Virus record (IMG/VR): IMGVR_UViG_3300036766_000194 | Span: 62,001-126,000 of that record | DNA: 64,000 nucleotides | Direction: 5' to 3' (one strand) | Part shown: in pieces, positions 1 through 64,000 of the stretch | Position numbering within the stretch: the stretch's first letter is position 1 | Layout of the letters: the number at the start of each line of letters is the position of its first letter | The notes under the pieces: model-generated | What the model saw: the letters and a program-made list of their open reading frames with translations, nothing else | What the model was told of the DNA's origin: nothing | Database searches by the model: none | Translations under genes and position numbers: made by a program

Positions 1-912
1 CGTAAGGAGGTAGGTGTAAATCCTCAAAACTGGTATAATTTTAAGAAAGAAAGGAAATTTGGACCAAGAATACCGCTTAGATATTTTCTAACCCATCGTC
101 GTAAATTACCAGCACCGCAAGGTTTATATTTTAGCCAAACTAGAGGCAAGGCTAGAGTGATTGGGAATCTGACTTTGCGGCTTAGTAATTGGGCCTATGT
201 TTTGGGATTCTTTTTAGGGGCTGGTTGGCTTAATAGGGATAGCCGAGGTGTTATTACGAGTGTCAGCTTTTCTGTGGATGCACCTCATTACAAAAAATTG
301 TGCACTGCCTTGGGAGCCATTAAAGAAACACCCCTGCGTATCCGAGAACGCTTCAGCACAGTTGCAATGGTTGAGATTGAGTGCGATAACAAATTCTTCG
401 CAGAAATTTTGGCTTACGTTTTCAAGGGGGCAAAGAAATGTTGGGAAAAAGAACTTCCTACAGAATGGACAACTACTTGGTCCAGGAAAGCTCGTGAACA
501 GCTATTGGAAGGACTTAGAGATTCAGACGGCGTAGCAGCTGGTTCTAATCCAACTACTAGTAGTGCCTATACAACCACTTCTCTGGCTTTAGCAAAATCA
601 ATTCTTCTCTTGCTGAGGAGTCTAGGTATATCGGGGAGTTACAGTGAACACTCTCCGAGTCTTGGGGGGTGGGTTAAGGAAAAGGACGGTTCATTACGTC
701 AGATACAAGGTAAAAGAATTTCCTACATAATTGGGTGGAGTGTTGGAACGGGTCATTGGGGTTCGGCTTTGCCCTATAAATCCCCCGAATTGTGGAATCA
801 AGCCCCAATACATAGGATTAAGGATGTCGTTCCGCCATCACATGTATACGATTTAGAAATGGAAGGTCATCCTTCTTTTTGCCTTGAAGGAATTGGTATG
901 CTAGGAAAAAAT
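1..912 (+). mobile_element. Intein with LAGLIDADG endonuclease (C-terminal part)
   Basis: LLEGLRDSDG LAGLIDADG-type motif; block F VYDLEM; ends GKN followed by +1 Ser of SATP. Confidence 0.8.
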
Positions 913-1917
913 TCCGCGACTCCAATTTACAACTATGGAGGAGAGATGTTTAACGTTCTAGATGTTCTCTATCCAGGTTGCCTAGGAACTTGGGATGAAT
1001 TTAGCCGCGAGTGGGTTGCTTATGCTTTTGGGGATAAACCCAAGATAAAGGATCCTAAAGCGTTTGGTGTTTATACTCGTGAAGCTGGACTCATGCTACG
1101 TCGGACCCGTATAGAGGTACGCCGCGAATTGCCTGAGGTTACGGTCGTCCCACACAGCATTGATTGTGACACGGCCATCCTTGACAAGATGAAGGGCAAG
1201 GCTATTGAGCTTGCCAAACTGATCCTTGCGCAGAAGCAAGATTTTCGTGGGCAAAAGATGCAAGCTGCTGGAGAATTTGATTTGCGTATGCGTCAAGCTA
1301 CAGGTATTGCCAAGGCTCCCTATGTTTGCGAATTTGTAAAATTCTTGATACAAGAGAGTAACGAACCTATTGTATTGTTCGGATGGCACAGGGAAGTTTA
1401 CGAGATCTATCTAGAAAAATTGAAAGAGTTTAATCCTGTGATGTATACAGGGAGTGAGACAGCTGTACAAAAGGAAGAGTCTAAGCAGAAATTTATCAAA
1501 GGTCAGAGTAAGGTTATGATAATCAGCCTCCGCTCTGGGGCGGGGCTGGATGGTTTACAGGATATTTGTCACATCGCGGTATTCGGAGAGTTAGACTGGT
1601 CAAATTCTGTTCATACTCAGTGTGTGGGTCGTATTCATAGAGATGGTCAGGATGAACCTGTCATCGCCTATTATTTGCTGAGTACTGATGGCTGTGATCC
1701 TATTATGTGCGATGTCTTAGGGATCAAACGGCAGCAATCTGAAGGCATATTAAATCCGTTAGGTGAGTTCGTAGGAGAAAACATAATACGGGAGCAGTAT
1801 ATAAGGGACCTAGCCGCCGATTTTTTGACGAAACAGGGAGTTGACGTTGAGAAGATTGAAAAACCCAAAGAAATCTCTGAAACACAAGTTTCCTCAGATA
1901 GCCCAGGAATGGCATGA
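1..1917 (+). CDS. SNF2-family helicase, 5'-truncated by the window edge, with an intein
   Basis: Frame open from nt 1. After the intein come SATP (motif III), IVLFGWH, SLRSGAGLDGLQ and QCVGRIHRDGQ (helicase C-terminal motifs). Confidence 0.9.
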   Translation, partial: RKEVGVNPQNWYNFKKERKFGPRIPLRYFLTHRRKLPAPQGLYFSQTRGKARVIGNLTLRLSNWAYVLGFFLGAGWLNRDSRGVITSVSFSVDAPHYKKLCTALGAIKETPLRIRERFSTVAMVEIECDNKFFAEILAYVFKGAKKCWEKELPTEWTTTWSRKAREQLLEGLRDSDGVAAGSNPTTSSAYTTTSLALAKSILLLLRSLGISGSYSEHSPSLGGWVKEKDGSLRQIQGKRISYIIGWSVGTGHWGSALPYKSPELWNQAPIHRIKDVVPPSHVYDLEMEGHPSFCLEGIGMLGKNSATPIYNYGGEMFNVLDVLYPGCLGTWDEFSREWVAYAFGDKPKIKDPKAFGVYTREAGLMLRRTRIEVRRELPEVTVVPHSIDCDTAILDKMKGKAIELAKLILAQKQDFRGQKMQAAGEFDLRMRQATGIAKAPYVCEFVKFLIQESNEPIVLFGWHREVYEIYLEKLKEFNPVMYTGSETAVQKEESKQKFIKGQSKVMIISLRSGAGLDGLQDICHIAVFGELDWSNSVHTQCVGRIHRDGQDEPVIAYYLLSTDGCDPIMCDVLGIKRQQSEGILNPLGEFVGENIIREQYIRDLAADFLTKQGVDVEKIEKPKEISETQVSSDSPGMA

Positions 1918-3148
1918 TGAGAAGAACACTCCAATTACGCCCGAAACTATTTTTGCAAGTTCTAATTTTCGAGCTTGGTGGATCTGCGGGCGCGGTCACG
2001 AGTGGCATGTTTCTGTAAACAATAGAACTTCTTTGAATACAGGGTGCCCTCTGTGCTGTAATAGAAAGGCCGATAACACTAATAGTTTGGCAACGTTGGC
2101 TTCGCATCTTTTGAAAGAGTGGGATTATGAGAAAAACGGCAATTCGATACGACCAGAGGCAATAAACGCTAGAAGCAGTAAGAATGTTTGGTGGATTTGT
2201 CCTCGAGGTCATTCTTGGCAAACCTCTCCTAGGGAACGTTACGTCAGAGGTTCCAACTGCGGACGATGTTCTTATCAGACTTCTTTGCCGGAAATACGCC
2301 TGTTTTCTGAAATCCATCATCACTTTCCCGAGGCTTTGTGGAGAACTAAGGTGTCGGGAGAGGAGTGCGATATTTTTATTCCTTCAAAATCATTGGCGAT
2401 AGAGTATGATGGAAGATTTTGGCATAAAAATTCACTGCTCAGAGACCTAGAAAAGCAGCGCGTTTTGAAAATGGCGGGGGTTGACTTATTACGTGTGAGG
2501 GAAAAACCTCTACCACTCCTCGCCGCTCGTGATATTTCGGTAGGAAAAGACGAAAGTCCAGAGATATTATGCGGAATTGTCCTGAGGGTACTAGGTAAGA
2601 TCAGTGATAACTACCAGTTAGTCAACAATCAAGAGTTTTTGACTTTGCGTTCTGGGTTACGGTTTCGGAGCAGGACGCACCCCTCTCTTTCAGAATACCC
2701 GGAATTATCAGCAGAGTGGTCCAAGCGGAATGAACCTTTGGATCCCAATAGCTTTTCAACAGGGTGCAGCCAGCAAGTTTGGTGGCACTGCAAAAAGTGT
2801 GGGTTTGAATGGCAGGCCCGTATTTGTAATAGGGTGGAGGGTTCTAACTGCCCGAAATGCCGAATTGGAAGTAATGCCTTAATGGTTAAATTCCCAAAAT
2901 TGGCCGTTTTGTGGGACCATGAAAATAACGTTGCGCTAACACTTGAAATGATGACTGCTTTTAGCAATAAAAAGGTTTGGTGGGTGTGTTCTAAGGGGCA
3001 CCGCTGGTTGTCTCAGGTGGGTAATATGGCACGTTATGGGTCCGATCCTCGTTGCAGATTTTGTGACCCGTTTCGGAGCAGAATAGACTCACCATTAAGC
3101 CGGAAAGCAAAAACCGCAGTATTGAATGATGGAGGAGTAACAACATGA
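1841..3148 (+). CDS. Zinc-ribbon repeat (DUF4379-like) protein with central PD-(D/E)XK/Vsr-like nuclease; probable free-standing homing endonuclease
   Basis: Four SL..xP....EW...WWxC..GHxW...CxxC units flanking ECDIFIP..LAIEYDGRFWH; TTG start overlaps the helicase 3' end. Confidence 0.8.
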   Translation: MTLRRLKNPKKSLKHKFPQIAQEWHDEKNTPITPETIFASSNFRAWWICGRGHEWHVSVNNRTSLNTGCPLCCNRKADNTNSLATLASHLLKEWDYEKNGNSIRPEAINARSSKNVWWICPRGHSWQTSPRERYVRGSNCGRCSYQTSLPEIRLFSEIHHHFPEALWRTKVSGEECDIFIPSKSLAIEYDGRFWHKNSLLRDLEKQRVLKMAGVDLLRVREKPLPLLAARDISVGKDESPEILCGIVLRVLGKISDNYQLVNNQEFLTLRSGLRFRSRTHPSLSEYPELSAEWSKRNEPLDPNSFSTGCSQQVWWHCKKCGFEWQARICNRVEGSNCPKCRIGSNALMVKFPKLAVLWDHENNVALTLEMMTAFSNKKVWWVCSKGHRWLSQVGNMARYGSDPRCRFCDPFRSRIDSPLSRKAKTAVLNDGGVTT

Positions 3149-3405
3149 GCACTTTTACAAACATCCCAGTAGGGGGTTTTTTCACGATTAGTGGTGAGAG
3201 ATTTAAGAAGACAGGACCGATGACTTACATGTCTCTTGAAAATCCCATCCTCGGTGAGTACACCATTCAACCAATTACTGAAAAGAATATTAAGTATACT
3301 GCTCCGGTGGTTCCCGCTCCCACCCCGGTTGTGACTACGAAAGCAAAGAAAACTAAGAAGCCCACTAAGCGAGTGGCCGTAAAGTCTGGTCGTCGCGGTA
3401 AGTAA
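3145..3405 (+). CDS. Hypothetical protein with basic tail
   Basis: ATGA overlap with the upstream stop, GGAGGAG RBS. Confidence 0.7.
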   Translation: MSTFTNIPVGGFFTISGERFKKTGPMTYMSLENPILGEYTIQPITEKNIKYTAPVVPAPTPVVTTKAKKTKKPTKRVAVKSGRRGK

Positions 3406-3406
3406 A

Positions 3407-3613
3407 ATGAAGGGCACATTAGTACAGATTGAAAAGTATGGGCGCATGGTTTGGGCAAATGAGCAAATGGAACAGGTGCGTAAAGAGGAATGTCTTTGTC
3501 TTAATTGTAAAAGATTAACTGACTGTGAAATAGCTTCAGAAGGATACGTGCTCTGTAAACTGACAGACATTACGTTTATGGTTACACGCTGTCCTAAATT
3601 CATTAAGGACTAA
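3407..3613 (+). CDS. Small Cys-rich hypothetical protein
   Basis: Tightly packed in operon; CLCLNC..C motif. Confidence 0.65.
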   Translation: MKGTLVQIEKYGRMVWANEQMEQVRKEECLCLNCKRLTDCEIASEGYVLCKLTDITFMVTRCPKFIKD

Positions 3614-3614
3614 C

Positions 3615-4052
3615 ATGGGCAAGGGATTCCTAAAAGAACGCAACAAAGTAAGGTCTGATCAGTTCAATGCTATGGTGAGAGAAGCTAATCGCCTTGAAGC
3701 AGAAAACCGTGAACTCAAGACGAACCCCGATGGGGTTGTAGGGAAATTCCTAAACAAGCTCAATACCCTAGCAATGCAAAATAATAAGTTGAGCGCCTTG
3801 TCTGCTTCTCTTATTAAAACAGCCGGAGGATCGGTAAAGGTTCCCCGTTCTTTGATTGAAGGTTTTGGGGGTCATAGAGTTGTCATAAAAGTGGAAGGTA
3901 ACGCTGAAAAGGAAGAAGACACTACAGAGTATCTTTTCACATATGAAGCTGAAAAAGTTGAAGCATCAGAAACTCCTGTAGTTGTAACTGATTCTACACC
4001 GATTGACGCTCCCTTAACGGTGACTTCTCTGGATGGACAGGAGGAAGACTAA
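3615..4052 (+). CDS. Hypothetical protein (coiled-coil N-terminus)
   Basis: Operon packing, 145-aa ORF. Confidence 0.7.
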   Translation: MGKGFLKERNKVRSDQFNAMVREANRLEAENRELKTNPDGVVGKFLNKLNTLAMQNNKLSALSASLIKTAGGSVKVPRSLIEGFGGHRVVIKVEGNAEKEEDTTEYLFTYEAEKVEASETPVVVTDSTPIDAPLTVTSLDGQEED

Positions 4053-4456
4053 TGGCTTTCGAGATAACTAAAACGACGGTTCATAGACTGATTGTCTCGG
4101 TTAGTTGTGGTTGTAAGATAGGGCGCGAATTTGAAGATAAACAATATCTTAAACCTTTAAATGATTTAAATTTTACAGGATGCGAAAAACATACAAAAGA
4201 AGAAAGTCTTTCTACCATTGAGTTCATCTTAACAGAATATCTTGAGACTGAAGTCAAAAGGTACCAGATCATTCCTGAAAATAGAGGAACTACGTCAGTG
4301 GACTCCCATGGTAATGTAGTGAATATTATTTCCACAAATAAAGCTCATCCCCGTACTAAATTAAGCAACGCGGCTTTGCTTCCTCGTGCTCCCAGCGCTG
4401 TAGATACAGAAGAATCTATGGATGACTTATTTTCTGATTCTGATGTTGAACCCTAG
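4052..4456 (+). CDS. Hypothetical protein
   Basis: TAATG stop/start overlap, 134-aa ORF. Confidence 0.7.
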   Translation: MAFEITKTTVHRLIVSVSCGCKIGREFEDKQYLKPLNDLNFTGCEKHTKEESLSTIEFILTEYLETEVKRYQIIPENRGTTSVDSHGNVVNIISTNKAHPRTKLSNAALLPRAPSAVDTEESMDDLFSDSDVEP

Positions 4457-4522
4457 AACTTCGCTAATAAAAATTTCCTACCTTAGAAGTTCCTTTAGTG
4501 AATCTACATTAAGGGACCATAG

Positions 4523-5602
4523 ATGAAAAATTGCCAAGTGCGAATTCTCTTTATCTTAAAATACAGAGAAGTTTTGGATGAGCAAACAGGTATTGAAGTT
4601 TCTATAAAAGGGTTATCTTCTGGACTAGCAAATTCAGCCAGATTTGTACACACTATGCTCTTGGAAGAGCACATAACTTCGGAGATTGTTCAAGTTATAG
4701 ATAACAATGATATTGATAGAGAAGTATCCCGATACAAACCAACTCATGTAGTGATAGAAGCCTTTTGGGTTGTTCCTGAAAAGTTCACCATATTACAGAA
4801 ACTTCATCCCAATGTAACTTGGATTGTTCGTTCTCATAGCGAAGTTCCTTTCTTAGCACAGGAAGGAGTTGCTATAGATTGGATACTAAACTGTGTTCGA
4901 CACGATAGAGTTTGCGTAGCTTCTAACAGTAAAAATAGCGTTCAAGATTTGCGTACTATTGTAGCAGCTGCGAATCCTCATTGGTCTAGAGAAAAGGTGG
5001 AAGAAAAGGTTCCTTATCTTCCTAATTTTTATCCCCATAAGTTAAGAAAGAATCGTAAAAAGGAAACTGAAATTCTAGACGTTGCTTGTTTTGGAGCGAT
5101 CAGACCTTTGAAGAATCAACTCATTCAAGCAGTTGCTGCCATAGAGTATTCGGAAATGATAGGTAAAAAGTTACGTTTTCACATAAATTTAGGAAGAACT
5201 GAATTGGGAGGGGAGAATTGTCTTAAAAACCTAAGAGCACTATTTTCTCACACTCCTAACGCTGAATTGATAGAAGAACCCTGGATGAATCATGAGGAAT
5301 TTTTAACTCTTTTGGGTAAGATGGATATTGGAATGCAGGTAACTTTCACTGAGACCTTCAATATTGTGAGTGCTGACATGGTGGTGTGTAGTTTACCTAT
5401 GGTTGTATCAGAAGAAGTGGAGTGGGCGCACCGTTGGTGTAAAGCAAGTTGTACTGATACTGGGGATATTGTAGAGAAACTTATAAAAATTACTGACTGG
5501 CGCTTTCGCAATGTAGTTAGTTTTTTAAATATAAAGGGGTTAAGAAGTTTTTCAGAAGAATCCCGTCGTCTTTGGAAAGAATATTTTTGTCAACAGTATT
5601 AA
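4523..5602 (+). CDS. GT-B fold glycosyltransferase (GT4-like)
   Basis: C-terminal CFGAIRPLKN ... DIG..V.F.ETF..V..D.....LP.V nucleotide-sugar-binding pattern. Confidence 0.7.
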   Translation: MKNCQVRILFILKYREVLDEQTGIEVSIKGLSSGLANSARFVHTMLLEEHITSEIVQVIDNNDIDREVSRYKPTHVVIEAFWVVPEKFTILQKLHPNVTWIVRSHSEVPFLAQEGVAIDWILNCVRHDRVCVASNSKNSVQDLRTIVAAANPHWSREKVEEKVPYLPNFYPHKLRKNRKKETEILDVACFGAIRPLKNQLIQAVAAIEYSEMIGKKLRFHINLGRTELGGENCLKNLRALFSHTPNAELIEEPWMNHEEFLTLLGKMDIGMQVTFTETFNIVSADMVVCSLPMVVSEEVEWAHRWCKASCTDTGDIVEKLIKITDWRFRNVVSFLNIKGLRSFSEESRRLWKEYFCQQY

Positions 5603-5608
5603 ATTCTT

Positions 5609-6226
5609 ATGATGATCGCATACTCATTAAAAAGTTTCTTTCGGCACCTGTATTATAGTATTCGCACTAATGAAGAGTGGTTTGAAGTTAAGTATAATGG
5701 TTGGCAAGTCTATCATGAATCCACCCAGCCGATCCGCGCCGTTTATTATGTCTTCTGGCGCATTTGGAAGTACCGTAGTATTCTTTGGAATGATTTTGAC
5801 TGGGATCATAATTTTCTTCTAGCTATTCTTGAATTAAAATTCACTAACATGATGAAGTACCACAGAGATCATGGAATTACCGATAGCAGCCCAGAATTAG
5901 TTCACGAACTCAGTGAATGTGCAGAAATCTGTCACCGTTTGCGTGAAAATGATTACGGTAAGGATCTTGATGAACTCCATGAAGAAAAGTGGGGGAAGAC
6001 ATATTCTTGGTTTGAACCAGCGGAAGAATACGGAGTTGACAAACTAGGTAAGCCGAAGATGTTTGCCTGGCACGCAGAACGTCCAAATGCCTTGACCGAT
6101 GAGGACAAAGAACAAGAAAGACAAGAACACCGTAATATTTGGGAAATAGAAGAACAAAGAAAGAAAGCTGATCTTGAACGCCTAGCAGAACTTATAAGAA
6201 CTCGAACCGAGTATTGGTGGGATTAG
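5609..6226 (+). CDS. Conserved-looking phage hypothetical protein
   Basis: 205-aa ORF, DxDWD..FLL.IL..K pattern, ends YWWD. Confidence 0.75.
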   Translation: MMIAYSLKSFFRHLYYSIRTNEEWFEVKYNGWQVYHESTQPIRAVYYVFWRIWKYRSILWNDFDWDHNFLLAILELKFTNMMKYHRDHGITDSSPELVHELSECAEICHRLRENDYGKDLDELHEEKWGKTYSWFEPAEEYGVDKLGKPKMFAWHAERPNALTDEDKEQERQEHRNIWEIEEQRKKADLERLAELIRTRTEYWWD

Positions 6227-6234
6227 CTAGTTCT

Positions 6235-7872
6235 TCAGGCCCGCCATTTTCCTGCGTAAACAGTAACAATAGTTCTTTTCCCATTAGGATATGAGATTAT
6301 GTGAGAATGAGTCCAACTACTCGGACCATGATTGTAACCCATACGGAGATTGGTAGAAGTACCTGCTACATATAACCCCCCGGTTATTGTAGCACTATGG
6401 GTGTGAGCGGTGTTGGCTTTGCATCCCATCTTAGAAAGATTACTAGGTGTTCCTCTTGCTCCATCGGGACCCAAGTGTCCGTGCATACCGCATTCTACTT
6501 TCTTGTTACATATAGTGAAACTATCATCTCCCAACAAGAACTTTACTCCCTTAGTAGCATTGAAACGTTCCATAGCCCACCGGGTTAGATTGAAATTTTC
6601 ATTACGCCCTTCCAGTTGCTTATACACTTCGAATTGAGCCTCTAAGAATAGTAGAGCATTGCGGGGATCCGTGCGATAGTCGTGCTCACGCAACCAACGC
6701 ATAAACCAGTTATCGTGGTTTGAATCCACCACGACCGTTTCAACACCTGTACGACAATATTCTTTTAAACATTCTGCGGTATCTTTAAGCTCCTGGGTGA
6801 CTGCATCATACCCACGTAAGTAGGCTTTAAATTTCTCGTGAGGATTTTTTGCGTTGTGATGATTTACCGAAACTCCTTCAAGGAGGTCATGAATAAACTG
6901 ATAGCTAGGACGGAGACTATCCAGCATCCCTCCTTCACCAATAGACAGATTCTTTACAGTTGGATCTACAATGGTGGCGTGGATATCTCCCCAGGTGATC
7001 GCTTCAACACGGTTACCTGTGGTTACTTGTTCGTTTTCTACTACAACATCTAGATCTTGAATACGTCCGGTATTTTCGTCTGCTTCTAATTGACGTACCC
7101 ACCAATGACCGTTACTATCTACTTCTACTAGGACTCCTCCATAAGAATGACGATGCTCAGCTTTTAATCCTGCCTTCTTTTGTATGTAGTTACGCTTGGT
7201 GACGGTGCCTGTCGTGTACATTAGCTTTGTACCCCGACCTTGCATAGTAGCAACAGAGTCCATTTCCATCTTAGCATGGGGGAAGATACAAGACTTAGCT
7301 CCCGAATAAGTCGCCATACCCGAAAGAGGATTATTCTCCGTAGGGATAATGTTCATTTCTCCACACCAAACAAGTCCTTCTCCTAATTCTTTCCTACCAT
7401 CGTAAATGTATTTTTCAATAGCATCGTCATACCAGGCTTCTTTTTGTTTAACTTCTTCCGTTCCACGCTTCACAGCTAGAGGACCGTAAGCATTTTTATT
7501 ATAAGAGTAGGTTCCCACCAAAATTTCTGCTTCATAGTATCCAGCAAGAGCTAGAAGATTGTTTAAAACAGCATCGTGAACGAATGTGTTGTTTTGAGCG
7601 GAGGTAAGAATGTATCTTTTAACCGTGCCTAGAGCAGGTAACTTTAATGATTTGTGTACGATACCCCGGATAGTTCCGCCAGCAACTTTACGTGTGATCT
7701 TTCCTACGTGCTTTTTGATATTCCGATATACCGTGGAACGAGACATTCCTAGTTTACGGGCAACTTCGGCAGCGTTCCCGCCCAGTTTGTTATACAATTC
7801 TACTATTTGTTCTCTTTTGGCAAGGACTTCAGGTGGGACGGTAGGTTTCTGGTGCTTTTTGGCTTTACTCAA
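6235..7872 (-). CDS. HTH-fused calcineurin-like metallophosphoesterase
   Basis: N-terminal NAAEVARKLGMSRSTVYR HTH; WGDIH, HD, SNHD, MHGH and AHTH metal-binding motifs. Confidence 0.7.
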   Translation of the reverse strand: MSKAKKHQKPTVPPEVLAKREQIVELYNKLGGNAAEVARKLGMSRSTVYRNIKKHVGKITRKVAGGTIRGIVHKSLKLPALGTVKRYILTSAQNNTFVHDAVLNNLLALAGYYEAEILVGTYSYNKNAYGPLAVKRGTEEVKQKEAWYDDAIEKYIYDGRKELGEGLVWCGEMNIIPTENNPLSGMATYSGAKSCIFPHAKMEMDSVATMQGRGTKLMYTTGTVTKRNYIQKKAGLKAEHRHSYGGVLVEVDSNGHWWVRQLEADENTGRIQDLDVVVENEQVTTGNRVEAITWGDIHATIVDPTVKNLSIGEGGMLDSLRPSYQFIHDLLEGVSVNHHNAKNPHEKFKAYLRGYDAVTQELKDTAECLKEYCRTGVETVVVDSNHDNWFMRWLREHDYRTDPRNALLFLEAQFEVYKQLEGRNENFNLTRWAMERFNATKGVKFLLGDDSFTICNKKVECGMHGHLGPDGARGTPSNLSKMGCKANTAHTHSATITGGLYVAGTSTNLRMGYNHGPSSWTHSHIISYPNGKRTIVTVYAGKWRA

Positions 7873-7975
7873 ATGCGCATCCTCCTACTTCACTTTGGGT
7901 CCGGAAATTAGTTATTCTTCACTATTATCCGGCTTTATTCTTATTACTATCTGATCCACTTTAGAGACCTTTCAT

Positions 7976-9100
7976 ATGCCAGAAGAGAACAAGACTCGTA
8001 AGCGCATAAACTTTCAAGGAATTCCTATTGCCATAGAGTGGGAAAAGGGTTCCGAACGCAAGGGGGTAAACCCTGATGGTTCTGAATGGTCTAATCCTAT
8101 GTATGCGGATTACGGGTATATTATACCTTCTAAGAACTCTGTTCCTGTCATAGAAGAATTCTTCAAACACTATGAACGTGAAGTGGACTACTACAAAGAA
8201 GCTGCCGACATTGCTAGAGAAAAATTAGAAAATGCTTTACAGGCCGAAGGCATCCGAGCACAAGTAACCTGCCGGGCTAAGTCTCCTAAGCGTTTGCGTA
8301 AAAAATTATATCGTCGCTATCCAGAGAAACACTATAAGACGTTTCGTGACATATATAAGGACATAGTGGACTTAGCGGGAGTTCGCGTCGCTCTATATCT
8401 TCCCGCTGACCGTGATGTTGTAGGACATATTATAGGAACACTATTTGAAGAAACTCGCCCCGTTAAGCATTTCCCTACAGATAAAGGAACAGAAGATAGT
8501 GTGGGGTATATTGCTAATCATTATCTGGTGAGATTATCACCCGATACACTAAAGGGATCTGATCGTCGTTATGCCGAGACTAAAATAGAGATACAAGTGG
8601 CTTCTGTCCTCATGCACGCTTATGCTGAAATCTCACACGACCTCGTTTATAAGCCCGAAAAAGGAGAATTGTCTACTGAAGAAAAACTACTTCTTGAACA
8701 ATTGAATCAAATTGTTTTGGCTGGAGAAGTAGCTCTTACACGATTACAGAGTAAGATTGAAGGTAGGACCGATAAGGATCTCCGTTTTGAACTAGTTGGA
8801 AGTTGTATAAAGAAAGCATCTGGGGTTTTAGCGGCTAACGGTTGGTCCAAAGACGGAGAGAACATGGATGTTTACGTGGGAGATAATTATGAATCTCCTT
8901 ATGTCTATGCCATTGAACAGTTGAGAGATGGGCAATTTGATGAATACAAGTTTCTTTTGGGATTTGATTCTCTGGAGCAAGCTCGTGAAATCTACTTGAA
9001 ACACTTTCCGACTCAACCTAATTGGTGGGAAGAAAATGTAGAGGGGATTTATGAAGTTCCCCTGGAAGAGTTCCGTACTGCCGTGGATAATCATGCCTAA
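7976..9100 (+). CDS. Polyvalent-protein-type inorganic pyrophosphatase (InPase) domain split by an inserted RelA/SpoT synthetase domain
   Basis: InPase N-half IAIEWEKGSERKG..DG.EW...M.ADYGYI; synthetase motifs RAKS..RL.KKL, DLAGVR, GY.A.HY, EIQV, HAYAEISHDLVYK; InPase C-half KDGENMDVYVG...EQ...FDEYKFLLGF.S...A...YL.HF. Confidence 0.85.
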   Translation: MPEENKTRKRINFQGIPIAIEWEKGSERKGVNPDGSEWSNPMYADYGYIIPSKNSVPVIEEFFKHYEREVDYYKEAADIAREKLENALQAEGIRAQVTCRAKSPKRLRKKLYRRYPEKHYKTFRDIYKDIVDLAGVRVALYLPADRDVVGHIIGTLFEETRPVKHFPTDKGTEDSVGYIANHYLVRLSPDTLKGSDRRYAETKIEIQVASVLMHAYAEISHDLVYKPEKGELSTEEKLLLEQLNQIVLAGEVALTRLQSKIEGRTDKDLRFELVGSCIKKASGVLAANGWSKDGENMDVYVGDNYESPYVYAIEQLRDGQFDEYKFLLGFDSLEQAREIYLKHFPTQPNWWEENVEGIYEVPLEEFRTAVDNHA

Positions 9101-12100
9101 TAAATGGAATCATGCTTCTACTCAGATTAACTTACCTCCTGATGTAGCTGAACAGGTACTTACTGCTGGGAAAAATGTTCCTGAAGAAATACTATCTCTC
9201 AATGGACGGGATGATAATCCTCATATAAGTTTAAAATACGGGGTGGAGGAGAATGAAGAACTTCTTCGTGAAGCTGTTAAGGGTATTTTTCCTTTCACAG
9301 TTACACTGGGAAAGACTAAGACTTTCTTAGCTCGTGATCCTTACGCTGGAACTCCCCTAGTTGTAGAAGCAGCTGCTCCTGAACTTGCTAAACTTAACAA
9401 GTTGATTGATAAAGCAATAGGGAATAAGCCTGAAGATTTTTCCTTTGAACCTCATGTCACTCTTGCCTATATAGAAGAGAAACATTCTGCGGAATATGTA
9501 GGAAAAGATTGGCTAGCCGGGGTTACGTTTACGGTAGATTCTATTGTTCTTTCTAAGATGAACGGAGAACAAGTTAGCATTCCTTTAGAGACAAAACCGG
9601 AAGAAGAATTCCGTCGCCACGTACCTACTCACTTCAGTTCTCGTTTACTTACAGCTAAACTGCCTGATGTGGATATGAAGCGTTTCAAACGGATTATTGA
9701 ACCTCTCAGACCGCGTTTAATAGGAAAAGATGATGATGAAATTGCCGAAATCCTTAATGAAACACATGAAGATACCGGAGTGTCATACCATCTAAGTACC
9801 CAAGAATCTGGTCACAGCGAATGGGCGCAGAATTATCTTAGCGGCGCGTTTTACGTTGTGGGTCAAGGTGATATTGTTGTCATGTTAGAATATGGTATAG
9901 GAAATTTATTCGAGAATATCACTGAAGAAAAGTGGGGTTATTTTGTAAGTGTGTTGTCTTCTTTAGTTGTGCACGAAGTCACTCATGACTCTCAATTCGC
10001 AGCTATTTTTCACAAATACAAGGGACAGTCCGAACCTATGGAACGCGCTCTTAAAACTATGGAAAGCGGACCCGAACAAGGTAGGGCTGTTTACTTTTCT
10101 AATCTTCATGAGCTAGCTGCCTTTGCCCGCCAAGCAGTAGAAGAATTACGCGAGACACACTACACGGATGAGGATATTTCCAACTTATTGAGGGACTCTA
10201 AGGTCCAGAAAGACGCTATAGGTGATTCTCATGTATTCTACCTTTATTGGGATTTTTTTGGACCAGGAGATCCCATCTATAAGAAGTTCCTTTATCAGAT
10301 GGCAAAGGTCATAGGAACCACCCATGTAGCTTCGGATGAAAGCGCATATCAAGCTGCTGCGGATAAGTTCCATATTGATTATAAAGGAGTTGCCAAAGAT
10401 TATACGACTCCTAGCAATGCTCTAATTATGTACAACGATCCGGTGAGCGGGACTTCCATTGGGGTGTTCGTAGCAGAATTCAGTGAAGATAAAGTTAAAG
10501 AGCATTTGAACGCTGCTCGTCAACGATTTAATTTACCCAAAGTTTCTGGTGATACTATCTCCACTTCACAATTGGAATGTGGTTGGTGTAAAAAGGTTAT
10601 CCGCGAAGGTACCCAACCAGCCAGTCATACTATTTGTCCCGAGTGTCATAAGAAATATTTCCCAGAGACTCTAAAGAAGACTTCCACAAAAATGTATAGT
10701 GGAGGTCGCCCTGGTAGCGGACCGGGTAAAATTGTGACATATTTTACACCAAATAAACAGATGGCTGAGAGCTATGTTTCTCTGTATAATGATCGTTTTG
10801 GTGGAGGTGGAGAATTGAGGGAGGCGGATGTCAATCTTATTAAACCTGCCCCCTATGAAGTTATTGAAGCTGAAGCTAAGAAATTGGGAATTGATAACAC
10901 CCATTACACACCCGCTAGCATTTTTGATAGGAATCTCCACGGCGAGAAAATGGTAGGTACATTAGTAAAGAATCTAAAGGATCAGGGATATGATGGTACT
11001 ATTCTTGATGACATTGGTTATGGCGTAGAGATTCAGGATAAAGCCTTCATTAAGTTTTCCTATAACAAACTCTCTCCTAACCAACCGGGGAAGAAATACG
11101 TTGAAGAAACAAACGGATGGGCGGATCAGAATGAACAGTCTCGTGAAGGCGATGAGGCTTACCCAGAACTTGAAACCTTAGCTCCAGAATTATTTAAGGA
11201 ATCTGCCGTTACATCTCCTCTCAACGCTGTTCAGAATTCTGTAAATAAATTTATGACAGAATTCTGGCCTGATCTTCCTAAGCCTAAAATCAAGATTATA
11301 AATCACACGGTCCCTGTAAGTTTAGGAAATTGTCTTTGGACTTCTAAAGATCCTGATACTTCGATTATAGAGATAGAAAAAGCTGTATGTGGTCACCAAG
11401 AAACACTGGATCGTATTGTAGCTCATGAACTTTGTCATCACGCAGAATACATAAATGAAATCCGTAAGATTCCTACTGACCAAATCAAGATTATGAATCG
11501 GTTACACGGCGATCATGGAAAATGGTGGAAAGCGGAAGCCGACAAAGTAAACAACATATATGGACAGAGCTATGTTACGGTGAAGTCTGACCAAAGTATG
11601 GTTCAGGAACAAGACAAAGAATTTTATGTTCTCCTTAAATCTAGTCCTTATGGGATTATTTGGTGCTATGCCGTTCGTCCTTCTTTAAAGCAAAAATTAT
11701 ACATAAATCATCAGATTCCTCAGGGAGCTAAACTCGTTAAAACTAAAGACATAAGTCTTGCTAGAAATCCTGGTGGAACTATTGGTAGCGGGTGGAGAAG
11801 ACCGGGTACTAAGGAAATGGCAGAAAAACTTTCTACTCTTTGGAATGAAGTTCCCTCTGTAAAGGTATATTCCTTACATAATCCTCTATTTAAGAACGCC
11901 GCAACTGACGTCATTGGACAAGTTTACCTATTACACTTCAATGAACCTTTCAAGCATGCTAGACACTATCTAGGGTGGGCACTGGACGCGGATAGAAGGA
12001 TAGAGCAGCACCGTAACGGAGTCGGCTCACGACTCACCCAAGTCATAAAAGAGAATGAGATAGGCTTCGAGGTTGCTAGAATCTGGGATAATGCTACCCG

Positions 12101-15100
12101 AGGATTTGAGCGTAATCTGAAGAATCAGGGTGGACTTAATCGTCAATGTCCAGTTTGTAGGGCGTTAGGAATGGACTCCCGTAAAAAATGGAAGGAACGT
12201 CAAGAAGAGATTCAAGTTGCTCCTCCGTCAGGTACCTATGGTCCCGACTATGTTCAAACTAGTAAGACTGCTTGTCTTGCTATGACTAAGAGTGCAGGGG
12301 TTGAACCAAGAATTACAACGCAAAAGAGTAGTGTGGATAATGAAGGACATGTACACTACGAAATTAGCATGGTTGACGAGAACGGGGATGATCTTGGATT
12401 CTTAAAGGTCATCGCCAAACCCAAGGGATCTCCAGGAGGAGATTACGAAGAACCGCATTTGAAGATTCACGAGATTTTTGTAGAAGAACATTCTCGCCGT
12501 AGAGGATATGGCACATTGTTATATCAAGCAGCACGGAATCTGGCACGACAGCTTGGCCTGCCAAATGTTTATTCAGACACTACTATCTCAGATGAAGCTC
12601 GTTTGGTTTGGGAAAATAAACTACCCGCAAAACGTTTTAAAGATAATAGAGGAACACCTATTCGTTACCGTATGAAGGCTTCCTCAAATGAATTCTACCA
12701 CGTCACTCGATATGAAAATGCGGCTAATATCTTGGAGCATAATTATTTCCGAACAACAACGGGACAAAATGTAAGAGGATTGTCTACGACAAAAGATCCT
12801 AACTACTGGTGGGGTAGTAAAGAAGTTCGTTTTGTTTTAGACAAACAAAAGCTGTCTGAAAAATACGAATTAAAAAGTGAAAACGAGACCATCTATACCG
12901 AAGGATCTCTTCTTAATGAAAACGAAGTTGTGGTGTTATTTGATTCTGCTATCTTGAATGCTAGAGATTACATCCTTAGAGTGGACTACTTTGAAGCTCC
13001 AGGGGAGCCAGAGTATGAAGACTTTATTTCACAATTGAAAGATGTAAAGTCTAGAAAAATTGGAAATGCTAAATTTGCTGCTTTGTCTACAGCCGAAAAG
13101 AAAATGGTTGATGATCAGAAACTATCTCAGGAATTCACCAAAAAGATTATTGAAATATTAGAAAACCTTCTTAAGAATTACAAATACACCTATCCTGAGG
13201 ATTGGGATAGACTAATTGTCAAAGAACTCAGGAAGAAATTGAATATTTCGGAACAAATTGCTTGGGATTTGGATGATATATTGACTGTTGCTTCATATCT
13301 GGATATATATTCTTACTTTACTGATAAGGGATTACAACTGGCTGGAATTGATCCCAAACTCGTAAAGAAACCAAAACGAGAAATTGAAGAAAGCAGCATG
13401 GGTGATCTTGAAGAGGAAGATAAGAAACTTTTAAAGATGACTTTTCATTCAGAACTTCTTCCCGTGAAGTATTTGTTGCACGGAACGTCTGACAAATTCA
13501 TAGCTGACATTAGAAAAAACGGATTACATGGTAAGAAAATTTATCTCACCACGACGTCAGAAATTGCTACCTCCGAAGCTGAGTATACTGTTGAGGGAGA
13601 TCCTTTTTCAGAAGGAAAGAATTGGGGTCAAATTTCTGGAGGAAAACCCATAGTAATTGTGATTGACCCTAAGAAGATTAAGTTGTCTCTTCGTCCTGAT
13701 CCTGAATATCTTGCTTCCATGAAGGAAGAGGGAGAGATTCCTTATGCTTTCTATACTCGACAGACTGTTCCTCCTTCTGCCATAATTAAGATTGTTTCTC
13801 TTGAGAATGCTGAAAAATATGGAGTGGACAAGAAACCTCCCACCTTAGAGATGATGAAGACCGCCGCTATAGGCTTAGAACAACTCAAACACGATTTTGA
13901 TAAGCGTCCTGCTCAGTTAGTGACAAAACAGGAAGTTTTAGATACGACATTTATCTTACCCGATGGAACTTCCCTAGGATTCTACGATCATCCAGAACGT
14001 GACCAAATCGTAGACGAGAAGAATATACAATTTAAAGATTTTTGTATCCGCACAGGGACTATCTGGTCTAAACGCAGGGAAGACATCTTTCATATATATA
14101 AGCGTCCTAATGATGCTCAGATGGATAGATTACATAAGATGTTTCAACTCAATGGAAGTCAACTGGGTTGGATTATTAACCGGGGTCCTGCTGCTCAAGA
14201 GATAAAGAAAGTTAAAAAGGGAGTTTGGAATAAATTTCTCCGTGAATTGGATATAGTGTATCAGACTGAGGACCGTAAGAAGAAATCATCTAGTAGTAAT
14301 GATTTTAGTGATTTAGTTGATCTTCATACTCAAATTCATAAACACCCGGCTAGAAGTGAGGACCATACTCCTAGTCATGCCCAATGGAGTAATTATGTTA
14401 AACAGTTAGAAAATTTCTATACTAGATTGAAATTGACAGGGGATGAATACTGTGACTGTAAAGAATTTCCTACAATGGGAATGTTTCGAAAAACTCATCC
14501 TCTGGTTACGGTTAAAAGTAATTTAGATAGATTAACCGATGAAGTAGACCACACCTATTCTGAAACAGCCCTTATGGGAATGCATTCATTTCTAACTCAT
14601 TTACAAGATAAACATAAAGACCGTGAGAAGACCAGCGCGTCCTCTTCATTTGATTCTTGGTTCATAGGTTCCAAAGTTGTAGACGCTCAAGGCAAACCCA
14701 TCATTTGTTATCACGGAACAAGCCAACCCTTTTCTCGAATAAACATGGGCAAAGGTTCGCAAGGAGTTTTCTGGGTCACATCAGATCGTTCCAAGATTGA
14801 GCGCGGCGGGGCTGGAGCCAGTTCCAACAAGCACATTCTAGGAATGTATGTCAACATCAAGAAGCCCGCTGGGTGGGATGAATACGAACGTCTTTCTTTA
14901 GGAGAACTGAAGCGTGACTATGATGGGGTTATTCTCCCCGAGGGAGATCATTTTGATGCCATTGTTTTTAAGCCTAACCAAGTCCGGATGGTAAAATCCG
15001 CTGCTACAGATCCTGATGCTTGGAATGAGGAACCTGAGTCTCTTCCTAAGGGAAAAGTAACAGGAGACATGATTAGAAAAGGTGCTTGGTTTCTACTGCC

Positions 15101-15773
15101 TGACGGTACCTGGTTTGGTGTCAGGGCAAGTGAGGCAGAGCACTCCTGGATAGAACACTTAGTCCCGGAAGGTTCCATACGTGTACCAAATGAAATGGTT
15201 TATGATATTTCTAGAAAACCCACAGAAGACCAGAAGCAGGAGATAGCAAGATTAGTGAATCAATCCTCTAGTTTAGTTATGTATTGGGACATTTATAAAG
15301 ATGGAGGGGAATATTCTGGTCAGGGTTCCTTAGGAGATTTTCTACGTTTCTTGAGTAAGATTTATGGTAAAACAGCCTCCTCATCCGAATTAAAACAGAA
15401 TCTTATGCGGTGGCGGGGTAATATCGCGGCCCGTGCTCAAAAAGTCTATGATGAATGGACCCAAAATGAAGAAGGAATAGATACCGAATATGGTGGTGGC
15501 GGACCCTGTGATGCTATAGCAGAACAGATACAAGATTTACTAGAAAGTCTAGGGGTCAACACGATGAGCGGGGGGCAAGAAGGTGACGATCATGCCTGGA
15601 TTATCGCCTATAATTACAAAACTGGTGAAGCCTGTGGAGTGGACATTCCTCATAGTGTATACGAAACTGGAGGGGGCTACTCCTGGAAGAAGATTCCTAA
15701 CGTAGTTTTCACCCCGAATGATGTAGAGATATGGCCCGTAGACATTAAGGACATAGAATATGAAGATCAGTAA
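9093..15773 (+). CDS. Giant polyvalent protein (~2226 aa): 2H phosphoesterase, zincin peptidases, GIY-YIG, GNAT and several ADP-ribosyltransferase-like domains
   Basis: HISL/HVTL (2H); HEVTH and HELCH (zincin/SprT); VYLLHF..PFKHARHYLG (GIY-YIG); RRRGYGTLLY (GNAT); FYHVT..STT, LLHGT..IYLT and CYHGT..FWVT (ART-like). ATG at 9093 overlaps the upstream stop. Confidence 0.85.
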   Translation: MPNKWNHASTQINLPPDVAEQVLTAGKNVPEEILSLNGRDDNPHISLKYGVEENEELLREAVKGIFPFTVTLGKTKTFLARDPYAGTPLVVEAAAPELAKLNKLIDKAIGNKPEDFSFEPHVTLAYIEEKHSAEYVGKDWLAGVTFTVDSIVLSKMNGEQVSIPLETKPEEEFRRHVPTHFSSRLLTAKLPDVDMKRFKRIIEPLRPRLIGKDDDEIAEILNETHEDTGVSYHLSTQESGHSEWAQNYLSGAFYVVGQGDIVVMLEYGIGNLFENITEEKWGYFVSVLSSLVVHEVTHDSQFAAIFHKYKGQSEPMERALKTMESGPEQGRAVYFSNLHELAAFARQAVEELRETHYTDEDISNLLRDSKVQKDAIGDSHVFYLYWDFFGPGDPIYKKFLYQMAKVIGTTHVASDESAYQAAADKFHIDYKGVAKDYTTPSNALIMYNDPVSGTSIGVFVAEFSEDKVKEHLNAARQRFNLPKVSGDTISTSQLECGWCKKVIREGTQPASHTICPECHKKYFPETLKKTSTKMYSGGRPGSGPGKIVTYFTPNKQMAESYVSLYNDRFGGGGELREADVNLIKPAPYEVIEAEAKKLGIDNTHYTPASIFDRNLHGEKMVGTLVKNLKDQGYDGTILDDIGYGVEIQDKAFIKFSYNKLSPNQPGKKYVEETNGWADQNEQSREGDEAYPELETLAPELFKESAVTSPLNAVQNSVNKFMTEFWPDLPKPKIKIINHTVPVSLGNCLWTSKDPDTSIIEIEKAVCGHQETLDRIVAHELCHHAEYINEIRKIPTDQIKIMNRLHGDHGKWWKAEADKVNNIYGQSYVTVKSDQSMVQEQDKEFYVLLKSSPYGIIWCYAVRPSLKQKLYINHQIPQGAKLVKTKDISLARNPGGTIGSGWRRPGTKEMAEKLSTLWNEVPSVKVYSLHNPLFKNAATDVIGQVYLLHFNEPFKHARHYLGWALDADRRIEQHRNGVGSRLTQVIKENEIGFEVARIWDNATRGFERNLKNQGGLNRQCPVCRALGMDSRKKWKERQEEIQVAPPSGTYGPDYVQTSKTACLAMTKSAGVEPRITTQKSSVDNEGHVHYEISMVDENGDDLGFLKVIAKPKGSPGGDYEEPHLKIHEIFVEEHSRRRGYGTLLYQAARNLARQLGLPNVYSDTTISDEARLVWENKLPAKRFKDNRGTPIRYRMKASSNEFYHVTRYENAANILEHNYFRTTTGQNVRGLSTTKDPNYWWGSKEVRFVLDKQKLSEKYELKSENETIYTEGSLLNENEVVVLFDSAILNARDYILRVDYFEAPGEPEYEDFISQLKDVKSRKIGNAKFAALSTAEKKMVDDQKLSQEFTKKIIEILENLLKNYKYTYPEDWDRLIVKELRKKLNISEQIAWDLDDILTVASYLDIYSYFTDKGLQLAGIDPKLVKKPKREIEESSMGDLEEEDKKLLKMTFHSELLPVKYLLHGTSDKFIADIRKNGLHGKKIYLTTTSEIATSEAEYTVEGDPFSEGKNWGQISGGKPIVIVIDPKKIKLSLRPDPEYLASMKEEGEIPYAFYTRQTVPPSAIIKIVSLENAEKYGVDKKPPTLEMMKTAAIGLEQLKHDFDKRPAQLVTKQEVLDTTFILPDGTSLGFYDHPERDQIVDEKNIQFKDFCIRTGTIWSKRREDIFHIYKRPNDAQMDRLHKMFQLNGSQLGWIINRGPAAQEIKKVKKGVWNKFLRELDIVYQTEDRKKKSSSSNDFSDLVDLHTQIHKHPARSEDHTPSHAQWSNYVKQLENFYTRLKLTGDEYCDCKEFPTMGMFRKTHPLVTVKSNLDRLTDEVDHTYSETALMGMHSFLTHLQDKHKDREKTSASSSFDSWFIGSKVVDAQGKPIICYHGTSQPFSRINMGKGSQGVFWVTSDRSKIERGGAGASSNKHILGMYVNIKKPAGWDEYERLSLGELKRDYDGVILPEGDHFDAIVFKPNQVRMVKSAATDPDAWNEEPESLPKGKVTGDMIRKGAWFLLPDGTWFGVRASEAEHSWIEHLVPEGSIRVPNEMVYDISRKPTEDQKQEIARLVNQSSSLVMYWDIYKDGGEYSGQGSLGDFLRFLSKIYGKTASSSELKQNLMRWRGNIAARAQKVYDEWTQNEEGIDTEYGGGGPCDAIAEQIQDLLESLGVNTMSGGQEGDDHAWIIAYNYKTGEACGVDIPHSVYETGGGYSWKKIPNVVFTPNDVEIWPVDIKDIEYEDQ

Positions 15774-15785
15774 TGAGGGTGTTTT

Positions 15786-16124
15786 ATGCTAAATAGATTC
15801 AGAGATTATTTGTATGGAGCGTTTAGTGACCACGGAGAGCCGTCTTGTAGTCGGTTCCTGATGGGTTTGTTTTCTGTGTTTACGGTTGGAATTTTGTGGA
15901 GAATCTTCAGCCACTTGCTAAAGATAAGCAACGATGGTAATGTCGCTGTGCTTAGCACTTGGTTAGGAAATCTTCCCTTTATCATTGCTGCGTTGTGCGC
16001 TCTTATCGCTCTACCTTATACAGTAAATCAGGGAACAGGTGCTATATCTAGCCTGGCAGGTATGGTGAGTGCGTATAAGGGAAATAAAAAATCTGATGCT
16101 GTAAGTCCTGACCCTAAAGTTTAA
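15786..16124 (+). CDS. Small two-TM membrane protein, holin-like
   Basis: Two hydrophobic helices and a charged C-terminus; GAGGG RBS. Confidence 0.5.
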   Translation: MLNRFRDYLYGAFSDHGEPSCSRFLMGLFSVFTVGILWRIFSHLLKISNDGNVAVLSTWLGNLPFIIAALCALIALPYTVNQGTGAISSLAGMVSAYKGNKKSDAVSPDPKV

Positions 16125-16470
16125 CAAAATAGATGTGGGCGGGAGTCCTTTCTACCCGCAAGCCTTGGCAATTGCCGCGTTATTCGGTCACTGCCCAACC
16201 AGGTCATGAACTCTGGCTGTTTAATGGCAGAGGAGATTGGTTACTCCCAACGGGATACAGCCGTAAGAATGATAGTTTTTACGATTTGTCCCGATCTTAC
16301 GAAGCTCAAGATTTGGCCTATCCTGGCTTGTTTAACCTTACACGGCGGATCGCTGTACCACAATCGGACAGTGCTTTTCAGCACCTCCAACTCTGCTATA
16401 TCTCCCGGCAGGAGATTATTCAGCCACCGCATCCATGTATATAATACTGGGAATTTGTGAAAATAACTGT

Positions 16471-17160
16471 TTACATTAAGCAGACGGGCATACCCCCACC
16501 AAATTTTACACCACCACTACTCTTGAAGGACACCGCAGCGCATGCCCAGAAGTCTGTCGTATTACCAAATGCTGTGGAGATGCTGCCCGAGGCTTTATTC
16601 AGGATGTATTGGGCGACGCCGATTACAGCAGGGTCTACTACCCCAAGTGTATACCCCGAACCAGCTGTACCTGTGTTGTTCTCCGTTGTCATCGCAACGA
16701 ATATTAAGTCCGTAGCAGTGGTGCTGAGATTGGCGGTAGTGGGGGTTGTGAGGGTGGCGGTATTGTGGTTCTGTATGGCGGTCACATCAACAGCACTAGT
16801 GGTAGCGACGCCAGAGAACTCATAGAGAGTGAAATCTACATCCGTGAAGGTAGACCCACCAGTAGCCCCCACGGTTGTGGTGGTTGACATAGCTGAGGCA
16901 TTTGCTATGTAGAATATTGTGGTTCTACCGAATGAAGTCCCAGTTGTGTCCGACCACGGTTCTGTTGTGGCAGAAGTCCAAGTAAATCCGCTGGTAACGG
17001 GAGTGGAGATTGAAACGGTGGAGTCACCGTCCGCGCAGGCAACCAATATAAGAAGGCTGCCCGCCGTCGTTGCGGAAGTATATCCCGCAGCAGTTGAGGT
17101 AGCCGATGATGCCCCGCTACCACTCCCACCAGCTTTAGATTGTACGAGTGCGATTGACAT
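16471..17160 (-). CDS. Thr/Ser/Gly-rich putative virion surface protein
   Basis: Low-complexity beta-rich composition; coupled to the upstream gene. Confidence 0.65.
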   Translation of the reverse strand: MSIALVQSKAGGSGSGASSATSTAAGYTSATTAGSLLILVACADGDSTVSISTPVTSGFTWTSATTEPWSDTTGTSFGRTTIFYIANASAMSTTTTVGATGGSTFTDVDFTLYEFSGVATTSAVDVTAIQNHNTATLTTPTTANLSTTATDLIFVAMTTENNTGTAGSGYTLGVVDPAVIGVAQYILNKASGSISTAFGNTTDFWACAAVSFKSSGGVKFGGGMPVCLM

Positions 17161-19214
17161 TAGCTATTATCCTCGGTCCATTCAAAGCTGACGGTTGCGG
17201 TCTGCGTAGCCACAACGGCACCAAGATTCACGCATAGCTGTTGAGCAGTTCCGCGCAAAACAACAGCGGAAGCTCCGCCACGCTCTCCAAATGTCCAGAA
17301 CCATGTATTCGCACCCGCTACTGTCGCTGATTCGTCAAAGAACTGGACTCCACGAATCGTTCCCACGGCTGCGCCCAGAGTCGGCGCGGCTGTGTAGGAG
17401 AGCGGAACAGAGGAAGCAGCGGAAAAACCAGAGTCATAGGGGACTGCTGTCATGGAAGCAGAGGTTCCGGCTGAGTCCGCTGCGGAACGCTTGATTAGCT
17501 GGACGGATTCCAAAGCCGCCGTACCTGTAGTGGAAAGCGATACCTCGACACGAGTTACCCGAACAGTCGTAGAGGCGTTACCAGGTAGGAGAGCAATGTC
17601 GCCCGCAACAGGAGTGAATGATGCGAAGCATGAGTAAGTTTTCTTGCGACCTTCAATGTTGACGTTTACGCCGCCCGTCGTATCGCACTGAACAGCCACA
17701 GCCTGTCCAGCGGTAAGGGCGGGAATAGTGGTCTGATAGACGGAAGAAATTGCCAACGCATTCGTAGGAGCGGTTGCTGCTCCTATGGTGGAGTCAAGAG
17801 TTGCCCCGGCGTTGCCAATGACTCTCGCTGTTCCAATAACCTTAGTGGTTTCAGCAGCCAGAGTAGCAGCAGCTTGAACAGCAAATGTCCCACCGTTACT
17901 TACGACCCAAGGAGAAGTTCCTTGATTGACTGTTCCAATAACCTTTGTGGTTTCAGCAGCCAGAGTAGCAGCTGTTACAGATCCAGCGTCAGTGACGCAA
18001 TGTAAATTGGTTCCTGTACCTTGAACGACTGTTGCGTTCAAACTAGCTGCCGTCGCCTGAGTTACAGCGATAGTCTGTGAAGCCGCTATTGTTGCCGTTA
18101 CGGGGAACGTAGATGCAGCATTACTGCGAACATATACATCGCCATCAGCTGCGGTTACGGCGGCTACTAGAGAACCAGAAGGATTGACTTTTACATCGAC
18201 GTACCCTCCCCCTCCCCCTGTTGTAACACCTGTGATAACACTATGAGTACAGAGTAGGTTATCGTCTCCGTTCAATCCTGTGTCCAAATCTTTTACAGTA
18301 GCTTGAACGACAGAAGGAATTAACAGCGTCTGTAGTCTAAAACTTGTCTGATTTGTCCCCCCATTGACGTAAACTACTCGCGCATACCGGGCATGAATAC
18401 CTGTGGCCAAACTAGCGGAAGAAGCAGCCGCTGCTGCTCCCGTAATTATGTGATCCCAGTTAGAGTTATCCGTAGAGAATTGAATCTGGAGTGTTCCCGC
18501 TACGTTAGAAAGAGATTGAACTTGTATACTTATATAGCCCAGCGTAACCAAGTCCATAGTTGTTCCGGTGAAGGTAGCACTAGCTAGCAAGGTAGCAGTT
18601 GTGCTATTCCCCGCGCTTACGACAGCAAAATTACCTGTGACTCCGTCTGAGACTAATATAGGACTAGAATTCTGAATATGAACGTTGAGTCCAGTTGTAG
18701 CAGGGGAGCCTTCTGTGGTGGAACTGAGTAGATTTCCCGTCCCATCAGAAGTTCTTACAACACCAATAACCTTAGTGGTTTCTGCGGTGAGAGTGGCTTG
18801 AACAGCGAATGTTCCTGAATTTGATACGACCCAAGGAGAAGTAGATTGGGTGACTCCTACCGTTCCAGTAATTGTGGTGGAAGTAAGCGTAACAGGTATA
18901 GCAGAAGCATTTTGAATATGAACATTTAATCCAGTTGTAACTGGGCTACCTTCATTGGTAGAAGACACAGCATTACCACTACCATCCTGGGTACGGACAA
19001 CCCACACTCCTGACTCAGTAACCGCCACTGTTCCTGTAACAACAGTTGTAGATCCCGAATCCGCAATGATATGACCGATTACGTTAATTCCAGAAGGGAT
19101 GGAAGCAATTTTAAGATTACCGTTGACGTCTAATTGGACCGCACTCATCTGACCATTTGTCAGCGTCGGCGGAGTGGTATTGTAGACGCCGTTGTTAAAG
19201 GGATTATAGCTCAT
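17160..19214 (-). CDS. Putative tail-fibre/virion decoration protein with internal repeats
   Basis: Repeats ATL(A/T)AETTKVIG x3, TSPWVVSN.GTFAVQA x2 and EGSP.TTGLNVHIQN x2. Confidence 0.7.
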   Translation of the reverse strand: MSYNPFNNGVYNTTPPTLTNGQMSAVQLDVNGNLKIASIPSGINVIGHIIADSGSTTVVTGTVAVTESGVWVVRTQDGSGNAVSSTNEGSPVTTGLNVHIQNASAIPVTLTSTTITGTVGVTQSTSPWVVSNSGTFAVQATLTAETTKVIGVVRTSDGTGNLLSSTTEGSPATTGLNVHIQNSSPILVSDGVTGNFAVVSAGNSTTATLLASATFTGTTMDLVTLGYISIQVQSLSNVAGTLQIQFSTDNSNWDHIITGAAAAASSASLATGIHARYARVVYVNGGTNQTSFRLQTLLIPSVVQATVKDLDTGLNGDDNLLCTHSVITGVTTGGGGGYVDVKVNPSGSLVAAVTAADGDVYVRSNAASTFPVTATIAASQTIAVTQATAASLNATVVQGTGTNLHCVTDAGSVTAATLAAETTKVIGTVNQGTSPWVVSNGGTFAVQAAATLAAETTKVIGTARVIGNAGATLDSTIGAATAPTNALAISSVYQTTIPALTAGQAVAVQCDTTGGVNVNIEGRKKTYSCFASFTPVAGDIALLPGNASTTVRVTRVEVSLSTTGTAALESVQLIKRSAADSAGTSASMTAVPYDSGFSAASSVPLSYTAAPTLGAAVGTIRGVQFFDESATVAGANTWFWTFGERGGASAVVLRGTAQQLCVNLGAVVATQTATVSFEWTEDNS

Positions 19215-19220
19215 GTTGTC

Positions 19221-19823
19221 CTATACAATGAAGTAATTAGTTCCATTCCATTCTAGGTCAAGTGACTGATATTGTAGGGATAGCTGAACACTTGCTTGTC
19301 CGTCAATTGTCCCTGTAACTCCAGCGATTGTTACTACACCAGTGTTGATATTTTTAATCCTGAATGTTTGACCCAGATAAGATGTATCAGGAACAGTAAG
19401 AGCTACTGCTGTGGTAGAGTTTACAAAGATAAGAAAATCTGTAACCAGGACAGTGTAGTTAGAAGTAACCGTAGTAACGGATATCGCCCCAGTACCACTG
19501 GGTATAACGGAAGGATCCAATAGTCCAGAGGAACTTAAAGTTACAATTTTTCCTGCGTCACTAGAACCCGTACTGACAGAAATGACATCGGAAGGAATTT
19601 CTTGAACAGGACCAATAGGTTTTCTTTGGATTTGTATTGTTTGATACCCCACCAGTTTCCAAGTTATGGAATTATCTGGAGTGGTTGTTCCTAGCGTAGT
19701 TGCCCAAGTGGGAGAAGTGAGTCCAGAGGCTCCCGCTACAATGACCTGTTGTAGGTTGCCATTGTTATCTACGACGCGGGTGTTTAAGGTGTAGACTGTA
19801 CTGGATTGCCAGAATGATGGCAT
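19221..19823 (-). CDS. Putative virion protein with N-terminal carbohydrate-binding-like motif
   Basis: WQ..T.Y......V.....G.SG...P.W....G.T..D..ITW pattern typical of phage structural proteins. Confidence 0.6.
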   Translation of the reverse strand: MPSFWQSSTVYTLNTRVVDNNGNLQQVIVAGASGLTSPTWATTLGTTTPDNSITWKLVGYQTIQIQRKPIGPVQEIPSDVISVSTGSSDAGKIVTLSSSGLLDPSVIPSGTGAISVTTVTSNYTVLVTDFLIFVNSTTAVALTVPDTSYLGQTFRIKNINTGVVTIAGVTGTIDGQASVQLSLQYQSLDLEWNGTNYFIV

Positions 19824-19854
19824 TGCTCTTCCCTCAAAAAGGAAGAGGAAGTTA

Positions 19855-20133
19855 TTATTCTGTCTCTCGGTGATTAGGATAATTGGGATAGCGATTCTTC
19901 AGGGCCCAAACGTACATCCAGCCAGCAACACATCCAATAGACAGATGAGCTAGACCCATTTTCAAATAGTGTTGGAGTTCTTCTGTCTCCATAGGACCTT
20001 CATTAGTCATGATGAAGAGTAAATTTAAGAATCCAGACAGCAGGCAGAATACAGACAAACTTAGAGTAATAAATCGTTGGATTTGAAAATTGAGAACGTC
20101 AACAACGGATTTGAACCTCTTCCATCTACTCAT
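19855..20133 (-). CDS. Small membrane protein
   Basis: Two hydrophobic segments; overlaps the upstream stop. Confidence 0.55.
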   Translation of the reverse strand: MSRWKRFKSVVDVLNFQIQRFITLSLSVFCLLSGFLNLLFIMTNEGPMETEELQHYLKMGLAHLSIGCVAGWMYVWALKNRYPNYPNHRETE

Positions 20134-21151
20134 CCCAATGATTCCATTCTATGCGACTACGCATCCAATGTCCGTGCGTTTGTACGTGATCTTTTCGAAC
20201 ATACTTGCCCACTCGGGTAGAAAATTCTTTTAAGTGAAATGACCCCGCAGGCCGCACAACGTAACCTTCCCACTTGTCAGAATTGAGGGAATATTGTTCT
20301 AGTATTTCGGGTGAAAAGTCTTCCCATTTCTTTCCATACCATCTTACCGGAACGGTTTGTAGACCGAGGAGTCCCGCATAATCTACTGTATCTTTCCAAG
20401 GGAGACAAGTCAAACCGTCCCAAATACTGAATACAAGAAAGAACGAAGGCAAATTCGAATAATATATGCTATGTTTGGCGGTAAGATTTTCACCACAAAT
20501 ACGCCAATTATTAGGAATGTCATGAGCAATACTAGCATGTAATGCTTTGACACGATCTCTTGATGAGTGCGCTTCATAATCCAGAGACCGAGCATGCATA
20601 TAGTCCCTGTACATGGTGGTATTTTCACCGTCCATTTTTTCGGTGACAACTACTTCGGTACCATTCCAGGTGTCTAAGATTTCTTCAGACAATTCTCGGT
20701 CGTCTTCCTTCATTCCGGGGGACCAAGGAAAATGCCAAGTACGAGGATATTTTACACGATTAAGAAACAAATGTCGTACAGGTTCAAGAACTTTCTGCAC
20801 AGATTCATCGTCATAAAGTTCTCCCTTCAAGCGTAAGCCATTTGTTAAGACAGGGTTGCCCCACTTGTCATAGGGCTGGTCCGGATAAAGATGTGGGGGT
20901 AGAATGGTGTTTTTAATTCCAGCTACGGCGCGAATTTCATCGGTTGCTAAGTCTGTTGCTTCAGCTGCTAGATGACATTTGCCACAGAGAGTTGCTCCGT
21001 TTTCAGAGTAATATCCCCCATCAGGGAATAGTCTACGTTCCATAATATGATGAGCATCTTGCCCCGGCTGGCCGCAAACCACACATTTGTGATTATCCCT
21101 CGCGAAGACTCCTTCGCGGAACTGATCACGTGTTAGGAGGCCTAATCCCAT
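20126..21151 (-). CDS. HNH nuclease-RNA ligase fusion
   Basis: RD.HKCVVC...AHHI....NGATLC..CH (HNH); KYPRT.H.PWSPG, TEKMDGEN (motif I), GEN and EGYVVR (ligase). Confidence 0.85.
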   Translation of the reverse strand: MGLGLLTRDQFREGVFARDNHKCVVCGQPGQDAHHIMERRLFPDGGYYSENGATLCGKCHLAAEATDLATDEIRAVAGIKNTILPPHLYPDQPYDKWGNPVLTNGLRLKGELYDDESVQKVLEPVRHLFLNRVKYPRTWHFPWSPGMKEDDRELSEEILDTWNGTEVVVTEKMDGENTTMYRDYMHARSLDYEAHSSRDRVKALHASIAHDIPNNWRICGENLTAKHSIYYSNLPSFFLVFSIWDGLTCLPWKDTVDYAGLLGLQTVPVRWYGKKWEDFSPEILEQYSLNSDKWEGYVVRPAGSFHLKEFSTRVGKYVRKDHVQTHGHWMRSRIEWNHWDE

Positions 21152-21378
21152 ACCTTTACATACTCTGCTATCTTGTCGTCTTTGTGCGGGTCGTCCTGGT
21201 CAATAAACATCTGGCAACTACACAAGTTAAAATCAAATTCGCACTCTTGAAAAACTGTAGAACTTTCTAGGTATTTTCTTGTTTCTTCGGGCCAAACCAG
21301 ACTGGCATGATGATTCCAATTTGTGTGACCACAAACACAAACCTTACTGTACACCTGCTTCGTTTCCAAAGTTTTCAT
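21142..21378 (-). CDS. Cys/His-rich hypothetical protein
   Basis: CVCGH..WNH..C..C.C pattern. Confidence 0.6.
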   Translation of the reverse strand: MKTLETKQVYSKVCVCGHTNWNHHASLVWPEETRKYLESSTVFQECEFDFNLCSCQMFIDQDDPHKDDKIAEYVKVWD

Positions 21379-21495
21379 GAGTTATATACCCGTCAGGCCA
21401 CACAATAGAAAGAGGAATTTTCATCTTCCGTGTGTAGCGAATTGTCGTCCATGTACCGCTGCGTAACTCTTCACTAATACCTGCCGGGGCAGAGA

Positions 21496-21861
21496 TCATA
21501 CGTGTTGCTGAATTGACAATATCTTTATCTCTTTTGTGGTAGAGAGAATGGTAAATTTTTGGGGAACGAGTTTGTTAATAAAGTCAACATATTCTAAGGG
21601 AGCCTCAGCATTCAGATAAGGACGAGGCTTACAGAAGAAACGATTACGAGTATTTGTAGGCGGGTGTACCACTGTGTTAAAACCCAACATCCACGCGGTC
21701 TCATTTATTTGAGCAGCACCTACACAATCTCCATGATGGAATTCTCCTCTATCAAAAGCGTTAAAAGAAGACTCCAATATGTCTTGTAATAGTCTACGCA
21801 CGGAGATTTTTGTTCTGGGGTCATTCCTATCAACTCTTAATTTTAAGGAATAATTTCTCAT
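21496..21861 (-). pseudogene. Decayed DprA/Smf-like Rossmann-fold phage gene (EFHHGDCVGA family)
   Basis: Recognisable HHGDCVGA..HPP..PYL, but the expected GMTPEQ lies in another frame (5-T run at 21807-21811) and expected downstream segments are missing. Confidence 0.5.
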
Positions 21862-22661
21862 TTCATATCTCTGTTAATAACGAGTTGGTCCGCTGTGCAC
21901 GAAGTAGCCTTTTTATCGTCACGTTTTCGCAACATAACAGGTTGGACAATGTGAAGATTTTTAGTTGAATAAAGGTATTGTACTTCCACAACATCACCCG
22001 GACGCACTCTTGTTCTTCCAATAAGACTTACACCACTCACCCGGTGTAACCTATCCCTATTGAATACTCCAATTTCAACACTGTTTTTCCCTTCCGCAGA
22101 AGGTCCAATAACTACAAAGTCGGCAGACTTCCAAAATTTCCACTTATAGTGCTGTCCCGCCCGTCCTTCCTTGTATACAGCATACTTATTCTTGAAGACG
22201 ACTCCCTCGGCATTTTCCGCATGTAGCTTTTTAATGAGGGCAAGTTTTTCCTTATAGGTCCATGCAGTCTTGAGAACATTGACCATAGGATGAAAATTAC
22301 CGAATTCCTCATGAAGACGTTCTTCGCGGTAGCGGTATTCTTCCGGTGCCAGAGCTTCATTGTTAAGGATAAGGGCGTCAAACCCGCTGTAAAAGGGGGA
22401 AAGTACGGTTCCTTCCAATTCACCATCAATGACAAAACGAGGGAGAGGATGATTCAAAAGAACAGAGACTAATTTACGAGGAAGATCTCTTTTTTCGCCT
22501 TCACGGTTGAAACAGAATACAGAACTTTTTTCGCGAACGATTACACGCCGCTTTCCATTACGTTTTTCCTGCGCTCCAAAACTACCATTACCCAACAATT
22601 TAGTGGCGACTTCATTCAGAGTCACCGCCGTTAAAAGTTCCGCTTTGAATTGAAAGTCCAT
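21858..22661 (-). CDS. Compact ATP-dependent DNA ligase
   Basis: QEKRNGKR (motif I), IDGEL, FDAL, EGVVFK and KWKF, followed by an OB-fold. Start placed at MDFQ; an in-frame GTG at 22751 is also possible. Confidence 0.8.
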   Translation of the reverse strand: MDFQFKAELLTAVTLNEVATKLLGNGSFGAQEKRNGKRRVIVREKSSVFCFNREGEKRDLPRKLVSVLLNHPLPRFVIDGELEGTVLSPFYSGFDALILNNEALAPEEYRYREERLHEEFGNFHPMVNVLKTAWTYKEKLALIKKLHAENAEGVVFKNKYAVYKEGRAGQHYKWKFWKSADFVVIGPSAEGKNSVEIGVFNRDRLHRVSGVSLIGRTRVRPGDVVEVQYLYSTKNLHIVQPVMLRKRDDKKATSCTADQLVINRDMK

Positions 22662-22832
22662 AAAAAGTGTTAGAGATTCGGGCCACAACGGGGCAGCTTC
22701 AATCTCTATGAATATTCTACTTGATAGGACCAGAAAAAGGTTAGCGATCACGTTTGACGATAAAGCCTAATAGGAATGCCCAGATTACGACGATGCCAGT
22801 TCCTATTTTCGCCACATGTTACATGGCGGGAA

Positions 22833-23099
22833 TTAAATTCTTGATAAGATTATATCTAGTAATTTTTCTTCATTCCATCGGATAAGAACAGCCGTGTCAC
22901 TGAAGTCGGGAATGAAGTCCTGTTGAACAACTCCGTCACCCAAGGAAGTGAATTTGTCATAGAGAGTGAGATGACGTTTGACCATGATGCGTCTGATAAG
23001 TTCCCTACGACGCTCCAGATTGCTAGGAGACAGAAGAAACTTGTATTCTCGTACCTTGTCACCGTCAACAAGTCGGCGGTAGTAAACAGGAACTTTCAT
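22833..23099 (-). CDS. Hypothetical protein
   Basis: GGAGGAGG RBS before ATG at 23099. Confidence 0.65.
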   Translation of the reverse strand: MKVPVYYRRLVDGDKVREYKFLLSPSNLERRRELIRRIMVKRHLTLYDKFTSLGDGVVQQDFIPDFSDTAVLIRWNEEKLLDIILSRI

Positions 23100-23125
23100 T
23101 GTGCTTCCTCCTCCACAAGTAGTGA

Positions 23126-24007
23126 TTATAGAAAGATTAAATTGCCTTCCCGATGAGTAACAATACCGTCGGACAGCATACTCTTCCATCCTTCAGCACT
23201 GGCTGTTGCGTTGCCAAAAGTGGTAGCATTGGTTGCCGCCCATTCGCATAGGGCATCCAAAGTACGAAATACCGGGCTAATAGGAGATCCTTTAGTGGTT
23301 TGCCAAAGTTGGAACCCCCTCCCCCGAGGAGGTTCCGTTGGCTGCCAGGAATTCGCCTTACGTTTGTAATAGGTAGACTTCCAAATTTGTCCGCTTCCCT
23401 TACAGCTGGGACAACTTAGATTCTTTACGCCTTCCCTTTTGGCTCGTGCTTTTACACAAGTCCATTGATTGACACTGTCATGCCCGAAACCTGTTAGGCT
23501 CCAGTCATTTACTTCTTGAGGAGTAGGAATATAACCGTTGTCAAAGGGCAACCAAGAATTTCCTCCTTCGGCTCTCTTCTTACGGATGATCTCTTTGTGT
23601 TCTTCGGTAAGGGGAATACGAGTGAATTCCCAAAGACGATCTGCTTTAAGCAAAGCATCCACGTCTTCCTTGCTTAGATGATGACACCAACTAGAATTAA
23701 ATAGAGTAGCAAGACGCTGAGATTCTTCGTCAATCGTAATCCAAGTTGATTCAAGCCAATTGTTAGTTGCCAGATTACGAATAATCTTGTGATTACTAGA
23801 AAAAGGGCTACTCCCTGTGGAAGAAAGATCAAAAGGAGCACTTCCGTACCATTGATCATTGAGAACTTTGATTTCAGGATTACATCCCAATCCATCACAA
23901 GCATCACACTGCTTCATATAGGTGAGATAAGGGTTTACATACCCTTTCCAGGTTTCCTTTAGAGGAGTATTGAATTTCAACGGCACTCGTTTCAATTCGC
24001 GTCCCAT
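23126..24007 (-). CDS. Phage hypothetical protein with CxxC motifs
   Basis: MGRELKRVP...CDACDG...CPSCKGSG...FQLWQTT..GSPISPVF. Confidence 0.75.
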   Translation of the reverse strand: MGRELKRVPLKFNTPLKETWKGYVNPYLTYMKQCDACDGLGCNPEIKVLNDQWYGSAPFDLSSTGSSPFSSNHKIIRNLATNNWLESTWITIDEESQRLATLFNSSWCHHLSKEDVDALLKADRLWEFTRIPLTEEHKEIIRKKRAEGGNSWLPFDNGYIPTPQEVNDWSLTGFGHDSVNQWTCVKARAKREGVKNLSCPSCKGSGQIWKSTYYKRKANSWQPTEPPRGRGFQLWQTTKGSPISPVFRTLDALCEWAATNATTFGNATASAEGWKSMLSDGIVTHREGNLIFL

Positions 24008-24010
24008 AAC

Positions 24011-24457
24011 TTATCCTTTCAGCAAGGGAAGATAGTCGGTGATCCCGACCACGTCTTCCGGGAGTACAGGATGGGTGGCAATAGCGGTGATAACTCTTCC
24101 CGGTCCGTATTCCGGGTTGTCATCCATGAAGTATTCAACCTTGATGTCCGCTTCCTGTAAAAGATCGTACACATGGGCAAGTTCCAGACTGTCACGGCAC
24201 TGAAGAACAATCGTGGTGATAGGTTCCCAGGCTTGTTCCAGATTTTTCTTGTTCTTGGAAAAAGTCATATCCAGCGCCATATTGACGCGGACCTTGCTAA
24301 CCACGTGAGCAACTTGGGCAACCTGGCGTCCCAGGGGCTGAACAGTAGTCTTACTTTCCGGAGTAAGACGAATGAATCCTTCTTCAGTAACCTTAACAGG
24401 ATTCTGAACGGTGCTCGCCACAACAACGTAGATGCGATGTTTGTCGTATTTATTCAT
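24011..24457 (-). CDS. Peptidyl-tRNA hydrolase, PTH2 family
   Basis: GRQVAQVAH, TIVL and (F)MDD.PE....T..A pattern. Confidence 0.7.
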   Translation of the reverse strand: MNKYDKHRIYVVVASTVQNPVKVTEEGFIRLTPESKTTVQPLGRQVAQVAHVVSKVRVNMALDMTFSKNKKNLEQAWEPITTIVLQCRDSLELAHVYDLLQEADIKVEYFMDDNPEYGPGRVITAIATHPVLPEDVVGITDYLPLLKG

Positions 24458-24761
24458 AGAAAATTACCTCCGAGGAAATCTTTACTGCCATGATCTGAGT
24501 CTGTTTGTAGTGTTCTTTTGTAATCTTTAAAATCTCTTCAAGTTGTTCGCGAGTACAGGAAACACGAACGGGGATCATTTGTTCTTCATACAACTGCCAC
24601 CCGTCTTCCTTGTTAACCCACTGACCTTTAGCGACAGTATGAATGGTCAGTCCTCCAGTGATAGCACGAATCTTAGCATCCCAAATACGATGATAGTCTT
24701 TACTGAAAGGTTCATCATGTTCGCTTGCTGGAATTAAGATTTCCCACAGTTCTTGTGTCAT
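24450..24761 (-). CDS. Phage hypothetical protein
   Basis: AGGAG RBS; LWEILIP...WD.KIR.ITGGLTI....KGQW...E.MIPVR. Confidence 0.7.
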   Translation of the reverse strand: MTQELWEILIPASEHDEPFSKDYHRIWDAKIRAITGGLTIHTVAKGQWVNKEDGWQLYEEQMIPVRVSCTREQLEEILKITKEHYKQTQIMAVKISSEVIFYE

Positions 24762-24870
24762 ACTACTCCTGGTCCGAGTTTCAAATTCCAAAAGTTTAAT
24801 CGTCGCTCCAGCTTCGTAACGAGAAACGATTCATGATTTGATACTTCATTTTTCCTCCCTACATCTGCCT

Positions 24871-24910
24871 ATAAAAGAGGGAGGGGTCAAGGACTGAGCC
24901 TTGACCCCCT
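24871..24910 (-). terminator. Rho-independent terminator downstream of ku
   Basis: Stem GGGGTCAAGG-loop-CCTTGACCCC followed by CTTTTAT on the minus strand. Confidence 0.7.
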
Positions 24911-24959
24911 GGTGGCGCTGGTAGGGGTCTTGGAGGAACGCTACGCGCCACCAAACTTG

Positions 24960-25815
24960 TTATGCCGCCTTACGCTTGGCCCTGGCGACGGAGTTCATAA
25001 GAGCCACCATCACATCGGTGGTATCTTCCACGGTGGTTTCAGTACTGGGCATTCTCGTTGAACTCTTCGGTCATCGCTTCGATTAACTGTTCGGCAAGTT
25101 CCGCTTCCTGTACATTCGCAGCAGGAAGATCGTTAGTCTTGTCGAAGGCACGAACTTCGTACCCAAAAAGCAAGTCACTGGCGACGATGGTGGTGGTGTT
25201 GAAGGGGCGCAAAATCAGCCACTGTTCACGACCGCGAGTACTACGCTTTGCCAGCGCCACGGTACTGGTTCCCAACATTCCCTCCAGAAGAAGAGCGTAG
25301 CCGCGCTGAGAGTCAGCCTTGGACTTTTTGTTCTCTCCCTCCGTGCCCAGGAACTCGGTCTTGCCAAAGTAGATGGGGTCAATCTCGTTAGACTTAACGA
25401 AGCGAACGATTTCCAAAATCTTGTCGTTGGCAGGCTCACACGCTTCCAGTTCTTCCCTGGACTGTTCGTCCTTTTCAACGTTCGTATCGCAATGCTCACA
25501 CCATTGGTTACTAAAACGAACTTGTCTCCTTCGTACTGAAAACCCCATCGCACCCTGCTTCAAACGAGTGCCGCAAGAAGTGTGAACGGTATTGAACTCC
25601 ACCTTGCCTTCCTTGATGGCGGTGTAGGTACCGACCGGGAAGGTCAGACCACCGAATTCCAGAGTACCCTTCCAGCCAACGCGAACGGCGAAGGTCTTCT
25701 CAGCAGGAGAGAAGGCTTCCACAACAACCTGGGGCTTGGTGTTCAGTGCGGCGGACAACGTGACAATCTTATCTTCTTTACTAACTTCAACTTTCACGGT
25801 TTTGGTTTTTGCCAT
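24960..25815 (-). pseudogene. ku: Ku (NHEJ) protein gene with an internal block swap and a frameshifted C-terminus
   Basis: WKGTLEFGGLTFPV.TY, EIDPIYF, and GY.LL...M....VA.......R. The GFQYEGDKFVLVT segment is displaced and out of frame; the Ku-like tail DVMVALMNSV..KRKAA is in another frame after a TGA at 25039. Confidence 0.85.
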
Positions 25816-25844
25816 GGCAACGTTCCTCCACAAGTATTCTACTG
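25813..25844 (-). promoter_or_regulatory. Promoter-RBS cassette CAGTAGAATA-N3-GTGGAGGAACGTTGC before ku
   Basis: Shared with the cassette in front of rIIA. Confidence 0.65.
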
Positions 25845-25861
25845 GCTGTTTTTCAAAAAAG

Positions 25862-26113
25862 TTAATCGATATCGAATTCGATTACTTCCCAGTCTCCGTA
25901 CACCAACATGGTGCCTTTCATTGTGGGATAATCAAAAGCGCAGAGGTTAAAAGGCTCTTTTACTCCCCTCTGCATATTTTTACAACCCATGATGCCTGGC
26001 TGTTGCAAAGCATAAGCAATGGCAGCATGTTTATGGGTAGTGATGCCAACGATTTTCATAGGGCCGCGTCCCTCGGTCATATCTGCGTTTGCCCTAATCA
26101 TATAGATTAGCAT
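25862..26113 (-). CDS. Hypothetical protein
   Basis: IR.N.DMTEGRGPM motif, 83 aa. Confidence 0.65.
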   Translation of the reverse strand: MLIYMIRANADMTEGRGPMKIVGITTHKHAAIAYALQQPGIMGCKNMQRGVKEPFNLCAFDYPTMKGTMLVYGDWEVIEFDID

Positions 26114-26231
26114 GCTATCATTGCCAACTAAACCACTTCACCCAATGAATTCTATCACGAATACACCGAACCATGTTTTCAAATCATACCATCTCCAAAA
26201 GAAAAGGCCCAGTATTATCTGGGCCTATGTT

Positions 26232-27383
26232 TTACTCTTCAGACTCACGATTACGCCGAACCTTGATAAGTTCAATGGCTTCGATGTAGCGGTCTACGGT
26301 GGTCTGGCGCAGGCTGTTGGAACGTTCGGCTGCCCATACTGCCTTGTAACTCAGATCCAGTTCCTCAGAGATTTCTTTGAGGCTGATGCCTGCCTGTTCG
26401 CGAATCACGCGGAGCGTGTTCTGGAACAGTTTAGACTGTTCAGCCGGGGAAAGCGGATGAGGGAGACGATTCCAAAACTTGGCAAGTTGCCCATAGTTCC
26501 ATTTGCGGATGCTCTTGTCACGCCACTTACCACGATAGATGGCACGCTTCACGGTCTTGTGGTTAAGGATGTTTTCCAGGAGCGTCTTGCGCTCCTTGGC
26601 AACCGGAACCACACTGACCAGCATGGACGGATGATCCAGACTTCCGTCAAAACCATTACGGTTGTCTGAGATTTCCTTGACTACTTCGTAACGCCAAGTG
26701 CGACCCTTAGCAAAGTTGTAGTCCGGAGGAATGCTCACGACGTCCTTGGGGTTAATCTTAACCTGCATCAACCGCCCCCCGCTACCATACGTGCTGCTCA
26801 GGTAGCTCACTGAACAAAAATGGAACCCCCGCGAACAGGTTTCTTGACGATTAGAGTCAACATCCGAACGTTTCATTACCAGGACTTGACCGGGGCTGTT
26901 GTCGAACTTGCTCGTGTGGCAATCGGTGTAATCCTGATTGACCATCTTATAGGCCATAAAACAGCCATCATCCGTGATAGGAAGATCGTTCTTGCTTAGG
27001 AAGTCAAAGAGTTCACTGATAGCCTGGTCACTCGGGTTGCTGTAGAGGTTATCCATGAACTTGAGCATATAGTCCATTGGATAATTTTCCTTGAGCATAT
27101 AGGTGATGCGGCGGGTCAAACTGCTGTCAACCTCGCGGCTCTTGTAATAGACTCCCCCGCGATTGACGGTAACAGCGCCGTGACTCTTGTTAGAGACCAC
27201 TGCCGCTATGGTGACCAAATGGGGAACCTTACTCCAACGCTTGGCAATCAGGGCCGAACGCAGTTCTTCAAACGTGGGATGGGTCTCGTTCAAACTGAAC
27301 GGGCGACCGTCCACCACCAAGCTGATATAGGTATCGTTCACCGTGAAGGGATAGGGTGCTTTCTTTGTTTTGGTTGCGCTCAT
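26232..27383 (-). CDS. rIIB: rIIB-like protein with C-terminal XRE-type HTH
   Basis: ELFDFL....LPITDDG.F.AYK, DN.PGQ...M.R..VD....TCS.GFH; C-terminal LR.IRE.AGISLKEISEEL.LS...V..AE. Confidence 0.85.
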   Translation of the reverse strand: MSATKTKKAPYPFTVNDTYISLVVDGRPFSLNETHPTFEELRSALIAKRWSKVPHLVTIAAVVSNKSHGAVTVNRGGVYYKSREVDSSLTRRITYMLKENYPMDYMLKFMDNLYSNPSDQAISELFDFLSKNDLPITDDGCFMAYKMVNQDYTDCHTSKFDNSPGQVLVMKRSDVDSNRQETCSRGFHFCSVSYLSSTYGSGGRLMQVKINPKDVVSIPPDYNFAKGRTWRYEVVKEISDNRNGFDGSLDHPSMLVSVVPVAKERKTLLENILNHKTVKRAIYRGKWRDKSIRKWNYGQLAKFWNRLPHPLSPAEQSKLFQNTLRVIREQAGISLKEISEELDLSYKAVWAAERSNSLRQTTVDRYIEAIELIKVRRNRESEE

Positions 27384-29674
27384 GACTGGACCGTCTCCTC
27401 TACGGTCGTAATTCTGATGTTGCTGTTGTTCTCATGTTCATCCATGTTTTTTACATATTCCAGTAGCTTCTCACTCATTCTACTGTTGTGACTATAATAA
27501 GAGTTAAAACTTAGGGTAAGAATAGGGTAATGAGTGTTAACCATCTCATTCCACAAGGCAGAAAAATCTATAGCGTGTTCCACTTTGAATTTTCCTGCCT
27601 GTTTTGCTACGCTCACAACTTCCCACAAATACTCCCCCTCATCACTCCCGTCCTGTTTATTCCACAGAGTTACAAACTGGAACATAGGACTGTTCAAATC
27701 CAGAGTATTTTTCTTGTTAGCATAATCCAAGAAATCTTCAAAATCGTTGTTGAACAGCTTGACCCTGTGGCTGAGTTTCATCTGTTTTTCCGCCGTCATG
27801 ACAATGGGGATCCTCTTCAAAATCTGAGGGATAAGTTCCGTCCACTGACCGTCGCCCATCTTCGGCAACTTTGTACCCTTCTTAATACCGTAAACCGGAG
27901 TATGTTGGGTAAGACCGAAAGCCTTGCTACCCCGGACGACTGAAATGTAGTCCACGAAAGCAGACCCGTTATAAAAAGGAATTTCAGCCACCGGGCAAAG
28001 AGTAGTGAAGTTCTCCACCCACACAAAGTACTTCTCTCCGGAGGGAAGTTCGCTAGAGAAGATTTTCTTCCAAGTCCTGCTCCAGCCTTTACCATATTGA
28101 GAGCGACCGTTGCCGCTCATGACTAAAAGTCCCCGGCGCGGTCCAGTAGCTTGGCCCGGCATACGTTCGTCAAGTTCGGGGTACTTTGCCTTGAGTTCAG
28201 ACATCTTGATGATCGGAACGCCACACATCTTGAGGTAGATGGCTTCAAATTCCTTCATCATATCTTCATGAGAAGAGTTTTTGTCATAGCGGCTGAACAA
28301 GTATACTTTCTTGAACCGATTCACACCACCGTCATCACCCTGGATGAACTGATGAAGATATTTCTCTCCACCAAACTTGATGTCATTGACAACGAAGGCA
28401 ACAGTGGGTTGTACGCTAAACTCTATGTCGTACTTCGTCAAAATGCTCGTGTTCTGGAGGGCCTCCACCTCAATACGCTCACGAACGTCGGGAGCACGCT
28501 TGGTGAAAAGGTTATGCTTCGTGGCCCACTTGGTTCCGCCGCTCTTGGAGAAAACGGAAAGCATCGTGTGGTGATAGTCCAACTCGTTTATGAAGGGAAG
28601 GTCTTTTTCTAAAGTAAAGTTGGAGTACTTCTTGTAGATTTTGCCCTCGTTAATAGCTGACTGAACCACCCCCTGTGTGGATCCGTCCGCCAGCATACTG
28701 AAAATCAAGAGTCGTGCTTCCCACTCCGTTTTGCAGTTTTCAATACGTTCCACGATTTCTTCCATCATCCGGGAGTAAATAGTGGTGAGTTCGGTAAGGA
28801 TAGCATCAATAGTAGTCTCGTCGTTACTGAGCATTTCACGCGATGCGGCAACGGACAATGAACCGATAGGAAAGAAAATGTCCAGAGGTTTTTCACTCAG
28901 TTTACGTTGTTCAGAGGACAGACGGCTGATGTCAAGGTTACCGACAGAGTATTGAACCACACCCATAATAGCGCGGATGCCGCTCGTATGGTGGGTGGGA
29001 GCCAGAGCACGCATACCCCAGCGGTCGGTCTTGATGGAGTAGTTTTGCTGCCGAACTTCAAATCCTTTAACATTAATGTTGGGAAGCGGGTTGAAGAACT
29101 CCAAAGCCACCCGAGCCATGTTCTCAAATTCCCAGCAATCCTGTGACTTGACTGGGAACTGAACTTCGAGACCGTTAACTTCATCGGTCTTATGGCTAGA
29201 CAAACGCTTGACGGAAGGTGTACCGTCGTTCTCAATGTAGGCGGAATAGATGTACTTCTTCCCGTTCCAAAAGGTGGTAACGGTAAAACCATCGGTGTAG
29301 CAAAACGGGGACTTAGACCCCAGACCCATTGCGCCAATCATGGTGTTGTCGTTGTTCTTTGTTGAGGAAAAATAGGTACAATACAAAGTTTCAATCTCTT
29401 CCGGAGCCAGACCAATACCATAGTCTCGGATAGCGAACCAGGGTTCAAAACTCGTGGGCAGGTGAAGGTCGAACGGAACCTCAGCCTTGCCCGCCGCGAT
29501 ATGGGCGTCATAGGCATTACAAGAGAGTTCCCGAACGATAGCGAGAGGTTTGTTGTTATACAGCTTGGAAGACAAAACAGCGAACGCCGCTCCAGAGGCT
29601 TGAATCTGGAACTTTTTAGGGGCGGAATTCGTTCCGCCCGAAATCATGGGTGAGCCTTTGCGAGCGATTTTCAT
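27380..29674 (-). CDS. rIIA: rIIA-like protein (GHKL/HATPase N-terminus)
   Basis: LY.NKPLAIVREL.CNA.DAH, IRDYGIGL, STK, GLGSKSPF.Y and S.SRE.LS; adjacent to rIIB. Confidence 0.88.
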   Translation of the reverse strand: MKIARKGSPMISGGTNSAPKKFQIQASGAAFAVLSSKLYNNKPLAIVRELSCNAYDAHIAAGKAEVPFDLHLPTSFEPWFAIRDYGIGLAPEEIETLYCTYFSSTKNNDNTMIGAMGLGSKSPFCYTDGFTVTTFWNGKKYIYSAYIENDGTPSVKRLSSHKTDEVNGLEVQFPVKSQDCWEFENMARVALEFFNPLPNINVKGFEVRQQNYSIKTDRWGMRALAPTHHTSGIRAIMGVVQYSVGNLDISRLSSEQRKLSEKPLDIFFPIGSLSVAASREMLSNDETTIDAILTELTTIYSRMMEEIVERIENCKTEWEARLLIFSMLADGSTQGVVQSAINEGKIYKKYSNFTLEKDLPFINELDYHHTMLSVFSKSGGTKWATKHNLFTKRAPDVRERIEVEALQNTSILTKYDIEFSVQPTVAFVVNDIKFGGEKYLHQFIQGDDGGVNRFKKVYLFSRYDKNSSHEDMMKEFEAIYLKMCGVPIIKMSELKAKYPELDERMPGQATGPRRGLLVMSGNGRSQYGKGWSRTWKKIFSSELPSGEKYFVWVENFTTLCPVAEIPFYNGSAFVDYISVVRGSKAFGLTQHTPVYGIKKGTKLPKMGDGQWTELIPQILKRIPIVMTAEKQMKLSHRVKLFNNDFEDFLDYANKKNTLDLNSPMFQFVTLWNKQDGSDEGEYLWEVVSVAKQAGKFKVEHAIDFSALWNEMVNTHYPILTLSFNSYYSHNSRMSEKLLEYVKNMDEHENNSNIRITTVEETVQS

Positions 29675-29706
29675 GAGTGCAACGTTCCTCCACTCTTATT
29701 CTACTG
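29672..29706 (-). promoter_or_regulatory. Promoter-RBS cassette before rIIA
   Basis: CAGTAGAATAAGAGTGGAGGAACGTTGCACTCATG. Confidence 0.65.
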
Positions 29707-29723
29707 TAGAGGATGGAAAAAGG

Positions 29724-30044
29724 TTAGTTGTTCTCTGTATCTATATAAACGGTCCAACGGATTTCTCCGTTAATGCTAGGAGCGATGTGAAAGCGTGCAT
29801 CACGGTCCGGACTATGCTTCGCCAAACGACGAAGTTGTCCAATAGCGTGCCCGCGATAACGATGGCTGGATAGACAAACAGAATTCCAGCAGTCAACGGT
29901 TTCGGGAAGCGTCCAATAAGTGCTGTGAAGAGTAACTTTCCAGCTGCCTAAAGAATGCTTAATCTCAATATGTTCGACAGGACTGGAGGAGGAATTGAAA
30001 CCTTCTTTGGCTGCTTCGGCAGGATACTTTTCTCCCATCGTCAT
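29724..30044 (-). CDS. Hypothetical protein
   Basis: Start reassigned to the ATG following the GGAGG cassette. Confidence 0.6.
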   Translation of the reverse strand: MTMGEKYPAEAAKEGFNSSSSPVEHIEIKHSLGSWKVTLHSTYWTLPETVDCWNSVCLSSHRYRGHAIGQLRRLAKHSPDRDARFHIAPSINGEIRWTVYIDTENN

Positions 30045-30069
30045 AACGTTCCTCCAGTTATATTCTACT
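30042..30069 (-). promoter_or_regulatory. Promoter-RBS cassette AGTAGAATATAACTGGAGGAACG
   Basis: 23-nt identity with 37358-37380 on the plus strand. Confidence 0.7.
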
Positions 30070-30162
30070 TTAGATCTCCGGGACGAGGTAGCAGTTTTCA
30101 TTGTAGTATAGAACTTCTAGTATCATACTACAGAAACCTCTTTAAGAAGGAGAGGTATATTT

Positions 30163-30426
30163 ATGGGTATATTTGACAAAATAAACAATGCATTTAATCC
30201 TAGAGGAGTAAGTCGTTCTGGAACTAATATTCGTCTATCCCCTTATCGTAGAGCCTGGCACACCTATTGGACCGAAAATGGGGGAGAAGGCTGGCTCGTA
30301 TTAGGTTCCAAGTCCCGTCGTCGTACTGTGGATGTTGAAGTGCCCTATCTATTCCCCACCCGTGCTATCGCTAGATCGGTAGCAAAATACATGACGCGAA
30401 CTTCTATGGTTCGTCCTCCTCATTGA
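30163..30426 (+). CDS. Basic hypothetical protein
   Basis: AAGGAGAGG RBS; divergent from the rII block. Confidence 0.65.
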   Translation: MGIFDKINNAFNPRGVSRSGTNIRLSPYRRAWHTYWTENGGEGWLVLGSKSRRRTVDVEVPYLFPTRAIARSVAKYMTRTSMVRPPH

Positions 30427-30467
30427 ATTGAAGATTTTGAAGATTAACCTAAAATAAAAACACCCCG

Positions 30468-30482
30468 TAGAATAGGTACATG
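30468..30482 (+). promoter_or_regulatory. Leaderless promoter TAGAAT-N6-ATG
   Basis: TAGAAT AGGTAC ATG. Confidence 0.6.
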
Positions 30483-30731
30483 AATGACCGTGATCGTGTA
30501 CCTAAGATTGAGGACGTAGCAGTGCTAACCCCACTTTGTGAGCGGGGATTAGTGGCTTGTGTTCGTTTACGAGATGCTATTTCCTCTGAACAAGTCACCC
30601 GCCTAGCTGCTGACGCCGCCCGATATGAACTGTGGGACGCGCAACGGGAGTCAGAAACCGCAGGTCGTTTAATCCTTGAAGCGGGCTATCACGATGTTGG
30701 TCACCTTCGTACCCAACTTGGAAAATCATGA
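30480..30731 (+). CDS. Hypothetical protein
   Basis: Leaderless start, ATGA-coupled to the next gene. Confidence 0.6.
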   Translation: MNDRDRVPKIEDVAVLTPLCERGLVACVRLRDAISSEQVTRLAADAARYELWDAQRESETAGRLILEAGYHDVGHLRTQLGKS

Positions 30732-31003
30732 GAGACGTATTCAGTCCCAATATTAATCTAGAAGGCTCTTCCACCACAAGAGTTCGTCCTGCTACTCGGA
30801 GGATTATATCCGAACCTTGTACTGTTGTCATTATTCGTGGTGGTGAGAAACATCCATGTGGATTGGCTTCCCATTACGTCGTGGGTAGTAACAAATTTTG
30901 TTTGGAACATCGGGAAGTGGCATTTGCTGCGGCGAAGCGTTCTACACGAAATCGTGGAGAATTGAGTGAGAGGGAACTTGCCTTGATGGCGATTTGTAAG
31001 TAA
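30728..31003 (+). CDS. Hypothetical zinc-finger-like protein
   Basis: C...HPCG......FCLEH. Confidence 0.6.
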   Translation: MRDVFSPNINLEGSSTTRVRPATRRIISEPCTVVIIRGGEKHPCGLASHYVVGSNKFCLEHREVAFAAAKRSTRNRGELSERELALMAICK

Positions 31004-31051
31004 TAGTCTTTCTTGGAAAAAGCAAGTAGACTAGTGTGAGGAGAAAAATCT

Positions 31052-31291
31052 GTGAAAACTCCATTGCCTGTACAAGTAGGAACAACTCTGGACAGGGATG
31101 CTGACGTTTATTATGTCTGGCGTCGCAACGACGGATATGTTGCTGCTTCTGTTGGTCGTATGCCGACTCGTTGGGTCGGTGATGACGGTTCCGTCACTAC
31201 TTTCGAGGAACTTGGTCAGTATACTGATTGGAATTTGGCGTACCGACGAATTCTTGATGAAAATGCTGCGAGGCCTTATCAAGCATACTGA
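31052..31291 (+). CDS. Hypothetical protein
   Basis: GAGGAG RBS with GTG start; 3' end lies inside a duplication. Confidence 0.55.
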   Translation: MKTPLPVQVGTTLDRDADVYYVWRRNDGYVAASVGRMPTRWVGDDGSVTTFEELGQYTDWNLAYRRILDENAARPYQAY

Positions 31292-31325
31292 TTGGAATTT
31301 GGCGTACCGACGAATTCTTGATGAA
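31221..31325 (+). repeat. 41-nt exact direct repeat (31221-31261 and 31285-31325)
   Basis: ATACTGATTGGAATTTGGCGTACCGACGAATTCTTGATGAA twice, 64-nt period. Confidence 0.9.
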
Positions 31326-31569
31326 CGTGCTGCGTGCTGCGACTGACTCCGGTCATCAAACCTGCTACTGTCCCGATTGCGGTCATCAGTGGTCACAACA
31401 TGAAATCAATGAAAACTGTGTAAAAACCGAAGAGGGTGTTCGTTGCGGTTGACCTTAATATCTTCCCTGTATCTTTGTCATTCTTGCTTTTGTTGTCTTA
31501 TTATCGTGACCCTAGTTTTTAGAGTTCAGATGATTCGTAAATCTATTGAAGATAGGAAAGAAAAGATCT

Positions 31570-32076
31570 ATGAACGTAAAAGTTCTTGACATTGTAAAGT
31601 GGTATAATCCCATCCTTACAATCCCCGCCGAAGCGGTGAGGGATTTCAATGGTGATCTTGCTTCTCTGGCTGAAAATATGATCGCCACTATGAATGCCTA
31701 TAACGGGTTGGGACTGGCCGGACCTCAGGCAGCAGCTTCCCTCAGAATCTTTGTTATGAAAAACAAAAAGGAATCCCTTGTGGCTTGCAACCCTCGTATA
31801 CTCATCCATGGTCCGGAAACTGTTATGGATGAAGGTTGTTTGAGTCTTCCTGGGGTATATAATCAAGTGAGTCGAGGCACCAAGGTTGATATGAAGTATA
31901 CTGATGTCTTGGGTAACGAAAGAGACATCTATTTGGAAGGACTTGAAGCTAGAATTATTCAACATGAAGTTGATCACCTGAATGGCATTCTTTTTGTTGA
32001 TCGCATGTCACGGCAAATGCGCTCCTCCACCCTTCGAGAGTATACTAAGAAATTTCCGCATGCCTCCCAAAAATAA
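31570..32076 (+). CDS. def: Peptide deformylase
   Basis: GLGLAGPQ, EGCLS and QHEVDHLNG motifs. Confidence 0.95.
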   Translation: MNVKVLDIVKWYNPILTIPAEAVRDFNGDLASLAENMIATMNAYNGLGLAGPQAAASLRIFVMKNKKESLVACNPRILIHGPETVMDEGCLSLPGVYNQVSRGTKVDMKYTDVLGNERDIYLEGLEARIIQHEVDHLNGILFVDRMSRQMRSSTLREYTKKFPHASQK

Positions 32077-32476
32077 CGAATATCCTGAACCTATTCCCTG
32101 TAATCATGCCTCGGAAAAGAAAACCCGAGGACTCTGCGAGAACTGCTATCAACGATGGCTCTATTCTGTAAGCGAAAATTTCGTAAGAATCAGAAAATTA
32201 TTCGGAATCGTAACTGGGAAGAAAACGAAGAACGATACAAGGAAACACAACAACGCTACCGCGACAATCTATCACCGTTCTATTTGTAAAAGACCTAATC
32301 AAAGGGATGCGTGTTTTCACATAGACCACGATCACATAACTGGTGTGGTTCGCGGTCTCCTCTGTTTTAATTGTAATGCGGCATTAGGATTGTTTTCTGA
32401 TAACCCCGAATGGCTAAGAATAGCCGCTCTTTATCTAGAAGCCTTCAAAGTAGCTCTTTCTTTCCCACCACAGTAG
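32060..32476 (+). pseudogene. Endonuclease VII-like homing endonuclease, internally damaged
   Basis: HIDHDH.TG.VRGLLC..CN..LG.F.DN intact. The natural-looking middle segment (RKNQKIIRNRNWEENEERYKETQQRY) is in a shifted frame and the YGIT...Q.G.C segment is absent. Confidence 0.65.
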
Positions 32477-32488
32477 AATACTGATATG
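32474..32488 (+). promoter_or_regulatory. Leaderless promoter TAGAAT-N6-ATG
   Basis: TAGAAT ACTGAT ATG. Confidence 0.6.
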
Positions 32489-33334
32489 AAAACTCTCACC
32501 CTCATGATTGGCGAAAGCGGTTCTGGAAAATCTACCATTGCCAAGACCATGCTTGATCGTTATACTCTTCGCGTCAATCGGGATAGTATTCGCAAGATGC
32601 TCTTTGAGACTTGGAACGCCCGGTACGAAAAGATTGTTGAAAAGCTCGAATTTGAGGCGGCAGGGCAGGCGTTAGACGCTGGATTCAATGTCATTGTGGA
32701 TGACCTGAATATCAATTCCAGGACTCGTCAACAGTGGGAAGAGTTTGCCAAGAAAAAGGGAGCAGAGTTCTGTAAATATGAAGTGAATGTCTCCCTTGAC
32801 GAGTGCGTTCGTCGTGATAGCCACCGTGAGGGTAGGGACCGTGTGGGTCGGTCTGTAATCACCAAGCAATTCATCCGTAACGAACGTCCTGAAGTGTTTA
32901 AAAACACCCCTACAGTTTTGGTGGATGTTGACGGTACTCTGGCAGATTGTGAAGGCGTGCGTTCCCCCTATGACGAGTCCCGCGTGGGCGAGGACAAGGT
33001 CCATTGGAACATCGCGAGGATGGTTTGCGAGGAGTCTCGTGAGAATCAAATTATCATCGTTTCTGGCCGTCACGAAGACTGTGGTCCGGACACTGAGGAC
33101 TGGTTGCTCCATAAGGCCAGAGTTCCTTTCCAGGGATTGCTCATGCGTAACCGGGGCGACTTCCTCTCCAGCGACGTCATCGTTAAGGAAAAACTCCTCG
33201 CCATGATATTGAAGTATGTGGACAAGGCGAACATCCGGTTGGTCATTGATGACAGACCCCGCGTAATTCGATTTTGGAGAAGTGTTGGTTTGACCGTTTT
33301 TGCGGCTAGGGGTGAGGATCTTGAAGATTTTTAA
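32486..33334 (+). CDS. pseT: Polynucleotide 5'-kinase/3'-phosphatase (T4 PseT-like)
   Basis: GESGSGKST, VNRDSIR, DVDGTLA (HAD), VSGR and IDDRP. Confidence 0.92.
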   Translation: MKTLTLMIGESGSGKSTIAKTMLDRYTLRVNRDSIRKMLFETWNARYEKIVEKLEFEAAGQALDAGFNVIVDDLNINSRTRQQWEEFAKKKGAEFCKYEVNVSLDECVRRDSHREGRDRVGRSVITKQFIRNERPEVFKNTPTVLVDVDGTLADCEGVRSPYDESRVGEDKVHWNIARMVCEESRENQIIIVSGRHEDCGPDTEDWLLHKARVPFQGLLMRNRGDFLSSDVIVKEKLLAMILKYVDKANIRLVIDDRPRVIRFWRSVGLTVFAARGEDLEDF

Positions 33335-33338
33335 TCAC

Positions 33339-35660
33339 GTGGTCAATGATTTCACAACGACTTATTTGCGCGACATTCTCGATATTGAAAAGCTCGAAGA
33401 ACACGTTACCAATGGTGTCATTCGTTGCCAGGATCACCCGCTCTACCCCCGTCTGACGATATTGAACTACACTGAGAAAGCTCAGTTTGATCGTATTTGG
33501 GACAGCGTAACATCTGTCTGCCGGGGCTTGATTGTTGAGACTTCCCTACAGGTTGGCCCAGTACCGAGTAATCCGTTTGACGGAGCACGGGTCATCGCCC
33601 GTGCCTTCAACAAATTCCACAACCTGAACACAGAATATGTTCCAGAGACGATGGAAGAAAATCTTATCGGTATTCCGGAAGTAACCGATAAGCTGGATGG
33701 GTGTTTTCTAGGAAATACACTTCTCAATCTGTGGGATGGCGGAACAATCACAATTCGTGAGGTAGTTAAAAATCGTCTAAAAGTCAAACTCGTGGGTGCG
33801 GATGTTGCAGGAAGACTTGTCCCCACAGAAATTGTGGACTGGTTTGACAATGGAATTAAGGACCAGTGGCTTCTTTTGACAGTGGATTGTTTACCTTCTT
33901 TGAAATCAGGCTGTAGGACGGGAAACCATATTCCTGTAACACCCAATCACAGAATTCTTTTGAATGGAAGGTACCAACCCGCAGCTTACGCAAAAGTTGG
34001 AGATCTAGTTTCAACTCAGGAACTCCGACCTGATAACGCTGTGTTGGAACTTATAAGGGCAGGCCTCCTGGGAGATGGGTCGTTGTCTAAAAACGGAACA
34101 CATTCTTACTCTTATGGGGAAAATCATAAACAAGAGCACCTAGAGTATGTAAAGGAAATCCGTCTCTGGTTGGGTGAATGTGCCATTCAGGGAAAATCCA
34201 AGGTCTCTGGGCATGGCACCATAATGGAGCAAGCCAACTCTAAAGCCTACACATGGTTAGAAAGGATACGACAACTTTGGTACCCGAATGGAACAAAAGT
34301 TGTTCCTAAGGATTTATCTTGGATGAATAATTTTTGTGTGGCAAAGTGGTACATGGACGACGGTTCTCTTCAACACGATGAAAGACAGAAAGATCGTGCT
34401 CATTTTGCTACCAATGGTTTCAAAAAGAAGGACTGTGAAAGACTAGGTGTCAAGTTGCGTGAATTATATGGTGTAGACTACAGGTTGTCAGAAGATAATC
34501 GTGGAGGTTCAACCTGGTCAGTTAGACTTAACGCCGGAAAGAATGGGGAAATTGACAAGTTTTGGAAAGCAATTGCCGCTCATATAGTACCCTGTTTGCG
34601 ATACAAACTTCCTAAAGAATACAGAAATGTAAAGTATTCAGGTCATACTCCAGGTAAAGAAATACGAGAAAAGAGAGATGTTAAAATTCTTAGGATCTCC
34701 AAACTGACAGGAGACCAGAAAACTGCCACTCACAGCTATTTCCGTTCTGGTTGTAAGGGATTTGACATTAAAACCACTACAGGCAATTATATGGTAAGGG
34801 GTGTATTGGTTCATAATTCTCTAGGTATTGTCTTTCCCTATGACAACCAATGGCACGTAGCTACACGGGGGTCTTTTGACTCTGACCAGGCGCGATGGGC
34901 AACGGCATTCTTGCGCGAGCATTTGAATGTGACGGAACTCCTTCACCCGGATGAGCCGTTTCCGAAGGGCTATACCCCGGTCTGCGAAATTATCTACGCG
35001 GCCAACCGCATTGTCGTTTCCTACGACTTTGAAGGACTCGTGCTGCTTGCCTTTGTTGGTCCTAACGACGCTTATGAGATGCCTCGCGCTATGGCGGAAC
35101 GCGCTGCCGTGTTGGTCGGACTGCCGATCGTAAAGAAATTCAAGAAGACTTTATCCGAATGTGTCAAGGAAAACATTCCCAACACAGAAGGATATGTTCT
35201 TACCTATCCGAATGGGGTGAAAGTAAAGGTGAAGTTTGAGGAGTACGTTCGCCTTCACCGTATACTCACCGGGTTGTCTCCCATTGCTGTCTGGGAGATG
35301 ATGAAGAATAGTCAGGATTCTGAAATTGACCGTCTGCTTGAAGACCCCAAGATTCCCGAAGGATTTAAGACTTGGCTGAAGAAGTGGGACGCTAAGTTGT
35401 CGGAAGATTTCAGTAAGATTGAGGATACTACCTACAAGCTACACACTCTTGTGAAGGAAGCAGGCCTCATTCGGGAGAAATATTCCCGTGAAGAACGTAA
35501 AGCATTAGCCGAATTCATCATTAGGACAGTAGAAGATATAACATACCAGAAGGGGCTTCAGTTTGCTCTCGCCGACGGTAAGTCTATCATCCAGGAAATC
35601 TGGGAGTACATTCGTCCTAACGGTAAGGCTATTGACACTTTCAAAAAGGAAGGCGAATGA
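33339..35660 (+). CDS. rnlA: RNA ligase 1 (T4 Rnl1-like) with an intein
   Basis: LNYT..AQ, CRGLI, RAFNKFHN, KLDG|SLGI, ATRGSF.SDQA, EGYV and VKVKFEEY. Confidence 0.9.
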   Translation: MVNDFTTTYLRDILDIEKLEEHVTNGVIRCQDHPLYPRLTILNYTEKAQFDRIWDSVTSVCRGLIVETSLQVGPVPSNPFDGARVIARAFNKFHNLNTEYVPETMEENLIGIPEVTDKLDGCFLGNTLLNLWDGGTITIREVVKNRLKVKLVGADVAGRLVPTEIVDWFDNGIKDQWLLLTVDCLPSLKSGCRTGNHIPVTPNHRILLNGRYQPAAYAKVGDLVSTQELRPDNAVLELIRAGLLGDGSLSKNGTHSYSYGENHKQEHLEYVKEIRLWLGECAIQGKSKVSGHGTIMEQANSKAYTWLERIRQLWYPNGTKVVPKDLSWMNNFCVAKWYMDDGSLQHDERQKDRAHFATNGFKKKDCERLGVKLRELYGVDYRLSEDNRGGSTWSVRLNAGKNGEIDKFWKAIAAHIVPCLRYKLPKEYRNVKYSGHTPGKEIREKRDVKILRISKLTGDQKTATHSYFRSGCKGFDIKTTTGNYMVRGVLVHNSLGIVFPYDNQWHVATRGSFDSDQARWATAFLREHLNVTELLHPDEPFPKGYTPVCEIIYAANRIVVSYDFEGLVLLAFVGPNDAYEMPRAMAERAAVLVGLPIVKKFKKTLSECVKENIPNTEGYVLTYPNGVKVKVKFEEYVRLHRILTGLSPIAVWEMMKNSQDSEIDRLLEDPKIPEGFKTWLKKWDAKLSEDFSKIEDTTYKLHTLVKEAGLIREKYSREERKALAEFIIRTVEDITYQKGLQFALADGKSIIQEIWEYIRPNGKAIDTFKKEGE
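33702..34817 (+). mobile_element. Class 1 intein (372 aa) with LAGLIDADG endonuclease, inserted in ligase motif I
   Basis: KLDG|CFLGNT ... GLLGDGSL ... WYMDDGS ... VLVHN|S. Confidence 0.92.
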
Positions 35661-35735
35661 TGACGGTAGAAGTGATTGAATCAAATAATATTTGCCCAAA
35701 ATGGCAGAAAGTGAGCAGTAAATAAAACATAATCC

Positions 35736-36257
35736 ATGGAACCCATTTATCTTTTTCACGACCAGGGAGAAGGTCCCGATACACTAGAGAGATTTGAGGA
35801 CCTTCTCAAAAATGCTCTCCCTGAGACAAAGTACATTCGGCCTTATTTACCCCATATTCATCCGGGAGTATCTGCTGAAGATTCTTTTGCTAGAATTTCC
35901 TCTAAGTTCAACTTCCCTGAAAAATCCGTAATTATTGGGGTGGGATTAGGCGGCCTAATTGCTGCCAAATATCAAGAGAATAGACCTGATATGAGAGTTA
36001 TTGCTCTTGCTTCTCCCACTAATGCTCATGGTTTGTCTCTAAAAATTAAGATGGACAACCGTATGGCAATCTATTCATCTAGAGATGAGAAGATCAAGCC
36101 CTACACAAATTGGCCGGAATTCTCCCACCAAGCCTACGAGTATACTCCTTTACTTTTTCACGACGTGGAAAGTAGTCGTTATATGCTCTCCTATTTGATC
36201 AAGATGTATCTTGTAGGAGGGGATGTAGAAAAGGAAATAAATGGGACTCATTCTTGA
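35736..36257 (+). CDS. Alpha/beta-hydrolase (YqiA-like) fold protein lacking the nucleophile Ser
   Basis: IIGVGLGGLIAA where GxSxGG is expected; IYS.RDE and FHD downstream. Confidence 0.55.
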   Translation: MEPIYLFHDQGEGPDTLERFEDLLKNALPETKYIRPYLPHIHPGVSAEDSFARISSKFNFPEKSVIIGVGLGGLIAAKYQENRPDMRVIALASPTNAHGLSLKIKMDNRMAIYSSRDEKIKPYTNWPEFSHQAYEYTPLLFHDVESSRYMLSYLIKMYLVGGDVEKEINGTHS

Positions 36258-36456
36258 TACGGACAGCGAAATTCTAGGAATTGAAATTCGTAGGGAGTCT
36301 GTAAGTCTAGTGGATTTAAAACGAAGCGGTACCGGAGTTCAAACTTCTGATCATATTTTCGTTTATGGCGACGGCGCAATTGAAGTTTCTAAAGAGTGGC
36401 TCAAGGAATTGTTGGGATTTTTTGCCAAGCCAGAAAATGCTCAGTATTTAAAGTAA
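36241..36456 (+). CDS. Hypothetical protein
   Basis: AAGGA RBS, overlaps the upstream gene. Confidence 0.55.
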   Translation: MGLILDTDSEILGIEIRRESVSLVDLKRSGTGVQTSDHIFVYGDGAIEVSKEWLKELLGFFAKPENAQYLK

Positions 36457-36609
36457 CATATGCCTATACCCCGCATCAATACAAAAATCTCAGATTATAG
36501 ACGACGACGGGAAATCTACGAAGCAGAAGAAAGTCTACTAATAGATTTTCCCGATGTTCCATTTGATTTTCAGGTGTCCGGACGAAAATTGAGTTCATGA
36601 GAGGGTTCC

Positions 36610-36849
36610 GTGCCAGGGATTAATGACGATTCTCTTGAAATCCAGGAAATTCATTGTCACAACTGTAATAGATATGTTCAATTTCCTATTGACTTATCCT
36701 TGAATGGTCGTCATGTTCTCAACTGTCCTAACTGTGGGCACGAATATTGTCGCATTGTCAATAGAGGGGTGATATCCGAAGAACGTTGGGACACTCGCGA
36801 CAATGCACTTCCACGTACTAAATATAGGACGCGGTGGGACCTTTTATAG
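36610..36849 (+). CDS. Zinc-ribbon protein
   Basis: HCHNC ... CPNCGHE.CR. Confidence 0.6.
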   Translation: MPGINDDSLEIQEIHCHNCNRYVQFPIDLSLNGRHVLNCPNCGHEYCRIVNRGVISEERWDTRDNALPRTKYRTRWDLL

Positions 36850-36929
36850 TTTTGCTCCCTTTATGATAAAACGAAGCCGAACTATGTCAGTTTTATTGAC
36901 GCGTCCTAGCTTTTTCTATACTTATAAAG

Positions 36930-36944
36930 TAGAATATACCCATG
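36930..36944 (+). promoter_or_regulatory. Leaderless promoter TAGAAT-N6-ATG
   Basis: TAGAAT ATACCC ATG. Confidence 0.55.
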
Positions 36945-37079
36945 GGACACCATCATATTAATGGGAATGTAATGACCGGGATTTATCTTATTCTTTATGG
37001 TGTTGCGGCTATTCTCATTTCGTATTTTGCTGTATGGGTGACCTCCGCAAAGAACGGCAGAAAAAACGGCAGAAAATAG
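36942..37079 (+). CDS. 45-aa single-TM peptide (below the ORF-track cut-off)
   Basis: MGHHHINGNVMTGIYLILYGVAAILISYFAVWVTSAKNGRKNGRK; leaderless promoter at the start. Confidence 0.5.
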   Translation: MGHHHINGNVMTGIYLILYGVAAILISYFAVWVTSAKNGRKNGRK

Positions 37080-37356
37080 TGACTTTCACTCCAAACAAAT
37101 TCACACTCGTCGCCGCGCTGAGAAATTGTTAATAGAATAAAGGATAGTTTGAAACCTTCTCCAACGGTTCAGTGTTCAGTTAACGCAACGTTTTTGAACA
37201 CACAGTAATAGAGTTTCTGAGTGGGAAGTTCCTCATGAAGGTCACGATTTACGAGTTTTATACGACAGCACTGATTACGTGTTTACCTCCACTTGACAAA
37301 AAAGAAGATACTCAGGAAAAATAGAACGAAAAGTATTAGCCTATTACAGTAGTTCC

Positions 37357-37385
37357 CAGTAGAATATAACTGGAGGAACGCCATG
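37357..37385 (+). promoter_or_regulatory. Promoter-RBS cassette
   Basis: CAGTAGAATATAACTGGAGGAACGCCATG; 23 nt identical to the cassette at 30047-30069. Confidence 0.7.
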
Positions 37386-37613
37386 AAAATCGGAGATTAT
37401 CGGACGCGGAAATGTTCGCCAGGGAAGCCGAGGCGAAGACGAATTATCGTCTCAAAATTCGAGCGAGGGTGGGAGGGTTGGGTTACGCTAGGAACTATGG
37501 TGGGAACCCGAGTGGAAAATCTCACCATGTCCTTGGATTGTGCGGAATTGACGACCGATAAGATTAGAAAATTTATCAAGGAAGTTCAGAAGGCTCATCG
37601 TCCGAGGAAATAA
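37383..37613 (+). CDS. Basic hypothetical protein
   Basis: Directly follows the cassette. Confidence 0.65.
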   Translation: MKIGDYRTRKCSPGKPRRRRIIVSKFERGWEGWVTLGTMVGTRVENLTMSLDCAELTTDKIRKFIKEVQKAHRPRK

Positions 37614-37722
37614 CATGGACCAACAACTCCAAGATGATAAGAAAATAGGTCGCATGGTTGGTCCTATTGCGATTGTGGAAAGAGCGATGGATGAAATCTA
37701 CCTTGACAGGAGAGGCTATTAA

Positions 37723-37980
37723 ATGCCCCAGGGAACCGTAGAACTAAATTGTAAGATTTGTGGAGCCAAGGTTAAAATTCCTTGGGGAAAGCCTCTTTCT
37801 CCTTTGGCTACGCAGTGTTCTTTCGGGTGCTACGAAATTTACCCTGGTATTCTTTCTTGGGATGCCAAAAAGAAAAAATTGAAGATCCTTCGCTCCGCTG
37901 CTGTTAAACTTCTTCAGAGATACAAGACTTATGATAATCTCATCCGAGAATGTCAGGCGATAGAAAAAGTAAATTCTTAG
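37723..37980 (+). CDS. Hypothetical protein with CxxC
   Basis: GGAGAGG RBS; CKIC...C..GC. Confidence 0.6.
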   Translation: MPQGTVELNCKICGAKVKIPWGKPLSPLATQCSFGCYEIYPGILSWDAKKKKLKILRSAAVKLLQRYKTYDNLIRECQAIEKVNS

Positions 37981-38003
37981 TATCTATTAAAGAGGGTGGT
38001 AGC

Positions 38004-38249
38004 ATGGAAACTAAGAATCAACTCATGTTGCGTGTAAATGGTATTGTTATCAATGAAGTAAAACTTCGTCGTAAAGTCATTGATGGCCATTTGTCCGAGA
38101 AATACGAAGTAGAAGTGAATGATCCAATTCTTGGAAAACTCTCTTTAACGAATGATTTTTTGATAGAGGTCAAGGGTGGGGTCAGTCCCAAAGTTTGGCA
38201 CACTATAATTTTGGACAATCTTGTAACACTACTTTTCGACAATAAATAG
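38004..38249 (+). CDS. Hypothetical protein
   Basis: GAGGG RBS before ATG at 38004. Confidence 0.55.
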   Translation: METKNQLMLRVNGIVINEVKLRRKVIDGHLSEKYEVEVNDPILGKLSLTNDFLIEVKGGVSPKVWHTIILDNLVTLLFDNK

Positions 38250-38282
38250 ATATTTTAACATTCATTTTAGGAGTGAATAATC

Positions 38283-38438
38283 ATGGCCTATAGGTATGAC
38301 GAAGACGAGCCGCTTTCCCCTGATGAGGAAGAAATTGTTGAGGATGAAGAAGTCGTCGTTGTTCCTGAAGAGGAAGATGACGACCCCGACCCCGTATATG
38401 AAGATTACGGGGATTCTTACGACGAAGATGACGAATAA
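38283..38438 (+). CDS. 51-aa hyper-acidic protein (below the ORF-track cut-off)
   Basis: AGGAG RBS; MAYRYDEDEPLSPDEEEIVEDEEVVVVPEEEDDDPDPVYEDYGDSYDEDDE (27 D/E, 1 R). Confidence 0.7.
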   Translation: MAYRYDEDEPLSPDEEEIVEDEEVVVVPEEEDDDPDPVYEDYGDSYDEDDE

Positions 38439-38453
38439 ATAGTATTAAATAGT

Positions 38454-41400
38454 GTGACCGACACACTACCTACTTGTCCCCTTATAACCTCCTACACTAG
38501 AGAGTTCGGACTCCCGGACGCTACTCTAGAGAAACTGTATGCGGTTCGTCAGTGGGATGTAGAACAACTCCTTCCTTTTAAATGGCCCGCTCAACTAAAG
38601 ACCCATACTCCTGAGGGGCCGTTACACTTACGAGAATATCAAAAGCAAGCCGCTCATCATTTGATAAGGATGCCTAGATTCATATTGGGAGATGCTGTAG
38701 GATTAGGAAAAGCACAACCTCTCACCGCTAAAATTCTTACTCCTACGGGATGGACTACCATGGGAGAAATTAAAGTGGGTGACGCCGTAGTCGATCCCGA
38801 CGGCGGAATCGGTTATGTAGAGGGGGTGTATCCTCAAGGAGAGAAGGAAATCTTTAGATTAAGAACCAATGACAGTTGTCAAACAGAGTGTTGTGAGGAA
38901 CATCTTTGGACTGTTCAAACAGTTGATGATAGAATAAAAGGAAAATTTCGTACTCTGACCACGAAACAGCTTTTAGAAAAAGGTCTGTTTGAAATTAACG
39001 GTCCGGAAGGTTGGCACCGTAATAGATTCTTTTTACCCTCAATAAAACCTAGCTCCTTTCAAGCAAGAAGTTCTCTTTCTATTAAATCCTACACGATGGG
39101 TGCTCTTTTAGGTGACGGTACTTTTCGACATCATATGGCTTTTTCGGTTGCTGAAAGAGAAATACTAGAACGTGTTGAGAAAGAACTTCCTTCAACATTG
39201 AATTTGAAGCATGTAGGAGATCACGATTACAATATCATCACCCCTACTAGAAAAAACAACGCATATATTAATGCTATGAGGAAATTGGGTTTGTTTGGAC
39301 ACTTTTCTTATGAGAAATTTATCCCAGAGTGCTACTTGAAATCTTCGATTTCTAACAGAATAGAACTTCTTAGAGGAATAATGGATACCGATGGTGAATG
39401 TGGGAAAAGCTATGGGGCTTATTTTTCTTCTACCTCATTTCACCTTGCTAACGATGTAGCAGATTTGGTCCGTTCCCTTGGAGGAATAGCTAAAATTAAG
39501 TATGGAGGGAAAGGAAAGTACAAAAAGAAAGATGGCACAATTAAAATCTGTCGAGGTAGTTGGAATGTCAGCATCAAGACGTCGTTTGTTCCTTTTCACT
39601 TAACTAGGAAGGTACAAATTTGGAAACCTCCGATATTTGCTAGGGCAATTCTAGATATTTCTTCTGTGGGTGTCAAGTCTGCTCAGTGTATTCGTGTTTC
39701 AACCAAACGAAACCTATACATTACAGATGATTATATACCCACGCATAATACTCTAGACTGTATCGCTGCTGCCGCATATCTTAAAGGACGTTTTCCTAAC
39801 ATCAAAATCATTGTATTAGCAACAAAGTCCACTACGTTGCAGTGGGCTAGTGAGTTTGAACGTTTCTCTACATTACGACCTTATGTTATGCAGGACACAT
39901 TTGGTAAAAAGTCTTCTTACCCCGCACGATTTGATCAGCTTCATACATTCTTCCACTCAAAAAAGATAGATGTAATGATTTGTAAATACTCTTCTATGAT
40001 TGGTAAGAGGAAGAAAATAGAAGGTCGATTTGATTCTGAAGGTAATCCAGTAAAACAGGGTCGAGAACGTATTGCTAGTGAAGTGAGAGAATTCTGTAAG
40101 ATCATTAAACCTTACAAAGAAAACGTCATTCTTATACTTGACGAGTGTCAGAAGTTCAAAGCTCAACCGTTGACTTCAAAAGTGCTAACTCCTGAAGGTT
40201 GGAAATTTATGGGAGAACTACAATTAGGAGATAAGGTAGTCGATCCTGATGGTGGATGGGGTAAAGTCAGTGAACTTCACCCAATACACGAAGCCGAAGT
40301 TTTTCAGTTGACCACCGATGACGGATGTAAAGCACAAGCTGCAGATAAACACCTTTGGTTGGTGACAGACGAGAATAACAGACAGAGGAATACAGATCGT
40401 ATCCTCACCACTCAAAACTTAATCACTGAGATAGTTCGTCGTAAGATTTTAAAAAGACCTCTATCTATCCCGGTAACAAAACCTGTAAACTTTACACCTA
40501 AGCGAAAAAGACTCCCCATTTCTCCCTATGTTTTGGGTGTTCTATTGGGAGATGGAAGCATTGCCTACGATGGTGTGGGCTTTACGAATGAAGATTTAGA
40601 GATAGTGGAACATTGTAAGACCCTTCTTCCAGCCTCTTTGAAGATTATTCAAGATAACTATGATCTCATTTTTTGGCGGGTAGTTCAGAAAAAAGTACAT
40701 TTTGGAAAAACATTAGTGCGTTGGGCAGGAAGAAAAGATGGGAGTAAAAAACCTTCCTGGAGAACTCACGAATACGCTTATTGGTTGCGCCGTTTTGGGT
40801 TAAGAGGTAAAAGAGCGCATGAAAAGTACATCCCTCTAGATTATTTGCGAGCAAGTATCCCCCAACGCATCGAATTATTGCGAGGATTACTTGATACAGA
40901 CGGGAGTATTTCTGACACGGGACAGATTATTCTCAACACCACATCTAAGGCTCTAGCTGAAAATACACTAGAATTAGTGCGCTCACTTGGTGGGGTGGCA
41001 AGAATCCACGGACCTTACGAGGGAAGTTACACTAAAAATGAAAGAAAAATAACAACTCGAAATTTCTGGAGAATAAGTCTCTTCACTCCTATAAACCCGT
41101 TCCGTTTATCTAGAAAAGCAGAAAAATGGGAGAAGCAGAGAAAGTTAAAACGTAGCAGTCAAATGTCAGCTCGAGCTAAGAGAATAGTAACCATCGATAC
41201 CTTGGGAAGAAATTTAGTACGGTGCATCACTGTGACCACAAAACGAGGATTGTATATTACAGATGACTATCTAGTTACACACAACAGTGTCGGGGGGAGT
41301 CATCGTTATCTAGTACAGGCATTACAAAAACAATGTGGATGGGTCTGGGCATTAACCGCTACGGTGATCAAGAATGATCTTAGCGAATTTTATAGTATTG

Positions 41401-42563
41401 CCTCCGCCATAGGCATTCGTCCTTTCGGTTACATGAGAGATTTTGAGGAAGAATTCTGTATATTTTATGACCAGTACATTGGTGGTGGTAGAAGCATCAA
41501 AACTCTAAAAGGATACCAGAACGTTGCCAAGTTTAAGGCGGGTATAAGACCCTTCTTTTATGGAAGGTCTCAGGCTCAAGTTAAAGAACCCTTACCTAAA
41601 CTCACCACCATTTACCACCGAGTGGACTTAAATGACGAACAAGCTAAATTACTTCTAACAGATATTCCCCAAGGAAAGTTTGTCCTTCCTCCCACGTTTG
41701 TTGAACATAATGGGGAGATGTATCTGCGTGAACGAGACGTCAACAATAATATGACGATGTTGTCCGTATATCAACTTGTTGCTAATCATCCGGGTCTATT
41801 AGACAGATCAAACATAAAAGATTTTTACAGTAAAAAGCTGTCTCCCAAAGAAGAGTGTCTGTTAGATATGTTAGATGGAGACTACCGGGGAGAGAAGATT
41901 ATTGTCTATACAAAGTATCGTTCTTGGATTGATCGTCTAGAAAAGATCACCAAGGATGGACATTTCACCGACCGTAAATTCCTACGCATAACCGGGAATG
42001 AAAATGAACAGGAACGGCACGAAGCTAAACTTAAATTTCAAGATCCTAATTCCGGGTACGATCTAATTGTTATCAATGCCGCAGGTATGGAAGGAATTAA
42101 TCTACAACAAGCCGCCCATATGATTTTATTGGATGCTCCGTGGTCTTGGGGAGACCTTATACAGTTGGTAGGAAGAATGATCCGCATGGCTTCTCCTCAC
42201 TCGGCTTGTACTCTTCACGTTCTTACCGCAAAGGGTACTATTGACGAGTACACCATTGAAACTCTAAAGGGTAAGAAAGGTGTTTTTGAATCAATCCTAG
42301 GAGAGTCTCATTCTGCGGGTATCTTAGATGATGGATTGGGGTATGACATAGCTAGCGGTATGGAAGCGGTGGGGACCGAAGAAGAATTCAAATCCATGTT
42401 AACGGCGCATATAAAATCGGTAGGCATGTCGGATTTCCTAGAAGGAGAACTTCTTATTCAGGCGCGGGAAGACGACCAATACAAGATGGTATTTGAAAAG
42501 GGTGGACGAAAGAGAAAGGAGAAAGTCAGTGACAAAGATCTTCTCGACAGATGGGGCATATAG
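38454..42563 (+). CDS. SNF2-family helicase with two inteins
   Basis: LREYQ, GDAVGLGK|T (Walker A), ILDECQKFK|S, LTAT.IKN.L.EFY, NAAGMEGINLQ and QLVGR..R. Confidence 0.92.
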   Translation: MTDTLPTCPLITSYTREFGLPDATLEKLYAVRQWDVEQLLPFKWPAQLKTHTPEGPLHLREYQKQAAHHLIRMPRFILGDAVGLGKAQPLTAKILTPTGWTTMGEIKVGDAVVDPDGGIGYVEGVYPQGEKEIFRLRTNDSCQTECCEEHLWTVQTVDDRIKGKFRTLTTKQLLEKGLFEINGPEGWHRNRFFLPSIKPSSFQARSSLSIKSYTMGALLGDGTFRHHMAFSVAEREILERVEKELPSTLNLKHVGDHDYNIITPTRKNNAYINAMRKLGLFGHFSYEKFIPECYLKSSISNRIELLRGIMDTDGECGKSYGAYFSSTSFHLANDVADLVRSLGGIAKIKYGGKGKYKKKDGTIKICRGSWNVSIKTSFVPFHLTRKVQIWKPPIFARAILDISSVGVKSAQCIRVSTKRNLYITDDYIPTHNTLDCIAAAAYLKGRFPNIKIIVLATKSTTLQWASEFERFSTLRPYVMQDTFGKKSSYPARFDQLHTFFHSKKIDVMICKYSSMIGKRKKIEGRFDSEGNPVKQGRERIASEVREFCKIIKPYKENVILILDECQKFKAQPLTSKVLTPEGWKFMGELQLGDKVVDPDGGWGKVSELHPIHEAEVFQLTTDDGCKAQAADKHLWLVTDENNRQRNTDRILTTQNLITEIVRRKILKRPLSIPVTKPVNFTPKRKRLPISPYVLGVLLGDGSIAYDGVGFTNEDLEIVEHCKTLLPASLKIIQDNYDLIFWRVVQKKVHFGKTLVRWAGRKDGSKKPSWRTHEYAYWLRRFGLRGKRAHEKYIPLDYLRASIPQRIELLRGLLDTDGSISDTGQIILNTTSKALAENTLELVRSLGGVARIHGPYEGSYTKNERKITTRNFWRISLFTPINPFRLSRKAEKWEKQRKLKRSSQMSARAKRIVTIDTLGRNLVRCITVTTKRGLYITDDYLVTHNSVGGSHRYLVQALQKQCGWVWALTATVIKNDLSEFYSIASAIGIRPFGYMRDFEEEFCIFYDQYIGGGRSIKTLKGYQNVAKFKAGIRPFFYGRSQAQVKEPLPKLTTIYHRVDLNDEQAKLLLTDIPQGKFVLPPTFVEHNGEMYLRERDVNNNMTMLSVYQLVANHPGLLDRSNIKDFYSKKLSPKEECLLDMLDGDYRGEKIIVYTKYRSWIDRLEKITKDGHFTDRKFLRITGNENEQERHEAKLKFQDPNSGYDLIVINAAGMEGINLQQAAHMILLDAPWSWGDLIQLVGRMIRMASPHSACTLHVLTAKGTIDEYTIETLKGKKGVFESILGESHSAGILDDGLGYDIASGMEAVGTEEEFKSMLTAHIKSVGMSDFLEGELLIQAREDDQYKMVFEKGGRKRKEKVSDKDLLDRWGI
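38712..39749 (+). mobile_element. Ala1 class 3 intein (346 aa) in Walker A, with LAGLIDADG endonuclease
   Basis: GK|AQPLTAK ... EEHLW ... LLRGIMDTDG ... AQCIRV ... YITDDYIPTHN|T. Confidence 0.9.
40161..41285 (+). mobile_element. Ala1 class 3 intein (375 aa) just after Walker B, with LAGLIDADG endonuclease
   Basis: FK|AQPLTSK ... DKHLW ... LLRGLLDTDG ... VRCITV ... YITDDYLVTHN|S. Confidence 0.9.
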
Positions 42564-42940
42564 GAACGGTCACAAAACATCTCGTTACCGGGCAGTCAGA
42601 GGCCATTCACCTGAATGTCGAGAATGTCGTCGGATTAGAAATGAGAGATCTTGGTTGAGAACCTATGGTGCCCGTGAGCGTGCCAAATTGGACGGTCTCA
42701 TTTGTACACTGGACGGCCCTGTATTTGGTGATGAGTTCGTGGTCAACAAGAAAAAAGTTCGTGGACATGCAGGACCTAATGCTCTGTCCCCAACACTGGA
42801 CCGGATTTGCCCGGAATTGGGATATACCCGGAAACGTAGTAATAATTTCACATAGAGCGAATGCTATTAAGCAACGCGAGATCGATCCTAAAATGATTCG
42901 TCGTGTTGCAGATTGGCTCGAAGGAGTACTTAATGGCTGA
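42550..42940 (+). pseudogene. Frameshifted HNH-like endonuclease remnant
   Basis: PVFG...NALSPTLDRI.PELGY in one frame continues as PGNVVIISHRANAIK in another (shift near 42827). Confidence 0.65.
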
Positions 42941-43265
42941 CTTTTTACAAGACTCTAAGGGTGCGCCCTTATTTCTTCGTGATCCTTATTGGAACACTTT
43001 GGCTGGGAGGACCTGACGGGTATGACAGATGGTGCTGTAAATGCCTTAAAGGTTGCTTACCTCTTCAATGCTAGAAATGAGGAATTGTTAGAAAATTCTG
43101 ATATCGTTCTAAGAAAATGCTATATGCTATGAAACTATGTTGGATAGGATATCATCGCTGGGTTCTTAATGGGACTAAATCAGACCGTTTCATGTACGTC
43201 TGTGAATACTGCGGTAAGCATAAAGAGGTCTTCACTTTTGCGGAAGTACCAGATCGTTGGCTAAA

Positions 43266-43595
43266 ATGAGTAAGCTGCCGTTACTAATCAATGCTGTTAC
43301 GATCTCCGTCTCCTTTTCTGATAAGGAATACGGAAAAGGACAAGAATTTTTCCAGAATATCAGTGCCAAGATTCCCGCAGATTATACAGGGATCCCCTTA
43401 GAACGACTTGATGATGTTTGTGATCATTCTCTTGACATGTTTTTTGCGGCTTGGAAATCTATACTTACAGATCGTTTCATAGCAGGAAACATAAAGGGTG
43501 AAGAATACAAAACTATCCTAGCAGCTGCAACAGCTAGAATTGAAAAGGTGAGAGGTTATCTAAGAAAACATGAATCCGACCAGTCACATTCTTAA
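43266..43595 (+). CDS. Hypothetical protein
   Basis: ATG overlapping the stop of a small upstream ORF. Confidence 0.65.
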   Translation: MSKLPLLINAVTISVSFSDKEYGKGQEFFQNISAKIPADYTGIPLERLDDVCDHSLDMFFAAWKSILTDRFIAGNIKGEEYKTILAAATARIEKVRGYLRKHESDQSHS

Positions 43596-45171
43596 CGAAC
43601 TACAAGCAGAAACCTTACTAGAGGGAAGTCATGTTCTGTCTCAAATTGAAATTCTGAGTAAAGGTCTTAAATACAAGACGAGTAATCATGAAGTCGGTTT
43701 TGAAGATTTCTTTGGAATTATCCAACAAGAGATTTCTTCTCTTCCCCGCTTAGAGTTAGAATCATCTATTACTCCCGGAACAGAATCCCAATATCAGGTT
43801 CAACTTGTCACTGCTTTAGAAAAGATTTTTGATGCTTCAGATTTGGTACTCAACCGTCTTTTATTTTTCCAGTCTAAACTCCGCGCTGCTCTTCAACAGG
43901 CAAACGTACTTGAGGTTACTTTCATTGCCTGGTATTCTATCGCCGTAGCAGAGGCTTTGGAAAATTATAAGACTATCAAATTGACATCCACCGTTATCAA
44001 GGCTCTTGCTCAGGCTGAGTTTGGTCGCCTTATGAATGGCGTCAACATAGATCTGGAAACTCTGATGGAAGCTACCAAGATTTTATCAAAACAGATTCAA
44101 TCCCATAAGAGTGTTGCTCAAGAAAAATATAACTTGGGTAAAGATCAAGTCAATGCTTCTTGGACTAGTCAGAATCTTCCCGCTGAAGGACTAGCTGATA
44201 GTGATGGAGCCTTAGAACTGATAAGAGTTGAATCTGAAGAGGAAGACAATACGTCTATTCCAGTTTATGCCCCTCGTCTTGGACCTGGTAAAGAAAGAAT
44301 AGCAGAGATAACAAAAGAAACTGAAAAACTTGTAGAATCTATTACGGAAGAACTTACCGTAAGGGATCTGCATCAGATTGAAGAAAAGCAACTTGCTGAG
44401 GGACGCCCGGTGTTTCCTACTTCGGATGAACATCCTCCTAAGAACTGTCCTCCCTGTATTAATCCAAAGATTTGTCGAGATCTAGATCGTTGTATGCTTG
44501 AGCCTGTTCCGGTAAATCAAACGGAAGTTATAAGTGAGAAAGATCCAGGAAATGAGATCCTAGTGTCTGACGACAAAGTCCTAGCATCTTTTGGTGAGGG
44601 GATGACACTAGAAAATTTTGTCATCACAGCTACTAACGCTGAGGGAAAAGACATCTCGGTTGTTAAATTTGTACAGCCGGGAGCGGGAGTTATTGTAACT
44701 CGTACTAAGGATGGGTACCCGGATAAAATAAAATGTAATGTTTGCCATCATCGTATTCGTATAGGACAAGAGATGTATGGTAACGGTTCAGGATGGGCAC
44801 ATGCTGTTGGAACTGATTGTTTAAACAAAGGTAAAGAAGAACAGTCTGAGAAAGAAGAAATAGCTAACATCTTAGGAGTTCCAGTGGAACAGATCCACAC
44901 TCTTTCTGTAACTCCCGAACAAGTCGTGGAAGTACAGAAGGACCAGGAAATCAAAGGAACTTTTATAAAACAGGGAGACCCCGCGCCTGTTATTTCTATG
45001 GGAGAAGTTAGTGAAGCCACAGTTGTAAGTCATGTTTCAGACCAGTTTGAACCTATTTCTGAAGAACCATCTACTGCCATTACTTTGGCTCTAATGATGG
45101 AACAAAATTCTGCTATGATTAAGCCTCCGCGTCGGAAGTTAGAAATACTATCGGAAGATGAGAATATCTAA
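43570..45171 (+). CDS. Hypothetical protein, helical N-terminus and acidic C-terminus with Cys clusters
   Basis: 533-aa ORF; CPPC..C..C and C.VC.H...H...DC. Confidence 0.75.
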   Translation: MNPTSHILNELQAETLLEGSHVLSQIEILSKGLKYKTSNHEVGFEDFFGIIQQEISSLPRLELESSITPGTESQYQVQLVTALEKIFDASDLVLNRLLFFQSKLRAALQQANVLEVTFIAWYSIAVAEALENYKTIKLTSTVIKALAQAEFGRLMNGVNIDLETLMEATKILSKQIQSHKSVAQEKYNLGKDQVNASWTSQNLPAEGLADSDGALELIRVESEEEDNTSIPVYAPRLGPGKERIAEITKETEKLVESITEELTVRDLHQIEEKQLAEGRPVFPTSDEHPPKNCPPCINPKICRDLDRCMLEPVPVNQTEVISEKDPGNEILVSDDKVLASFGEGMTLENFVITATNAEGKDISVVKFVQPGAGVIVTRTKDGYPDKIKCNVCHHRIRIGQEMYGNGSGWAHAVGTDCLNKGKEEQSEKEEIANILGVPVEQIHTLSVTPEQVVEVQKDQEIKGTFIKQGDPAPVISMGEVSEATVVSHVSDQFEPISEEPSTAITLALMMEQNSAMIKPPRRKLEILSEDENI

Positions 45172-45716
45172 TGAATAACTATCCGAGTTACAAGGGATTG
45201 CGACCTCTTATGGAAGACATACCAGAACCTGTTCGTTCTAAGTTGTGGAATATCTACTTAGAAAATCATGAAAGATTCACAGGAACTCAAGGTTCTTCCC
45301 ATAACCATCAGACGTGGAAAGGTGGATATTATGACCATGTTCGTGAAGTCATGAATATCGCGGAAGTACTCTATGGGACGTTGTCTTCCCTTAGAAAATT
45401 ACCGTTCAAACTTACCGACGCTCTCATTGTTCTATTTCTACATGATATAGAAAAACCTTGGAAGGAAGAGTACAAATTAAAAAAGGAAGAACGTGAAACT
45501 TTCCGTAGAGCAATAATTTCTAAGTATGAAATTCCTCTTACAGAAGAGCAGAGTGATGCTCTTCGCTATGTAGAAGGAGAGAATTCAGACTATTCCTCAG
45601 AAAAGCGTAATATGAATGAGTTGGCAGCATTTTGTCACATGTGTGATATAGCCAGTGCTCGTATATGGCATGATCGCCCCAGAGTTTCTGAAACTTGGGG
45701 CTGGAGAATATTGTGA
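45171..45716 (+). CDS. HD-domain phosphohydrolase
   Basis: GS.HNHQ.W.GGYYDHV, FLHDIEK and CD.AS. Confidence 0.75.
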   Translation: MNNYPSYKGLRPLMEDIPEPVRSKLWNIYLENHERFTGTQGSSHNHQTWKGGYYDHVREVMNIAEVLYGTLSSLRKLPFKLTDALIVLFLHDIEKPWKEEYKLKKEERETFRRAIISKYEIPLTEEQSDALRYVEGENSDYSSEKRNMNELAAFCHMCDIASARIWHDRPRVSETWGWRIL

Positions 45717-46156
45717 ATCATTATTTGAAGTATGTTTTAAATTTAGGACAACTACAAAGGTGGTACGCTTCTCATGGGACTTCTGGAGCGCAGATACACT
45801 TAGAAGTCATACCCTGGTGGTGTTCTGTGCTTCAATTTGTAGCTGACAGGGGATGTTGGCCTCTCCACTTTATTGAATTTCCCGACTGGCCCGAGTGGCA
45901 CGATGAAGATTTTGGAGCCACTACTCCTAAACAATGTTATGGAGATTTGGGATGTCTGTGGGATTGGTACGTTATTCAGTGGGTCTATCAACTCACTTGG
46001 AAGTTTACAAAGGATTTTTGGATTCCCTTAACAGCTGAACAACAGGAGAAGTTTACCCACCACGATACAAAGATCTGGTGGATGCAAAATCAACGGAGTC
46101 TAGAATGGAACTTGAAAGAAGAAAGAGCCAAAGATGAATGTGGAGATAAAACTTAG
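45695..46156 (+). CDS. Trp-rich hypothetical protein
   Basis: 153-aa ORF in operon. Confidence 0.55.
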   Translation: MGLENIVNHYLKYVLNLGQLQRWYASHGTSGAQIHLEVIPWWCSVLQFVADRGCWPLHFIEFPDWPEWHDEDFGATTPKQCYGDLGCLWDWYVIQWVYQLTWKFTKDFWIPLTAEQQEKFTHHDTKIWWMQNQRSLEWNLKEERAKDECGDKT

Positions 46157-46610
46157 CCCTAGTTTTCAAGGTCCCACCCTCTTAGAGTTAGAACCTGTAA
46201 TTGACGAAACCTCTGGTAAGATTGAAGTTCGTTGGGAGAATAGTAAACCGGAAGTATCTCTCTTATATAAGAACTCTCACCGTTCTTATATTTTATATGT
46301 CAAAGATATCTCTACTTTGGAACGTTCTGTTTCTATGTTGGGGGTGTCTTTTATAATAGATTCTACATTGTTAGAATCTGCTCGTCTTTCTTTGACAAGT
46401 CGCCGTGCTGCTCATAACTGGGATAACATAGCCGGGCAATATGGGACAAACGTAAGTAGAAGCATTCTGACACGTCTTCTAGCAGACAGCCTCCGTAAGG
46501 GTAAAGATCCTAAAAGAACTGCCCTAGTGACAAGAGAAGTTCTTCTAGAGGGTGTCTCTCCTGTAGACGCGGGTATACTGTTAAGAATTCGAGAAATTAG
46601 GGGCCACTGA
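46134..46610 (+). CDS. Hypothetical protein
   Basis: 158-aa ORF in operon. Confidence 0.6.
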   Translation: MNVEIKLSPSFQGPTLLELEPVIDETSGKIEVRWENSKPEVSLLYKNSHRSYILYVKDISTLERSVSMLGVSFIIDSTLLESARLSLTSRRAAHNWDNIAGQYGTNVSRSILTRLLADSLRKGKDPKRTALVTREVLLEGVSPVDAGILLRIREIRGH

Positions 46611-46867
46611 TGAGAGATTACGAGATAGGGATGGTTTCTGTTAAATTAGCAGATACAAAGCTATTCGTTCGTATGACTACCGAGGGAAATCCTCAATTAG
46701 TCCGAATTGAGCCTCTATACAACGATAATGGAGTTCTTATTCCTATATCAGTAATGATGTATATAGATGAAGAACCTGGAGTTCTCATGGATAGGGTAGT
46801 GGCAGAAATGATGGCCGATGCTTATACTCCTTTGGAGATTTCTAGGTGGAAGGATGAATGCAATTGA
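46610..46867 (+). CDS. Hypothetical protein
   Basis: TGATG coupling. Confidence 0.6.
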   Translation: MRDYEIGMVSVKLADTKLFVRMTTEGNPQLVRIEPLYNDNGVLIPISVMMYIDEEPGVLMDRVVAEMMADAYTPLEISRWKDECN

Positions 46868-47188
46868 AAGAGATAATGTCAAGGAGTGTTCTAAAACGTA
46901 TAGCAGCCCAAAAGGGAGAATCATTTCCTAACTTTTCTAATGAGTTAACGGGTAGAATAACCCCAGAGTCTGAAGCTATAAAGAACGTTGAATTAATCTC
47001 AATGGACCCTGAGACGGCTGATAAAATTGAGGGTCAACATGAATAGGGAACAACTGAATAGATTCCGTAAGTCTTTAAAAAGAGTGAGGGCGAAACATGG
47101 TAATACTAGTCTACAAGCCCGAAAATTTCTTCAAGAAGCGGGTATTCATACGCCTTCTGGAAAATTGACAGCCAAGTATCGGTGACTA

Positions 47189-47392
47189 ATGTTCTGTCAA
47201 TGCTCACATAATAAAGAGCGACATAATGATCAAGGTCAATGTTGTGCTAATGTAAAGGTTGTCCATGAAGGAAAGGAATTTATTAAACGCTGTGGTTGTA
47301 CAAAATATCGTGAGGACAAGCCGAGAACTTTAAGGGATATAACACCGGAAGAACTTTTAACTCTTCCTATAACCACTCCGTATTTCATGTGA
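47189..47392 (+). CDS. Cys/His-rich hypothetical protein
   Basis: C.CSH...RH....C...C.C. Confidence 0.6.
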   Translation: MFCQCSHNKERHNDQGQCCANVKVVHEGKEFIKRCGCTKYREDKPRTLRDITPEELLTLPITTPYFM

Positions 47393-47396
47393 CTTT

Positions 47397-47870
47397 ATGA
47401 CTATTTGGACTCCATCCTCGTTCGGGTACCCCTTGACGCAAATTCTTCGTAATCTTTGGCTAGGCAATTGCGGCGATGCGGCGAAGCTGTCTGTTGAAAA
47501 TCCTCTGGGCATAGTTCAAGTCATAAATGTGTGTGAAGAAAAGTATGAAACTCGTGAAGGGGTGAATTACTCTAACTATGCTTTAAAGGATGGGTATGAA
47601 ATCCCCCTAGAAGTATTCTGGACTATAGTAAATCAGGGTGTAAAGTGCTATCAATCAGATGAAAACACGTTGGTTCATTGCTCAGCAGGAATGAGCCGTT
47701 CCCCTGCTATTGTTGCGTCTATTTTTCATGTGGCGAAAACTATGGATTTTGATGCTGCTCTCGTATTTATTAAAAGACGGCGTCCCATTATCAAACCTCA
47801 TCACATTATTCTGCGTAGTATTCGAAAGCATCTGAAATTGTTCCCTTATTCGGAGGAGTGGGCAAAATGA
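47397..47870 (+). CDS. Dual-specificity protein phosphatase
   Basis: NLWLGN and VHCSAGMSRS (HCxxGxxRS). Confidence 0.9.
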   Translation: MTIWTPSSFGYPLTQILRNLWLGNCGDAAKLSVENPLGIVQVINVCEEKYETREGVNYSNYALKDGYEIPLEVFWTIVNQGVKCYQSDENTLVHCSAGMSRSPAIVASIFHVAKTMDFDAALVFIKRRRPIIKPHHIILRSIRKHLKLFPYSEEWAK

Positions 47871-47987
47871 GTGAACTTCCTCAAGAGCATCATGTAATGA
47901 TCAAAGGGGTCCAGTCAAGGGGTGCTTGTGGTGTACTCCTGAGGGTAGGCCCGGACTCTGGGAAAAATATCCTTACGAAACCCTGAA

Positions 47988-48206
47988 ATGTCCGAGTTCC
48001 AAGAATGTAATGGGAGTTGCCCGGACCTTTTCTACCGCAAAGGTAACGTGGAGATTTATTGTAAGCGGTACGGTATCCCTCTCTATGAAGATATGGATAG
48101 CATGCTTGAGGATTTTAAGACTTTGCTCACTGCTGAGCTAAAAGGTTCCCAATTTGGGAAAGGAGAAGTAAATGAAAAAGCAACAAAACAAAAAGAAGAA
48201 GGATAG
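47988..48206 (+). CDS. Hypothetical protein
   Basis: C.G.CP...YC..Y. Confidence 0.5.
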   Translation: MSEFQECNGSCPDLFYRKGNVEIYCKRYGIPLYEDMDSMLEDFKTLLTAELKGSQFGKGEVNEKATKQKEEG

Positions 48207-48419
48207 CAGGTAAGAAATCATAGATCGTTTAAAGGATCAGTTGAAGAAAAAGAAAGCTGTTCCTAAGATTCCTAATACCCCACAGAAACCCTGGGTAGAA
48301 CCTTTCCATCTGTTCAATAGTCCTCCCTGTAGGTGTCCTCATTGTCCTTGCCCTAGTTGTTGTCCAGGGGGCAAAGATATTTGGCACCCAAATGTACTTT
48401 GGTGCGGTATTAAAGCACT

Positions 48420-48884
48420 ATGATCGGCATCAAAAGATACGTCGTCGGGTTCATGTTCGATTATACCCTCAATAAAGTTGTGCTCATACGCAAAGATCGT
48501 CCTGAGTGGCAAAAAGGTAAACTTAATGGTGTAGGAGGAAAGGTAGAAGAAAATGAATCCCCCTATGATGCTATGCCTAGAGAATTTAGGGAAGAAACTG
48601 GGATCGAAACCTCTGGATGGAAACTTTTCTCTATTCTCTGTTTTGGTGATATTGGCATTCCTGGTTCTCTTAGTGAAGTCTACTGTTACTGGATACTTGG
48701 AGATGTGAGTAAACCCAGATCCGTAACAAGTGAACAAATTGTGGTCATAAACGTAGAATCTTTAACTTCTCGTGAGGATGCTATCCCCAATATTCGTTGG
48801 CTTGTTCAGATGGCTCGTAGTATGAGCCTAGGAGAGACCGCTACCTATTTTGATATCTATGAGCGTAAAGTATGGCAAAACTAG
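48420..48884 (+). CDS. Nudix hydrolase
   Basis: GGKVEENESPYDAMPREFREETG Nudix box. Confidence 0.9.
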   Translation: MIGIKRYVVGFMFDYTLNKVVLIRKDRPEWQKGKLNGVGGKVEENESPYDAMPREFREETGIETSGWKLFSILCFGDIGIPGSLSEVYCYWILGDVSKPRSVTSEQIVVINVESLTSREDAIPNIRWLVQMARSMSLGETATYFDIYERKVWQN

Positions 48885-49001
48885 AAGATAAAAAGAACCT
48901 GACACTTGTAACTGGTGTGACGAAAAGAAATTAACTCTGTTTTATAATGACAACGGTAGAATAATTGGAGCGTGTAAGAAACACGAAGAATTAAACAGGA
49001 G

Positions 49002-49382
49002 ATGTGGGATTGGCATCAGATAGGAGAGAACGACATGGTATACGTCCACGAGTTAGTCCCGTCTCCCGGAAGCTCTAAAGAAAAACAAGCCAAAAAAGTA
49101 TTCCGAGCGGGGAAGAAATTCTCCCATATGATAGCAGACACAGAAGAAGAACTAGTTGCTTTTGCTACTAAGATGGGTATGAAAGAAATATGGATTCAAG
49201 ATGCTGGAACCTACCGTTCTCATTTTGACATTACAGAGTCCCGTTTTAAGAAAATCGTAAAACAATCGGGAGTCAAATTAGTGAAGATTCGTGAATTTGG
49301 GGTAATACTTAAAGAGCGTCAAAATGCCCAACGAAAAAGCGATCTTCCAAGACATATACACCCGCCTCAAAACCCAGGGTAG
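49002..49382 (+). CDS. DUF4031-like protein
   Basis: SHMIADT.EEL..FA..MG...W.Q......HFDI. Confidence 0.65.
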   Translation: MWDWHQIGENDMVYVHELVPSPGSSKEKQAKKVFRAGKKFSHMIADTEEELVAFATKMGMKEIWIQDAGTYRSHFDITESRFKKIVKQSGVKLVKIREFGVILKERQNAQRKSDLPRHIHPPQNPG

Positions 49383-50148
49383 ATTCTGTTCTCCCCGAGG
49401 ATTAAAGATTATTGAATGTGAGAATTTTTCGTACGAACTCCCTCCTAGAGTCTGTATCTCTAACTTTGCTGACCGTAAATTATCCATCCCTTATCTAAAG
49501 ACAGAGTTCCTATGGTATTTGAAGGGAGATCTATATGATCTTTCTATTGCCAAGCATGCGGCTATTTGGCGTGGTATAGTTGTAGATGGCAAACTCAATT
49601 CTAACTACGGGCACTATATCTTCCGCAATGAACAGGGACTCGCCTGGGTGATTGATGAACTTCGCAGAGATAGAGATAGCCGCCGCGCTTACATTATGAT
49701 ATTGGGAAATCAACATCTTAATCCTAATGAGAAAGATGTACCCTGTACGATGTCGTTAGGTTTTCGCATTCGGGATAACAAGCTCAATATGAGCGTGAGA
49801 ATGCGTAGTCAAGATGCTATTTATGGTATGGGCAACGACGCCCCAGCTTTTTCTTTCATTCATCAAATGGTTTGGGCCTGTGTAAAATGGTACTATAAAG
49901 AGCTAGAAATGGGTAGTTACCACCATGTAGCAGACAGTTTTCATGTCTATGAACGTCACTTCGATATGCTAGAAAAGATCACAACTCCTGCTGCGGAGTT
50001 CAGCCTGATTGAAGTCCCTCCTATCGCAGATAACTATGAAGTGAATTATTTGCTTAGTATTTCCTCTGGAAAGCCAGTAGATTACATTCGTAACAAAGAC
50101 TATTTTGAGTTTACAAAATGGCTAACTTCAGACTTGCCGCAGGATTAA
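49324..50148 (+). CDS. Thymidylate-synthase-fold enzyme, dCMP hydroxymethylase type
   Basis: DSRRA, PCT (catalytic Cys), MRSQDAIYGMGND (Asp at the ThyA Asn177 position, as in T4 gp42 RSNDVVFGFRND) and SFHVYERHF. Confidence 0.8.
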   Translation: MPNEKAIFQDIYTRLKTQGRFCSPRGLKIIECENFSYELPPRVCISNFADRKLSIPYLKTEFLWYLKGDLYDLSIAKHAAIWRGIVVDGKLNSNYGHYIFRNEQGLAWVIDELRRDRDSRRAYIMILGNQHLNPNEKDVPCTMSLGFRIRDNKLNMSVRMRSQDAIYGMGNDAPAFSFIHQMVWACVKWYYKELEMGSYHHVADSFHVYERHFDMLEKITTPAAEFSLIEVPPIADNYEVNYLLSISSGKPVDYIRNKDYFEFTKWLTSDLPQD

Positions 50149-50510
50149 TCCTAATTTTGGCGCTGCCCGTGTATGCGGAAACCGTTAAGAAATCATCTTC
50201 TAAGAAGATTTCTGGGAAGAAAGAACCTGTGGGACAAAAATCTCCCACTATTCAACGTCAAGAAGAGATTCGTCAGGCACTTATTCTACACGGTTATGAA
50301 CCTGGTCCGAGTTGGGCTGATGTGAAAGAACTTTGTCGTCAAATAGCTGACGAACGTCATTGGCAGACGAGTCATATTCCAGACTCAAGAGTTCTAATTT
50401 TAATCGGTTTGGGAAGTAAAAATTCTAATCCCTGGATAGCGCATCAATACGGTGGGTTTTTAGACGAATTACAACGTCATGATGCGGAAAATAGGAAGCA
50501 TAAGGAATAA
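50118..50510 (+). CDS. Secreted protein with peptidoglycan-binding-like domain
   Basis: Signal peptide, Lys/Ser linker, then EIRQALI..GY...W......A....WQT...PDSRVLI.IGLG. Confidence 0.55.
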   Translation: MANFRLAAGLILILALPVYAETVKKSSSKKISGKKEPVGQKSPTIQRQEEIRQALILHGYEPGPSWADVKELCRQIADERHWQTSHIPDSRVLILIGLGSKNSNPWIAHQYGGFLDELQRHDAENRKHKE

Positions 50511-50512
50511 TT

Positions 50513-50683
50513 ATGAGCTATGAAGTTTTCATAAAACGTACCATTTATGTCGCCAAATGTGTAACTTGAGAAGAGTCTGACATTAAGACAGGAAATCCTC
50601 CAAGGGAAAGATTCTGCAACACTTGTCAAGTCTGGGTCCCCTATAAAGAAGAATCCTACATTGGTCCTGACTTAAAGAAATAA
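50513..50683 (+). pseudogene. Small zinc-ribbon ORF interrupted by an in-frame TGA at a CxxC position
   Basis: MSYEVFIKRTIYVAKCVT*EESDIKTGNPPRERFCNTCQVWVPY...; TGA at 50567-50569. Confidence 0.55.
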
Positions 50684-50703
50684 AGTTATTCTGACCTTCT
50701 TAT

Positions 50704-51264
50704 GTGGACATATATTTCATAATAGAAGCATCGCATTTATTTCGCGCCGGAGATAAGTTTAAGACACAATTTTTTGTCTTGGATGTGGTAAATTTCTTAC
50801 GGCGAATTTATTTCCCTGGGGAAGCAAAAACTATAGTTCTGCACGGTTCCACCAAGGAAGAACAAGCCAACCGCTATGCGCAAGCCTTGGAGCGTCATGG
50901 CGTTAAAGTAATAAAAATGAATCCTATCCCTTCTAAAAGTGGTAATTCTAAGGTGTTTTATAAGCCCACTTACTATATCCATAACCTGTTAGGTTCGGAG
51001 ATTCCCTTAGGATCCACCGTTGTGTTAATTGGATTTCACAACACTCGGTATCTTGGATTTTTAGAAAAATATCATAAACTCTTTCATATCCATATAGCCG
51101 CCTTTTCAACCCCTTCAAAACGTCAGGGTGTTATGAAGATCCCTGCTGGATTTACTCCGTTTGTAGGACAAGCAATAGATTTAGATCCTCACGCTCCTGC
51201 TATAAAAGAAGAGTTTCGTCGTTCACGCAGTAATAAAGGAAAGAGTGATCCGGTTAGCCCCTAA
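50704..51264 (+). CDS. NYN/PIN-like fold protein (divergent)
   Basis: Beta-alpha layout similar to NYN/LabA; acidic catalytic residues unclear. Confidence 0.35.
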   Translation: MDIYFIIEASHLFRAGDKFKTQFFVLDVVNFLRRIYFPGEAKTIVLHGSTKEEQANRYAQALERHGVKVIKMNPIPSKSGNSKVFYKPTYYIHNLLGSEIPLGSTVVLIGFHNTRYLGFLEKYHKLFHIHIAAFSTPSKRQGVMKIPAGFTPFVGQAIDLDPHAPAIKEEFRRSRSNKGKSDPVSP

Positions 51265-51368
51265 ATCTCCCAAGAGGCCTGTATATTGCCGCGTGCTGGG
51301 AGGGAATACTTGCAACAGTACGGAAGAGATACAAGGCTAACCGGGGAACTCCTAACTTAGGAGGCTGC

Positions 51369-51887
51369 GTGCTACAGATACATGTTATTTATGTCATTAT
51401 TGCTGCTATACTTATTATTGTATTCCGTGGGATGAGAAAAGAACATCTTAGGATCCGCAATATAGAAAAGAATGAAGATACCCGATTCAAACAAGCCTTA
51501 GACAAAGTTTCAGAACTGAAAGAAAACGATTTCCGTCGCTTACAGGACTGGGTTGGTGATTGGTCTGATCGCGTCTTAAAACCCAAAGGAGTGACTATCC
51601 AGGGCACGTACAAGCATCTTCAAAAGGAAATGGTTGAATTAGGTAAGGAACTAGATATCTGGCTTTCTCCAGCCTTTCAAGTTAAACCCGATATGAGCTA
51701 TTTAGAGGTTCGTGAAAAGATGGCTAAAGAAATAGCCGACATTGTCATTGTGTGTTGTCACCTTTCTCATCAATTAAATATTCCTCTTTCTTCCCATATC
51801 TTAGAAAAGATGGAAATAAATGAAAAACGCCAATGGGCAGAGGCTAATGCGGAGGGTGTGTCGCAGCATATTTCAGAAAATGTCTAA
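51369..51887 (+). CDS. MazG-like dNTP pyrophosphohydrolase with N-terminal TM helix
   Basis: KHLQKEMVEL...EIADIVI......EKMEIN.KRQW. Confidence 0.75.
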   Translation: MLQIHVIYVIIAAILIIVFRGMRKEHLRIRNIEKNEDTRFKQALDKVSELKENDFRRLQDWVGDWSDRVLKPKGVTIQGTYKHLQKEMVELGKELDIWLSPAFQVKPDMSYLEVREKMAKEIADIVIVCCHLSHQLNIPLSSHILEKMEINEKRQWAEANAEGVSQHISENV

Positions 51888-52116
51888 CTTGATTCAAATT
51901 CAAAACGCTGCTATTCGCAAGCGCCTGCTTAGAGCATATTGGGAAGAGGCTCAAAAGTACGGAAAATTTGTTTGCCCGGTTTGCGACAGCAAAATGACAA
52001 ATCCACCTAAAGACTACAACATCTGTTGTGAGTGTATGAATGAATTCGGATATGATGATGCGAATGTTAGTATTAAAGAATTAAGGAGAAGATACCGTGA
52101 GCACAAGCGCCTCTAA
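51880..52116 (+). CDS. Cys-rich zinc-ribbon (CPCC-like) protein
   Basis: CPVC......YNIC.EC..EFGYDD. Confidence 0.6.
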   Translation: MSNLIQIQNAAIRKRLLRAYWEEAQKYGKFVCPVCDSKMTNPPKDYNICCECMNEFGYDDANVSIKELRRRYREHKRL

Positions 52117-52324
52117 AAAAGCAAAATCCATACGCAAAGCTACTGCCCCTCAAGCGTCTATCTAATGGGGAGACTGTAAGTATCAATCTGGATAAAGACA
52201 ACTTAGTTCTGGAACTGACCTCGACACAGTTCGGGGCGAGTTAGACACCATGCTAAATAAAGTCACCACAGACGAAATCTTTTCTGAAGTCAATAAGACC
52301 TTCAAGAAAATCTTCGGGAAATAA
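52097..52324 (+). pseudogene. Small gene broken into three reading frames
   Basis: VSTSASKKAKSIRKAT / PLKRLSNGETVSINLDKDNLVL / DLDTVRGELDTMLNKV...KIFGK* are in successive different frames. Confidence 0.4.
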
Positions 52325-52352
52325 CTTTCCTTCCCAATAAGAGGGGGAACTT

Positions 52353-52970
52353 ATGCGTTTTGTCAGCGTCACAAAAGATCAGCTAGAGAAGCTCCGTGAG
52401 GGTCTAGAGATCATCAGTCATTTGAATGAAGTTGACGCGCCTGCGGTCACCTTATGTCTTTACGGCATAACCTCGGATCCAAAAGTTATTGATGCGGTTA
52501 AAGAAGCCTTAGCGGGGGAAGCTGATCTTGAAGAAACTGACATCAAAATTGTGGGAGAAGTAGCCGTTTCCATTCCTCTATCTTCTGACATAATCTATTA
52601 TCTAACAGGAAGTGGATTACAGTTAAAAGATGAAGAAGTTGCCTATCGTAAAGGTGGAGGGAATGGAGTAGATACTACTTCTTTAATGTGGGCGGGTTAT
52701 CGTCCTCGAGTTACTCTGGCCTCATTTTCTCAGTTAGCTCTTGCTAAGGATGATCTTTGGACTGACAAATTCTTACAACAGTATGGTGGTAAGACACCTG
52801 TCGCTCCTCAAACTCAAGGTCCTCAACATCCTCATAAAGAAATTACTCGCGAAGGTGTAGAAGAACACACCCCTAAAGAGACGGAATCCACCACAACACC
52901 TGAATTAAAACCCAAAGTTACTTCGTCCCTCCACGTTGATTCCCGTCTCGTGGAGGAATTCCTTGATTAA
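52353..52970 (+). CDS. Hypothetical protein
   Basis: GAGGGGG RBS, 205 aa. Confidence 0.7.
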   Translation: MRFVSVTKDQLEKLREGLEIISHLNEVDAPAVTLCLYGITSDPKVIDAVKEALAGEADLEETDIKIVGEVAVSIPLSSDIIYYLTGSGLQLKDEEVAYRKGGGNGVDTTSLMWAGYRPRVTLASFSQLALAKDDLWTDKFLQQYGGKTPVAPQTQGPQHPHKEITREGVEEHTPKETESTTTPELKPKVTSSLHVDSRLVEEFLD

Positions 52971-53319
52971 GATCGCCGTTCTAAAAGGTACCCCTATCCA
53001 CTGTCTGGAATGTATAGCATCTAAAGAAGGCTTTGTAAAGATAAAGTTATTCTATTTAACAGATGAACCCAAGCACATCCGTTCTTACGTTCTGCAACAC
53101 ACGTATGGTTTGAAGGGTCCCTATCTGGAAGATGTCAGCGTACTTATACCTCAGGAGAAAGTATTTCCAGAACTATCCTATTTCATTCCTGCTTTTACCA
53201 AGTTACAAATCTTTCACATCGTTTCCAGCGACTCTCAACTCACTGATTTTAAGATATTAGATGAAGATAATCTAACACTTTCTTATGTTCTAGACGCCCT
53301 TCCCCAAATATTACAGTAG
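52936..53319 (+). CDS. Hypothetical protein
   Basis: 127-aa ORF in operon. Confidence 0.6.
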   Translation: MIPVSWRNSLIKIAVLKGTPIHCLECIASKEGFVKIKLFYLTDEPKHIRSYVLQHTYGLKGPYLEDVSVLIPQEKVFPELSYFIPAFTKLQIFHIVSSDSQLTDFKILDEDNLTLSYVLDALPQILQ

Positions 53320-53331
53320 AATAGCTACATG
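53317..53331 (+). promoter_or_regulatory. Leaderless promoter TAGAAT-N6-ATG
   Basis: TAGAAT AGCTAC ATG; the TAG doubles as the upstream stop codon. Confidence 0.6.
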
Positions 53332-54567
53332 GAAAACCTAGTAGCCAACATGGTTGTGAGGGTTCTGTCCCTTAACGGGTACGAAGCCTACTTGGTGGGT
53401 GGGTGTGTTCGTGACAAGATAATGGGTCATAAACCCAAGGATTACGACGTTACCACCAATGCCACACCCGCTCAGGTTATGGAACTTTTCTCCGAAACGA
53501 TCCCCGTAGGAGCTAGTTTTGGTGTAGTTCGTGTTCGAATTGATGGCGTTGAGATTGAAGTTGCTACTTACCGTGCCGATGGTGACTACAGTGATGGTCG
53601 TCGTCCGGACACTGTAGAATTTTCCAAGACCGTTAATGAAGACGTTGTTCGTCGTGACTTCACCCTCAATGGTCTTCTGCAAGATTCCAAGGGAGATGTA
53701 ATTGACCTTGTCGGGGGTCTGCAAGACATTCATAACAAGTATATCAGTGCTATTGGAGATCCTATTAAGAGATTTGAAGAGGATTCTTTGCGTATGCTTC
53801 GCGCTATTAGATTTGCAGCGCGTTTCGATTTTAAAATTGAATTCAATACCTTAGCAGCCCTTATCTCTAAGGCATCTACTATCAAGCGTGTTAGCCAGGA
53901 ACGCATCACTAACGAACTTCTTCAAATGCTTAGTGGTCCTCGTCCCAGTATTGCGATAAAACTCCTGGAGGAAACCACCCTGTTGGCTGAAATCTTTCCC
54001 AAGTATCATTCAATGGATATCGTTTTGAATAAATTTAGGGGTACGCGAACGAAGAATCCTATGGTGGCTCTAGTTCTGTTCTTGAGTGAACTGTCAGAGA
54101 AGGAATTTGTCAACGTTCTTAACCAACTGAAATTGAGTAACGAACAGAAGCAGGTTGCTACTCTGGCCTACTCTTACAAACATAAGATGCGGGAATTTAT
54201 CACCGCTGACTTGGCTACCCTCAAGCGTTTCAAGCGTTTGGTGGGGGCTAAAGAAGCTATGACCGTCTTCATTATTGAGTCTTCTTATGGAGTTGACCAG
54301 TTTCCTCAGGCTGGAGAGATTATTTTCCGACTGGATAACTGTGAAACTTCCTATAAGCCGCTCATCACAGGGAACGACCTGATTGCTGCGGGTTACAAAC
54401 CTGGTCCGTTGTTCTCTACGGTATTAAATGTCGTAGAGACCGCGCAGCTTAATGAAGACATCACCACCCAAGAGCAGGCTCTGAGTCTAGCTAAGATGGC
54501 TATGAGTATGGGGTCTGAAAACGTGGAGGTGTTTGTTATGTCGCGCCCCGGCGGGCGCGTGGATTGA
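53329..54567 (+). CDS. cca: CCA-adding tRNA nucleotidyltransferase / poly(A) polymerase family
   Basis: YLVGGCVRD...KDYDVTT, EVATYR, DVVRRDFTLN, EDSLRMLRAIRF and VSQERI..E. Confidence 0.9.
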   Translation: MENLVANMVVRVLSLNGYEAYLVGGCVRDKIMGHKPKDYDVTTNATPAQVMELFSETIPVGASFGVVRVRIDGVEIEVATYRADGDYSDGRRPDTVEFSKTVNEDVVRRDFTLNGLLQDSKGDVIDLVGGLQDIHNKYISAIGDPIKRFEEDSLRMLRAIRFAARFDFKIEFNTLAALISKASTIKRVSQERITNELLQMLSGPRPSIAIKLLEETTLLAEIFPKYHSMDIVLNKFRGTRTKNPMVALVLFLSELSEKEFVNVLNQLKLSNEQKQVATLAYSYKHKMREFITADLATLKRFKRLVGAKEAMTVFIIESSYGVDQFPQAGEIIFRLDNCETSYKPLITGNDLIAAGYKPGPLFSTVLNVVETAQLNEDITTQEQALSLAKMAMSMGSENVEVFVMSRPGGRVD

Positions 54568-54570
54568 AAA
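54540..54570 (+). CRISPR. Solitary, slightly degenerate type I-C CRISPR repeat
   Basis: GTCGCGCCCCGGCGGGCGCGTGGATTGAAAA; CGCGCCC/GGGCGCG stem retained; contains the cca stop codon. Confidence 0.8.
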
Positions 54571-54793
54571 GAGTCACTCAGTGACCGCAGCAACACCACC
54601 GTGGTATGTGGAGCAGCAGGCAGTGGAAAGACAACATATGTCAACACACACAAGCAGCCAGATGATCTCGTGTGGGACGTCTAGCCCCTCGTGTGGGGTG
54701 TACACAGCCACACCACCCCGTGTGGGTGCCCGGCGCGTGTGGTTTTTTACCATATGTTCACTATTTGACTTTTCAACCGCTATTCCATAGTAG

Positions 54794-54825
54794 GTCGCGC
54801 CCCGTGCGGGCGCGTGGATTGAAAC
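54794..54825 (+). CRISPR. Solitary canonical 32-nt type I-C CRISPR repeat
   Basis: GTCGCGCCCCGTGCGGGCGCGTGGATTGAAAC, preceded by a TTGACT-containing leader-like segment; no third repeat and no cas genes in the window. Confidence 0.88.
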
Positions 54826-54964
54826 CCTACTGGATGCCTTCGAATAGCCAATAAGAAGGGACAGCTATAAGTTGCTCTAAAACCACATTTGTGGAACACT
54901 GTAACTGCACATCCAGTAAAACTTTCGTAAATAGATTATATGTACTTCTTTATGAGGGACGTCT

Positions 54965-56035
54965 ATGCCGCAAGATCAGAGAAGTACTTTCGATCAACTA
55001 TTATCTCTTTTGGAATTAGCCAATAAGAATGGTTTGTATGATGCCGCCGACTGGCTTCAACGAGAATTAGACTCTTGGTATAAAGACTGGAATAAGGTTC
55101 GTATACGCGCTTCTAAACGCGCCACCGATGAAGCAGCCCCTCCTCCTAACACAGTAGAACGTCATCAATTAATTGACTGGCTACAAAATGGGATTTCTGA
55201 CTATGTAGACTTTACTTTGGGTTCCCTTCCTGGTCATAGCCCAGCATTGGAACTTTGGGAAGCATGGGACGGAGGAGATAATTCATTTCATATCACCTTC
55301 CGTAGCGCAGAAGTCAAAAAGTCAGCGTCTTTTAACAAGACCAAAATCTTTGAATTTATTAATAATTTCTTAAAGAATAAGAGATTAGTAGACACAAAAG
55401 ATGTACTTCTTGATGAACTTATGAAGCAATTCGGTATGCCTCCTGAATTAGCTAGAGTGGCAGTGGAACAATTTTGGTCAAAGTTCTGGGAAAGTTTGGG
55501 TTTCCAACGTCGTCGTTCTGGAATGGAAGACAAAATAGCCGCAGTTAACGGACATTACATTTGGGAAGCTAACGGGGACGAAGCCATCATAGTATCTCCC
55601 GATCATCAAGTTAAACATCTATCATTTGAGGAGGCTCAGCCTTTCTGGGCTAAACTCTTTGAATTAGAAGAACAGATATCAGATACCGATCAGTTACAAC
55701 TTGCTATTGACGACTACTGCGCAACTTATTTTACCAATGAACCTTCTGTAGAACCTGTCGTAGGGTCATTTAAAGCCGCTCTTTTAAAGAGAGGGTCTGA
55801 CTTACATAATCGGGTAGAAAAAGCAAGTACAGAACTCGCTGAACTTTGGAAGAAGGTCACTCCTGCTCAAGCTAAAGGTTATGCTATTGAGCATCATCTT
55901 CATCTTGTTAAACAAAATCTCAAACAGGGATTAGAACTGATTCCTTCTCAGCCCGAAGTTGCTTCGGTTCATATAACAATGGCAGAAGAAGCCATCCGTA
56001 AAGCCTCCGAAGAAATATCTCATTTAAAACTGTAG
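54965..56035 (+). CDS. Modular hypothetical protein (small polyvalent-type)
   Basis: GAGGG RBS; ~55-85-aa modules separated by SKRAT, KKSAS, DKIAA and LKRGS. Confidence 0.75.
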   Translation: MPQDQRSTFDQLLSLLELANKNGLYDAADWLQRELDSWYKDWNKVRIRASKRATDEAAPPPNTVERHQLIDWLQNGISDYVDFTLGSLPGHSPALELWEAWDGGDNSFHITFRSAEVKKSASFNKTKIFEFINNFLKNKRLVDTKDVLLDELMKQFGMPPELARVAVEQFWSKFWESLGFQRRRSGMEDKIAAVNGHYIWEANGDEAIIVSPDHQVKHLSFEEAQPFWAKLFELEEQISDTDQLQLAIDDYCATYFTNEPSVEPVVGSFKAALLKRGSDLHNRVEKASTELAELWKKVTPAQAKGYAIEHHLHLVKQNLKQGLELIPSQPEVASVHITMAEEAIRKASEEISHLKL

Positions 56036-56071
56036 CTTTTTCTTAACATCCACAGTAATATTTATATGGAT

Positions 56072-56147
56072 GGTCCCTTAGCTCAATGGTTAGAGCGCCC
56101 GGCTCATAATCGGTAGGTTCTAGGTTCAAGTCCTAGAGGGACCACCA
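56072..56147 (+). tRNA. tRNA-Ile2(CAU) (Met cannot be fully excluded)
   Basis: 76-nt cloverleaf GGTCCCT/AGGGACC, anticodon CAT, encoded CCA; resembles bacterial lysidine-type Ile2. Confidence 0.88.
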
Positions 56148-56182
56148 AAAATAACTTAATAGCTATTTTGAAATGTATGTGG

Positions 56183-56197
56183 TAGAATACCTGTATG
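56183..56197 (+). promoter_or_regulatory. Leaderless promoter TAGAAT-N6-ATG
   Basis: TAGAAT ACCTGT ATG. Confidence 0.6.
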
Positions 56198-56701
56198 AAC
56201 AGATTGAAAGAAGCAATCATCATGGCTACCCTGGCCCACGGTGACACTCTGGATAAGAGTGGTGAACTATATATCCTCCATCCTCTCCGCGTTATGTTGG
56301 ATCCCTCCTTAACCACGGAAGACGAACGAATCACAGCGGTTCTACACGATGTTCTGGAAGACACTAACGTAACAAATGAAGATATTTTACAGAAATTTGG
56401 TCCCGAAGTATTGAGCTATGTTCAAGGTGTCAGTCGCGGGTACATCAGTATTCATACAGGACGGATGATATTCAAAGAGCCGATGTTCCATTTTGCAGCA
56501 GACTATGCCAAAGAAATTTACATGGACTTTATTGACCGAGCAGGGATGAATCCGGTTAGTCGCAGTGTCAAAATTGCTGACTTGAAGGATAACTGTCTCC
56601 CCATCCGCAGGGCAAAGCTAGGGCCAAAAATGGCTAGTATTGAATCTCGGTACAAAAAGGCTTTATTCCGTTTGGGAGTATTAATAGACTGGAATATTTA
56701 A
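56195..56701 (+). CDS. Standalone SpoT-type HD hydrolase (small alarmone hydrolase, Mesh1-like)
   Basis: AH....DKSG..YI.HP.RV, AVLHDVLEDT and VKIADL.DN. Confidence 0.85.
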   Translation: MNRLKEAIIMATLAHGDTLDKSGELYILHPLRVMLDPSLTTEDERITAVLHDVLEDTNVTNEDILQKFGPEVLSYVQGVSRGYISIHTGRMIFKEPMFHFAADYAKEIYMDFIDRAGMNPVSRSVKIADLKDNCLPIRRAKLGPKMASIESRYKKALFRLGVLIDWNI

Positions 56702-56743
56702 CCGTTTCTGGCCACTTTCATAACCTTTTTCGTAATAACATAG

Positions 56744-56758
56744 TAGAATATCTACATG
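56744..56758 (+). promoter_or_regulatory. Leaderless promoter TAGAAT-N6-ATG
   Basis: TAGAAT ATCTAC ATG. Confidence 0.6.
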
Positions 56759-58837
56759 AATAAGTTCCTTATGGACCTTAATAGTCGTGTAAAGGCTGCA
56801 CAAGAAGCCTATTACTCTGGCACTCCCGACATGCCCGATGCGGAGTACGATACTCTGGAAGCGCAACTCCGTGCCGCCTGGCCTCAAGCTCCCGCCCTTC
56901 AAGCTCCCGGAAACAATGGCTCTGGTCGTATCAAACATAACATTCCCATGCTCAGCATTGAGAATCTTTACTCTGAGGATGAGGTTGCTGCCTGGATTGC
57001 CAAGTTACCCGAAGGGACCATGGTTTCTTTGGAGCCGAAATTTGATGGTATGAGTGCGTCAATTAAGTATGTCAACGGAAATATTTTTCAGGCTCTTACT
57101 CGCGGAGATGGTGAAGCGGGCGAGGATATCACTGCTCAGGTCAAAGCAACAAAGATCCCCCAGAGTTTGTACAAACCGCTGAATATTGAAATTCGTGGTG
57201 AACTGGTGATGAAGAATTCCACGCTGGAACGTATCAATAAACAGCTTCTCAAGGAAGGAAAGAAAGTTTATACCAGCACTCGCAACCTGACCTCTGGAAC
57301 GATGAAGACTGCCGATTTAAAAATCGTTGCGGATCGTGAAATTCAATTTCGGCCCTGGGATGTGATTGGCAACGACGCAGACTTGAATCAATCCGCTTCG
57401 GCGCGATTGAGTAACATTGCTTTGTGGGATGGATTCGCCGAACCACTCATAACGATCTTCGACAAGAATAATCCCCGCGCTATCCTCGACGGTCTCAAGA
57501 AGAAACTGGAAGAGCGTGAAACCCTCCTCCGCGCCAAGCATTCTCTTGAGACCGATGGGGTTGTTATCAAGGTAGATTCTTATCCCCTTCGTAGGAAATT
57601 GGGGATTTCTTCCAAGTACACTAATTACCAAGTGTGCTTCAAACCCCAGTCTGCTTCTGCTACGACCATCTTAAAAGACGTTACTTGGCAAGTTGGTCGG
57701 CAGGGTAAGCTGACTCCTGTAGCGGAAGTGGAACTTGTAGTGCTGGCGGGAGCCAAAGTTCAACGTGCCGGGTTGAATAACATCACTTGGATTAAGCAGA
57801 TGGGTTTGATGAAGGGAGCAAAGATTGAAATTCTTCGCTCCGGTGATGTCATTCCTATCATCACTCGCGCTATTGATACGACCGGAGCCGAAGAAATTGT
57901 GGTTCCTAAGGAGTGCCCGGAGTGCGAAACTAAATTGACTGTTTGGACTGATCCTTCTTCCGAAATCACCACGCACTGGTGTATAAACGACCGCTGCCCC
58001 GGACGACTGCGTGACTACTTCACCTTCATCGCAGATCGTGAGTACCTGGAAATTGATGCCCTGGGACCAGAGATGGCGACTACCATCATCAGCGCTGGAT
58101 TGGCTTATAACATTGCCGACCTTTTTGAAGTGGGCAATGAATTCAACGAGATTCTGAAATCCGGAAGAGGCGAGAAGGCATTGGCCCGCCATGGCCTTTC
58201 TATTACCAACACCCGCAAGATGGTTGCCAGTATGGAAAAGGCTAAGGCCGCTGATTGGGATCGTTGGATTGCAGCTTTGGGGATTTCCATGATTGGTCGT
58301 AGTTTGGGAAAAGTAATTGCCAAAGTTCTCCAGCTGGGTGAGCATGATATGTTGAATCTCCCTCTGCTTTTCGTAGCATTTCCCGACAAAATTGAAGGTA
58401 TTGGAGAACGGAAGTTAACAGAACTTCGTAGCTGGGGAGCGTTGGAAAGTTCTCGGGAATTGTGTAAGAAACTCTACATGAATGGGATACGACCTATGGG
58501 AACTAAAGCTGTGGTCCAGGTAGGAGGATCGCCCTTGACTGGATTGACGTTCGTTATCACGGGAGAATTCTCCGAGAACCGCGATACTATTACCCAGAAG
58601 TTGGAAAGTCTGGGAGCCAAATCTCAGTCTGGAGTTTCTAAGAAGACCCAGTTGCTCATCGTGGGCGATGCCCCCGGTAAGTCCAAACTCACTAAGGCCC
58701 AGGAACTGGGAGTCAAGAAAGTCGGTATTGAATGGTTAGTGGAAACTTTCTCTAAGAACGGCGTACCCTTTGACGACGGCGACTTAAACGAAATAAATTG
58801 GTTTGTAGAGATTGTGGAAGAGTTGAGTACAGAGTAG
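56756..58837 (+). CDS. ligA: NAD-dependent DNA ligase
   Basis: D.EYD.L, PMLSI, EPKFDG, LTRGDGEAGEDIT, EIRGE, DGVVIK, VGRQGKLTP, C4 zinc finger, HhH and BRCT (FVITG...VSKKT). Confidence 0.96.
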   Translation: MNKFLMDLNSRVKAAQEAYYSGTPDMPDAEYDTLEAQLRAAWPQAPALQAPGNNGSGRIKHNIPMLSIENLYSEDEVAAWIAKLPEGTMVSLEPKFDGMSASIKYVNGNIFQALTRGDGEAGEDITAQVKATKIPQSLYKPLNIEIRGELVMKNSTLERINKQLLKEGKKVYTSTRNLTSGTMKTADLKIVADREIQFRPWDVIGNDADLNQSASARLSNIALWDGFAEPLITIFDKNNPRAILDGLKKKLEERETLLRAKHSLETDGVVIKVDSYPLRRKLGISSKYTNYQVCFKPQSASATTILKDVTWQVGRQGKLTPVAEVELVVLAGAKVQRAGLNNITWIKQMGLMKGAKIEILRSGDVIPIITRAIDTTGAEEIVVPKECPECETKLTVWTDPSSEITTHWCINDRCPGRLRDYFTFIADREYLEIDALGPEMATTIISAGLAYNIADLFEVGNEFNEILKSGRGEKALARHGLSITNTRKMVASMEKAKAADWDRWIAALGISMIGRSLGKVIAKVLQLGEHDMLNLPLLFVAFPDKIEGIGERKLTELRSWGALESSRELCKKLYMNGIRPMGTKAVVQVGGSPLTGLTFVITGEFSENRDTITQKLESLGAKSQSGVSKKTQLLIVGDAPGKSKLTKAQELGVKKVGIEWLVETFSKNGVPFDDGDLNEINWFVEIVEELSTE

Positions 58838-58847
58838 AAAGGATTAA

Positions 58848-59297
58848 ATGTTAACTCCTGACGAAAAGAAGTTGATTGATGAAATCTACCAGCAGGCGCA
58901 GGAACGTAGGAAGAGCCGCGTAGCCGGGACGCCCGAAGTGGGTATCTTCTGGATCTTAGGTAAGCGTATTCTAATAGACGGTACTCCCATCACCGAAGCC
59001 GAGGGATATGGAGATTTCAAAATCCACACTACCGATCATTATTCTCTCTGGGAAAAATATCAGCGGGTAGATGTTGTTCCCCCTGATTTAGAGTATGACG
59101 AAGTTCCTCGGGGTAGAGTGGTTTACGATACCAAGACCCGTCAGTATACTCTCTTGGCTGACCCCTGTATTTTGAAGAGCAAGCCGCTGGTGAATCAAAT
59201 TAAGGCAAAGATGAATTTGCCTGAAAATAGCACTAAAGTGGAAACCGATGAACACTATCGGTGTTCTAAATGTTTGAGGAAGGCAGCGTCAGACTGA
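58848..59297 (+). CDS. Phage hypothetical protein
   Basis: VGIFW...H...W...EY.EVPRGRVVY...D.HY.C..C. Confidence 0.75.
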   Translation: MLTPDEKKLIDEIYQQAQERRKSRVAGTPEVGIFWILGKRILIDGTPITEAEGYGDFKIHTTDHYSLWEKYQRVDVVPPDLEYDEVPRGRVVYDTKTRQYTLLADPCILKSKPLVNQIKAKMNLPENSTKVETDEHYRCSKCLRKAASD

Positions 59298-59451
59298 AGT
59301 CTATACTCTACATTTACATATTTGGCCCACCAGGGACATTATGGAGGGAGATCTTGACAGGGAGTATAATCTGGCCGGGAGCGCCCATGATGGAAGACTG
59401 TATTTGCATTAACGGTTTTGGAGTCCTGTTCGATTCACCGAAGGAGAAGCC

Positions 59452-59722
59452 ATGACATATGACGACTACGAAAAGAAACACGCACTCGATGACGACTACG
59501 AGGCGCAACGCGCACTGCTCGATGACGACTACAAGGCGCAACGCGCACTGCTCGATGACGACTACGAGGCGCAACGCGCACTGCTCGATGACGACTACAA
59601 GGCGCAACTCGCACTGCTCTATGCCGCAATGCGCACCGCTTTATGCCGACTACAAGGCGCAACTCGCACTCGATGACGACTACAAGGCGCAACGATCAGT
59701 AATCGAAAATCCGTTCAAATAA
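59452..59722 (+). pseudogene. 11-aa-repeat helical protein with a frameshift near 59628
   Basis: DDDY(E/K)AQRALL repeats continue in another frame as LYADYKAQLALDDDYKAQRSVIENPFK*. Confidence 0.6.
59488..59694 (+). repeat. 33-nt tandem repeat (4 near-perfect copies plus degenerate copies)
   Basis: GATGACGACTAC(G/A)AGGCGCAACGCGCACTGCTC at 59488, 59521, 59554 and 59587. Confidence 0.92.
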
Positions 59723-59751
59723 TAATTATGCGCTAACACTAAGGAGAAGCC

Positions 59752-60015
59752 ATGACATATGACGACTACGAAAAGAAACACGCACTGCTCTATGCCGATT
59801 ACACGGCGAAACTCGCACTTAATCACATTCAGATTATACAAAATTGGAGAATAACTTGTGAGGATTGTTCTTTTGGCACTAAAGCTGAAAGTGCTGGAAA
59901 GGCTGAGAACCTAGCCAAGGAACACATAGAGAATGAAAACGGCAAGGGAGCAGAACCTAACTTTTCCCATACCGTGGAAATCGCTCTTATTACTCTGGTG
60001 GGGAGAGAATTGTGA
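59752..60015 (+). CDS. Hypothetical protein sharing its N-terminus with the repeat gene
   Basis: MTYDDYEKKHAL start, then CEDC...H...H. Confidence 0.65.
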   Translation: MTYDDYEKKHALLYADYTAKLALNHIQIIQNWRITCEDCSFGTKAESAGKAENLAKEHIENENGKGAEPNFSHTVEIALITLVGREL

Positions 60016-60266
60016 GAAAACTCGTCGTAGACGGGCAAGTCTTTCGCTATATGGTGGGCTATTCAAACGTCCGAATCGTAGGACCTGGAGGATTTGTACT
60101 GACTCCGGCTTGTCATGAAATTAAGGGATGCTCTCCGGAGACATTTGAACAAGGTCAATGGAAGAAGACTTTGGATGGTCAGATTCTTCCTAGAGAAATT
60201 GCGGCTTGGATCAAGAAGCAAAGTGAGGGTCCTGCTGCGCTTAAATCTGTGAGGTCAAGGAGTTAA
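60012..60266 (+). CDS. Hypothetical protein
   Basis: GTGA coupling; RKLVVDG...RY.VG. Confidence 0.6.
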   Translation: MRKLVVDGQVFRYMVGYSNVRIVGPGGFVLTPACHEIKGCSPETFEQGQWKKTLDGQILPREIAAWIKKQSEGPAALKSVRSRS

Positions 60267-60398
60267 TATGAATGTGTTGATCTACGGGAACCGCGTGCCT
60301 TCAACTCTTGAAGAATCTAATGAGAAACTTGCCGAGGCGCAGCGGGCTGTTAATAGACTGACTGCTGAACTTCGTAGTTCAAAAGCCGGGGCTGCCTA

Positions 60399-61487
60399 AT
60401 GATAAACTTTCTTTTATTGATGCTCATTCCTTTCTTTATTTGCGTTGGGATTCTCGTTTTCTATAAACGGGAAGAGTCCTGGCGTGATGTGTTAGTCCAA
60501 CTAGGAATTGTAGCTGTCACAATGGTGGCAGGTTTGGCAATTGCTTATTATCAGGGAACCTCGGATACTGAAATTTGGAACGGTCAAGTTACTGATAAGC
60601 AAAGTTCTCAGGTATCTTGTAACCACTCTTATCAGTGTAACTGTGTTACGATCCCTAGCACGGATAGCAGGGGCCACACAACTGACACCACAATTTGCCA
60701 AACCTGTTATGAGCATTCCTACGATGTGAGTTGGTTTGTAGCGGCGTCTACTAAGGAAACTATCACCATTGACCGTGTTGATAGGCAGGGGTTGAACATG
60801 CCCCCGCGTTGGGGAAGTGTTTTTGTAGGAGAACCATTTTCGTCTGAGCACCACTTTGAAAACTATATCAAGGCGAACCCTGCTTCTGTTTTGTTAGGAC
60901 AGAAGGGAGACTTGAAGAAATTCGGTAGTTTGATTCCTCCTTACCCCAAGGTATTTGATTACTACCGCACCAACCACGTGATCAATATGGGAGTTCCCAA
61001 TCTAGACGTTAACACCTGGAATTGGTTAATTTCCGAAGCGAACAAAACTTTGGGTCCTACAAAGCAAGTCAATCTTATTTTGGTTTTCGTTAAGACTGAT
61101 GACCCAAATTATATGTATGCTTTTAAGGACGCCTGGTTGGGTGGTAAGAAAAACGACGCCATCATCCTTATTGGTTCTCAAGATGGACAGAAGATTGATT
61201 GGGCTGACGTTGTTAGCTGGTCTACAAACAAAGAATATACCATCTATGTTCGTGACCGTATTATGGAAGTAGGACAATTGAATCTTCGTGACGACATTGT
61301 TAAAGTGATTGCTGAGGAAACCCAGAATCGCTTTCAGCGTATGCACATGAAGGACATGAAATGGCTAGTGTACAGCTTTCAACCCAGCAGTAGAGCTATG
61401 CTGGTTTTGTTTATCCTAGGGGTCTTGACAAGTATTGGTACGGCAGTGGCGTCCATTAAAATTCACAAGGAAGAGGGGTATTACTAA
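60399..61487 (+). CDS. Phage membrane protein (three TM segments, Cys-rich extracellular domain)
   Basis: Two N-terminal and one C-terminal TM; DTEIWNGQV..K....C.HSY.C.C; W.GGKKND. Confidence 0.8.
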   Translation: MINFLLLMLIPFFICVGILVFYKREESWRDVLVQLGIVAVTMVAGLAIAYYQGTSDTEIWNGQVTDKQSSQVSCNHSYQCNCVTIPSTDSRGHTTDTTICQTCYEHSYDVSWFVAASTKETITIDRVDRQGLNMPPRWGSVFVGEPFSSEHHFENYIKANPASVLLGQKGDLKKFGSLIPPYPKVFDYYRTNHVINMGVPNLDVNTWNWLISEANKTLGPTKQVNLILVFVKTDDPNYMYAFKDAWLGGKKNDAIILIGSQDGQKIDWADVVSWSTNKEYTIYVRDRIMEVGQLNLRDDIVKVIAEETQNRFQRMHMKDMKWLVYSFQPSSRAMLVLFILGVLTSIGTAVASIKIHKEEGYY

Positions 61488-62104
61488 TGAAAACTGAACG
61501 TGGATTTGGTACAGTGGGTATCATTTCTGCACTCGTAGTGGCAGGACTATTCCTAGTGGTTTGCGGTTATATGCTGGGCTACGTTGGATTCCGCAACAAG
61601 GCTCAAGCATATGAGGTTGACATCCCGGCGCAATACACCGAGATGCAGAACGTCTATGATAATGGTTGGAAAAAGGTCGTAGAGGTTGCGCAGGTTCCTG
61701 CTATGCAGATGGAACAGACCAAGCAGCTGTATGGTGCGGTTATGGAAGGGCGGTACGGAGCGGGTGGAAGCAAGGCTTTCGTTCAGTTCATCAAGGAACA
61801 GAACCCCAATTTGTCTCCTGAGATTTACGTCAAAATTCAGAGGACTATTGAGGCTTTCCATGATAACTTCCAGGCTTCACAGACGAACCTGATTGCGCGT
61901 AAGCAGGAATATGGTAAGTTTGTAACTGCTACGACTGATAGTCTCTTCTACAATTGGATTGGTAACTACCCCCATATCAAGGTGGGTATTCCCCTTGGAA
62001 GTAAGGATGATTTCCAGATTGTTACTTCTGACAAAACCCAAACCGATTTCCAACAACATAAGGCAGATCCTTTAGACCTGAGCAAAGGAACTAAAAAGAA
62101 ATAA
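61487..62104 (+). CDS. Membrane-anchored LemA-like helical protein
   Basis: N-terminal TM, then a coiled region with FI.EQNP; TAATG-coupled to the upstream gene. Confidence 0.6.
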   Translation: MKTERGFGTVGIISALVVAGLFLVVCGYMLGYVGFRNKAQAYEVDIPAQYTEMQNVYDNGWKKVVEVAQVPAMQMEQTKQLYGAVMEGRYGAGGSKAFVQFIKEQNPNLSPEIYVKIQRTIEAFHDNFQASQTNLIARKQEYGKFVTATTDSLFYNWIGNYPHIKVGIPLGSKDDFQIVTSDKTQTDFQQHKADPLDLSKGTKKK

Positions 62105-62168
62105 AGAAAACTACCCGAAAATAGAATTACAGGGTAGAATAAAAGAGCAGGAAAGAAGGAGAACATAG

Positions 62169-62555
62169 ATGCCCGTATTAAAGTGCCCTGTATGTGAAAT
62201 AGAGATGGACACCTTCGTCTTGAACGAGAGGGGGCGGTGTTCGTCTTGTGGAGCCACTACCGAGGACTATGTTAAGTTCATACATCTTTTAAAGAGTAAC
62301 ATGAAGAAAGTTATTCCTAAAGAAGTGAACGTATTTGTAGATTTGGTGGCCGGGGAATTTGTTTCTTTGATAAAAGATAGGATTAATCCGATTCCTCGTG
62401 GAGATAGGCGCAAAGATGTTCGTAAAAAGGACCGCCGTAATCGTTCTAGAACTCCTGGGAAGTTCAAGGCTGCTGTAGATGCTGTCTACATAACCGATAG
62501 GAAATTAAAGGAGAAGAAAGATGGCAAAACAAATCAAACAAATCATAACAGTTGA
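62169..62555 (+). CDS. Zinc-ribbon hypothetical protein
   Basis: AAGGAG RBS; CPVC...CSSC. Confidence 0.65.
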   Translation: MPVLKCPVCEIEMDTFVLNERGRCSSCGATTEDYVKFIHLLKSNMKKVIPKEVNVFVDLVAGEFVSLIKDRINPIPRGDRRKDVRKKDRRNRSRTPGKFKAAVDAVYITDRKLKEKKDGKTNQTNHNS

Positions 62556-62693
62556 GTTGCTTTTGGACCCTGGACAAGAACCCTACTATTTCAACGAAGC
62601 CAAAGTGGGGGGCATCAACTATATTGCCCTAGAAGAATTCTTCAAAGGCGTGGGATTCGTGGTGTTATCTTACGGGAGCAAAATCGAAACGAA

Positions 62694-63374
62694 GTGAAGA
62701 CTCTTATTCATATTCTCGGACCTGGTGCATCAGGTAAGTCTACGCTATCCCGAGCTATTCTTCAATATGGAAATCCTGTTCCTTATGTAGCAGAAGCATC
62801 CGATGTTGTTCCTTGTACAAACAAAGGAGTGATTGGGACTGAGAAGATTTCCTACGTCTGGTCTAGTAATGGAATAGCACTTGCCGGGAATTCTAAGAGT
62901 GGTACGGACAGTATCAATGCCATTGATGCTCTTCCTAACGTCTTAGAACTTTGCTGGGCTAAAGTCCCCGCTGTTATTGTTGATCCAGTACGTTGCAGTA
63001 AGAAATTTGTAGATTGGATGAAAACCTATCCAGAGCCGCTTACCGCATTATTTGTGTACTTGGACCTTTCCCTGGAAGAAAATGTTCGTCGGTTGATAAA
63101 TCGTCGTTTTGAAAACAACATGAGGAGAAGTAAGGGACTCGCTATTCCTGAAACTTCTCTCCCTGAGAAAACCTATAGCAATATGTTGGCTTTTCGAGAA
63201 CGTGCTCAAGGAGTCTTCACACACGCCGGCAATACCTATAACCGCTTCCCTAAACTGTGTTTAGCACTCCCTGAGAGACTGTCTACAGGGGAAGGGGCTG
63301 CGGCGGTGCATAGTGCCCTAAAATATTTAGAAGGGCTTAAAGAGGCTAAGAATGACCTAATCGTGAACACATGA
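62694..63374 (+). CDS. P-loop nucleotide kinase-like protein
   Basis: ILGPGASGKST; RL..RR lid motif. Confidence 0.7.
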   Translation: MKTLIHILGPGASGKSTLSRAILQYGNPVPYVAEASDVVPCTNKGVIGTEKISYVWSSNGIALAGNSKSGTDSINAIDALPNVLELCWAKVPAVIVDPVRCSKKFVDWMKTYPEPLTALFVYLDLSLEENVRRLINRRFENNMRRSKGLAIPETSLPEKTYSNMLAFRERAQGVFTHAGNTYNRFPKLCLALPERLSTGEGAAAVHSALKYLEGLKEAKNDLIVNT

Positions 63375-63546
63375 GACGGTACGCACAACCAGAATCGCTA
63401 ATTAACCTTTTTCAGAAAACTACAGTATTATATTAACATGAGACACATACTCTTATCATCGTATCTATCATCCAGTAGTTTGCTTACTGGATCCGAGCCG
63501 ATGAGAGGGTCTGTGGAATAAAGACAGACACTTAGAAGTAGAATCG

Positions 63547-63584
63547 GCCTCGGACCAAAGTACACGGTCCGAGGCTTTTGTTTT
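63547..63584 (+). terminator. Rho-independent terminator
   Basis: Perfect 10-bp stem GCCTCGGACC/GGTCCGAGGC followed by TTTTGTTTT. Confidence 0.8.
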
Positions 63585-63597
63585 AGAAGTAAAGTTT

Positions 63598-63686
63598 GGA
63601 GCGGACGCCCTGTTGGAATGGGCACCTGTCTGTAAAACAGGAGTCCCCTGCGGATATTGTGGGTTCGAATCCCTCTCGCTCCACCA
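63598..63686 (+). tRNA. tRNA-Tyr(GUA)
   Basis: CCTGT-CTGTAAA-ACAGG anticodon arm, long variable arm, TTCGAAT, encoded CCA. Confidence 0.85.
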
Positions 63687-63698
63687 AGTTTTATCTTT

Positions 63699-63784
63699 GC
63701 GCGAGTGGTGGAATGGCAGACACGCTGTCCTCAGAAGGCAGTCCTCGAAAGAGGGTGGAGGTTCAAATCCTCTCTTGCGCACCA
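63699..63784 (+). tRNA. tRNA-Leu(CAG)
   Basis: CTGTC-CTCAGAA-GGCAG arm, long variable arm, encoded CCA. Confidence 0.9.
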
Positions 63785-63786
63785 AT

Positions 63787-63873
63787 GCCGAAGTGGCGGA
63801 ACTAGGCAGACGCGGCTGGCTCAAACCCAGTTGGTTAACAGCCATGGGGGTTCAAATCCCTCCTTCGGTACCA
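63787..63873 (+). tRNA. tRNA-Leu(CAA)
   Basis: GCTGG-CTCAAAC-CCAGT arm, long variable arm, encoded CCA. Confidence 0.88.
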
Positions 63874-63942
63874 AGTTTTTGGAGTTTACTGTGGTTTAGT
63901 TTAGAAAGGAGTAAACTAGGATAAACTCAGTAACTAGTTTGT

Positions 63943-64000
63943 GCGGGTATGGCGGAACTGGCAGACGCGTTGGACTTAAAATCCAATGGCCGCAAGGCCG
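63943..64000 (+). tRNA. tRNA-Leu(UAA), truncated by the window end
   Basis: GCGGGTATGGCGGAACTGGCAGACGCG; TTGGA-CTTAAAA-TCCAA arm. Confidence 0.85.

Follow-up and report, generated by a model that had tools for sequence, protein, structure and literature searches.

What kind of protein is encoded by the giant reading frame at 9093 to 15773, and when in infection would it act? The window, that is, the whole 64,000-nucleotide stretch of DNA analysed here, comes from the complete genome, 299,875 bp long and bearing terminal repeats, of an uncultured sediment jumbo phage of ~300 kb; positions below are those of the window, and all features lie on its plus strand. The initial annotation had read 9093 to 15773 as a single protein of 2226 aa. 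This is borne out by the ORF listing and the translation, which give one uninterrupted frame from 9051 to 15773, and by the database gene call, P0002, with which the product started at ATG 9093 agrees exactly. An alternative ATG at 9051 would yield 2240 aa (P0001, whose residue numbers are used here), and because it has the better Shine-Dalgarno sequence (GAGG, with a 6-nt spacer), the start is ambiguous by 14 residues.

A frame of this size might be an artefact, either an assembly chimera or a false fusion of genes, or its product might be a structural protein built of repeats, for instance a tail fibre or an internal protein of the head. Two observations lend something to the first idea: one contig of run X2 lacks 11 nt at 15276, which would disrupt the frame between modules U5 and U6, and one related phage encodes the array as three genes. 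Against this, the frame is intact from 9774 to 15773, with 0 differences, in a 26.8-kb contig of the independent run X1, which may however be the source sample; runs X2 and X3 cover the ORF partially, the X3 fragments matching at ≥99%; and relatives of 1.4–3.7 kaa carry fused modules of the same kinds. The content of the protein speaks against both ideas: it divides into about 15 modules, nine of which are assigned to enzyme folds making up ~60% of the length, and it contains neither tandem repeats nor structural-protein families. We consider it very improbable that the ORF is artefactual or structural. It had been allowed from the start that the ART-like segments might not adopt the ART fold or that the modules might be structural tail repeats, and neither proved to be the case: the segments are ART folds, and no module resembles a tail repeat. 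The domain coordinates first proposed lie within about 10–70 nt of the module boundaries at nearly every edge; the exceptions are the HEVTH block, which sits inside a longer module (U1), and the GIY-YIG block, which was drawn ~80 nt too short.

Comparison at the sequence level supports placing the 2226-aa protein in a known class, the phage polyvalent proteins sensu Iyer et al. 2017 (PMC5512222), as had been claimed. We classify it so because the hallmark domain PF18760 occurs in the ORF together with 2H (PF13563) and GNAT (PF00583) domains, because the overlapping upstream gene encodes RelA_SpoT (PF04607) and InPase (PF18823), and because modules are shuffled among the relatives. Polyvalent proteins are defined as large proteins of phages or conjugative elements in which several unrelated catalytic domains (2–15) share one chain, and the likeness extends to their very large size, with up to about 15 unrelated enzyme modules, to the combination of ART-PolyVal (H-Y-D clade), 2H, GNAT beside ART, and zincin-like peptidases, to RelA-SpoT and InPase as parts of one system, and to rampant shuffling between relatives. 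Iyer et al. (PMC5512222) report that RelA_SpoT and InPase are restricted to phage-type polyvalent proteins, and known examples include an ART + N4-RNAP protein of Roseovarius Plymouth podovirus 1 and a protein with 12 ART copies from a Pseudomonas prophage. The text of that paper does not contain the terms GIY-YIG, SprT, transglutaminase, papain, NlpC, thiol and cysteine. A further difference from the described loci is the position of the present one, next to a T5 A1-like gene instead of MuF or portal genes.

The upstream gene (7976 to 9100; 374 aa) encodes an InPase interrupted by a RelA_SpoT nucleotidyltransferase domain. Pfam scores are 102.8 bits for PF18823 and 39.2 bits for PF04607, and InPase profile positions 7–56 and 57–133 match the two stretches that flank RelA_SpoT. 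The gene overlaps the polyvalent ORF by 8 nt, is translationally coupled to it in the same operon, and stands in the same place in relatives. The order T5 A1-like gene, RelA-SpoT/InPase gene, polyvalent gene is conserved in three other phages. In the first (contigs up to 325 kb), the flanking genes are 42–65% identical, while only 4 polyvalent modules are in common, in a different order; in the second, SprT has a gene of its own, and another polyvalent gene follows; in the third, the array is divided into genes of 834, 552 and 1164 aa. BLAST segments to 23 relatives begin and end at the same boundaries, in different orders, which is the combinatorial shuffling expected of the class.

The protein begins with a 2H phosphoesterase module (9093 to 9605; residues 15–185), in which both H-x-T/S motifs of that superfamily are present (HISL and HVTL). 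PF13563 matches it with 42 bits (cutoff 27) and PF02834 with 27.8 bits; it also gives a weak match to Acb1 (E 0.029) and has homologous modules in >12 relatives. A second module that can be assigned by family model is the SprT-like zincin (11196 to 11891), with HELCHH at residue 792 and a conserved C-terminal extension of ~90 aa. As a segment, it scores 28.8 bits with PF10263 (cutoff 25.6; 24.0 when scored within the whole protein), the AHELCHH zinc site is invariant in 6 homologues, and a Tunturiibacter phage matches at E 3e-26 by tblastn. The third is the GNAT acetyltransferase (12264 to 12674), which scores 34.7 bits with PF00583, above the cutoff of 20.7. All three had been named correctly in the initial annotation.

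Two further assignments made there stand in part. Module U1 (9612 to 10385; residues 188–445), which carries HEVTH at residue 308, is probably a zincin-like metallopeptidase, since the HExxH and a Glu ~45 residues downstream (HE[LI].A.ARQAV) are invariant in 3 sequences, P0004 and P0010 among them; profile support, on the other hand, was not found in Pfam, NCBIfam or PDB. A language-model search with U1 returned unnamed solo phage families (score 0.96). Likewise, the module at 11892 to 12263 is probably a GIY-YIG nuclease, followed by an invariant CPxC. Its pattern VYLL..HYLGW..R..H...FER.LK is conserved, and the top PDB profile match is the GIY-YIG protein 1zg2, but the scores are weak: E 0.31 for 1zg2, and E 0.07–0.09 for PF01541 in three of four homologues in Pfam. 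Between U1 and the first ART domain lie a small stretch and a CxxC-x15-CxxC zinc ribbon (10386 to 10676; residues 446–542), with CGWC at 510 and CPEC at 529, for which Pfam matches to zinc-ribbon families are weak; the stretch designated U1b gave a weak match to one relative only.

The chain holds four ART-fold domains from three families, and every segment that had been flagged as ART-like by its motifs (YSG..YFTP, YHVT..STT, LHGT..IYLT and YHGT..FWVT) belongs to this set. The hallmark residues of ART-PolyVal domains are a His in strand 1, a Tyr in strand 2 and an Asp in strand 5. ART 4 (14628 to 14993) is a canonical member, with 56.9 bits against the PF18760 (Tox-ART-HYD2 clade) cutoff of 31.2, and 34.1 bits in a six-frame genome search. 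Its His is present (CYHGT), and its aromatic position is occupied by Trp (FWVT), as in several aligned relatives. ART 1 (10677 to 11150) is an ART-PolyVal homologue with an insertion. Its homology to the ART 4 family is clear by hhalign (96.2%, E 2.2e-9), yet with PF18760 it scores 21.5 bits (E 4e-4), below the Pfam cutoff of 31.2, and the position of the catalytic His is a Ser (YSGG); the Tyr of TYFTP is retained. In the alignment, the same position is His in P0004 and P0011 and Asn in P0005. ART 1 is a degenerate ART-PolyVal member, probably inactive or altered.

The other two of the four ARTs are not ART-PolyVal. ART 2 (12675 to 13070) belongs to an unannotated family with conserved YH.T, YFR, GLSTT and E-x-E, and is recognised by its predicted fold, in which conserved residues lie at the NAD+ site. 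ART 3 (13449 to 13856) is a Tpt1/PARP-like domain of the H-Y type (LLHGT, IYLTT), with about 18 homologues. The best matches of its family profile are Tpt1/KptA chains (E 3.5e-7), with DarT and PARP10/12/14 behind them; among the individual members, 10 of 19 match PTS_2-RNA weakly and 8 of 19 match PARP weakly. Against the ART 4 family, hhalign gives 59% (E 9e-5). For the window's own segments, the Pfam PTS_2-RNA and DarT models stay below threshold, with no PTS_2-RNA match in Pfam and only E 0.016 in NCBIfam. Phage T4 provides a functional model for the ARTs of polyvalent proteins in Alt, which is head-packaged and injected, and in ModA/ModB: as infection sets in, these ARTs act on proteins of the host. 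They are single-domain enzymes of the R-S-E clade, whereas the ARTs here are of the His type; ART 2 pairs its His with an STT + E-x-E pattern reminiscent of the R-S-E enzymes.

The kinship of ART 2 and ART 3 with Tpt1/KptA, which is the closest both in structure and in profile, raises the question of whether the protein is mainly a hub for RNA repair and NAD+/ADP-ribose housekeeping rather than an effector of host attack or anti-defence. The 2H domain, whose motifs are intact, would open 2′,3′-cyclic phosphates, the Tpt1-like ARTs would remove the 2′-phosphate with NAD+, and a nearby RNA ligase would seal tRNAs cut by host anticodon nucleases. An HNH-RNA ligase gene does occur 4.4 kb downstream, in a position that it keeps in a related phage. 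Tpt1, however, consists of two lobes, an N-terminal RNA lobe with the catalytic Arg-His-Arg and a C-terminal NAD+ lobe, and the matches here are confined to the latter. The matched Tpt1 residues are ~90–135 for the ART 3 profile and 109–230 for the ART 2 model, and with neither was the RNA-binding N-lobe with its Arg-His-Arg residues detected. Sequence identity to Tpt1/KptA and DarT is 8–20%, and a DarG-type partner is absent here, as is the Tpt1 RNA lobe. Moreover, the GNAT, zincin, GIY-YIG, ART-PolyVal and thiol-enzyme modules would have no role in RNA repair. A KptA + 2H + ligase repair logic has been described in jumbo phages (PMC9503650), which counts in favour of such a hub; Iyer et al. 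(PMC5512222) note that 2H domains of the polyvalent type show no linkage to RNA ligases. On balance, we regard repair as an unlikely main function.

The putative thiol enzyme is the C-terminal module, U6 (15369 to 15770), unannotated and shuffled among many polyvalent proteins. A Gln, followed by a Cys, a His and an Asp, is invariant in it. In the structural model, the Cys is at the N-terminus of a helix, the His just before a strand and the Asp at the end of the next strand, and the structural neighbours are of the NAT/transglutaminase type, the best being arylamine N-acetyltransferase, Pasteurella toxin C3, SseI, LapG and protein-glutaminase. As modelled, U6 is a Cys-His-Asp domain that probably has a transglutaminase/NAT-like fold of the papain-like kind. 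Two enzyme families in the polyvalent protein are unannotated, that of ART 2 and that of U6.

Modules U2 to U5 are without assignment. U2 (13071 to 13448), which reads as helix-rich, and U4 (14283 to 14627) have no homologue among 1.84 billion representatives and no family matches, in Pfam and NCBIfam for U2. U3 (13857 to 14282; FILPDGT) has a sole homologue, P0003, at 55% identity. No homologues were found for U5 (14994 to 15368; FLLPDGT), and its model is of low confidence (pLDDT 32–60). U3 and U5 may be paralogues of one another, judging from a match at E 0.001 by BLASTP and at E 8e-4 (probability 25%) by hhalign. None of the Pfam LPD families matched these modules. The initial annotation had put forward the unassigned parts of the protein as candidates for new anti-defence domains, a role that they may have; among those parts, U6 is the one for which an assignment could be made.

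How are the modules joined? The motif K-[TSNAE]-[AS]-[ASTC], which was defined after inspecting the sequence, occurs at 10 sites against 1.3 expected, a number reached in 0 of 2000 shuffles, and each of the 10 falls at a boundary between modules. Six of them (543, 716, 948, 1603, 1860 and 2107) have BLAST or phmmer segments starting ≤5 residues away. The codons differ at each site, so the motif is conserved as protein and not as DNA. It is enriched in the closest relatives (6 against 0.8 expected in P0003, 7 against 1.2 in P0005, 7 against 1.5 in P0012) and has 0 sites in P0008, P0011 and P0014; four boundaries of the present protein lack it (2H/U1, U1/zinc ribbon, ART 2/U2 and U2/ART 3). We propose this junction as a candidate processing site. 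The motif does not appear in the available part of PMC5512222, which does offer a precedent for cleavage: proteins of the P1 DdrB/DarB type are proteolytically processed before packaging. These processed head-internal proteins of phage P1 are likewise large anti-restriction proteins with a zincin-like peptidase, but their methylase-helicase dyad is absent here, and there is no sequence relationship save a weak N-terminal PHROG match of the upstream gene to a DarB-like family.

It is possible, though distinctly less probable than the reading that we prefer, that the same domains are not packaged in the virion and that the protein, cotranscribed with the RelA-SpoT/InPase gene, is made pre-early or early, acts in the cytoplasm and stays intact as an uncleaved multi-enzyme scaffold. 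The surroundings fit such a product: the neighbours are of replication, repair or early type (helicase, HNH, RNA and DNA ligases, Ku, rIIA/B) and not head genes, and the homologue of the T5 pre-early A1 gene lies beside the locus. No MuF or portal gene was found within 8 kb, and Pfam detects no MuF in the genome, nor were HK97 or T4 capsid and S77/S78 protease families detected there; all these negative searches are weak, and two of them lacked a positive control. According to PMC5512222, moreover, the N4 virion RNAP and the ArdC/TraC1 polyvalent proteins act unprocessed. Yet in one relative, P0011, homologous 2H and ART 1 modules are fused to the MuF head-morphogenesis domain PF04233. In addition, an uncleaved chain would leave the recurrence of the junction motif at 10 boundaries hard to account for, the protein contains three peptidase-like modules, and the modules need not stay linked, since they are separate genes in another phage.

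The best overall explanation, to which we give a probability of roughly 70%, is a polyvalent multi-enzyme protein that is active at the start of infection and is cut at its junctions into enzymes working in parallel. We infer its delivery, its cleavage and all of its enzyme activities as follows. The protein would be there as soon as infection begins. In line with what has been proposed for the class, it would most likely travel in the head and enter the cell together with the DNA; failing that, it would be made as a pre-early product. Cleavage at the junction motifs, by the protein's peptidase-like modules or by a phage maturation protease, would then release the individual enzymes. Among these, the ARTs and GNAT would use NAD+ and acetyl-CoA to modify host proteins or nucleic acids; 2H would degrade 2′,3′-cyclic or 2′-5′-linked nucleotide signals, or trim cleaved RNA ends; the GIY-YIG domain would cut nucleic acid; and the thiol and zinc peptidase-like domains would process the polyprotein or attack host proteins.

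It is tempting to go further, and we do so tentatively, at well short of even odds. The K-[TS]-A-[AS]-type junctions might be real cleavage sites in a true polyprotein, which an embedded peptidase-like module or a head protease would cut into at least a dozen enzymes, among them an ART family of the His/STT/ExE type and a Cys-His-Asp family, both undescribed, as well as a new “LPDGT” domain. The A1-like/RelA-InPase locus might then be a dedicated, hypervariable site for effector cassettes in this lineage of ~300-kb phages.

When a cell has just been infected, polyvalent proteins are believed to be the earliest phage molecules at work, and almost none has been studied biochemically. Three ART families in one chain, one of them invisible to sequence profiles, make the present protein a compact test bed for the targets of phage ARTs, and U6 adds a Cys-His-Asp domain without annotation that many polyvalent proteins share. 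The junction motif provides a directly testable hypothesis for the processing of giant polyvalent proteins, and the conserved locus in related jumbo phages is a place where new effector modules can be mined by comparison.

The protein encoded by the large reading frame belongs to a class already known, the polyvalent proteins, and within its single chain there are four ADP-ribosyltransferase (ART) folds belonging to three families. From the N-terminus, its modules are 2H, U1, a stretch with a zinc ribbon, ART 1, SprT-like, GIY-YIG, GNAT, ART 2, U2, ART 3, U3, U4, ART 4, U5 and U6, where U1 to U6 are those that at first lacked a family. The ORF listing and translation give a single open frame, 9051..15773, on the + strand. 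With a start at 9093, the product has the 2226 aa of the initial annotation and is identical to the gene call in the database (P0002), and the frame shares 8 nt with the end of the upstream gene; initiation at 9051 would instead yield 2240 aa (P0001), with a better Shine-Dalgarno sequence (GAGG, 6-nt spacer) and a 50-nt overlap. Both start codons are possible, and residue numbers here follow P0001, that is, those of the initial annotation plus 14.

The virus record, of which the window covers bases 62001-126000, is complete (299,875 bp, with direct terminal repeats), and the sequence is contained in sediment metagenomes. A 26.8-kb contig of one sequencing run (X1) crosses 9774-15773 with zero differences, and fragments from two further runs agree. 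One contig from another sediment run (X2; depth ~11) lacks 11 nt at 15276, which would shift the frame between U5 and U6 and so separate or truncate the Cys-His-Asp module described below; the deletion may be genuine variation or may come from assembly. Megablast found no match to the region among GenBank phages, no RNA run contains the sequence, and promoter and terminator scans came out at or under chance level.

All four segments that had been called ART-like from the sequence have the ART fold. In a Pfam scan of the whole protein, ART-PolyVal (PF18760, 56.9 bits, at ART 4), 2_5_RNA_ligase2 and GNAT are above threshold, with SprT-like slightly under; PF18760 has no further occurrence elsewhere in the genome. 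ART 1 gives a further ART-PolyVal match, a weak one at 21.5 bits. Aligned with its closest homologues, this module has the blocks TYFTP, KPA and GYDG.IL.D in common with the ART 4 family, and profile-profile comparison with that family gives 96.2% probability (E 2.2e-9). Its strand-1 His, however, is replaced by Ser (YSGG), as it is by Asn in the related protein P0005, whereas P0004 and P0011 keep it. Since family blocks and profile match are present without this His, the sequence identifies ART 1 as a degenerate ART-PolyVal domain, for which no activity is predicted.

Exhaustive search of residues 1224-1862 found relatives for ART 2 and ART 3 only. ART 3 has ~15, both solo and embedded, and its family profile scores best against eight Tpt1/KptA structures (E down to 3.5e-7), over their NAD+ lobe, and next against DarT and PARP10/12/14. 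Weak PTS_2-RNA matches occur in 10 of the 19 family members and weak PARP matches in 8, and comparison with the ART 4 family by hhalign gives 59%. RNA repair by the 2H module, Tpt1-like ARTs and the nearby RNA ligase is a possible reading for part of the protein, but this reading does not pass the Tpt1 two-lobe test. ART 2 has ~25 relatives, mainly solo proteins of 140-170 aa, none of which reaches a Pfam threshold; the conserved residues are YH.T, YFR, GLSTT and E-x-E. Because hhalign gives ART 2 only 15% probability against ART 3 and 0.5% against ART 4, its link to them is structural only. A solo ART 2 homologue is also carried by a contig of T4-like type.

When the protein was scanned in segments against Pfam, the 2H, SprT-like and GNAT assignments of the initial annotation were borne out at 42, 28.8 (cutoff 25.6) and 34.7 bits, respectively. 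In the SprT module, AHELCHH is invariant, and ~90 aa of conserved sequence extend it at the C-terminus. The GIY-YIG segment reached no better than E 0.09, although the canonical pattern is conserved and its sole weak matches are GIY-YIG proteins, so that the identity of this module, which follows the SprT-like one, is probable. The same grade is appropriate for the proposed HEVTH zincin, U1. All three available sequences keep HE.TH and, further downstream, the Glu of a helix-like block, HE[LI].A.ARQAV, without variation, a pattern that corresponds to the one described for polyvalent MPTases by Iyer et al. 2017 (PMC5512222), but profile searches, that against the PDB included, gave no support. 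U1 is thus a probable zincin. In the domain inventory observed, enzyme folds now cover ~60% of the chain, or 72% with U1 included.

Residues 190-440, 1205-1345, 1335-1600, 1590-1870 and 1980-2240 gave no Pfam match in the segment scan, and an NCBIfam scan added nothing decisive. Single-sequence search of both protein halves against PDB sequences returned nothing under E 0.29, PDB profile searches with U1, the ART 1/4 family, U6 and SprT gave no significant match, and word-index searches with residues 186-545 and 1596-1870 found no protein other than P0004 and the query itself.

The last ~135 residues, U6, form a module that recurs ten times elsewhere in a BLAST comparison with 23 large relatives, two of these copies being in P0003. 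Its members match no Pfam family. The alignment has an invariant Gln, Cys (GGG.C), His (DDHA) and Asp (VD.P), and in a predicted model of U5 and U6 together, confident over U6 (pLDDT mostly 70-96 per 10-residue block), the Cys opens a helix, the His immediately precedes a strand and the Asp closes the one after it. A Foldseek-independent search gave SseI, TglA, LapG, protein-glutaminase, factor XIII and PNGase as structural neighbours, interleaved with nucleotidyltransferases, and an ESM Atlas search led to Transglut_core clusters; the two-module model, low-confidence in its U5 half, had no clear match in Foldseek. The model and the invariants make it quite probable that U6 is a Cys-His-Asp enzyme of transglutaminase/NAT/papain-like fold. 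As for the remaining modules, U3 (FILPDGT) and U5 (FLLPDGT) are weakly alike (BLASTP E 0.001; hhalign E 8e-4, 25% probability), U3 has a single homologue, in P0003, the stretch ahead of the zinc ribbon weakly matches P0004 only, and no relatives of U2 or U4 were detected.

During the mapping of module boundaries, tetrapeptides resembling K-T-A-A were first noticed. The pattern K-[TSNAE]-[AS]-[ASTC] is present in 10 copies, against a shuffle mean of 1.3, and 10 were reached in none of 2000 shuffles, a statistic weakened by the post hoc definition of the pattern. The stronger argument is that the motif coincides with independently mapped boundaries: a module follows each site (residues 543, 716, 948, 1072, 1209, 1603, 1745, 1860, 1982 and 2107), BLAST or phmmer segments of relatives start within 5 residues of six of the ten, and in relatives the motif aligns at module starts. 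The closest relatives (P0003, P0004, P0005, P0007 and P0012) are likewise enriched in it, but P0008, P0011 and P0014 have no copy. The sites differ in codons from one another, and therefore the motif is conserved at the protein level and not as a recombination sequence. We regard it as a candidate processing site. No capsid or protease gene of the genome was picked up by the Pfam models tried (T4 and HK97 capsid, S77 and S78 protease). Outside the window, an 881-aa ORF (208742-211387 of the whole genome record, - strand) has 6 copies of K-x-[AS]-[AST] (6.8 per 1000 aa; genome mean 0.84), and several ORFs near it at 203-208 kb have 2 copies each; none of the motif-rich ORFs elsewhere in the genome, this one included, has a PHROG annotation.

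Directly upstream lies a gene (7976-9100, +) in which an inserted RelA_SpoT domain splits InPase, profile positions 7-56 falling at residues ~4-53 and positions 57-133 at ~291-369; in one related phage (locus L003), the two parts of InPase adjoin each other, with RelA_SpoT after them. We considered whether this gene and the large frame might be one frameshift-fused protein. This was rejected because relatives' polyvalent proteins contain no homologue of the upstream protein and the gene is separate in all three relative loci examined, two of which have further small genes before the polyvalent gene. Divergent from the upstream gene is a homologue of the T5 pre-early A1 or "DNA transfer protein" (6235-7872, -; phrog_1745, E 1e-176), with an N-terminal HTH, whose family occurs in 1134 phage records; at least three other phages also have it next to, and divergent from, their polyvalent operon.

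The wider neighborhood has helicase, HNH endonuclease, HNH-RNA ligase, DNA ligase, Ku-like and rIIA/rIIB genes. The HNH-RNA ligase fusion, the DNA ligase-like gene, the Ku-like end-binding protein and the rIIB/rIIA cluster occupy 20126-29674 (-), and the RNA and DNA ligase genes are syntenic in a related jumbo phage. A mobile endonuclease may have inserted at 157-3148 (+), where an ORF of HNH or homing-endonuclease type (1841-3148) overlaps one for a helicase. A 1369-aa ORF at 38454-42563 (+), different parts of which match the PHROG families for helicase, primase, DnaC-like loader and terminase large subunit, is possibly a replication gene that is composite or carries an intein. The window also has tRNA genes for Met (CAT), Tyr (GTA) and Leu (CAG and CAA), at 56072-56147 and 63598-63873, three of the four tightly clustered.

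The locus is conserved yet hypervariable. The phage with P0005 is represented by contigs of up to 325 kb; its flanking genes share 42-65% identity with those here, yet P0005, equal in length, has only four modules in common (2H, ART 1, GIY-YIG and U6), in changed order, and the order of InPase and RelA_SpoT differs too. The phage with P0009 (contigs up to 332 kb; locus L005) has SprT-like as a solo gene (132 aa) ahead of the first polyvalent gene and, directly after that gene, a second one (15921-21122 of the locus, +) of 1733 aa with two ART-PolyVal domains and NUDIX, a case of both fission and fusion among these modules. This modularity extends to a 65-kb contig, where the array is split over genes of 834, 552 and 1164 aa, the ART 2 module being in the 552-aa gene.

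What appears new is in the detail: three ART families per chain, one unannotated and with a putative His / STT / E-x-E signature; the recurrent Cys-His-Asp module; the candidate junction motif; the apparent A1-like/RelA-InPase cassette locus; and the SprT-like, GIY-YIG-like and thiol-enzyme modules predicted here, terms for which are absent from the text of Iyer et al. 2017.

By analogy, we favor, at a probability of about 55%, that the protein is packaged in the head and injected, because of precedent and of a MuF fusion in the relative P0011. The gene neighborhood gives head packaging no support, and early expression without packaging is the less probable alternative. Going by Iyer et al. 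2017 and 2022, the protein would be active at the onset of infection: its ARTs and GNAT would alter host macromolecules, 2H would clear nucleotide signals or trim RNA ends, and the peptidase modules would set units free.

Follow-up and report, generated by a model that had tools for sequence, protein, structure and literature searches.

The closest described relatives of the synthetase studied here are the small alarmone synthetases (SASs) RelQ and RelP (PDB 2be3, 5dec/5ded, 6ewz and 6fgk), with which it shares its basic ATP-binding residues, a DxxGxR motif, the G-loop Tyr and His, an EIQ motif and an HxxxYK motif. The MuF-Apk2 and Tas1 systems likewise place a phage-encoded, RSH-type pyrophosphokinase on a virion-linked module and encode an Aph1-like hydrolase in the same genome (PMC10083569, PMC12226406). 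CapRel and other toxSASs (PDB 7ztb) carry a SAS and a second domain in a single polypeptide. Pyrophosphatase-like InPase domains are found in phage polyvalent, portal and minor-head proteins (PMC5512222; portal gp19, PDB 9b41), and Iyer et al. (2017) argued for packaging and delivery of the InPase and RelA/SpoT domains found in polyvalent proteins (PMC5512222).

Here we describe a gene that combines these elements differently. It lies in a window of 64,000 nt, positions 62,001 to 126,000 of IMG/VR record IMGVR_UViG_3300036766_000194, and encodes a SAS nested inside an InPase domain. The fold is shared with RelQ/RelP (TM-score by target 0.78-0.83) at 18-23% sequence identity, with EIQVAS for EIQIRT and GYxAxHY for GYRSxH; unlike RelQ/RelP, the SAS comes from a phage and sits within another domain. 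Its InPase belongs to the same Pfam family as the other phage InPase domains, with the same conserved residues and the same virion-associated or polyvalent context, but those domains are contiguous, and none is described in the text of PMC5512222 with an inserted domain or a RelA/SpoT fusion. The carrier is InPase rather than the MuF or PAAR of MuF-Apk2 and Tas1, the signature motifs read GVR, AxH and VA in place of the RYT, GxN and YH of Apk2, and the Aph1-like hydrolase gene is 47 kb away, unlike the adjacent immunity genes of Apk2 and Tas1. A profile of the SAS family reaches CapRel only weakly, at E 0.03, and the window protein has no pseudo-ZFD antitoxin domain. On these comparisons, the gene appears to fall outside both the Apk2/Tas1 and the toxSAS/CapRel groups.

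Architecture of the gene

The gene and its parts are as follows.

7976..9100, + strand: whole gene, encoding a 374-aa InPase(N-half)-SAS-InPase(C-half) protein; uninterrupted ORF with no internal stop, domains by Pfam
7985..8122, + strand: InPase N-half, aa 4-49, ending in YGYI; PF18823 match
8123..8140, + strand: junction 1 linker, aa 50-55, IPSKNS; pLDDT <50 at aa 52-55
8141..8830, + strand: complete SAS module, aa 56-285; RelA_SpoT match, collinear with linear and SAS-only homologs
8273-8659, + strand: Pfam RelA_SpoT core, aa 100-228; PF04607
8846..9082, + strand: InPase C-half, aa 291-369, opening with the metal-binding motif D-G-E-N-M-D-V-Y-V-G; PF18823 match

The gene encodes a single polypeptide in which a SAS interrupts a loop of a family-I pyrophosphatase domain of the phage type. 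The original prediction placed the cut in InPase between YGYI and KDGENMDVYVG, and this is where it lies: the translation puts the first motif at aa 46-49 (nt 8111-8122) and the second at aa 292-302 (nt 8849-8881), with InPase profile positions 7-52 and 57-133 matched on either side. The intervening synthetase is complete, and the motifs that the original prediction had called intact lie at aa 100-103 (RAKS), 132-137 (DLAGVR), 177-183 (GYIANHY) and 205-208 (EIQV).

The intact protein scores 102.8 bits against InPase PF18823, spread over two stretches, and 39.2 bits against RelA_SpoT PF04607 at aa 100-228 (Pfam cut-offs 26.8 and 27 bits, respectively). Taken alone, aa 1-51 score 49.2 bits against InPase (E 6e-13), aa 286-374 score 61.2 bits (E 1e-16) and the middle 234 aa score 40.7 bits against RelA_SpoT (E 3e-10), values far beyond chance, and each InPase half separately exceeds the curated cut-off. 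The cut is clean, since profile positions 53-56 alone are missing. It falls exactly between YGYIP and the metal-binding motif (T)AAG-D-x-E-x-x-D-V-Y-V-G, and the IP of junction 1 (aa 50-51) continues the canonical YGYIP. When the insert was removed in silico, the full InPase alignment was restored: the halves matched intact InPase domains apart from three residues added in the loop. The split Pfam scores and this excision establish the proposed host-guest insertion as genuine. An identical protein is present in a public collection on a 299,875-bp IMG/VR contig.

The nested form in other assemblies

We found the nested form on seven contigs from at least six samples, at 57-86% amino acid identity per segment. 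These contigs come from NCBI, JGI and IMG/VR assemblies, the junctions are the same in all of them, the frame is always a single open one, and the precomputed Pfam order in the homologs is InPase, RelA_SpoT, InPase. Between pairs of nested homologs, pS is 0.7-0.97 and pN 0.09-0.32 across all three parts (0.74-0.97 and 0.12-0.32 for the InPase C-half), and of all segments, constraint is lowest in the junction 1 linker (pN 0.17-0.56). By these comparisons, purifying selection acts on each of the three parts, with synonymous sites saturated. Every source is a metagenome assembly and no isolate carries the nested form, so the architecture could in principle be an artefact of assembly or gene calling; identical junctions in seven contigs from three assembly sources, in an open frame and across saturated synonymous differences, leave that explanation with next to no probability, and the chimera that the original prediction had named as a risk is not borne out. 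A search at the DNA level turned up no near match among 50,697 phage records, and tblastn returned InPase or SAS matches separately, with none spanning both.

A common linear fusion of the same domains

The two domains are joined far more often in a linear order. About 100 of the 261 proteins retrieved contain a whole InPase, a linker, a SAS and a tail, whereas five or six are nested. The linear homologs are encoded on phage-like contigs of 130-894 kb, at the same locus as the nested gene, and the InPase-SAS family comprises at least 100 non-redundant proteins in about 16 clusters at 50% identity. JGI labels the linear fusions 'ppGpp synthetase/RelA/SpoT-type nucleotidyltransferase'. In representative linear proteins (P0013, P0018 and P0072), the SAS is 50-62% identical to that of the window and the InPase halves about 43-44%, and the gene again sits between an A1-like gene and a polyvalent protein. 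Their InPase stands unbroken at the N terminus, with the linker, the SAS and a tail of 40-250 aa after it. In the window gene, the InPase C-half instead stands behind the SAS, and linker and tail are gone. Nested and linear forms are otherwise collinear segment by segment.

In a tree of the SAS module, the nested proteins form one clade (support 99), with the main linear clade (96) as its sister group (87); a second linear clade lies outside these two, and bacterial SAS-only sequences split off (96). This tree came from a quick search and was rooted with the SAS-only sequences as outgroup, and the node joining nested and main linear proteins has 87% SH-aLRT support. Because the nested proteins are one clade within the fused group, the nested form probably arose once from a linear one. 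Both InPase halves are equally distant from linear InPases (N-half 43%, C-half 44% identity) and thus give no sign of separate origins; trees of the half-domains are too short for placement, and the two halves behave alike in them. Capture of the C-half from an InPase opening the downstream polyvalent gene was considered and rejected, as no InPase is annotated in those neighbors. The nested gene is the ortholog, by position, of the common linear fusion, and a rare rearrangement of it. The association of InPase with a SAS is not unique to this gene. We found no description of an InPase-SAS architecture, nested or linear, in the literature searched, as in the original prediction, which knew of none for the nested form.

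Other relatives differ in their partners. P0091, at the same locus, combines the SAS with HAD_PNKP and a degenerate InPase C-half, and P0126 is similar. The SAS also has bacterial relatives, 45-52% identical, whose genes stand alone on chromosomes; bacterial SAS-only relatives of about 420 aa are spread sporadically over several phyla. Pfam gave no match for the tails and linkers of the linear proteins, the N-terminal extensions of P0003 and P0004 or the C-terminal domain of the bacterial SAS-only proteins, and the P0013 tail shows no similarity to the C-terminal domain of P0103. A Foldseek search of BFVD with a linear model found viral InPase and SAS proteins separately and none clearly with both.

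The synthetase module

By predicted fold and by profile, the window SAS is nearest RelQ/RelP. These enzymes were the top Foldseek matches in the PDB (E 3.5e-9), and the family profile reached them at E values from 4e-11 (2be3) to 2e-6. Residues invariant among the 52-60 family members scored are, in window numbering, R100, K102, K110, R114, D129, D132, G135, R137, Y178, H182, Q207, E218, H221, Y225 and K226; E205 of EIQ is conserved in at least 90%. The catalytic Asp of DxxGxR (D132), the ATP-binding Arg/Lys cluster and the G-loop Tyr are all kept. The SAS of SAS-only proteins begins at residue 1-6, which corresponds by collinearity to aa 56-58 of the window protein.

What does this synthetase modify? 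Guanosine-type enzymes have syn2 AVR, syn3 SxH and syn4 IR; the window SAS resembles them at syn2 (GVR), partly at syn3 (AxH) and not at syn4 (VA), and syn motifs by themselves do not set nucleotide specificity (PMC12226406). The adenosine-type motifs of Apk2, syn2 RYT, syn3 GxN and syn4 YH (PMC10083569, PMC12226406), are absent from the window SAS, and Tas1 gave no match at E<=1 when the profile of the SAS family was searched against PDB sequences. PADLOC returned only a marginal PDC-S33 match (12.6 bits), and NCBIfam and ESM Atlas searches gave nothing beyond 'RelA/SpoT'.

The module might instead be a toxSAS-type tRNA 3'-CCA pyrophosphokinase, like CapRel, FaRel2 and PhRel2, rather than an alarmone synthetase. 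EIQVAS has another residue in place of the syn4 Arg of alarmone synthetases; P0091 pairs the SAS with a PNKP-type 3'-phosphatase, an enzyme class whose substrates are the 3' ends of nucleic acids; and the genome encodes a CCA-adding enzyme, RNA ligases and an adenosine-3'-pyrophosphate-type hydrolase. However, the family profile is far closer to RelQ/RelP than to CapRel, and disabling tRNA would harm the phage's own translation. We regard a tRNA target as improbable and favor an alarmone-type synthetase.

The split pyrophosphatase domain

All columns conserved in at least 90% of intact InPase domains are kept except one loop Thr, which is Ala or Lys in two of four nested proteins, that of the window among them. 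The window protein, like three nested relatives, has every column that is invariant in 38 intact InPase domains. The active-site pattern YG.IP...D.[DE]..D, EQ and FDE.K, the motif through which these domains weakly match canonical pyrophosphatases, is present, with its Asp/Glu triad at aa 293-298. The C-half can be aligned with InPase in the portal protein 9b41, whose structure is solved (InPase at residues 631-756). Judged from their conserved residues, both enzymes look catalytically intact.

An AF2 model of the nested protein (pTM 0.58), whose input alignment was built from collinear rows and was five sequences deep over the C-half, contains five strands in the N-half (aa 10-13, 16-22, 27-31, 37-41 and 46-49; block-mean pLDDT 69-88) and has block-mean pLDDT of 84-86 over aa 301-340 of the C-half. 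The order of strands and helices across N-half and C-half is that of the intact InPase in the linear protein P0018. A Foldseek search of the PDB with the nested model gave SAS matches only among the 50 listed, the 240-aa insert being not bridgeable. This order of strands and helices suggests that the two halves may re-form one domain.

It is conceivable that only the SAS is catalytic and that the InPase parts are a structural, targeting or packaging module, serving for instance in portal or capsid association or in oligomerization. InPase is fused to portal and 'minor head' proteins elsewhere, and to an unrelated GP88 domain at an equivalent locus in gp272 of Tunturi_5, the nearest isolate. 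P0091 and P0126 have no N-half but keep a C-half remnant that lacks its catalytic Asp residues, and the persistence of this remnant hints at a non-catalytic role for the piece. These remnants, however, show decay that the nested form does not, and the nested proteins retain the invariant D-x-E-x-x-D, EQ and FDE.K despite synonymous saturation, residues for which a purely structural role would have no need. A non-enzymatic InPase therefore seems rather unlikely to us.

Genomic context

Three further genes of the window bear on function.

9093..15773, + strand: polyvalent protein of the next gene downstream, 2226 aa, start codon ATG at 9093; Pfam
6235..7872, - strand: divergent upstream gene, T5 A1-like 'DNA transfer protein'; phrog_1745, E 1e-176
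56195..56701, + strand: HD-domain small alarmone hydrolase, Aph1-like; HD_4, 35.7 bits

The polyvalent protein has Pfam matches to 2_5_RNA_ligase2 (a 2H phosphoesterase), GNAT and ART-PolyVal, and a SprT-like match of 24.0 bits, just below the 25.6-bit cut-off. The stop of the InPase/SAS gene overlaps its start by 8 nt (ATGCCTAA), and there is no terminator-like site between the two genes. We saw no evidence for a programmed frameshift into the polyvalent ORF; ATGCCTAA is an ordinary stop-start overlap. A polyvalent neighbor follows nested and linear homologs alike. The A1-like gene has an N-terminal HTH (HTH families at aa 18-55), and beside linear homologs and P0091 its place is taken by a divergent gene of about 420-550 aa. 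With InPase and SAS in one protein beside 2H, SprT, GNAT and ART-PolyVal domains, the locus has the domain content and adjacency of a polyvalent-protein system, in which single phage proteins or operons join conflict enzymes such as InPase, RelA/SpoT, 2H, ART and MPTase that are predicted to enter the host at infection (Iyer et al. 2017). Because the gene is directly upstream of the polyvalent gene and overlaps it, an early or co-delivered effector role is plausible by analogy.

No small neighboring ORF with antitoxin features and no adjacent immunity gene were found at the InPase/SAS locus. The hydrolase at 56195, 47 kb away beside a CCA-adding enzyme, has as its best PDB match the (p)ppApp hydrolase 7SMG (5.8e-19, 72 bits), against 46 bits or less for SpoT/Rel hydrolase domains. 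Of the Aph1 signature residues (PMC10083569), D24, R96, R119 and Y134 are identical, K133 is R and D116 is L. The hydrolase may be a partner of the SAS, or it may be a counter-defense enzyme instead.

Discussion

How would the two domains work together? In the RelA/SpoT-type reaction, the beta-gamma pyrophosphate of ATP moves to a 3'-OH, and what is released is AMP rather than PPi. A coupling of pyrophosphotransfer to PPi handling, as first proposed for this protein, is therefore chemically doubtful, and the InPase would not be mopping up PPi from the SAS, which makes none. In the account we favor, to which we assign a probability of about 0.6, the InPase halves would re-form one domain from a loop of which the SAS hangs, and the protein would act early as an effector, possibly delivered in the virion with the polyvalent protein. 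The SAS would use ATP to 3'-pyrophosphorylate a nucleotide, giving a (p)ppGpp-type product, to judge by its nearest relatives, or perhaps (p)ppApp, and this product would reprogram or shut down host metabolism. The InPase would more likely process a pyrophosphate-bearing molecule tied to the SAS reaction; the alarmone might, for example, have its 3'- or 5'-polyphosphate shortened or its level held down. The lineages of P0091 and P0126, in which a HAD-type phosphatase accompanies the SAS and a degenerate InPase remnant, suggest selection for a phosphohydrolase partner.

Might that partner be a built-in antidote? InPase, or HAD elsewhere, would then degrade the SAS product, making the protein self-limiting or net-active only under some conditions, with the logic of a fused toxin-antitoxin. 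Alarmone toxins are usually paired with a hydrolase immunity protein such as Aph1 or SAH (PMC10083569, PMC12226406), this SAS always comes in phage with a phosphohydrolase of one type or another, and no immunity gene adjoins the InPase/SAS gene. We know of no family-I pyrophosphatase that hydrolyses (p)ppNpp, though, a permanently fused antagonist would mean a futile cycle, and this genome already has a separate Aph1-like hydrolase. All told, we doubt that InPase is an antidote.

A more speculative version of the favored account, which we hold to be a long shot, makes InPase and SAS a two-step machine for a non-canonical nucleotide. InPase might, for example, trim a 3'-pyrophosphorylated nucleotide to a 3'-phosphate or a shortened 5' form; nesting would put the two active sites close to each other, and in other lineages a HAD-type phosphatase would take the place of InPase. 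Host SpoT and SAH hydrolases could not remove such a nucleotide, which would therefore serve as a phage-specific signal or poison.

Altogether, InPase-SAS proteins constitute a sizeable and, in the literature searched, apparently undescribed family whose genes keep to one locus in huge phages, next to that of the giant polyvalent protein. Since an alarmone-type synthetase is here tied to a pyrophosphatase-like domain, such phages may, while taking over the host, produce and perhaps also modify 3'-pyrophosphorylated nucleotides. The nested variant amounts to an experiment by nature, with a 235-aa enzyme placed in the signature loop of a family-I pyrophosphatase and kept under selection, and it is therefore a good system in which to ask whether the two activities are physically coupled. 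To our knowledge, no InPase-clade domain has been assayed so far, and the nested variant offers a first handle on what this clade hydrolyses.

A synthetase domain inserted in a conserved pyrophosphatase domain

We found that a small alarmone synthetase (SAS; RelA_SpoT, PF04607) lies inside a split phage-type family-I pyrophosphatase domain (InPase, PF18823), within a single open frame whose GC content is uniform with that of its neighbors:

Window 7976..9100, + strand: InPase/SAS gene, 374 codons

The cut falls where the original prediction placed it, between YGYI (residues 46-49) and KDGENMDVYVG (residues 292-302), and the SAS motifs it listed as intact between them (RAKS, DLAGVR, GY.A.HY, here GYIANHY, and EIQV) are all present in the window translation. 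A Pfam scan of the whole protein gives two InPase stretches flanking RelA_SpoT. When the pieces were scanned separately, residues 1-51 scored 49.2 bits against InPase profile positions 7-52, the last 89 residues scored 61.2 bits against positions 57-133, and the middle 234 residues scored 40.7 bits against RelA_SpoT. Each piece is above the curated Pfam cut-off, and only four InPase profile positions are absent at the cut. Antisense ORFs across the region are short and without support, and no terminator-like site was found between this gene and the next.

Conserved columns were counted in an alignment of 38 intact InPase domains, which share the run YGYIP-x-T-x-AAG-D-x-E-x-x-DVYIG. We take this run to be the pyrophosphatase signature with its metal-binding aspartates. 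Searched as a profile, the alignment recovered the portal protein 9b41, whose structure is solved, through its InPase domain (E 1e-41); matches to canonical family-I pyrophosphatases were weak (E 0.17-1.6) and confined to the YGYIP...DVYIG motif. The SAS of nested proteins is inserted after YGYI(I/L)P and before (T)AAG...D-x-E-x-x-DVYVG. With the SAS excised in silico, the halves align to intact InPase domains with a 3-residue addition. Every column at least 90% conserved in intact domains is kept in nested proteins except one loop Thr, which is Ala or Lys in two of them.

The same nesting, sought by homolog search, was found in five further proteins (P0002-P0005 and P0259; 57-86% identity per segment), and the precomputed Pfam order on the nested homologs is InPase, RelA_SpoT, InPase. 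The contigs come from three sources:

L001, L014, L015: NCBI assemblies
L002, L003, L013: JGI
The window's own contig: a 299,875-bp IMG/VR genome

The sequence on L014 recurs on L001, where it was called from an internal GTG. P0003, P0004 and P0259 (on L003, L013 and L014) have an N-terminal extension of 150-200 aa that has no Pfam match and is absent from the window protein.

Between nested genes, synonymous sites are saturated (pS 0.7-0.97) while pN is much lower: 0.09-0.18 in the N-half, 0.09-0.20 in the SAS and 0.12-0.32 in the C-half. The sole relaxed segment is the junction linker (residues 50-57, pN up to 0.56). Therefore, both InPase halves are under purifying selection. An assembly chimera is ruled out by these values together with the recurrence of the architecture on other contigs.

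Nesting within a family of linear fusions

The homolog search gave about 2000 matches, and 261 proteins were retrieved and classified. Of these, 151 are SAS-only and 100 are linear, in which a linker joins a whole N-terminal InPase to the SAS and a variable tail follows; the nested form accounts for 5-6, and in two the SAS is followed by a degenerate InPase C-half. Among representatives of a 50%-identity library, two are nested, about 16 linear and the remainder mostly SAS-only. BLAST segments between nested and linear proteins are exactly collinear piece by piece: window residues 13-49 match linear residues ~17-53, ~283-364 match ~51-131, and 58-280 match the linear SAS. By sequence, the nested form thus appears to be an uncommon offshoot of a widespread linear fusion.

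How did the nesting arise? In a tree of the SAS domain (98 rows, IQ-TREE quick search, rooted on SAS-only rows), bacterial SAS-only rows split from all fused rows (support 96*). The nested proteins group as a single clade (99*), sister (SH-aLRT 87) to the main linear clade (96*), and a further linear clade lies outside. Given the quick search and this rooting, the linear form was probably ancestral and the nesting probably arose once. The two halves are equally distant from linear InPases (mean identity 43% and 44%), so this comparison gives no sign that they came from separate sources.

An AF2 model of the window protein, built from an alignment deep for the N-half and SAS but with only 5 rows for the C-half, had a mean pLDDT of 81.8 and a pTM of 0.58, with low confidence limited to the N-terminus and two junction linkers. 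The linear protein P0018 modeled at pLDDT 86.4, and its intact InPase runs as five strands, then strand, strand, strand, helix, short helix, strand, helix. The window N-half and C-half together follow exactly this order, a match that is only suggestive of the halves re-forming one domain.

A conserved locus in huge phages

The gene lies between two conserved neighbors:

Upstream, divergent: T5 A1-type gene, 545 aa with an N-terminal HTH; PHROG 1745 'DNA transfer protein', E 1e-176
Downstream: polyvalent protein, 2226 aa, with 2H phosphoesterase, SprT-like (just below cut-off), GNAT and ART-PolyVal domains

The InPase/SAS stop overlaps the start of the 2226-aa gene (ATGCCTAA), whose product fits the term 'polyvalent protein' as used by Iyer et al. 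2017 (PMC5512222). Nested relatives likewise have an ORF of >1000 aa next downstream, overlapping the stop. The linear genes for P0013, P0072 and P0106 have the same neighbors, on contigs of 463, 894 and 130 kb, respectively, and several further linear-gene contigs exceed 100-450 kb. The window also encodes RNA ligases, an NAD-dependent DNA ligase, a CCA-adding enzyme and rIIA/rIIB:

Window 26232..27383, - strand: rIIB-like gene, PHROG E 4e-75
Window 27380..29674, - strand: rIIA-like gene, PHROG E 8e-119

The rII-like pair confirms that the element is of T4-like or jumbo phage type. Because of the conserved neighbors, the contig sizes and the phage gene set, the window element is a huge phage and, by position, its nested gene is orthologous to the linear gene.

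Several side observations concern these elements. LAGLIDADG endonuclease domains lie within helicase, RNA ligase and SNF2 helicase ORFs (window 157..1917, 33300..35660 and 38454..42563, + strand), and these segments look like inteins or homing-endonuclease insertions. One phage-like JGI contig (L005; 3300035696, Ga0374055_0000025; 894,233 bp) has a linear InPase-SAS gene and also encodes a polyvalent protein of 3651 aa. To our knowledge, 894 kb exceeds every known phage genome; possible explanations are a real giant element, a concatemer or an assembly error.

The synthetase module

Foldseek placed RelQ/RelP on top for the AF2 model (E 3.5e-9, TM by target up to 0.83; block-mean pLDDT about 90 over most of the SAS). 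A family profile search matched the RelQ-like protein 2be3 (4e-11), RelP and RelQ; CapRel reached only 0.03, and Tas1 gave no match at E<=1. Residues for ATP binding and transfer in known SASs show little or no variation within the family (the R/K cluster, the Asp of DxxGxR, the G-loop Tyr/His, Glu-x-Gln and HxxxYK). Compared with published acceptor motifs (PMC12226406), the window syn2 GVR is guanosine-type and syn3 AxH is close to the guanosine-type SxH, whereas syn4 VA matches neither the guanosine-type IR nor the YH that marks (p)ppApp synthetases. Motif swaps also leave specificity unconverted (PMC12226406), so these motifs alone would not fix the acceptor of the predicted SAS.

Among cellular proteins, the nearest relatives are SAS-only, about 420 aa long and ending in an unrelated C-terminal domain; they are scattered over many phyla, and the best is from Acidobacteriaceae (52%). 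These relatives (contigs L016-L095; 45-52% SAS identity) have a patchy distribution across Acidobacteriota, Pseudomonas, Burkholderia, Clostridia, Actinomycetota, Bacteroidota and others, and may be an undescribed SAS subfamily. Their C-terminal domain is uncharacterised; one of them, P0103, has an RNELVH (Rx4H, HEPN-like) motif.

Functional coupling and the distant hydrolase

Why join a synthetase to a pyrophosphatase? RelA/SpoT-type synthetases release AMP, not PPi. The proposed coupling of pyrophosphotransfer to the handling of PPi therefore does not follow readily. Across the family, however, the phage SAS is nearly always accompanied by a phosphohydrolase: linear proteins have an intact InPase, and nested ones an InPase that is split yet fully conserved. 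Two separate lineages combine the SAS with a HAD-type phosphatase and a degenerate InPase C-half:

L096 8001..9416: P0091, SAS + HAD_PNKP + remnant, at the same locus as the InPase/SAS gene
L097 68..1246: P0126, SAS + remnant + putative HAD-like segment (from a DxDG motif alone), at or near the same locus

The HAD piece and the remnant stand in opposite order in the two. This nearly constant company argues for a functional link in which a phosphorylated product would be processed or limited. The InPase C-half persists in P0091 and P0126 without the N-half or the catalytic Asp residues, which keeps alive the alternative that the InPase part is a structural or targeting module. Iyer et al. (PMC5512222) propose that InPase domains are packaged, and that they either work on nucleotide-like substrates or remove PPi. 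InPase is fused to the portal in 9b41, and in the cultured, 308-kb Tunturiibacter phage Tunturi_5 the 'minor head protein' gp272 (L009 1300..2637), directly upstream of a giant NUDIX protein, is InPase + GP88 (PF17338). Both fit a capsid-associated module, and 'InPase + variable effector' genes preceding polyvalent genes may be a general pattern.

The original prediction also brought in a hydrolase elsewhere in the window:

Window 56195..56701, + strand: HD-domain hydrolase, best solved relative Aph1 (7SMG)

By sequence it is much closer to the (p)ppApp-specific Aph1, with 5.8e-19 and 72 bits when both stretches are counted, than to (p)ppGpp hydrolases; SpoT/Rel hydrolase domains score no more than about 46 bits. 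Four of the six Aph signature residues (PMC10083569) are identical (D24, R96, R119, Y134); K133 is a conservative Arg and D116 is Leu. This closeness to Aph1 hints that adenosine 3'-pyrophosphates matter to the phage. However, its gene is 47 kb from the InPase/SAS gene, 1.6 kb from the CCA-adding enzyme and directly upstream of the NAD-dependent DNA ligase. An equally likely role for the hydrolase would be to counter toxSAS or (p)ppApp toxins of the host. Similar HD genes occur in many phages without this SAS. The window holds an RNA/tRNA-repair set, which suggests protection from host toxins that damage the 3' ends of tRNAs:

Window 53329..54567, + strand: CCA-adding tRNA nucleotidyltransferase
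Window 20126..21151, - strand: RNA ligase
Window 33300..35660, + strand: RNA ligase
Window 56756..58837, + strand: NAD-dependent DNA ligase

Relation to known systems

InPase and RelA/SpoT domains and their use in phage polyvalent proteins were already known (PMC5512222), as were phage-borne RSH toxins on virion-linked carriers such as MuF-Apk2 (PMC10083569, PMC12226406). The searchable literature gave no account of InPase fused to RelA/SpoT, whether in linear or in nested form, in line with the earlier impression of novelty, although the figures of Iyer et al. may draw one. Neither BFVD viral structures nor GenBank phages gave a clear protein with both InPase and SAS. The more important finding is the InPase-SAS fusion family itself, linear and nested, of which the nesting appears as a rare rearrangement.

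What the first reader, a model, noticed from the sequence alone, without database searches (positions are those of the whole stretch)
9093..15773. Recurring K-x-[AS]-[AS] motif at domain boundaries suggests a protease-processed effector polyprotein
Seen: module junctions repeatedly read PKVSG (~10538), LKKTST (~10671), LFKESA (~11190), LFKNAA (~11887), SKTAC..TKSAG (~12261-12298), MKASS (~12672), AKFAA (~13068), MKTAA (~13853), KKKSSS (~14278), EKTSAS (~14625), VKSAA (~14990) and GKTASS (~15366). Some are preceded by a F/H-x-S/N/E-x-L-L/F element (FSSRLLTA, HNPLFKNAA, PELFKESA, FHSELL). IKKAS also sits at the synthetase/InPase junction of the upstream gene. Known: prohead proteases of large phages (T4 gp21, phiKZ gp175) cleave inner-head proteins at short motifs. 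Inference: each domain is released after K-x-A cleavage, so new domains can be added as cassettes to an injected cargo protein.
Basis: partly seen in the sequence, partly recalled or inferred. Interest (0 to 1): 0.75.

Follow-up and report, generated by a model that had tools for sequence, protein, structure and literature searches.

The report
Protease-site junctions in phage cargo polyprotein
A 2,240-residue multi-enzyme "polyvalent" protein of a 300-kb soil jumbo phage has its enzyme modules joined by a short Lys-x-Ala/Ser-Ala/Ser motif, and the same motif flanks the phage's own head-maturation protease, so the protein is probably cut into a dozen separate cargo enzymes inside the capsid.

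Summary
All quoted motifs are at the stated coordinates in one intact ORF (window 9051/9093-15773). K-x-[AS]-[AS] occurs 10 times against 2.9 expected (0/500 shuffles). It is order-specific, is encoded by different codons at each site, and sits at module borders defined by homology and by AlphaFold.

The ORF is a "polyvalent protein" in the sense of Iyer et al. 2017. It carries 2H phosphoesterase, two HExxH peptidase-like modules, GNAT, ART-PolyVal and several unknown modules.

The genome is a 299,875-bp phage with direct terminal repeats, related to Tunturiibacter phage Tunturi_5. It encodes a probable head-maturation protease about 130 kb away. In 118 of 120 members of that protease family, K-x-A-[AS] sites flank the conserved core. 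The motif is also conserved in the scaffold-like and DNA-ejection proteins.

Polyvalent proteins are motif-enriched in all eight related phages examined that carry this capsid or protease type, and in only 8 of 65 large polyvalent proteins sampled at large. Several enriched ones have no HExxH.

Best reading (about 0.55): the head protease cuts the polyprotein at its junctions in the prohead. Neither cleavage nor packaging has been tested. I rate this a new variant of a known kind.

The parts
9051..15773 (+). Polyvalent protein ORF, 2240 aa from the first ATG. The source's gene call starts at nt 9093 (2226 aa), overlapping the upstream stop by 8 nt.
   Evidence: Pfam 2_5_RNA_ligase2, SprT-like, Acetyltransf_1, ART-PolyVal
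9132..9566 (+). Module 1: 2H / LigT-like phosphoesterase (aa 28-172). The homology block ends at about aa 183 with no strict motif after it.
   Evidence: PF13563 E 7.5e-9
9636..10538 (+). Module 2: HExxH (HEVTH at aa 308) zincin-like region, aa 196-496. No Pfam hit.
   Evidence: homology block with P0004
10539..10550 (+). Loose site KVSG (aa 497)
10542..10670 (+). CxxC...CxxC zinc ribbon (aa 498-540)
   Evidence: weak zinc-ribbon hits
10677..10688 (+). Loose site KTST (aa 543). An HSP with P0005 starts exactly here, on that protein's KTAS.
10677..11195 (+). Module: weak ART-PolyVal-like (aa 543-715)
   Evidence: PF18760 E 2e-4, below cut-off
11196..11207 (+). Site KESA (aa 716)
   Evidence: HSP with P0004 starts on K in both proteins
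11196..11891 (+). Module: SprT-like Zn peptidase (HELCH at aa 792), aa 716-947
   Evidence: PF10263 E 3.8e-5, 24.0 bits, just below the 25.6-bit cut-off
11892..11903 (+). Site KNAA (aa 948)
   Evidence: border cluster of 7 HSP ends at 945
11892..12263 (+). Module: GIY-YIG-like nuclease plus CPVC finger (aa 948-1071); weak
   Evidence: PF01541 E 0.077
12264..12299 (+). Tandem loose sites KTAC (aa 1072) and KSAG (aa 1080). Both are conserved in P0003 as KVAC and KAAA.
12288..12674 (+). Module: GNAT acetyltransferase (aa 1080-1208)
   Evidence: PF00583 E 4.9e-7
12675..12686 (+). Site KASS (aa 1209)
12675..13070 (+). Module of unknown function (aa 1209-1340). It occurs elsewhere as stand-alone 140-163 aa proteins.
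13071..13082 (+). Site KFAA (aa 1341)
13071..13856 (+). Module(s) aa 1341-1602: helical part plus a weak RNA 2'-phosphotransferase-like stretch (1467-1508)
   Evidence: phrog_5470 E 0.0079
13857..13868 (+). Site KTAA (aa 1603). It is conserved as KTAS in P0003, with a variable linker before it and a conserved domain starting right after it.
13857..14279 (+). Module of unknown function (aa 1603-1743)
14280..14294 (+). Site KKSSS (aa 1744-1748)
14283..14627 (+). Helical module of unknown function (aa 1745-1859)
14628..14639 (+). Site KTSA (aa 1860): pLDDT<50 coil between a helix and the ART core
14628..14993 (+). Module: ART-PolyVal ADP-ribosyltransferase (aa 1860-1981)
   Evidence: PF18760 E 5.3e-15; pLDDT about 97
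14994..15005 (+). Site KSAA (aa 1982), directly after the last ART strand
14994..15368 (+). Module of unknown function (aa 1982-2106)
15369..15380 (+). Site KTAS (aa 2107)
15369..15770 (+). C-terminal module of unknown function (aa 2107-2240). It occurs elsewhere as stand-alone proteins of about 140 aa.
7976..9100 (+). Upstream gene: a RelA/SpoT-type nucleotidyltransferase stretch lying between two InPase-related stretches, 374 aa. KKAS at aa 279 (nt 8810-8821) lies between the two parts. Its stop overlaps the polyvalent start (ATGCCTAA).

Best explanation
The ORF encodes a polyvalent effector protein: about 13 autonomous enzyme or binding modules strung on one chain.

The short K-x-[A/S]-[A/S] strings between modules (family consensus K-T-A-A/S) are recognition sites of the phage's own head-maturation serine protease. 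That protease is P0025 at genome 204948-205817, minus strand, outside the window.

Proposed sequence of events, all inferred. The polyprotein is made as one chain and incorporated into the prohead. When the protease is activated it trims its own N- and C-terminal extensions, digests the scaffold-like protein, trims the ejection protein, and cuts the polyprotein at its 10-13 junctions. The resulting 12-30 kDa enzymes are then small enough to leave through the tail with the DNA. They include a 2H phosphoesterase, Zn peptidases, a GNAT, ADP-ribosyltransferases, a nuclease-like module and several unknowns.

Because only a four-residue junction is needed, modules can be added, lost or swapped as cassettes.

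Shown: the motif, its statistics, its position at module borders, the existence of the protease gene, and the motif's conservation in head proteins and across the lineage.
Inferred: cleavage, which bond is cut, packaging and injection.
For: (1) The motif is non-random and order-specific: 10 sites against 2.9 expected, 0/500 shuffles; permuted and R/E controls are flat; codons differ between sites.

(2) It lies at module borders. Homology-block ends give p about 0.003-0.005. HSP start/end pile-ups fall on sites 1860, 1982 and 2107. In the AlphaFold model, sites 1860 and 1982 bracket the high-confidence ART core in low-confidence coil. The modules 1209-1340, 1860-1981 and 2107-2240 exist elsewhere as stand-alone proteins (140-163 aa for the first and last, from about 157 aa for the ART module).

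(3) A probable head protease exists.
- Position in a sheath / ejection protein / structural protein / protease / scaffold-like / MCP gene order shared with Tunturi_5.
- 59.6% identity to Tunturi_5 gp331, annotated 'head maturation protease', and about 32% to Erwinia jumbo-phage 'head maturation protease'.
- Atlas feature neighbours Peptidase_S78, S77 and S80.
- Best viral fold hit is phage G gp19, which a preprint lists as a head maturation protease.

(4) In 118 of 120 members of this protease family, K-x-A-[AS] sites sit in otherwise variable segments on both sides of the conserved core: KTAS/KTAA at about residues 25-45 and F-A-K-x-A-S at about 265-270. C-terminal self-cleavage is described as a conserved feature of prohead proteases (PMC5694885).

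(5) Sites are positionally conserved in the scaffold-like protein (K-N-A-x; P-K-S-A-A/K-T-A-A) and in the ejection protein (L-P-x-K-[LF]-[AS]-[AS]-E-M; K-K-S-S near the C-terminus). Tunturi_5 gp328 has 11 sites in 827 aa.

(6) The enrichment is lineage-linked. Large polyvalent proteins are enriched in all eight related phages with this MCP or protease type that I examined (G000, G002, G003, G006, G008, G009, G011 and the P0160 contig). Only 8 of 65 large polyvalent representatives at large are enriched, and the distribution is bimodal. Two contigs without the protease (83-88% complete) show no enrichment.

(7) Seven enriched polyvalent proteins have no HExxH at all (P0003, P0005, P0012, P0146, P0175, P0180 and the G003 protein), so a protease acting in trans is needed.
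Against: There is no direct evidence of cleavage, packaging or injection. No virion proteomics exist for this phage or for Tunturi_5.

The gene lies in a nucleic-acid-metabolism region about 130 kb from the head genes, and no N-terminal capsid-targeting propeptide is evident.

The protease assignment rests on weak or indirect evidence. Pfam S78_2 scores 13.9 bits against a 24-bit cut-off. The AlphaFold model is poor, with mean pLDDT 57.5. There is no PDB match by fold or by profile.

The 2H/module-2 border at about aa 183 has no strict site.

Two non-structural proteins are also enriched: a DnaB-like helicase (5 sites against 0.5 expected) and a helicase-like protein of 1369 aa.

A hoped-for co-variation between lineages with FAMTAS protease ends and K-less junctions is not clean. 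G003 fits it, but G008 does not.
Confidence: 0.55

Rival explanations
1. Self-processing by the embedded zincin-type peptidase modules (HEVTH at aa 308, SprT-like HELCH at aa 792), before packaging or after injection. This is what Iyer et al. 2017 proposed for polyvalent proteins in general. On this reading the junction motif is the zincin's site, not the head protease's.
For: Two HExxH modules are present in P0001. The proposal is published (PMC5512222). P1 DdrB is reported there as processed before packaging.
Against: The same motif is conserved at both ends of the head protease and in the scaffold-like and ejection proteins, none of which has HExxH. Seven motif-enriched polyvalent proteins lack HExxH entirely. 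Most polyvalent proteins at large, many of which carry zincins, are not enriched.
Confidence: 0.12
2. The motif is functional but not a cleavage site. It could be a conserved linker or domain-capping element, or a docking motif that tethers cargo and head proteins to a common partner such as the scaffold, portal or protease exosite. The protein would then stay full-length.
For: Phage N4 virion RNA polymerase and some plasmid polyvalent proteins are transferred unprocessed (PMC5512222). The sites sit at linker starts, where a capping role is conceivable. No cleavage data exist.
Against: Linker composition alone does not explain the order-specific enrichment. A four-residue small-residue motif repeated 10-25 times per chain, and also placed just outside the catalytic core of a protease at both ends, is the typical signature of cleavage sites. 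Stand-alone versions of the same domains lack the motif.
Confidence: 0.2
3. Cleavage by a host or other phage protease, unrelated to head assembly, acting in the cytoplasm.
For: The gene lies outside the late structural cluster in this genome. Two non-virion-type proteins are also enriched.
Against: Enrichment follows the phage lineage that carries this head protease, and sites are conserved at the protease's own termini. In Tunturi_5 and on the P0160 contig, the polyvalent gene lies within or next to the structural genes.
Confidence: 0.08
4. Chance or compositional artefact of Lys/Ala/Ser-rich linkers.
For: Linkers are somewhat enriched in P, S, K and G.
Against: 0/500 shuffles reach the observed count, permuted orders and R/E controls are flat, and KTAA occurs 14 times against 0.43 expected in close homologues.
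Confidence: 0.03

Closest known systems
Polyvalent proteins of phages and conjugative elements (Iyer, Burroughs, Anand, de Souza, Aravind 2017, PMC5512222)
   Same: A single giant polypeptide combining many unrelated effector domains (ART-PolyVal, GNAT, 2H, zincin-like peptidases), with an InPase-containing neighbour gene. It is phage-encoded and predicted to be delivered with the DNA.
   Different: That work proposes processing mainly by embedded zincin peptidases and describes no inter-domain motif; the word 'linker' does not occur in the text. Here a defined four-residue junction matches the head protease's own flanking sites and is confined to one phage lineage.
Prohead-protease processing of internal and ejection proteins in T4 (gp21), phiKZ (gp175) and SPN3US (gp245)
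   Same: A head protease recognises a short motif shared by its own terminus and by many head proteins, with multiple motif copies per substrate (PMC5694885, PMC10052503).
   Different: In those phages the motif ends in Glu (L/I-x-E, S/A/G-x-E, A-x-E), and nearly all the cuts remove N-terminal propeptides. Here the motif is K-x-A/S-A/S and lies between a dozen functional modules, so it would release products rather than remove propeptides.
Herpesvirus assemblin cleavage sites ((V/L)-x-A|S). This comparison is from my own knowledge and was not tested here.
   Same: Small residues Ala|Ser at the cut. Phage head proteases of the HK97/T4 type are held to share the assemblin fold (cited in PMC5512222, refs 55-56).
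   Different: The scissile bond here is unknown. A Lys three residues upstream is preferred. Membership of the protease in the assemblin clan is only weakly supported.
Viral polyproteins of RNA viruses
   Same: One translation product is cut at short junction motifs into many functional proteins.
   Different: This is a dsDNA tailed phage. The polyprotein is accessory cargo rather than the replication or structural set, and the likely protease is encoded separately, far away in the genome.

Membership tests
Polyvalent proteins (Iyer et al. 2017) | Several (2-15) unrelated effector/enzymatic domains in one polypeptide | tested here: met
   Pfam 2H, SprT-like, GNAT and ART-PolyVal, plus weak ART and GIY-YIG hits, in one 2240-aa ORF
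Polyvalent proteins (Iyer et al. 2017) | Encoded by a phage, prophage or conjugative element | tested here: met
   299,875-bp virus record with direct terminal repeats that also encodes MCP, portal, terminase and sheath
Polyvalent proteins (Iyer et al. 2017) | Signature domains of the class (ART-PolyVal, zincin MPTase, InPase nearby) | tested here: met
   PF18760 at 56.9 bits against a 31.2-bit cut-off; two HExxH modules; InPase in the overlapping upstream gene
Polyvalent proteins (Iyer et al. 2017) | Packaged in the virion and delivered into the host | not testable with these tools
   No proteomics available; the Tunturi_5 paper has none
Substrates of a head-maturation protease (T4 / phiKZ / SPN3US type) | The phage encodes a head-maturation protease | tested here: met
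   P0025: synteny, 59.6% identity to Tunturi_5 gp331 'head maturation protease', Atlas neighbours S78/S77/S80, BFVD hit to phage G gp19. Pfam itself is below the cut-off.
Substrates of a head-maturation protease (T4 / phiKZ / SPN3US type) | The substrate motif equals the motif at the protease's own self-cleavage sites and in other head proteins | tested here: met
   K-x-A-[AS] flanks the core in 118/120 family members and is conserved in the scaffold-like and ejection proteins
Substrates of a head-maturation protease (T4 / phiKZ / SPN3US type) | N-terminal capsid-targeting propeptide | tested here: inconclusive
   The 2H domain starts by about residue 20. There is no obvious propeptide, and no shared segment with other proteins of the genome.
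Substrates of a head-maturation protease (T4 / phiKZ / SPN3US type) | Cleavage products observed in virions | not testable with these tools
   Needs mass spectrometry of particles
HK97/XkdF-type prohead serine protease, Peptidase_S78 (for P0025) | Match to the family profile above the curated threshold | tested here: not met
   PF14550 at 13.9 bits against 24 (E 0.056); PF04586 has no match in the genome; no PDB relative by profile
HK97/XkdF-type prohead serine protease, Peptidase_S78 (for P0025) | Assemblin-like fold with a catalytic His/Ser pair | tested here: inconclusive
   The AlphaFold model has pLDDT 57.5; the PDB fold search gave nothing; BFVD hits are to phage G gp19 and, at low rank, to prohead proteases. 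Invariant His and Ser residues exist but were not assigned.

The most novel reading that the evidence does not exclude
A whole clade of soil jumbo and megaphages uses beads-on-a-string cargo polyproteins. These phages have MCPs 78-100% identical, contigs up to 463 kb, and a cultured relative, Tunturi_5 on Acidobacteriota. Their polyproteins reach 5,484 aa with 25 or more junction sites. The head-maturation protease would dice them inside the prohead into a dozen or more separate anti-host enzymes. The four-residue K-T-A-A/S code would then be a universal plug-in junction that lets any stand-alone effector gene be recruited as injected cargo without evolving its own packaging signal. The small-residue specificity echoes herpesvirus assemblin.
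Probability: 0.45. Interest if true: 0.8.

Novelty: new variant of a known kind. Interest (0 to 1): 0.7.

Why it matters
Polyvalent proteins are widespread, but how a protein of more than 250 kDa with many domains gets through a phage tail, and whether it acts as one chain or many, is an open question. The published proposal is self-processing by embedded zincins.

A defined junction code shared with the head protease gives exact, testable cleavage positions. It explains how modules can be shuffled as cassettes. It would extend the head protease's role from removing propeptides to releasing a set of cargo enzymes.

It also supplies a practical annotation rule. In this lineage, the K-T-A-A/S strings delimit domains of unknown function, at least six of them in this protein alone. 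A cultured model, Tunturi_5, is available for testing.

Tried and rejected
- Megablast of the ORF against GenBank phages gave no match.
- Genome searches for PF04586 (Peptidase_S78) and PF05065 (HK97 capsid) were negative. The MCP and protease were found by PHROG/Pfam scans of candidate ORFs instead.
- I first guessed that the minus-strand genes at window 17-30 kb were a head module. They are RNA/DNA ligases, a Ku-like protein and RIIA/RIIB.
- The AlphaFold model of the protease was poor (pLDDT 57.5). The PDB fold search and the PDB profile search were uninformative.
- Alignment A2, which mixed fragments of two domain families, was misaligned by MAFFT and was not used for folding. A3, with ART fragments only, was used instead.
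- Co-variation between K-less protease ends (FAMTAS) and K-less junctions fits G003 but not G008, so I do not claim it.
- The site at residue 80 of the 203-aa protein next to the MCP is not conserved, so it is probably chance. The p455 site has I/V at the fourth position in orthologues.
- The MCP N-terminus is invariant in 80 relatives, so it says nothing either way.
- The search for related loci for two non-enriched polyvalent proteins (P0150, P0178) found nothing in IMG/VR, and P0145 was too long for the tool. The negative side of the lineage test is therefore thin.
- No paralogues or internal repeats of P0001 exist in the genome.
- Complex prediction was not run. With a low-confidence protease model and short peptide substrates, a pass was unlikely and a failure would have been uninformative.

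Full report
**What is there**

The window is bases 62001-126000 of a 299,875-bp virus record with direct terminal repeats. The finding lies in one uninterrupted + strand ORF at window 9051-15773, 2240 codons. The source's own gene call starts at residue 15 (nt 9093, 2226 aa), where the ATG overlaps the upstream stop by 8 nt.

Pfam finds these domains:

| Domain | Residues |
|---|---|
| 2H / LigT phosphoesterase | 28-172 |
| SprT-like Zn peptidase (24.0 bits, just below the 25.6-bit cut-off) | 733-844 |
| GNAT | 1108-1181 |
| ART-PolyVal | 1878-1943 |

Scanning the segments separately adds a weak second ART-PolyVal (543-715), a weak GIY-YIG (948-1079) and a zinc ribbon. There are two HExxH motifs, at residues 308 and 792.

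This is a "polyvalent protein" in the sense of Iyer et al. 2017 (PMC5512222). The overlapping upstream gene combines a RelA/SpoT-type nucleotidyltransferase with an InPase domain, another polyvalent-protein module.

**Checking the observation**

Positions agree with the stated coordinates to within about 13 nt; only TKSAG is off by more than 2 nt.

- Count: strict K-x-[AS]-[AS] occurs 10 times without overlap, against 2.9 in shuffles (0/500) and 3.5 at the rate of the rest of the proteome.
- Controls: R-x-[AS][AS] and E-x-[AS][AS] are not enriched. Nine order-permuted versions of the same residues give ratios of 0-1.4, against 4.0 for the real order. This rules out plain Lys/Ala/Ser-rich linkers.
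- Codons differ from site to site, so the selection acts on the protein, not on a DNA repeat.
Positions -6 to -1 over 119 sites in related proteins show only mild P/L/K/S excess.

**Are the sites at module borders?**

Against 22 domain-shuffled homologues, 6 of 10 sites lie within 8 residues of a homology-block border (random mean 2.0, p about 0.005). The best-supported border clusters (945, 1864, 1986, 2114) all sit on sites. Several HSPs begin on the K in both query and subject, for example 716/1696 with P0004 and 2107/503 with P0003.

An exhaustive search of 1.84 billion representatives gave 195 HSPs. Their starts and ends pile up at 1855-1869, 1975-1989 and 2105-2114. That search also showed that modules 1209-1340, 1860-1981 and 2107-2240 exist elsewhere as stand-alone proteins (140-163 aa for the first and last, from about 157 aa for the ART module), without the motif.

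An AlphaFold model of residues 1740-2110 has an ART core at pLDDT about 97. Site 1860-1863 is exactly a pLDDT<50 coil between the preceding helix and the core. Site 1982-1985 directly follows the last strand.

Pairwise alignments with P0003 show the motif conserved (KTAA/KTAS; the tandem KTAC...KSAG against KVAC...KAAA) between a variable linker and the start of the next conserved domain.

**Who would cut?**

The head genes are about 130 kb away, on the minus strand. These coordinates are in the genome, not the window.

| Gene | Genome coordinates | Evidence |
|---|---|---|
| MCP | 199947-200924 | phrog_2522 |
| Acidic scaffold-like protein | 203439-204845 | |
| 289-aa protein P0025 | 204948-205817 | see below |
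| 881-aa protein | 208742-211387 | |
| Tail sheath | 211886-215941 | |
| Portal | 166133-168562 | |
| Large terminase | 175426-178422 | |

P0025 has only a sub-threshold Pfam XkdF/S78_2 hit. Other evidence is stronger:

- Its protein-language-model neighbours are Peptidase_S78, S77 and S80 clusters.
- Its best viral fold match is phage G gp19, which is listed as a head maturation protease (bioRxiv 10.1101/2024.12.16.628780).
- It is 59.6% identical to gp331 'head maturation protease' of the cultured Tunturiibacter phage Tunturi_5, and about 32% identical to 'head maturation protease' of Erwinia jumbo phages.
- Tunturi_5 has the same gene order, and it names the 881-aa homologue 'DNA ejection protein'.

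I therefore treat P0025 as the probable head protease. Its fold was not confirmed.

**The motif in head proteins**

In 34 orthologues from related loci, and in 118 of 120 members of the 633-protein family, K-x-A-[AS] sites sit in otherwise variable segments on both sides of the conserved core. These are KTAS/KTAA, often followed by KIAA, at about residues 25-45, and F-A-K-x-A-S at about 265-270. C-terminal self-cleavage is described as a conserved feature of prohead proteases (PMC5694885).

- The scaffold-like protein keeps K-N-A-x and P-K-S-A-A/K-T-A-A sites at two positions.
- The ejection protein keeps L-P-x-K-[LF]-[AS]-[AS]-E-M, and K-K-S-S near its C-terminus. It is very site-rich: 8 sites here, and 11 in 827 aa in Tunturi_5.
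- The MCP has KTAG and KLAA at residues 18-28, but this N-arm is invariant in 80 relatives, so it is uninformative.

Of 52 proteins of 400 aa or more, 8 are enriched at p <= 0.025. They are the polyvalent protein, the ejection protein, the portal, three large unknown proteins in the structural half of the genome, and, unexpectedly, two helicase-like proteins (one DnaB-like). Only the polyvalent protein has HExxH.

**Link to the lineage**

The MCP has 162 relatives in IMG/VR, of which the best 80 (78-100% identical) were kept, on contigs up to 463 kb. Large polyvalent proteins from every such phage examined are enriched for K-x-[AS][AS] and/or x-T-A-[AS]:

| Phage / contig | Observed vs expected |
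|---|---|
| G002 | 12 vs 4.3 |
| G003 (mostly without the K) | 16 vs 4.8 |
| G006 | 11 vs 5.2 and 11 vs 2.9 |
| G008 | 8 vs 3.4 |
| G009 (5,484 aa) | 15 vs 7.8 and 14 vs 3.4 |
| G011 | 12 vs 5.0 |
| P0160 (same contig as an MCP locus) | 24 vs 6.3 |

- Tunturi_5 gp321, a 1362-aa SprT-containing protein inside the structural module, has 6 sites against 2.25 expected.
- Among 65 large polyvalent representatives from all sources, only 8 are enriched, and the distribution is bimodal.
- Distant homologues P0008 and P0013-P0024 are not enriched.
- Two contigs lacking the protease family (83-88% complete) show none, although their proteins are small.
- Seven enriched polyvalent proteins have no HExxH. 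This argues against obligatory self-processing by an embedded zincin.

**Interpretation**

The simplest account is that the K-x-A/S-A/S strings are sites of the head-maturation protease, and that the polyprotein is cut at its junctions inside the prohead. This would release about a dozen small enzymes as ejectable cargo. The motif, its position and its distribution are shown. Cleavage, the scissile bond, packaging and injection are inferred.

From my own knowledge, not tested here, small residues at the cut recall herpesvirus assemblin ((V/L)-x-A|S) rather than the Glu-directed sites of T4, phiKZ and SPN3US.

Points against:
- The gene lies among nucleic-acid-metabolism genes in this genome.
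- No capsid-targeting propeptide is evident.
- The first module border, at about residue 183, has no strict site.
- Two helicase-like proteins are enriched.
- No proteomics exist.

**Novelty**

Polyvalent proteins and protease-processed internal head proteins are each known. In the searchable literature I found no description of a junction motif in polyvalent proteins, and none of their processing by the head protease. I rate this a new variant of a known kind. It has exact, testable predictions and a cultured model phage for testing them.

Noticed in passing
genome G000 288384-289874 (+), outside the window (L011:8384-9874): A DnaB-like replicative helicase carries 5 K-x-[AS][AS] sites against 0.5 expected (0/400 shuffles). 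The 1369-aa helicase-like protein at window 38454-42563 has 5 against 1.3. Neither is an expected head protein, and I have no explanation.
   Followed up: partly
window 7976-9100 (+): The upstream gene has a RelA/SpoT-type nucleotidyltransferase stretch lying between two InPase-related stretches, with KKAS at the junction. Its stop overlaps the polyvalent start by 8 nt (ATGCCTAA). It looks like a detached, or translationally coupled, further module of the polyprotein.
   Followed up: partly
window 6235-7872 (-): A homologue of the T5 A1-type 'DNA transfer protein' (phrog_1745, E 1e-176) with an N-terminal HTH lies directly upstream on the opposite strand. It has more than 1100 relatives in GenBank phages.
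   Followed up: partly
window 20126-35660: A dense nucleic-acid repair and end-joining set: an HNH-associated RNA ligase-like protein, an ATP-dependent DNA ligase-like protein, a Ku-like protein, RIIB and RIIA, polynucleotide kinase, and an Rnl-type RNA ligase. This fits the RNA-repair flavour of the polyprotein's 2H module and its weak 2'-phosphotransferase-like module.
   Followed up: no
window 157-1917, 33300-35660, 38454-42563; genome 175426-178422: Several large enzymes (helicases, an RNA ligase, the large terminase) carry LAGLIDADG or other endonuclease-like inserts, or mixed PHROG hits. This suggests inteins or homing-endonuclease insertions.
   Followed up: no
window 56072-56147 and 63598-63873: tRNA-Met, and a cluster of tRNA-Tyr, tRNA-Leu(CAG) and tRNA-Leu(CAA).
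   Followed up: no
L113+L114 (G009:C1 about 112810-129264), L119:3850-16356: Related phages encode even larger polyvalent proteins (5,484 aa and 4,168 aa) with 24-29 junction-type sites. On the P0160 contig this gene lies about 10 kb from the MCP.
   Followed up: partly
L111:3906-12854 (-) (G003, 332-kb phage): In this relative the junction motif is mostly x-T-A-A without the Lys (16 against 4.8 expected), and its protease C-terminal site reads F-A-M-T-A-S. This hints at a lineage-specific shift in specificity, but G008, which has the same protease site, still uses Lys.
   Followed up: partly
genome 180776-184606, 185100-186728, 191799-195893 (-), outside the window (L005): Three large proteins of unknown function in the structural half of the genome are also motif-enriched. 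One has a BRCT domain, and two have weak zinc-ribbon or treble-clef hits. They may be further processed internal head proteins.
   Followed up: partly
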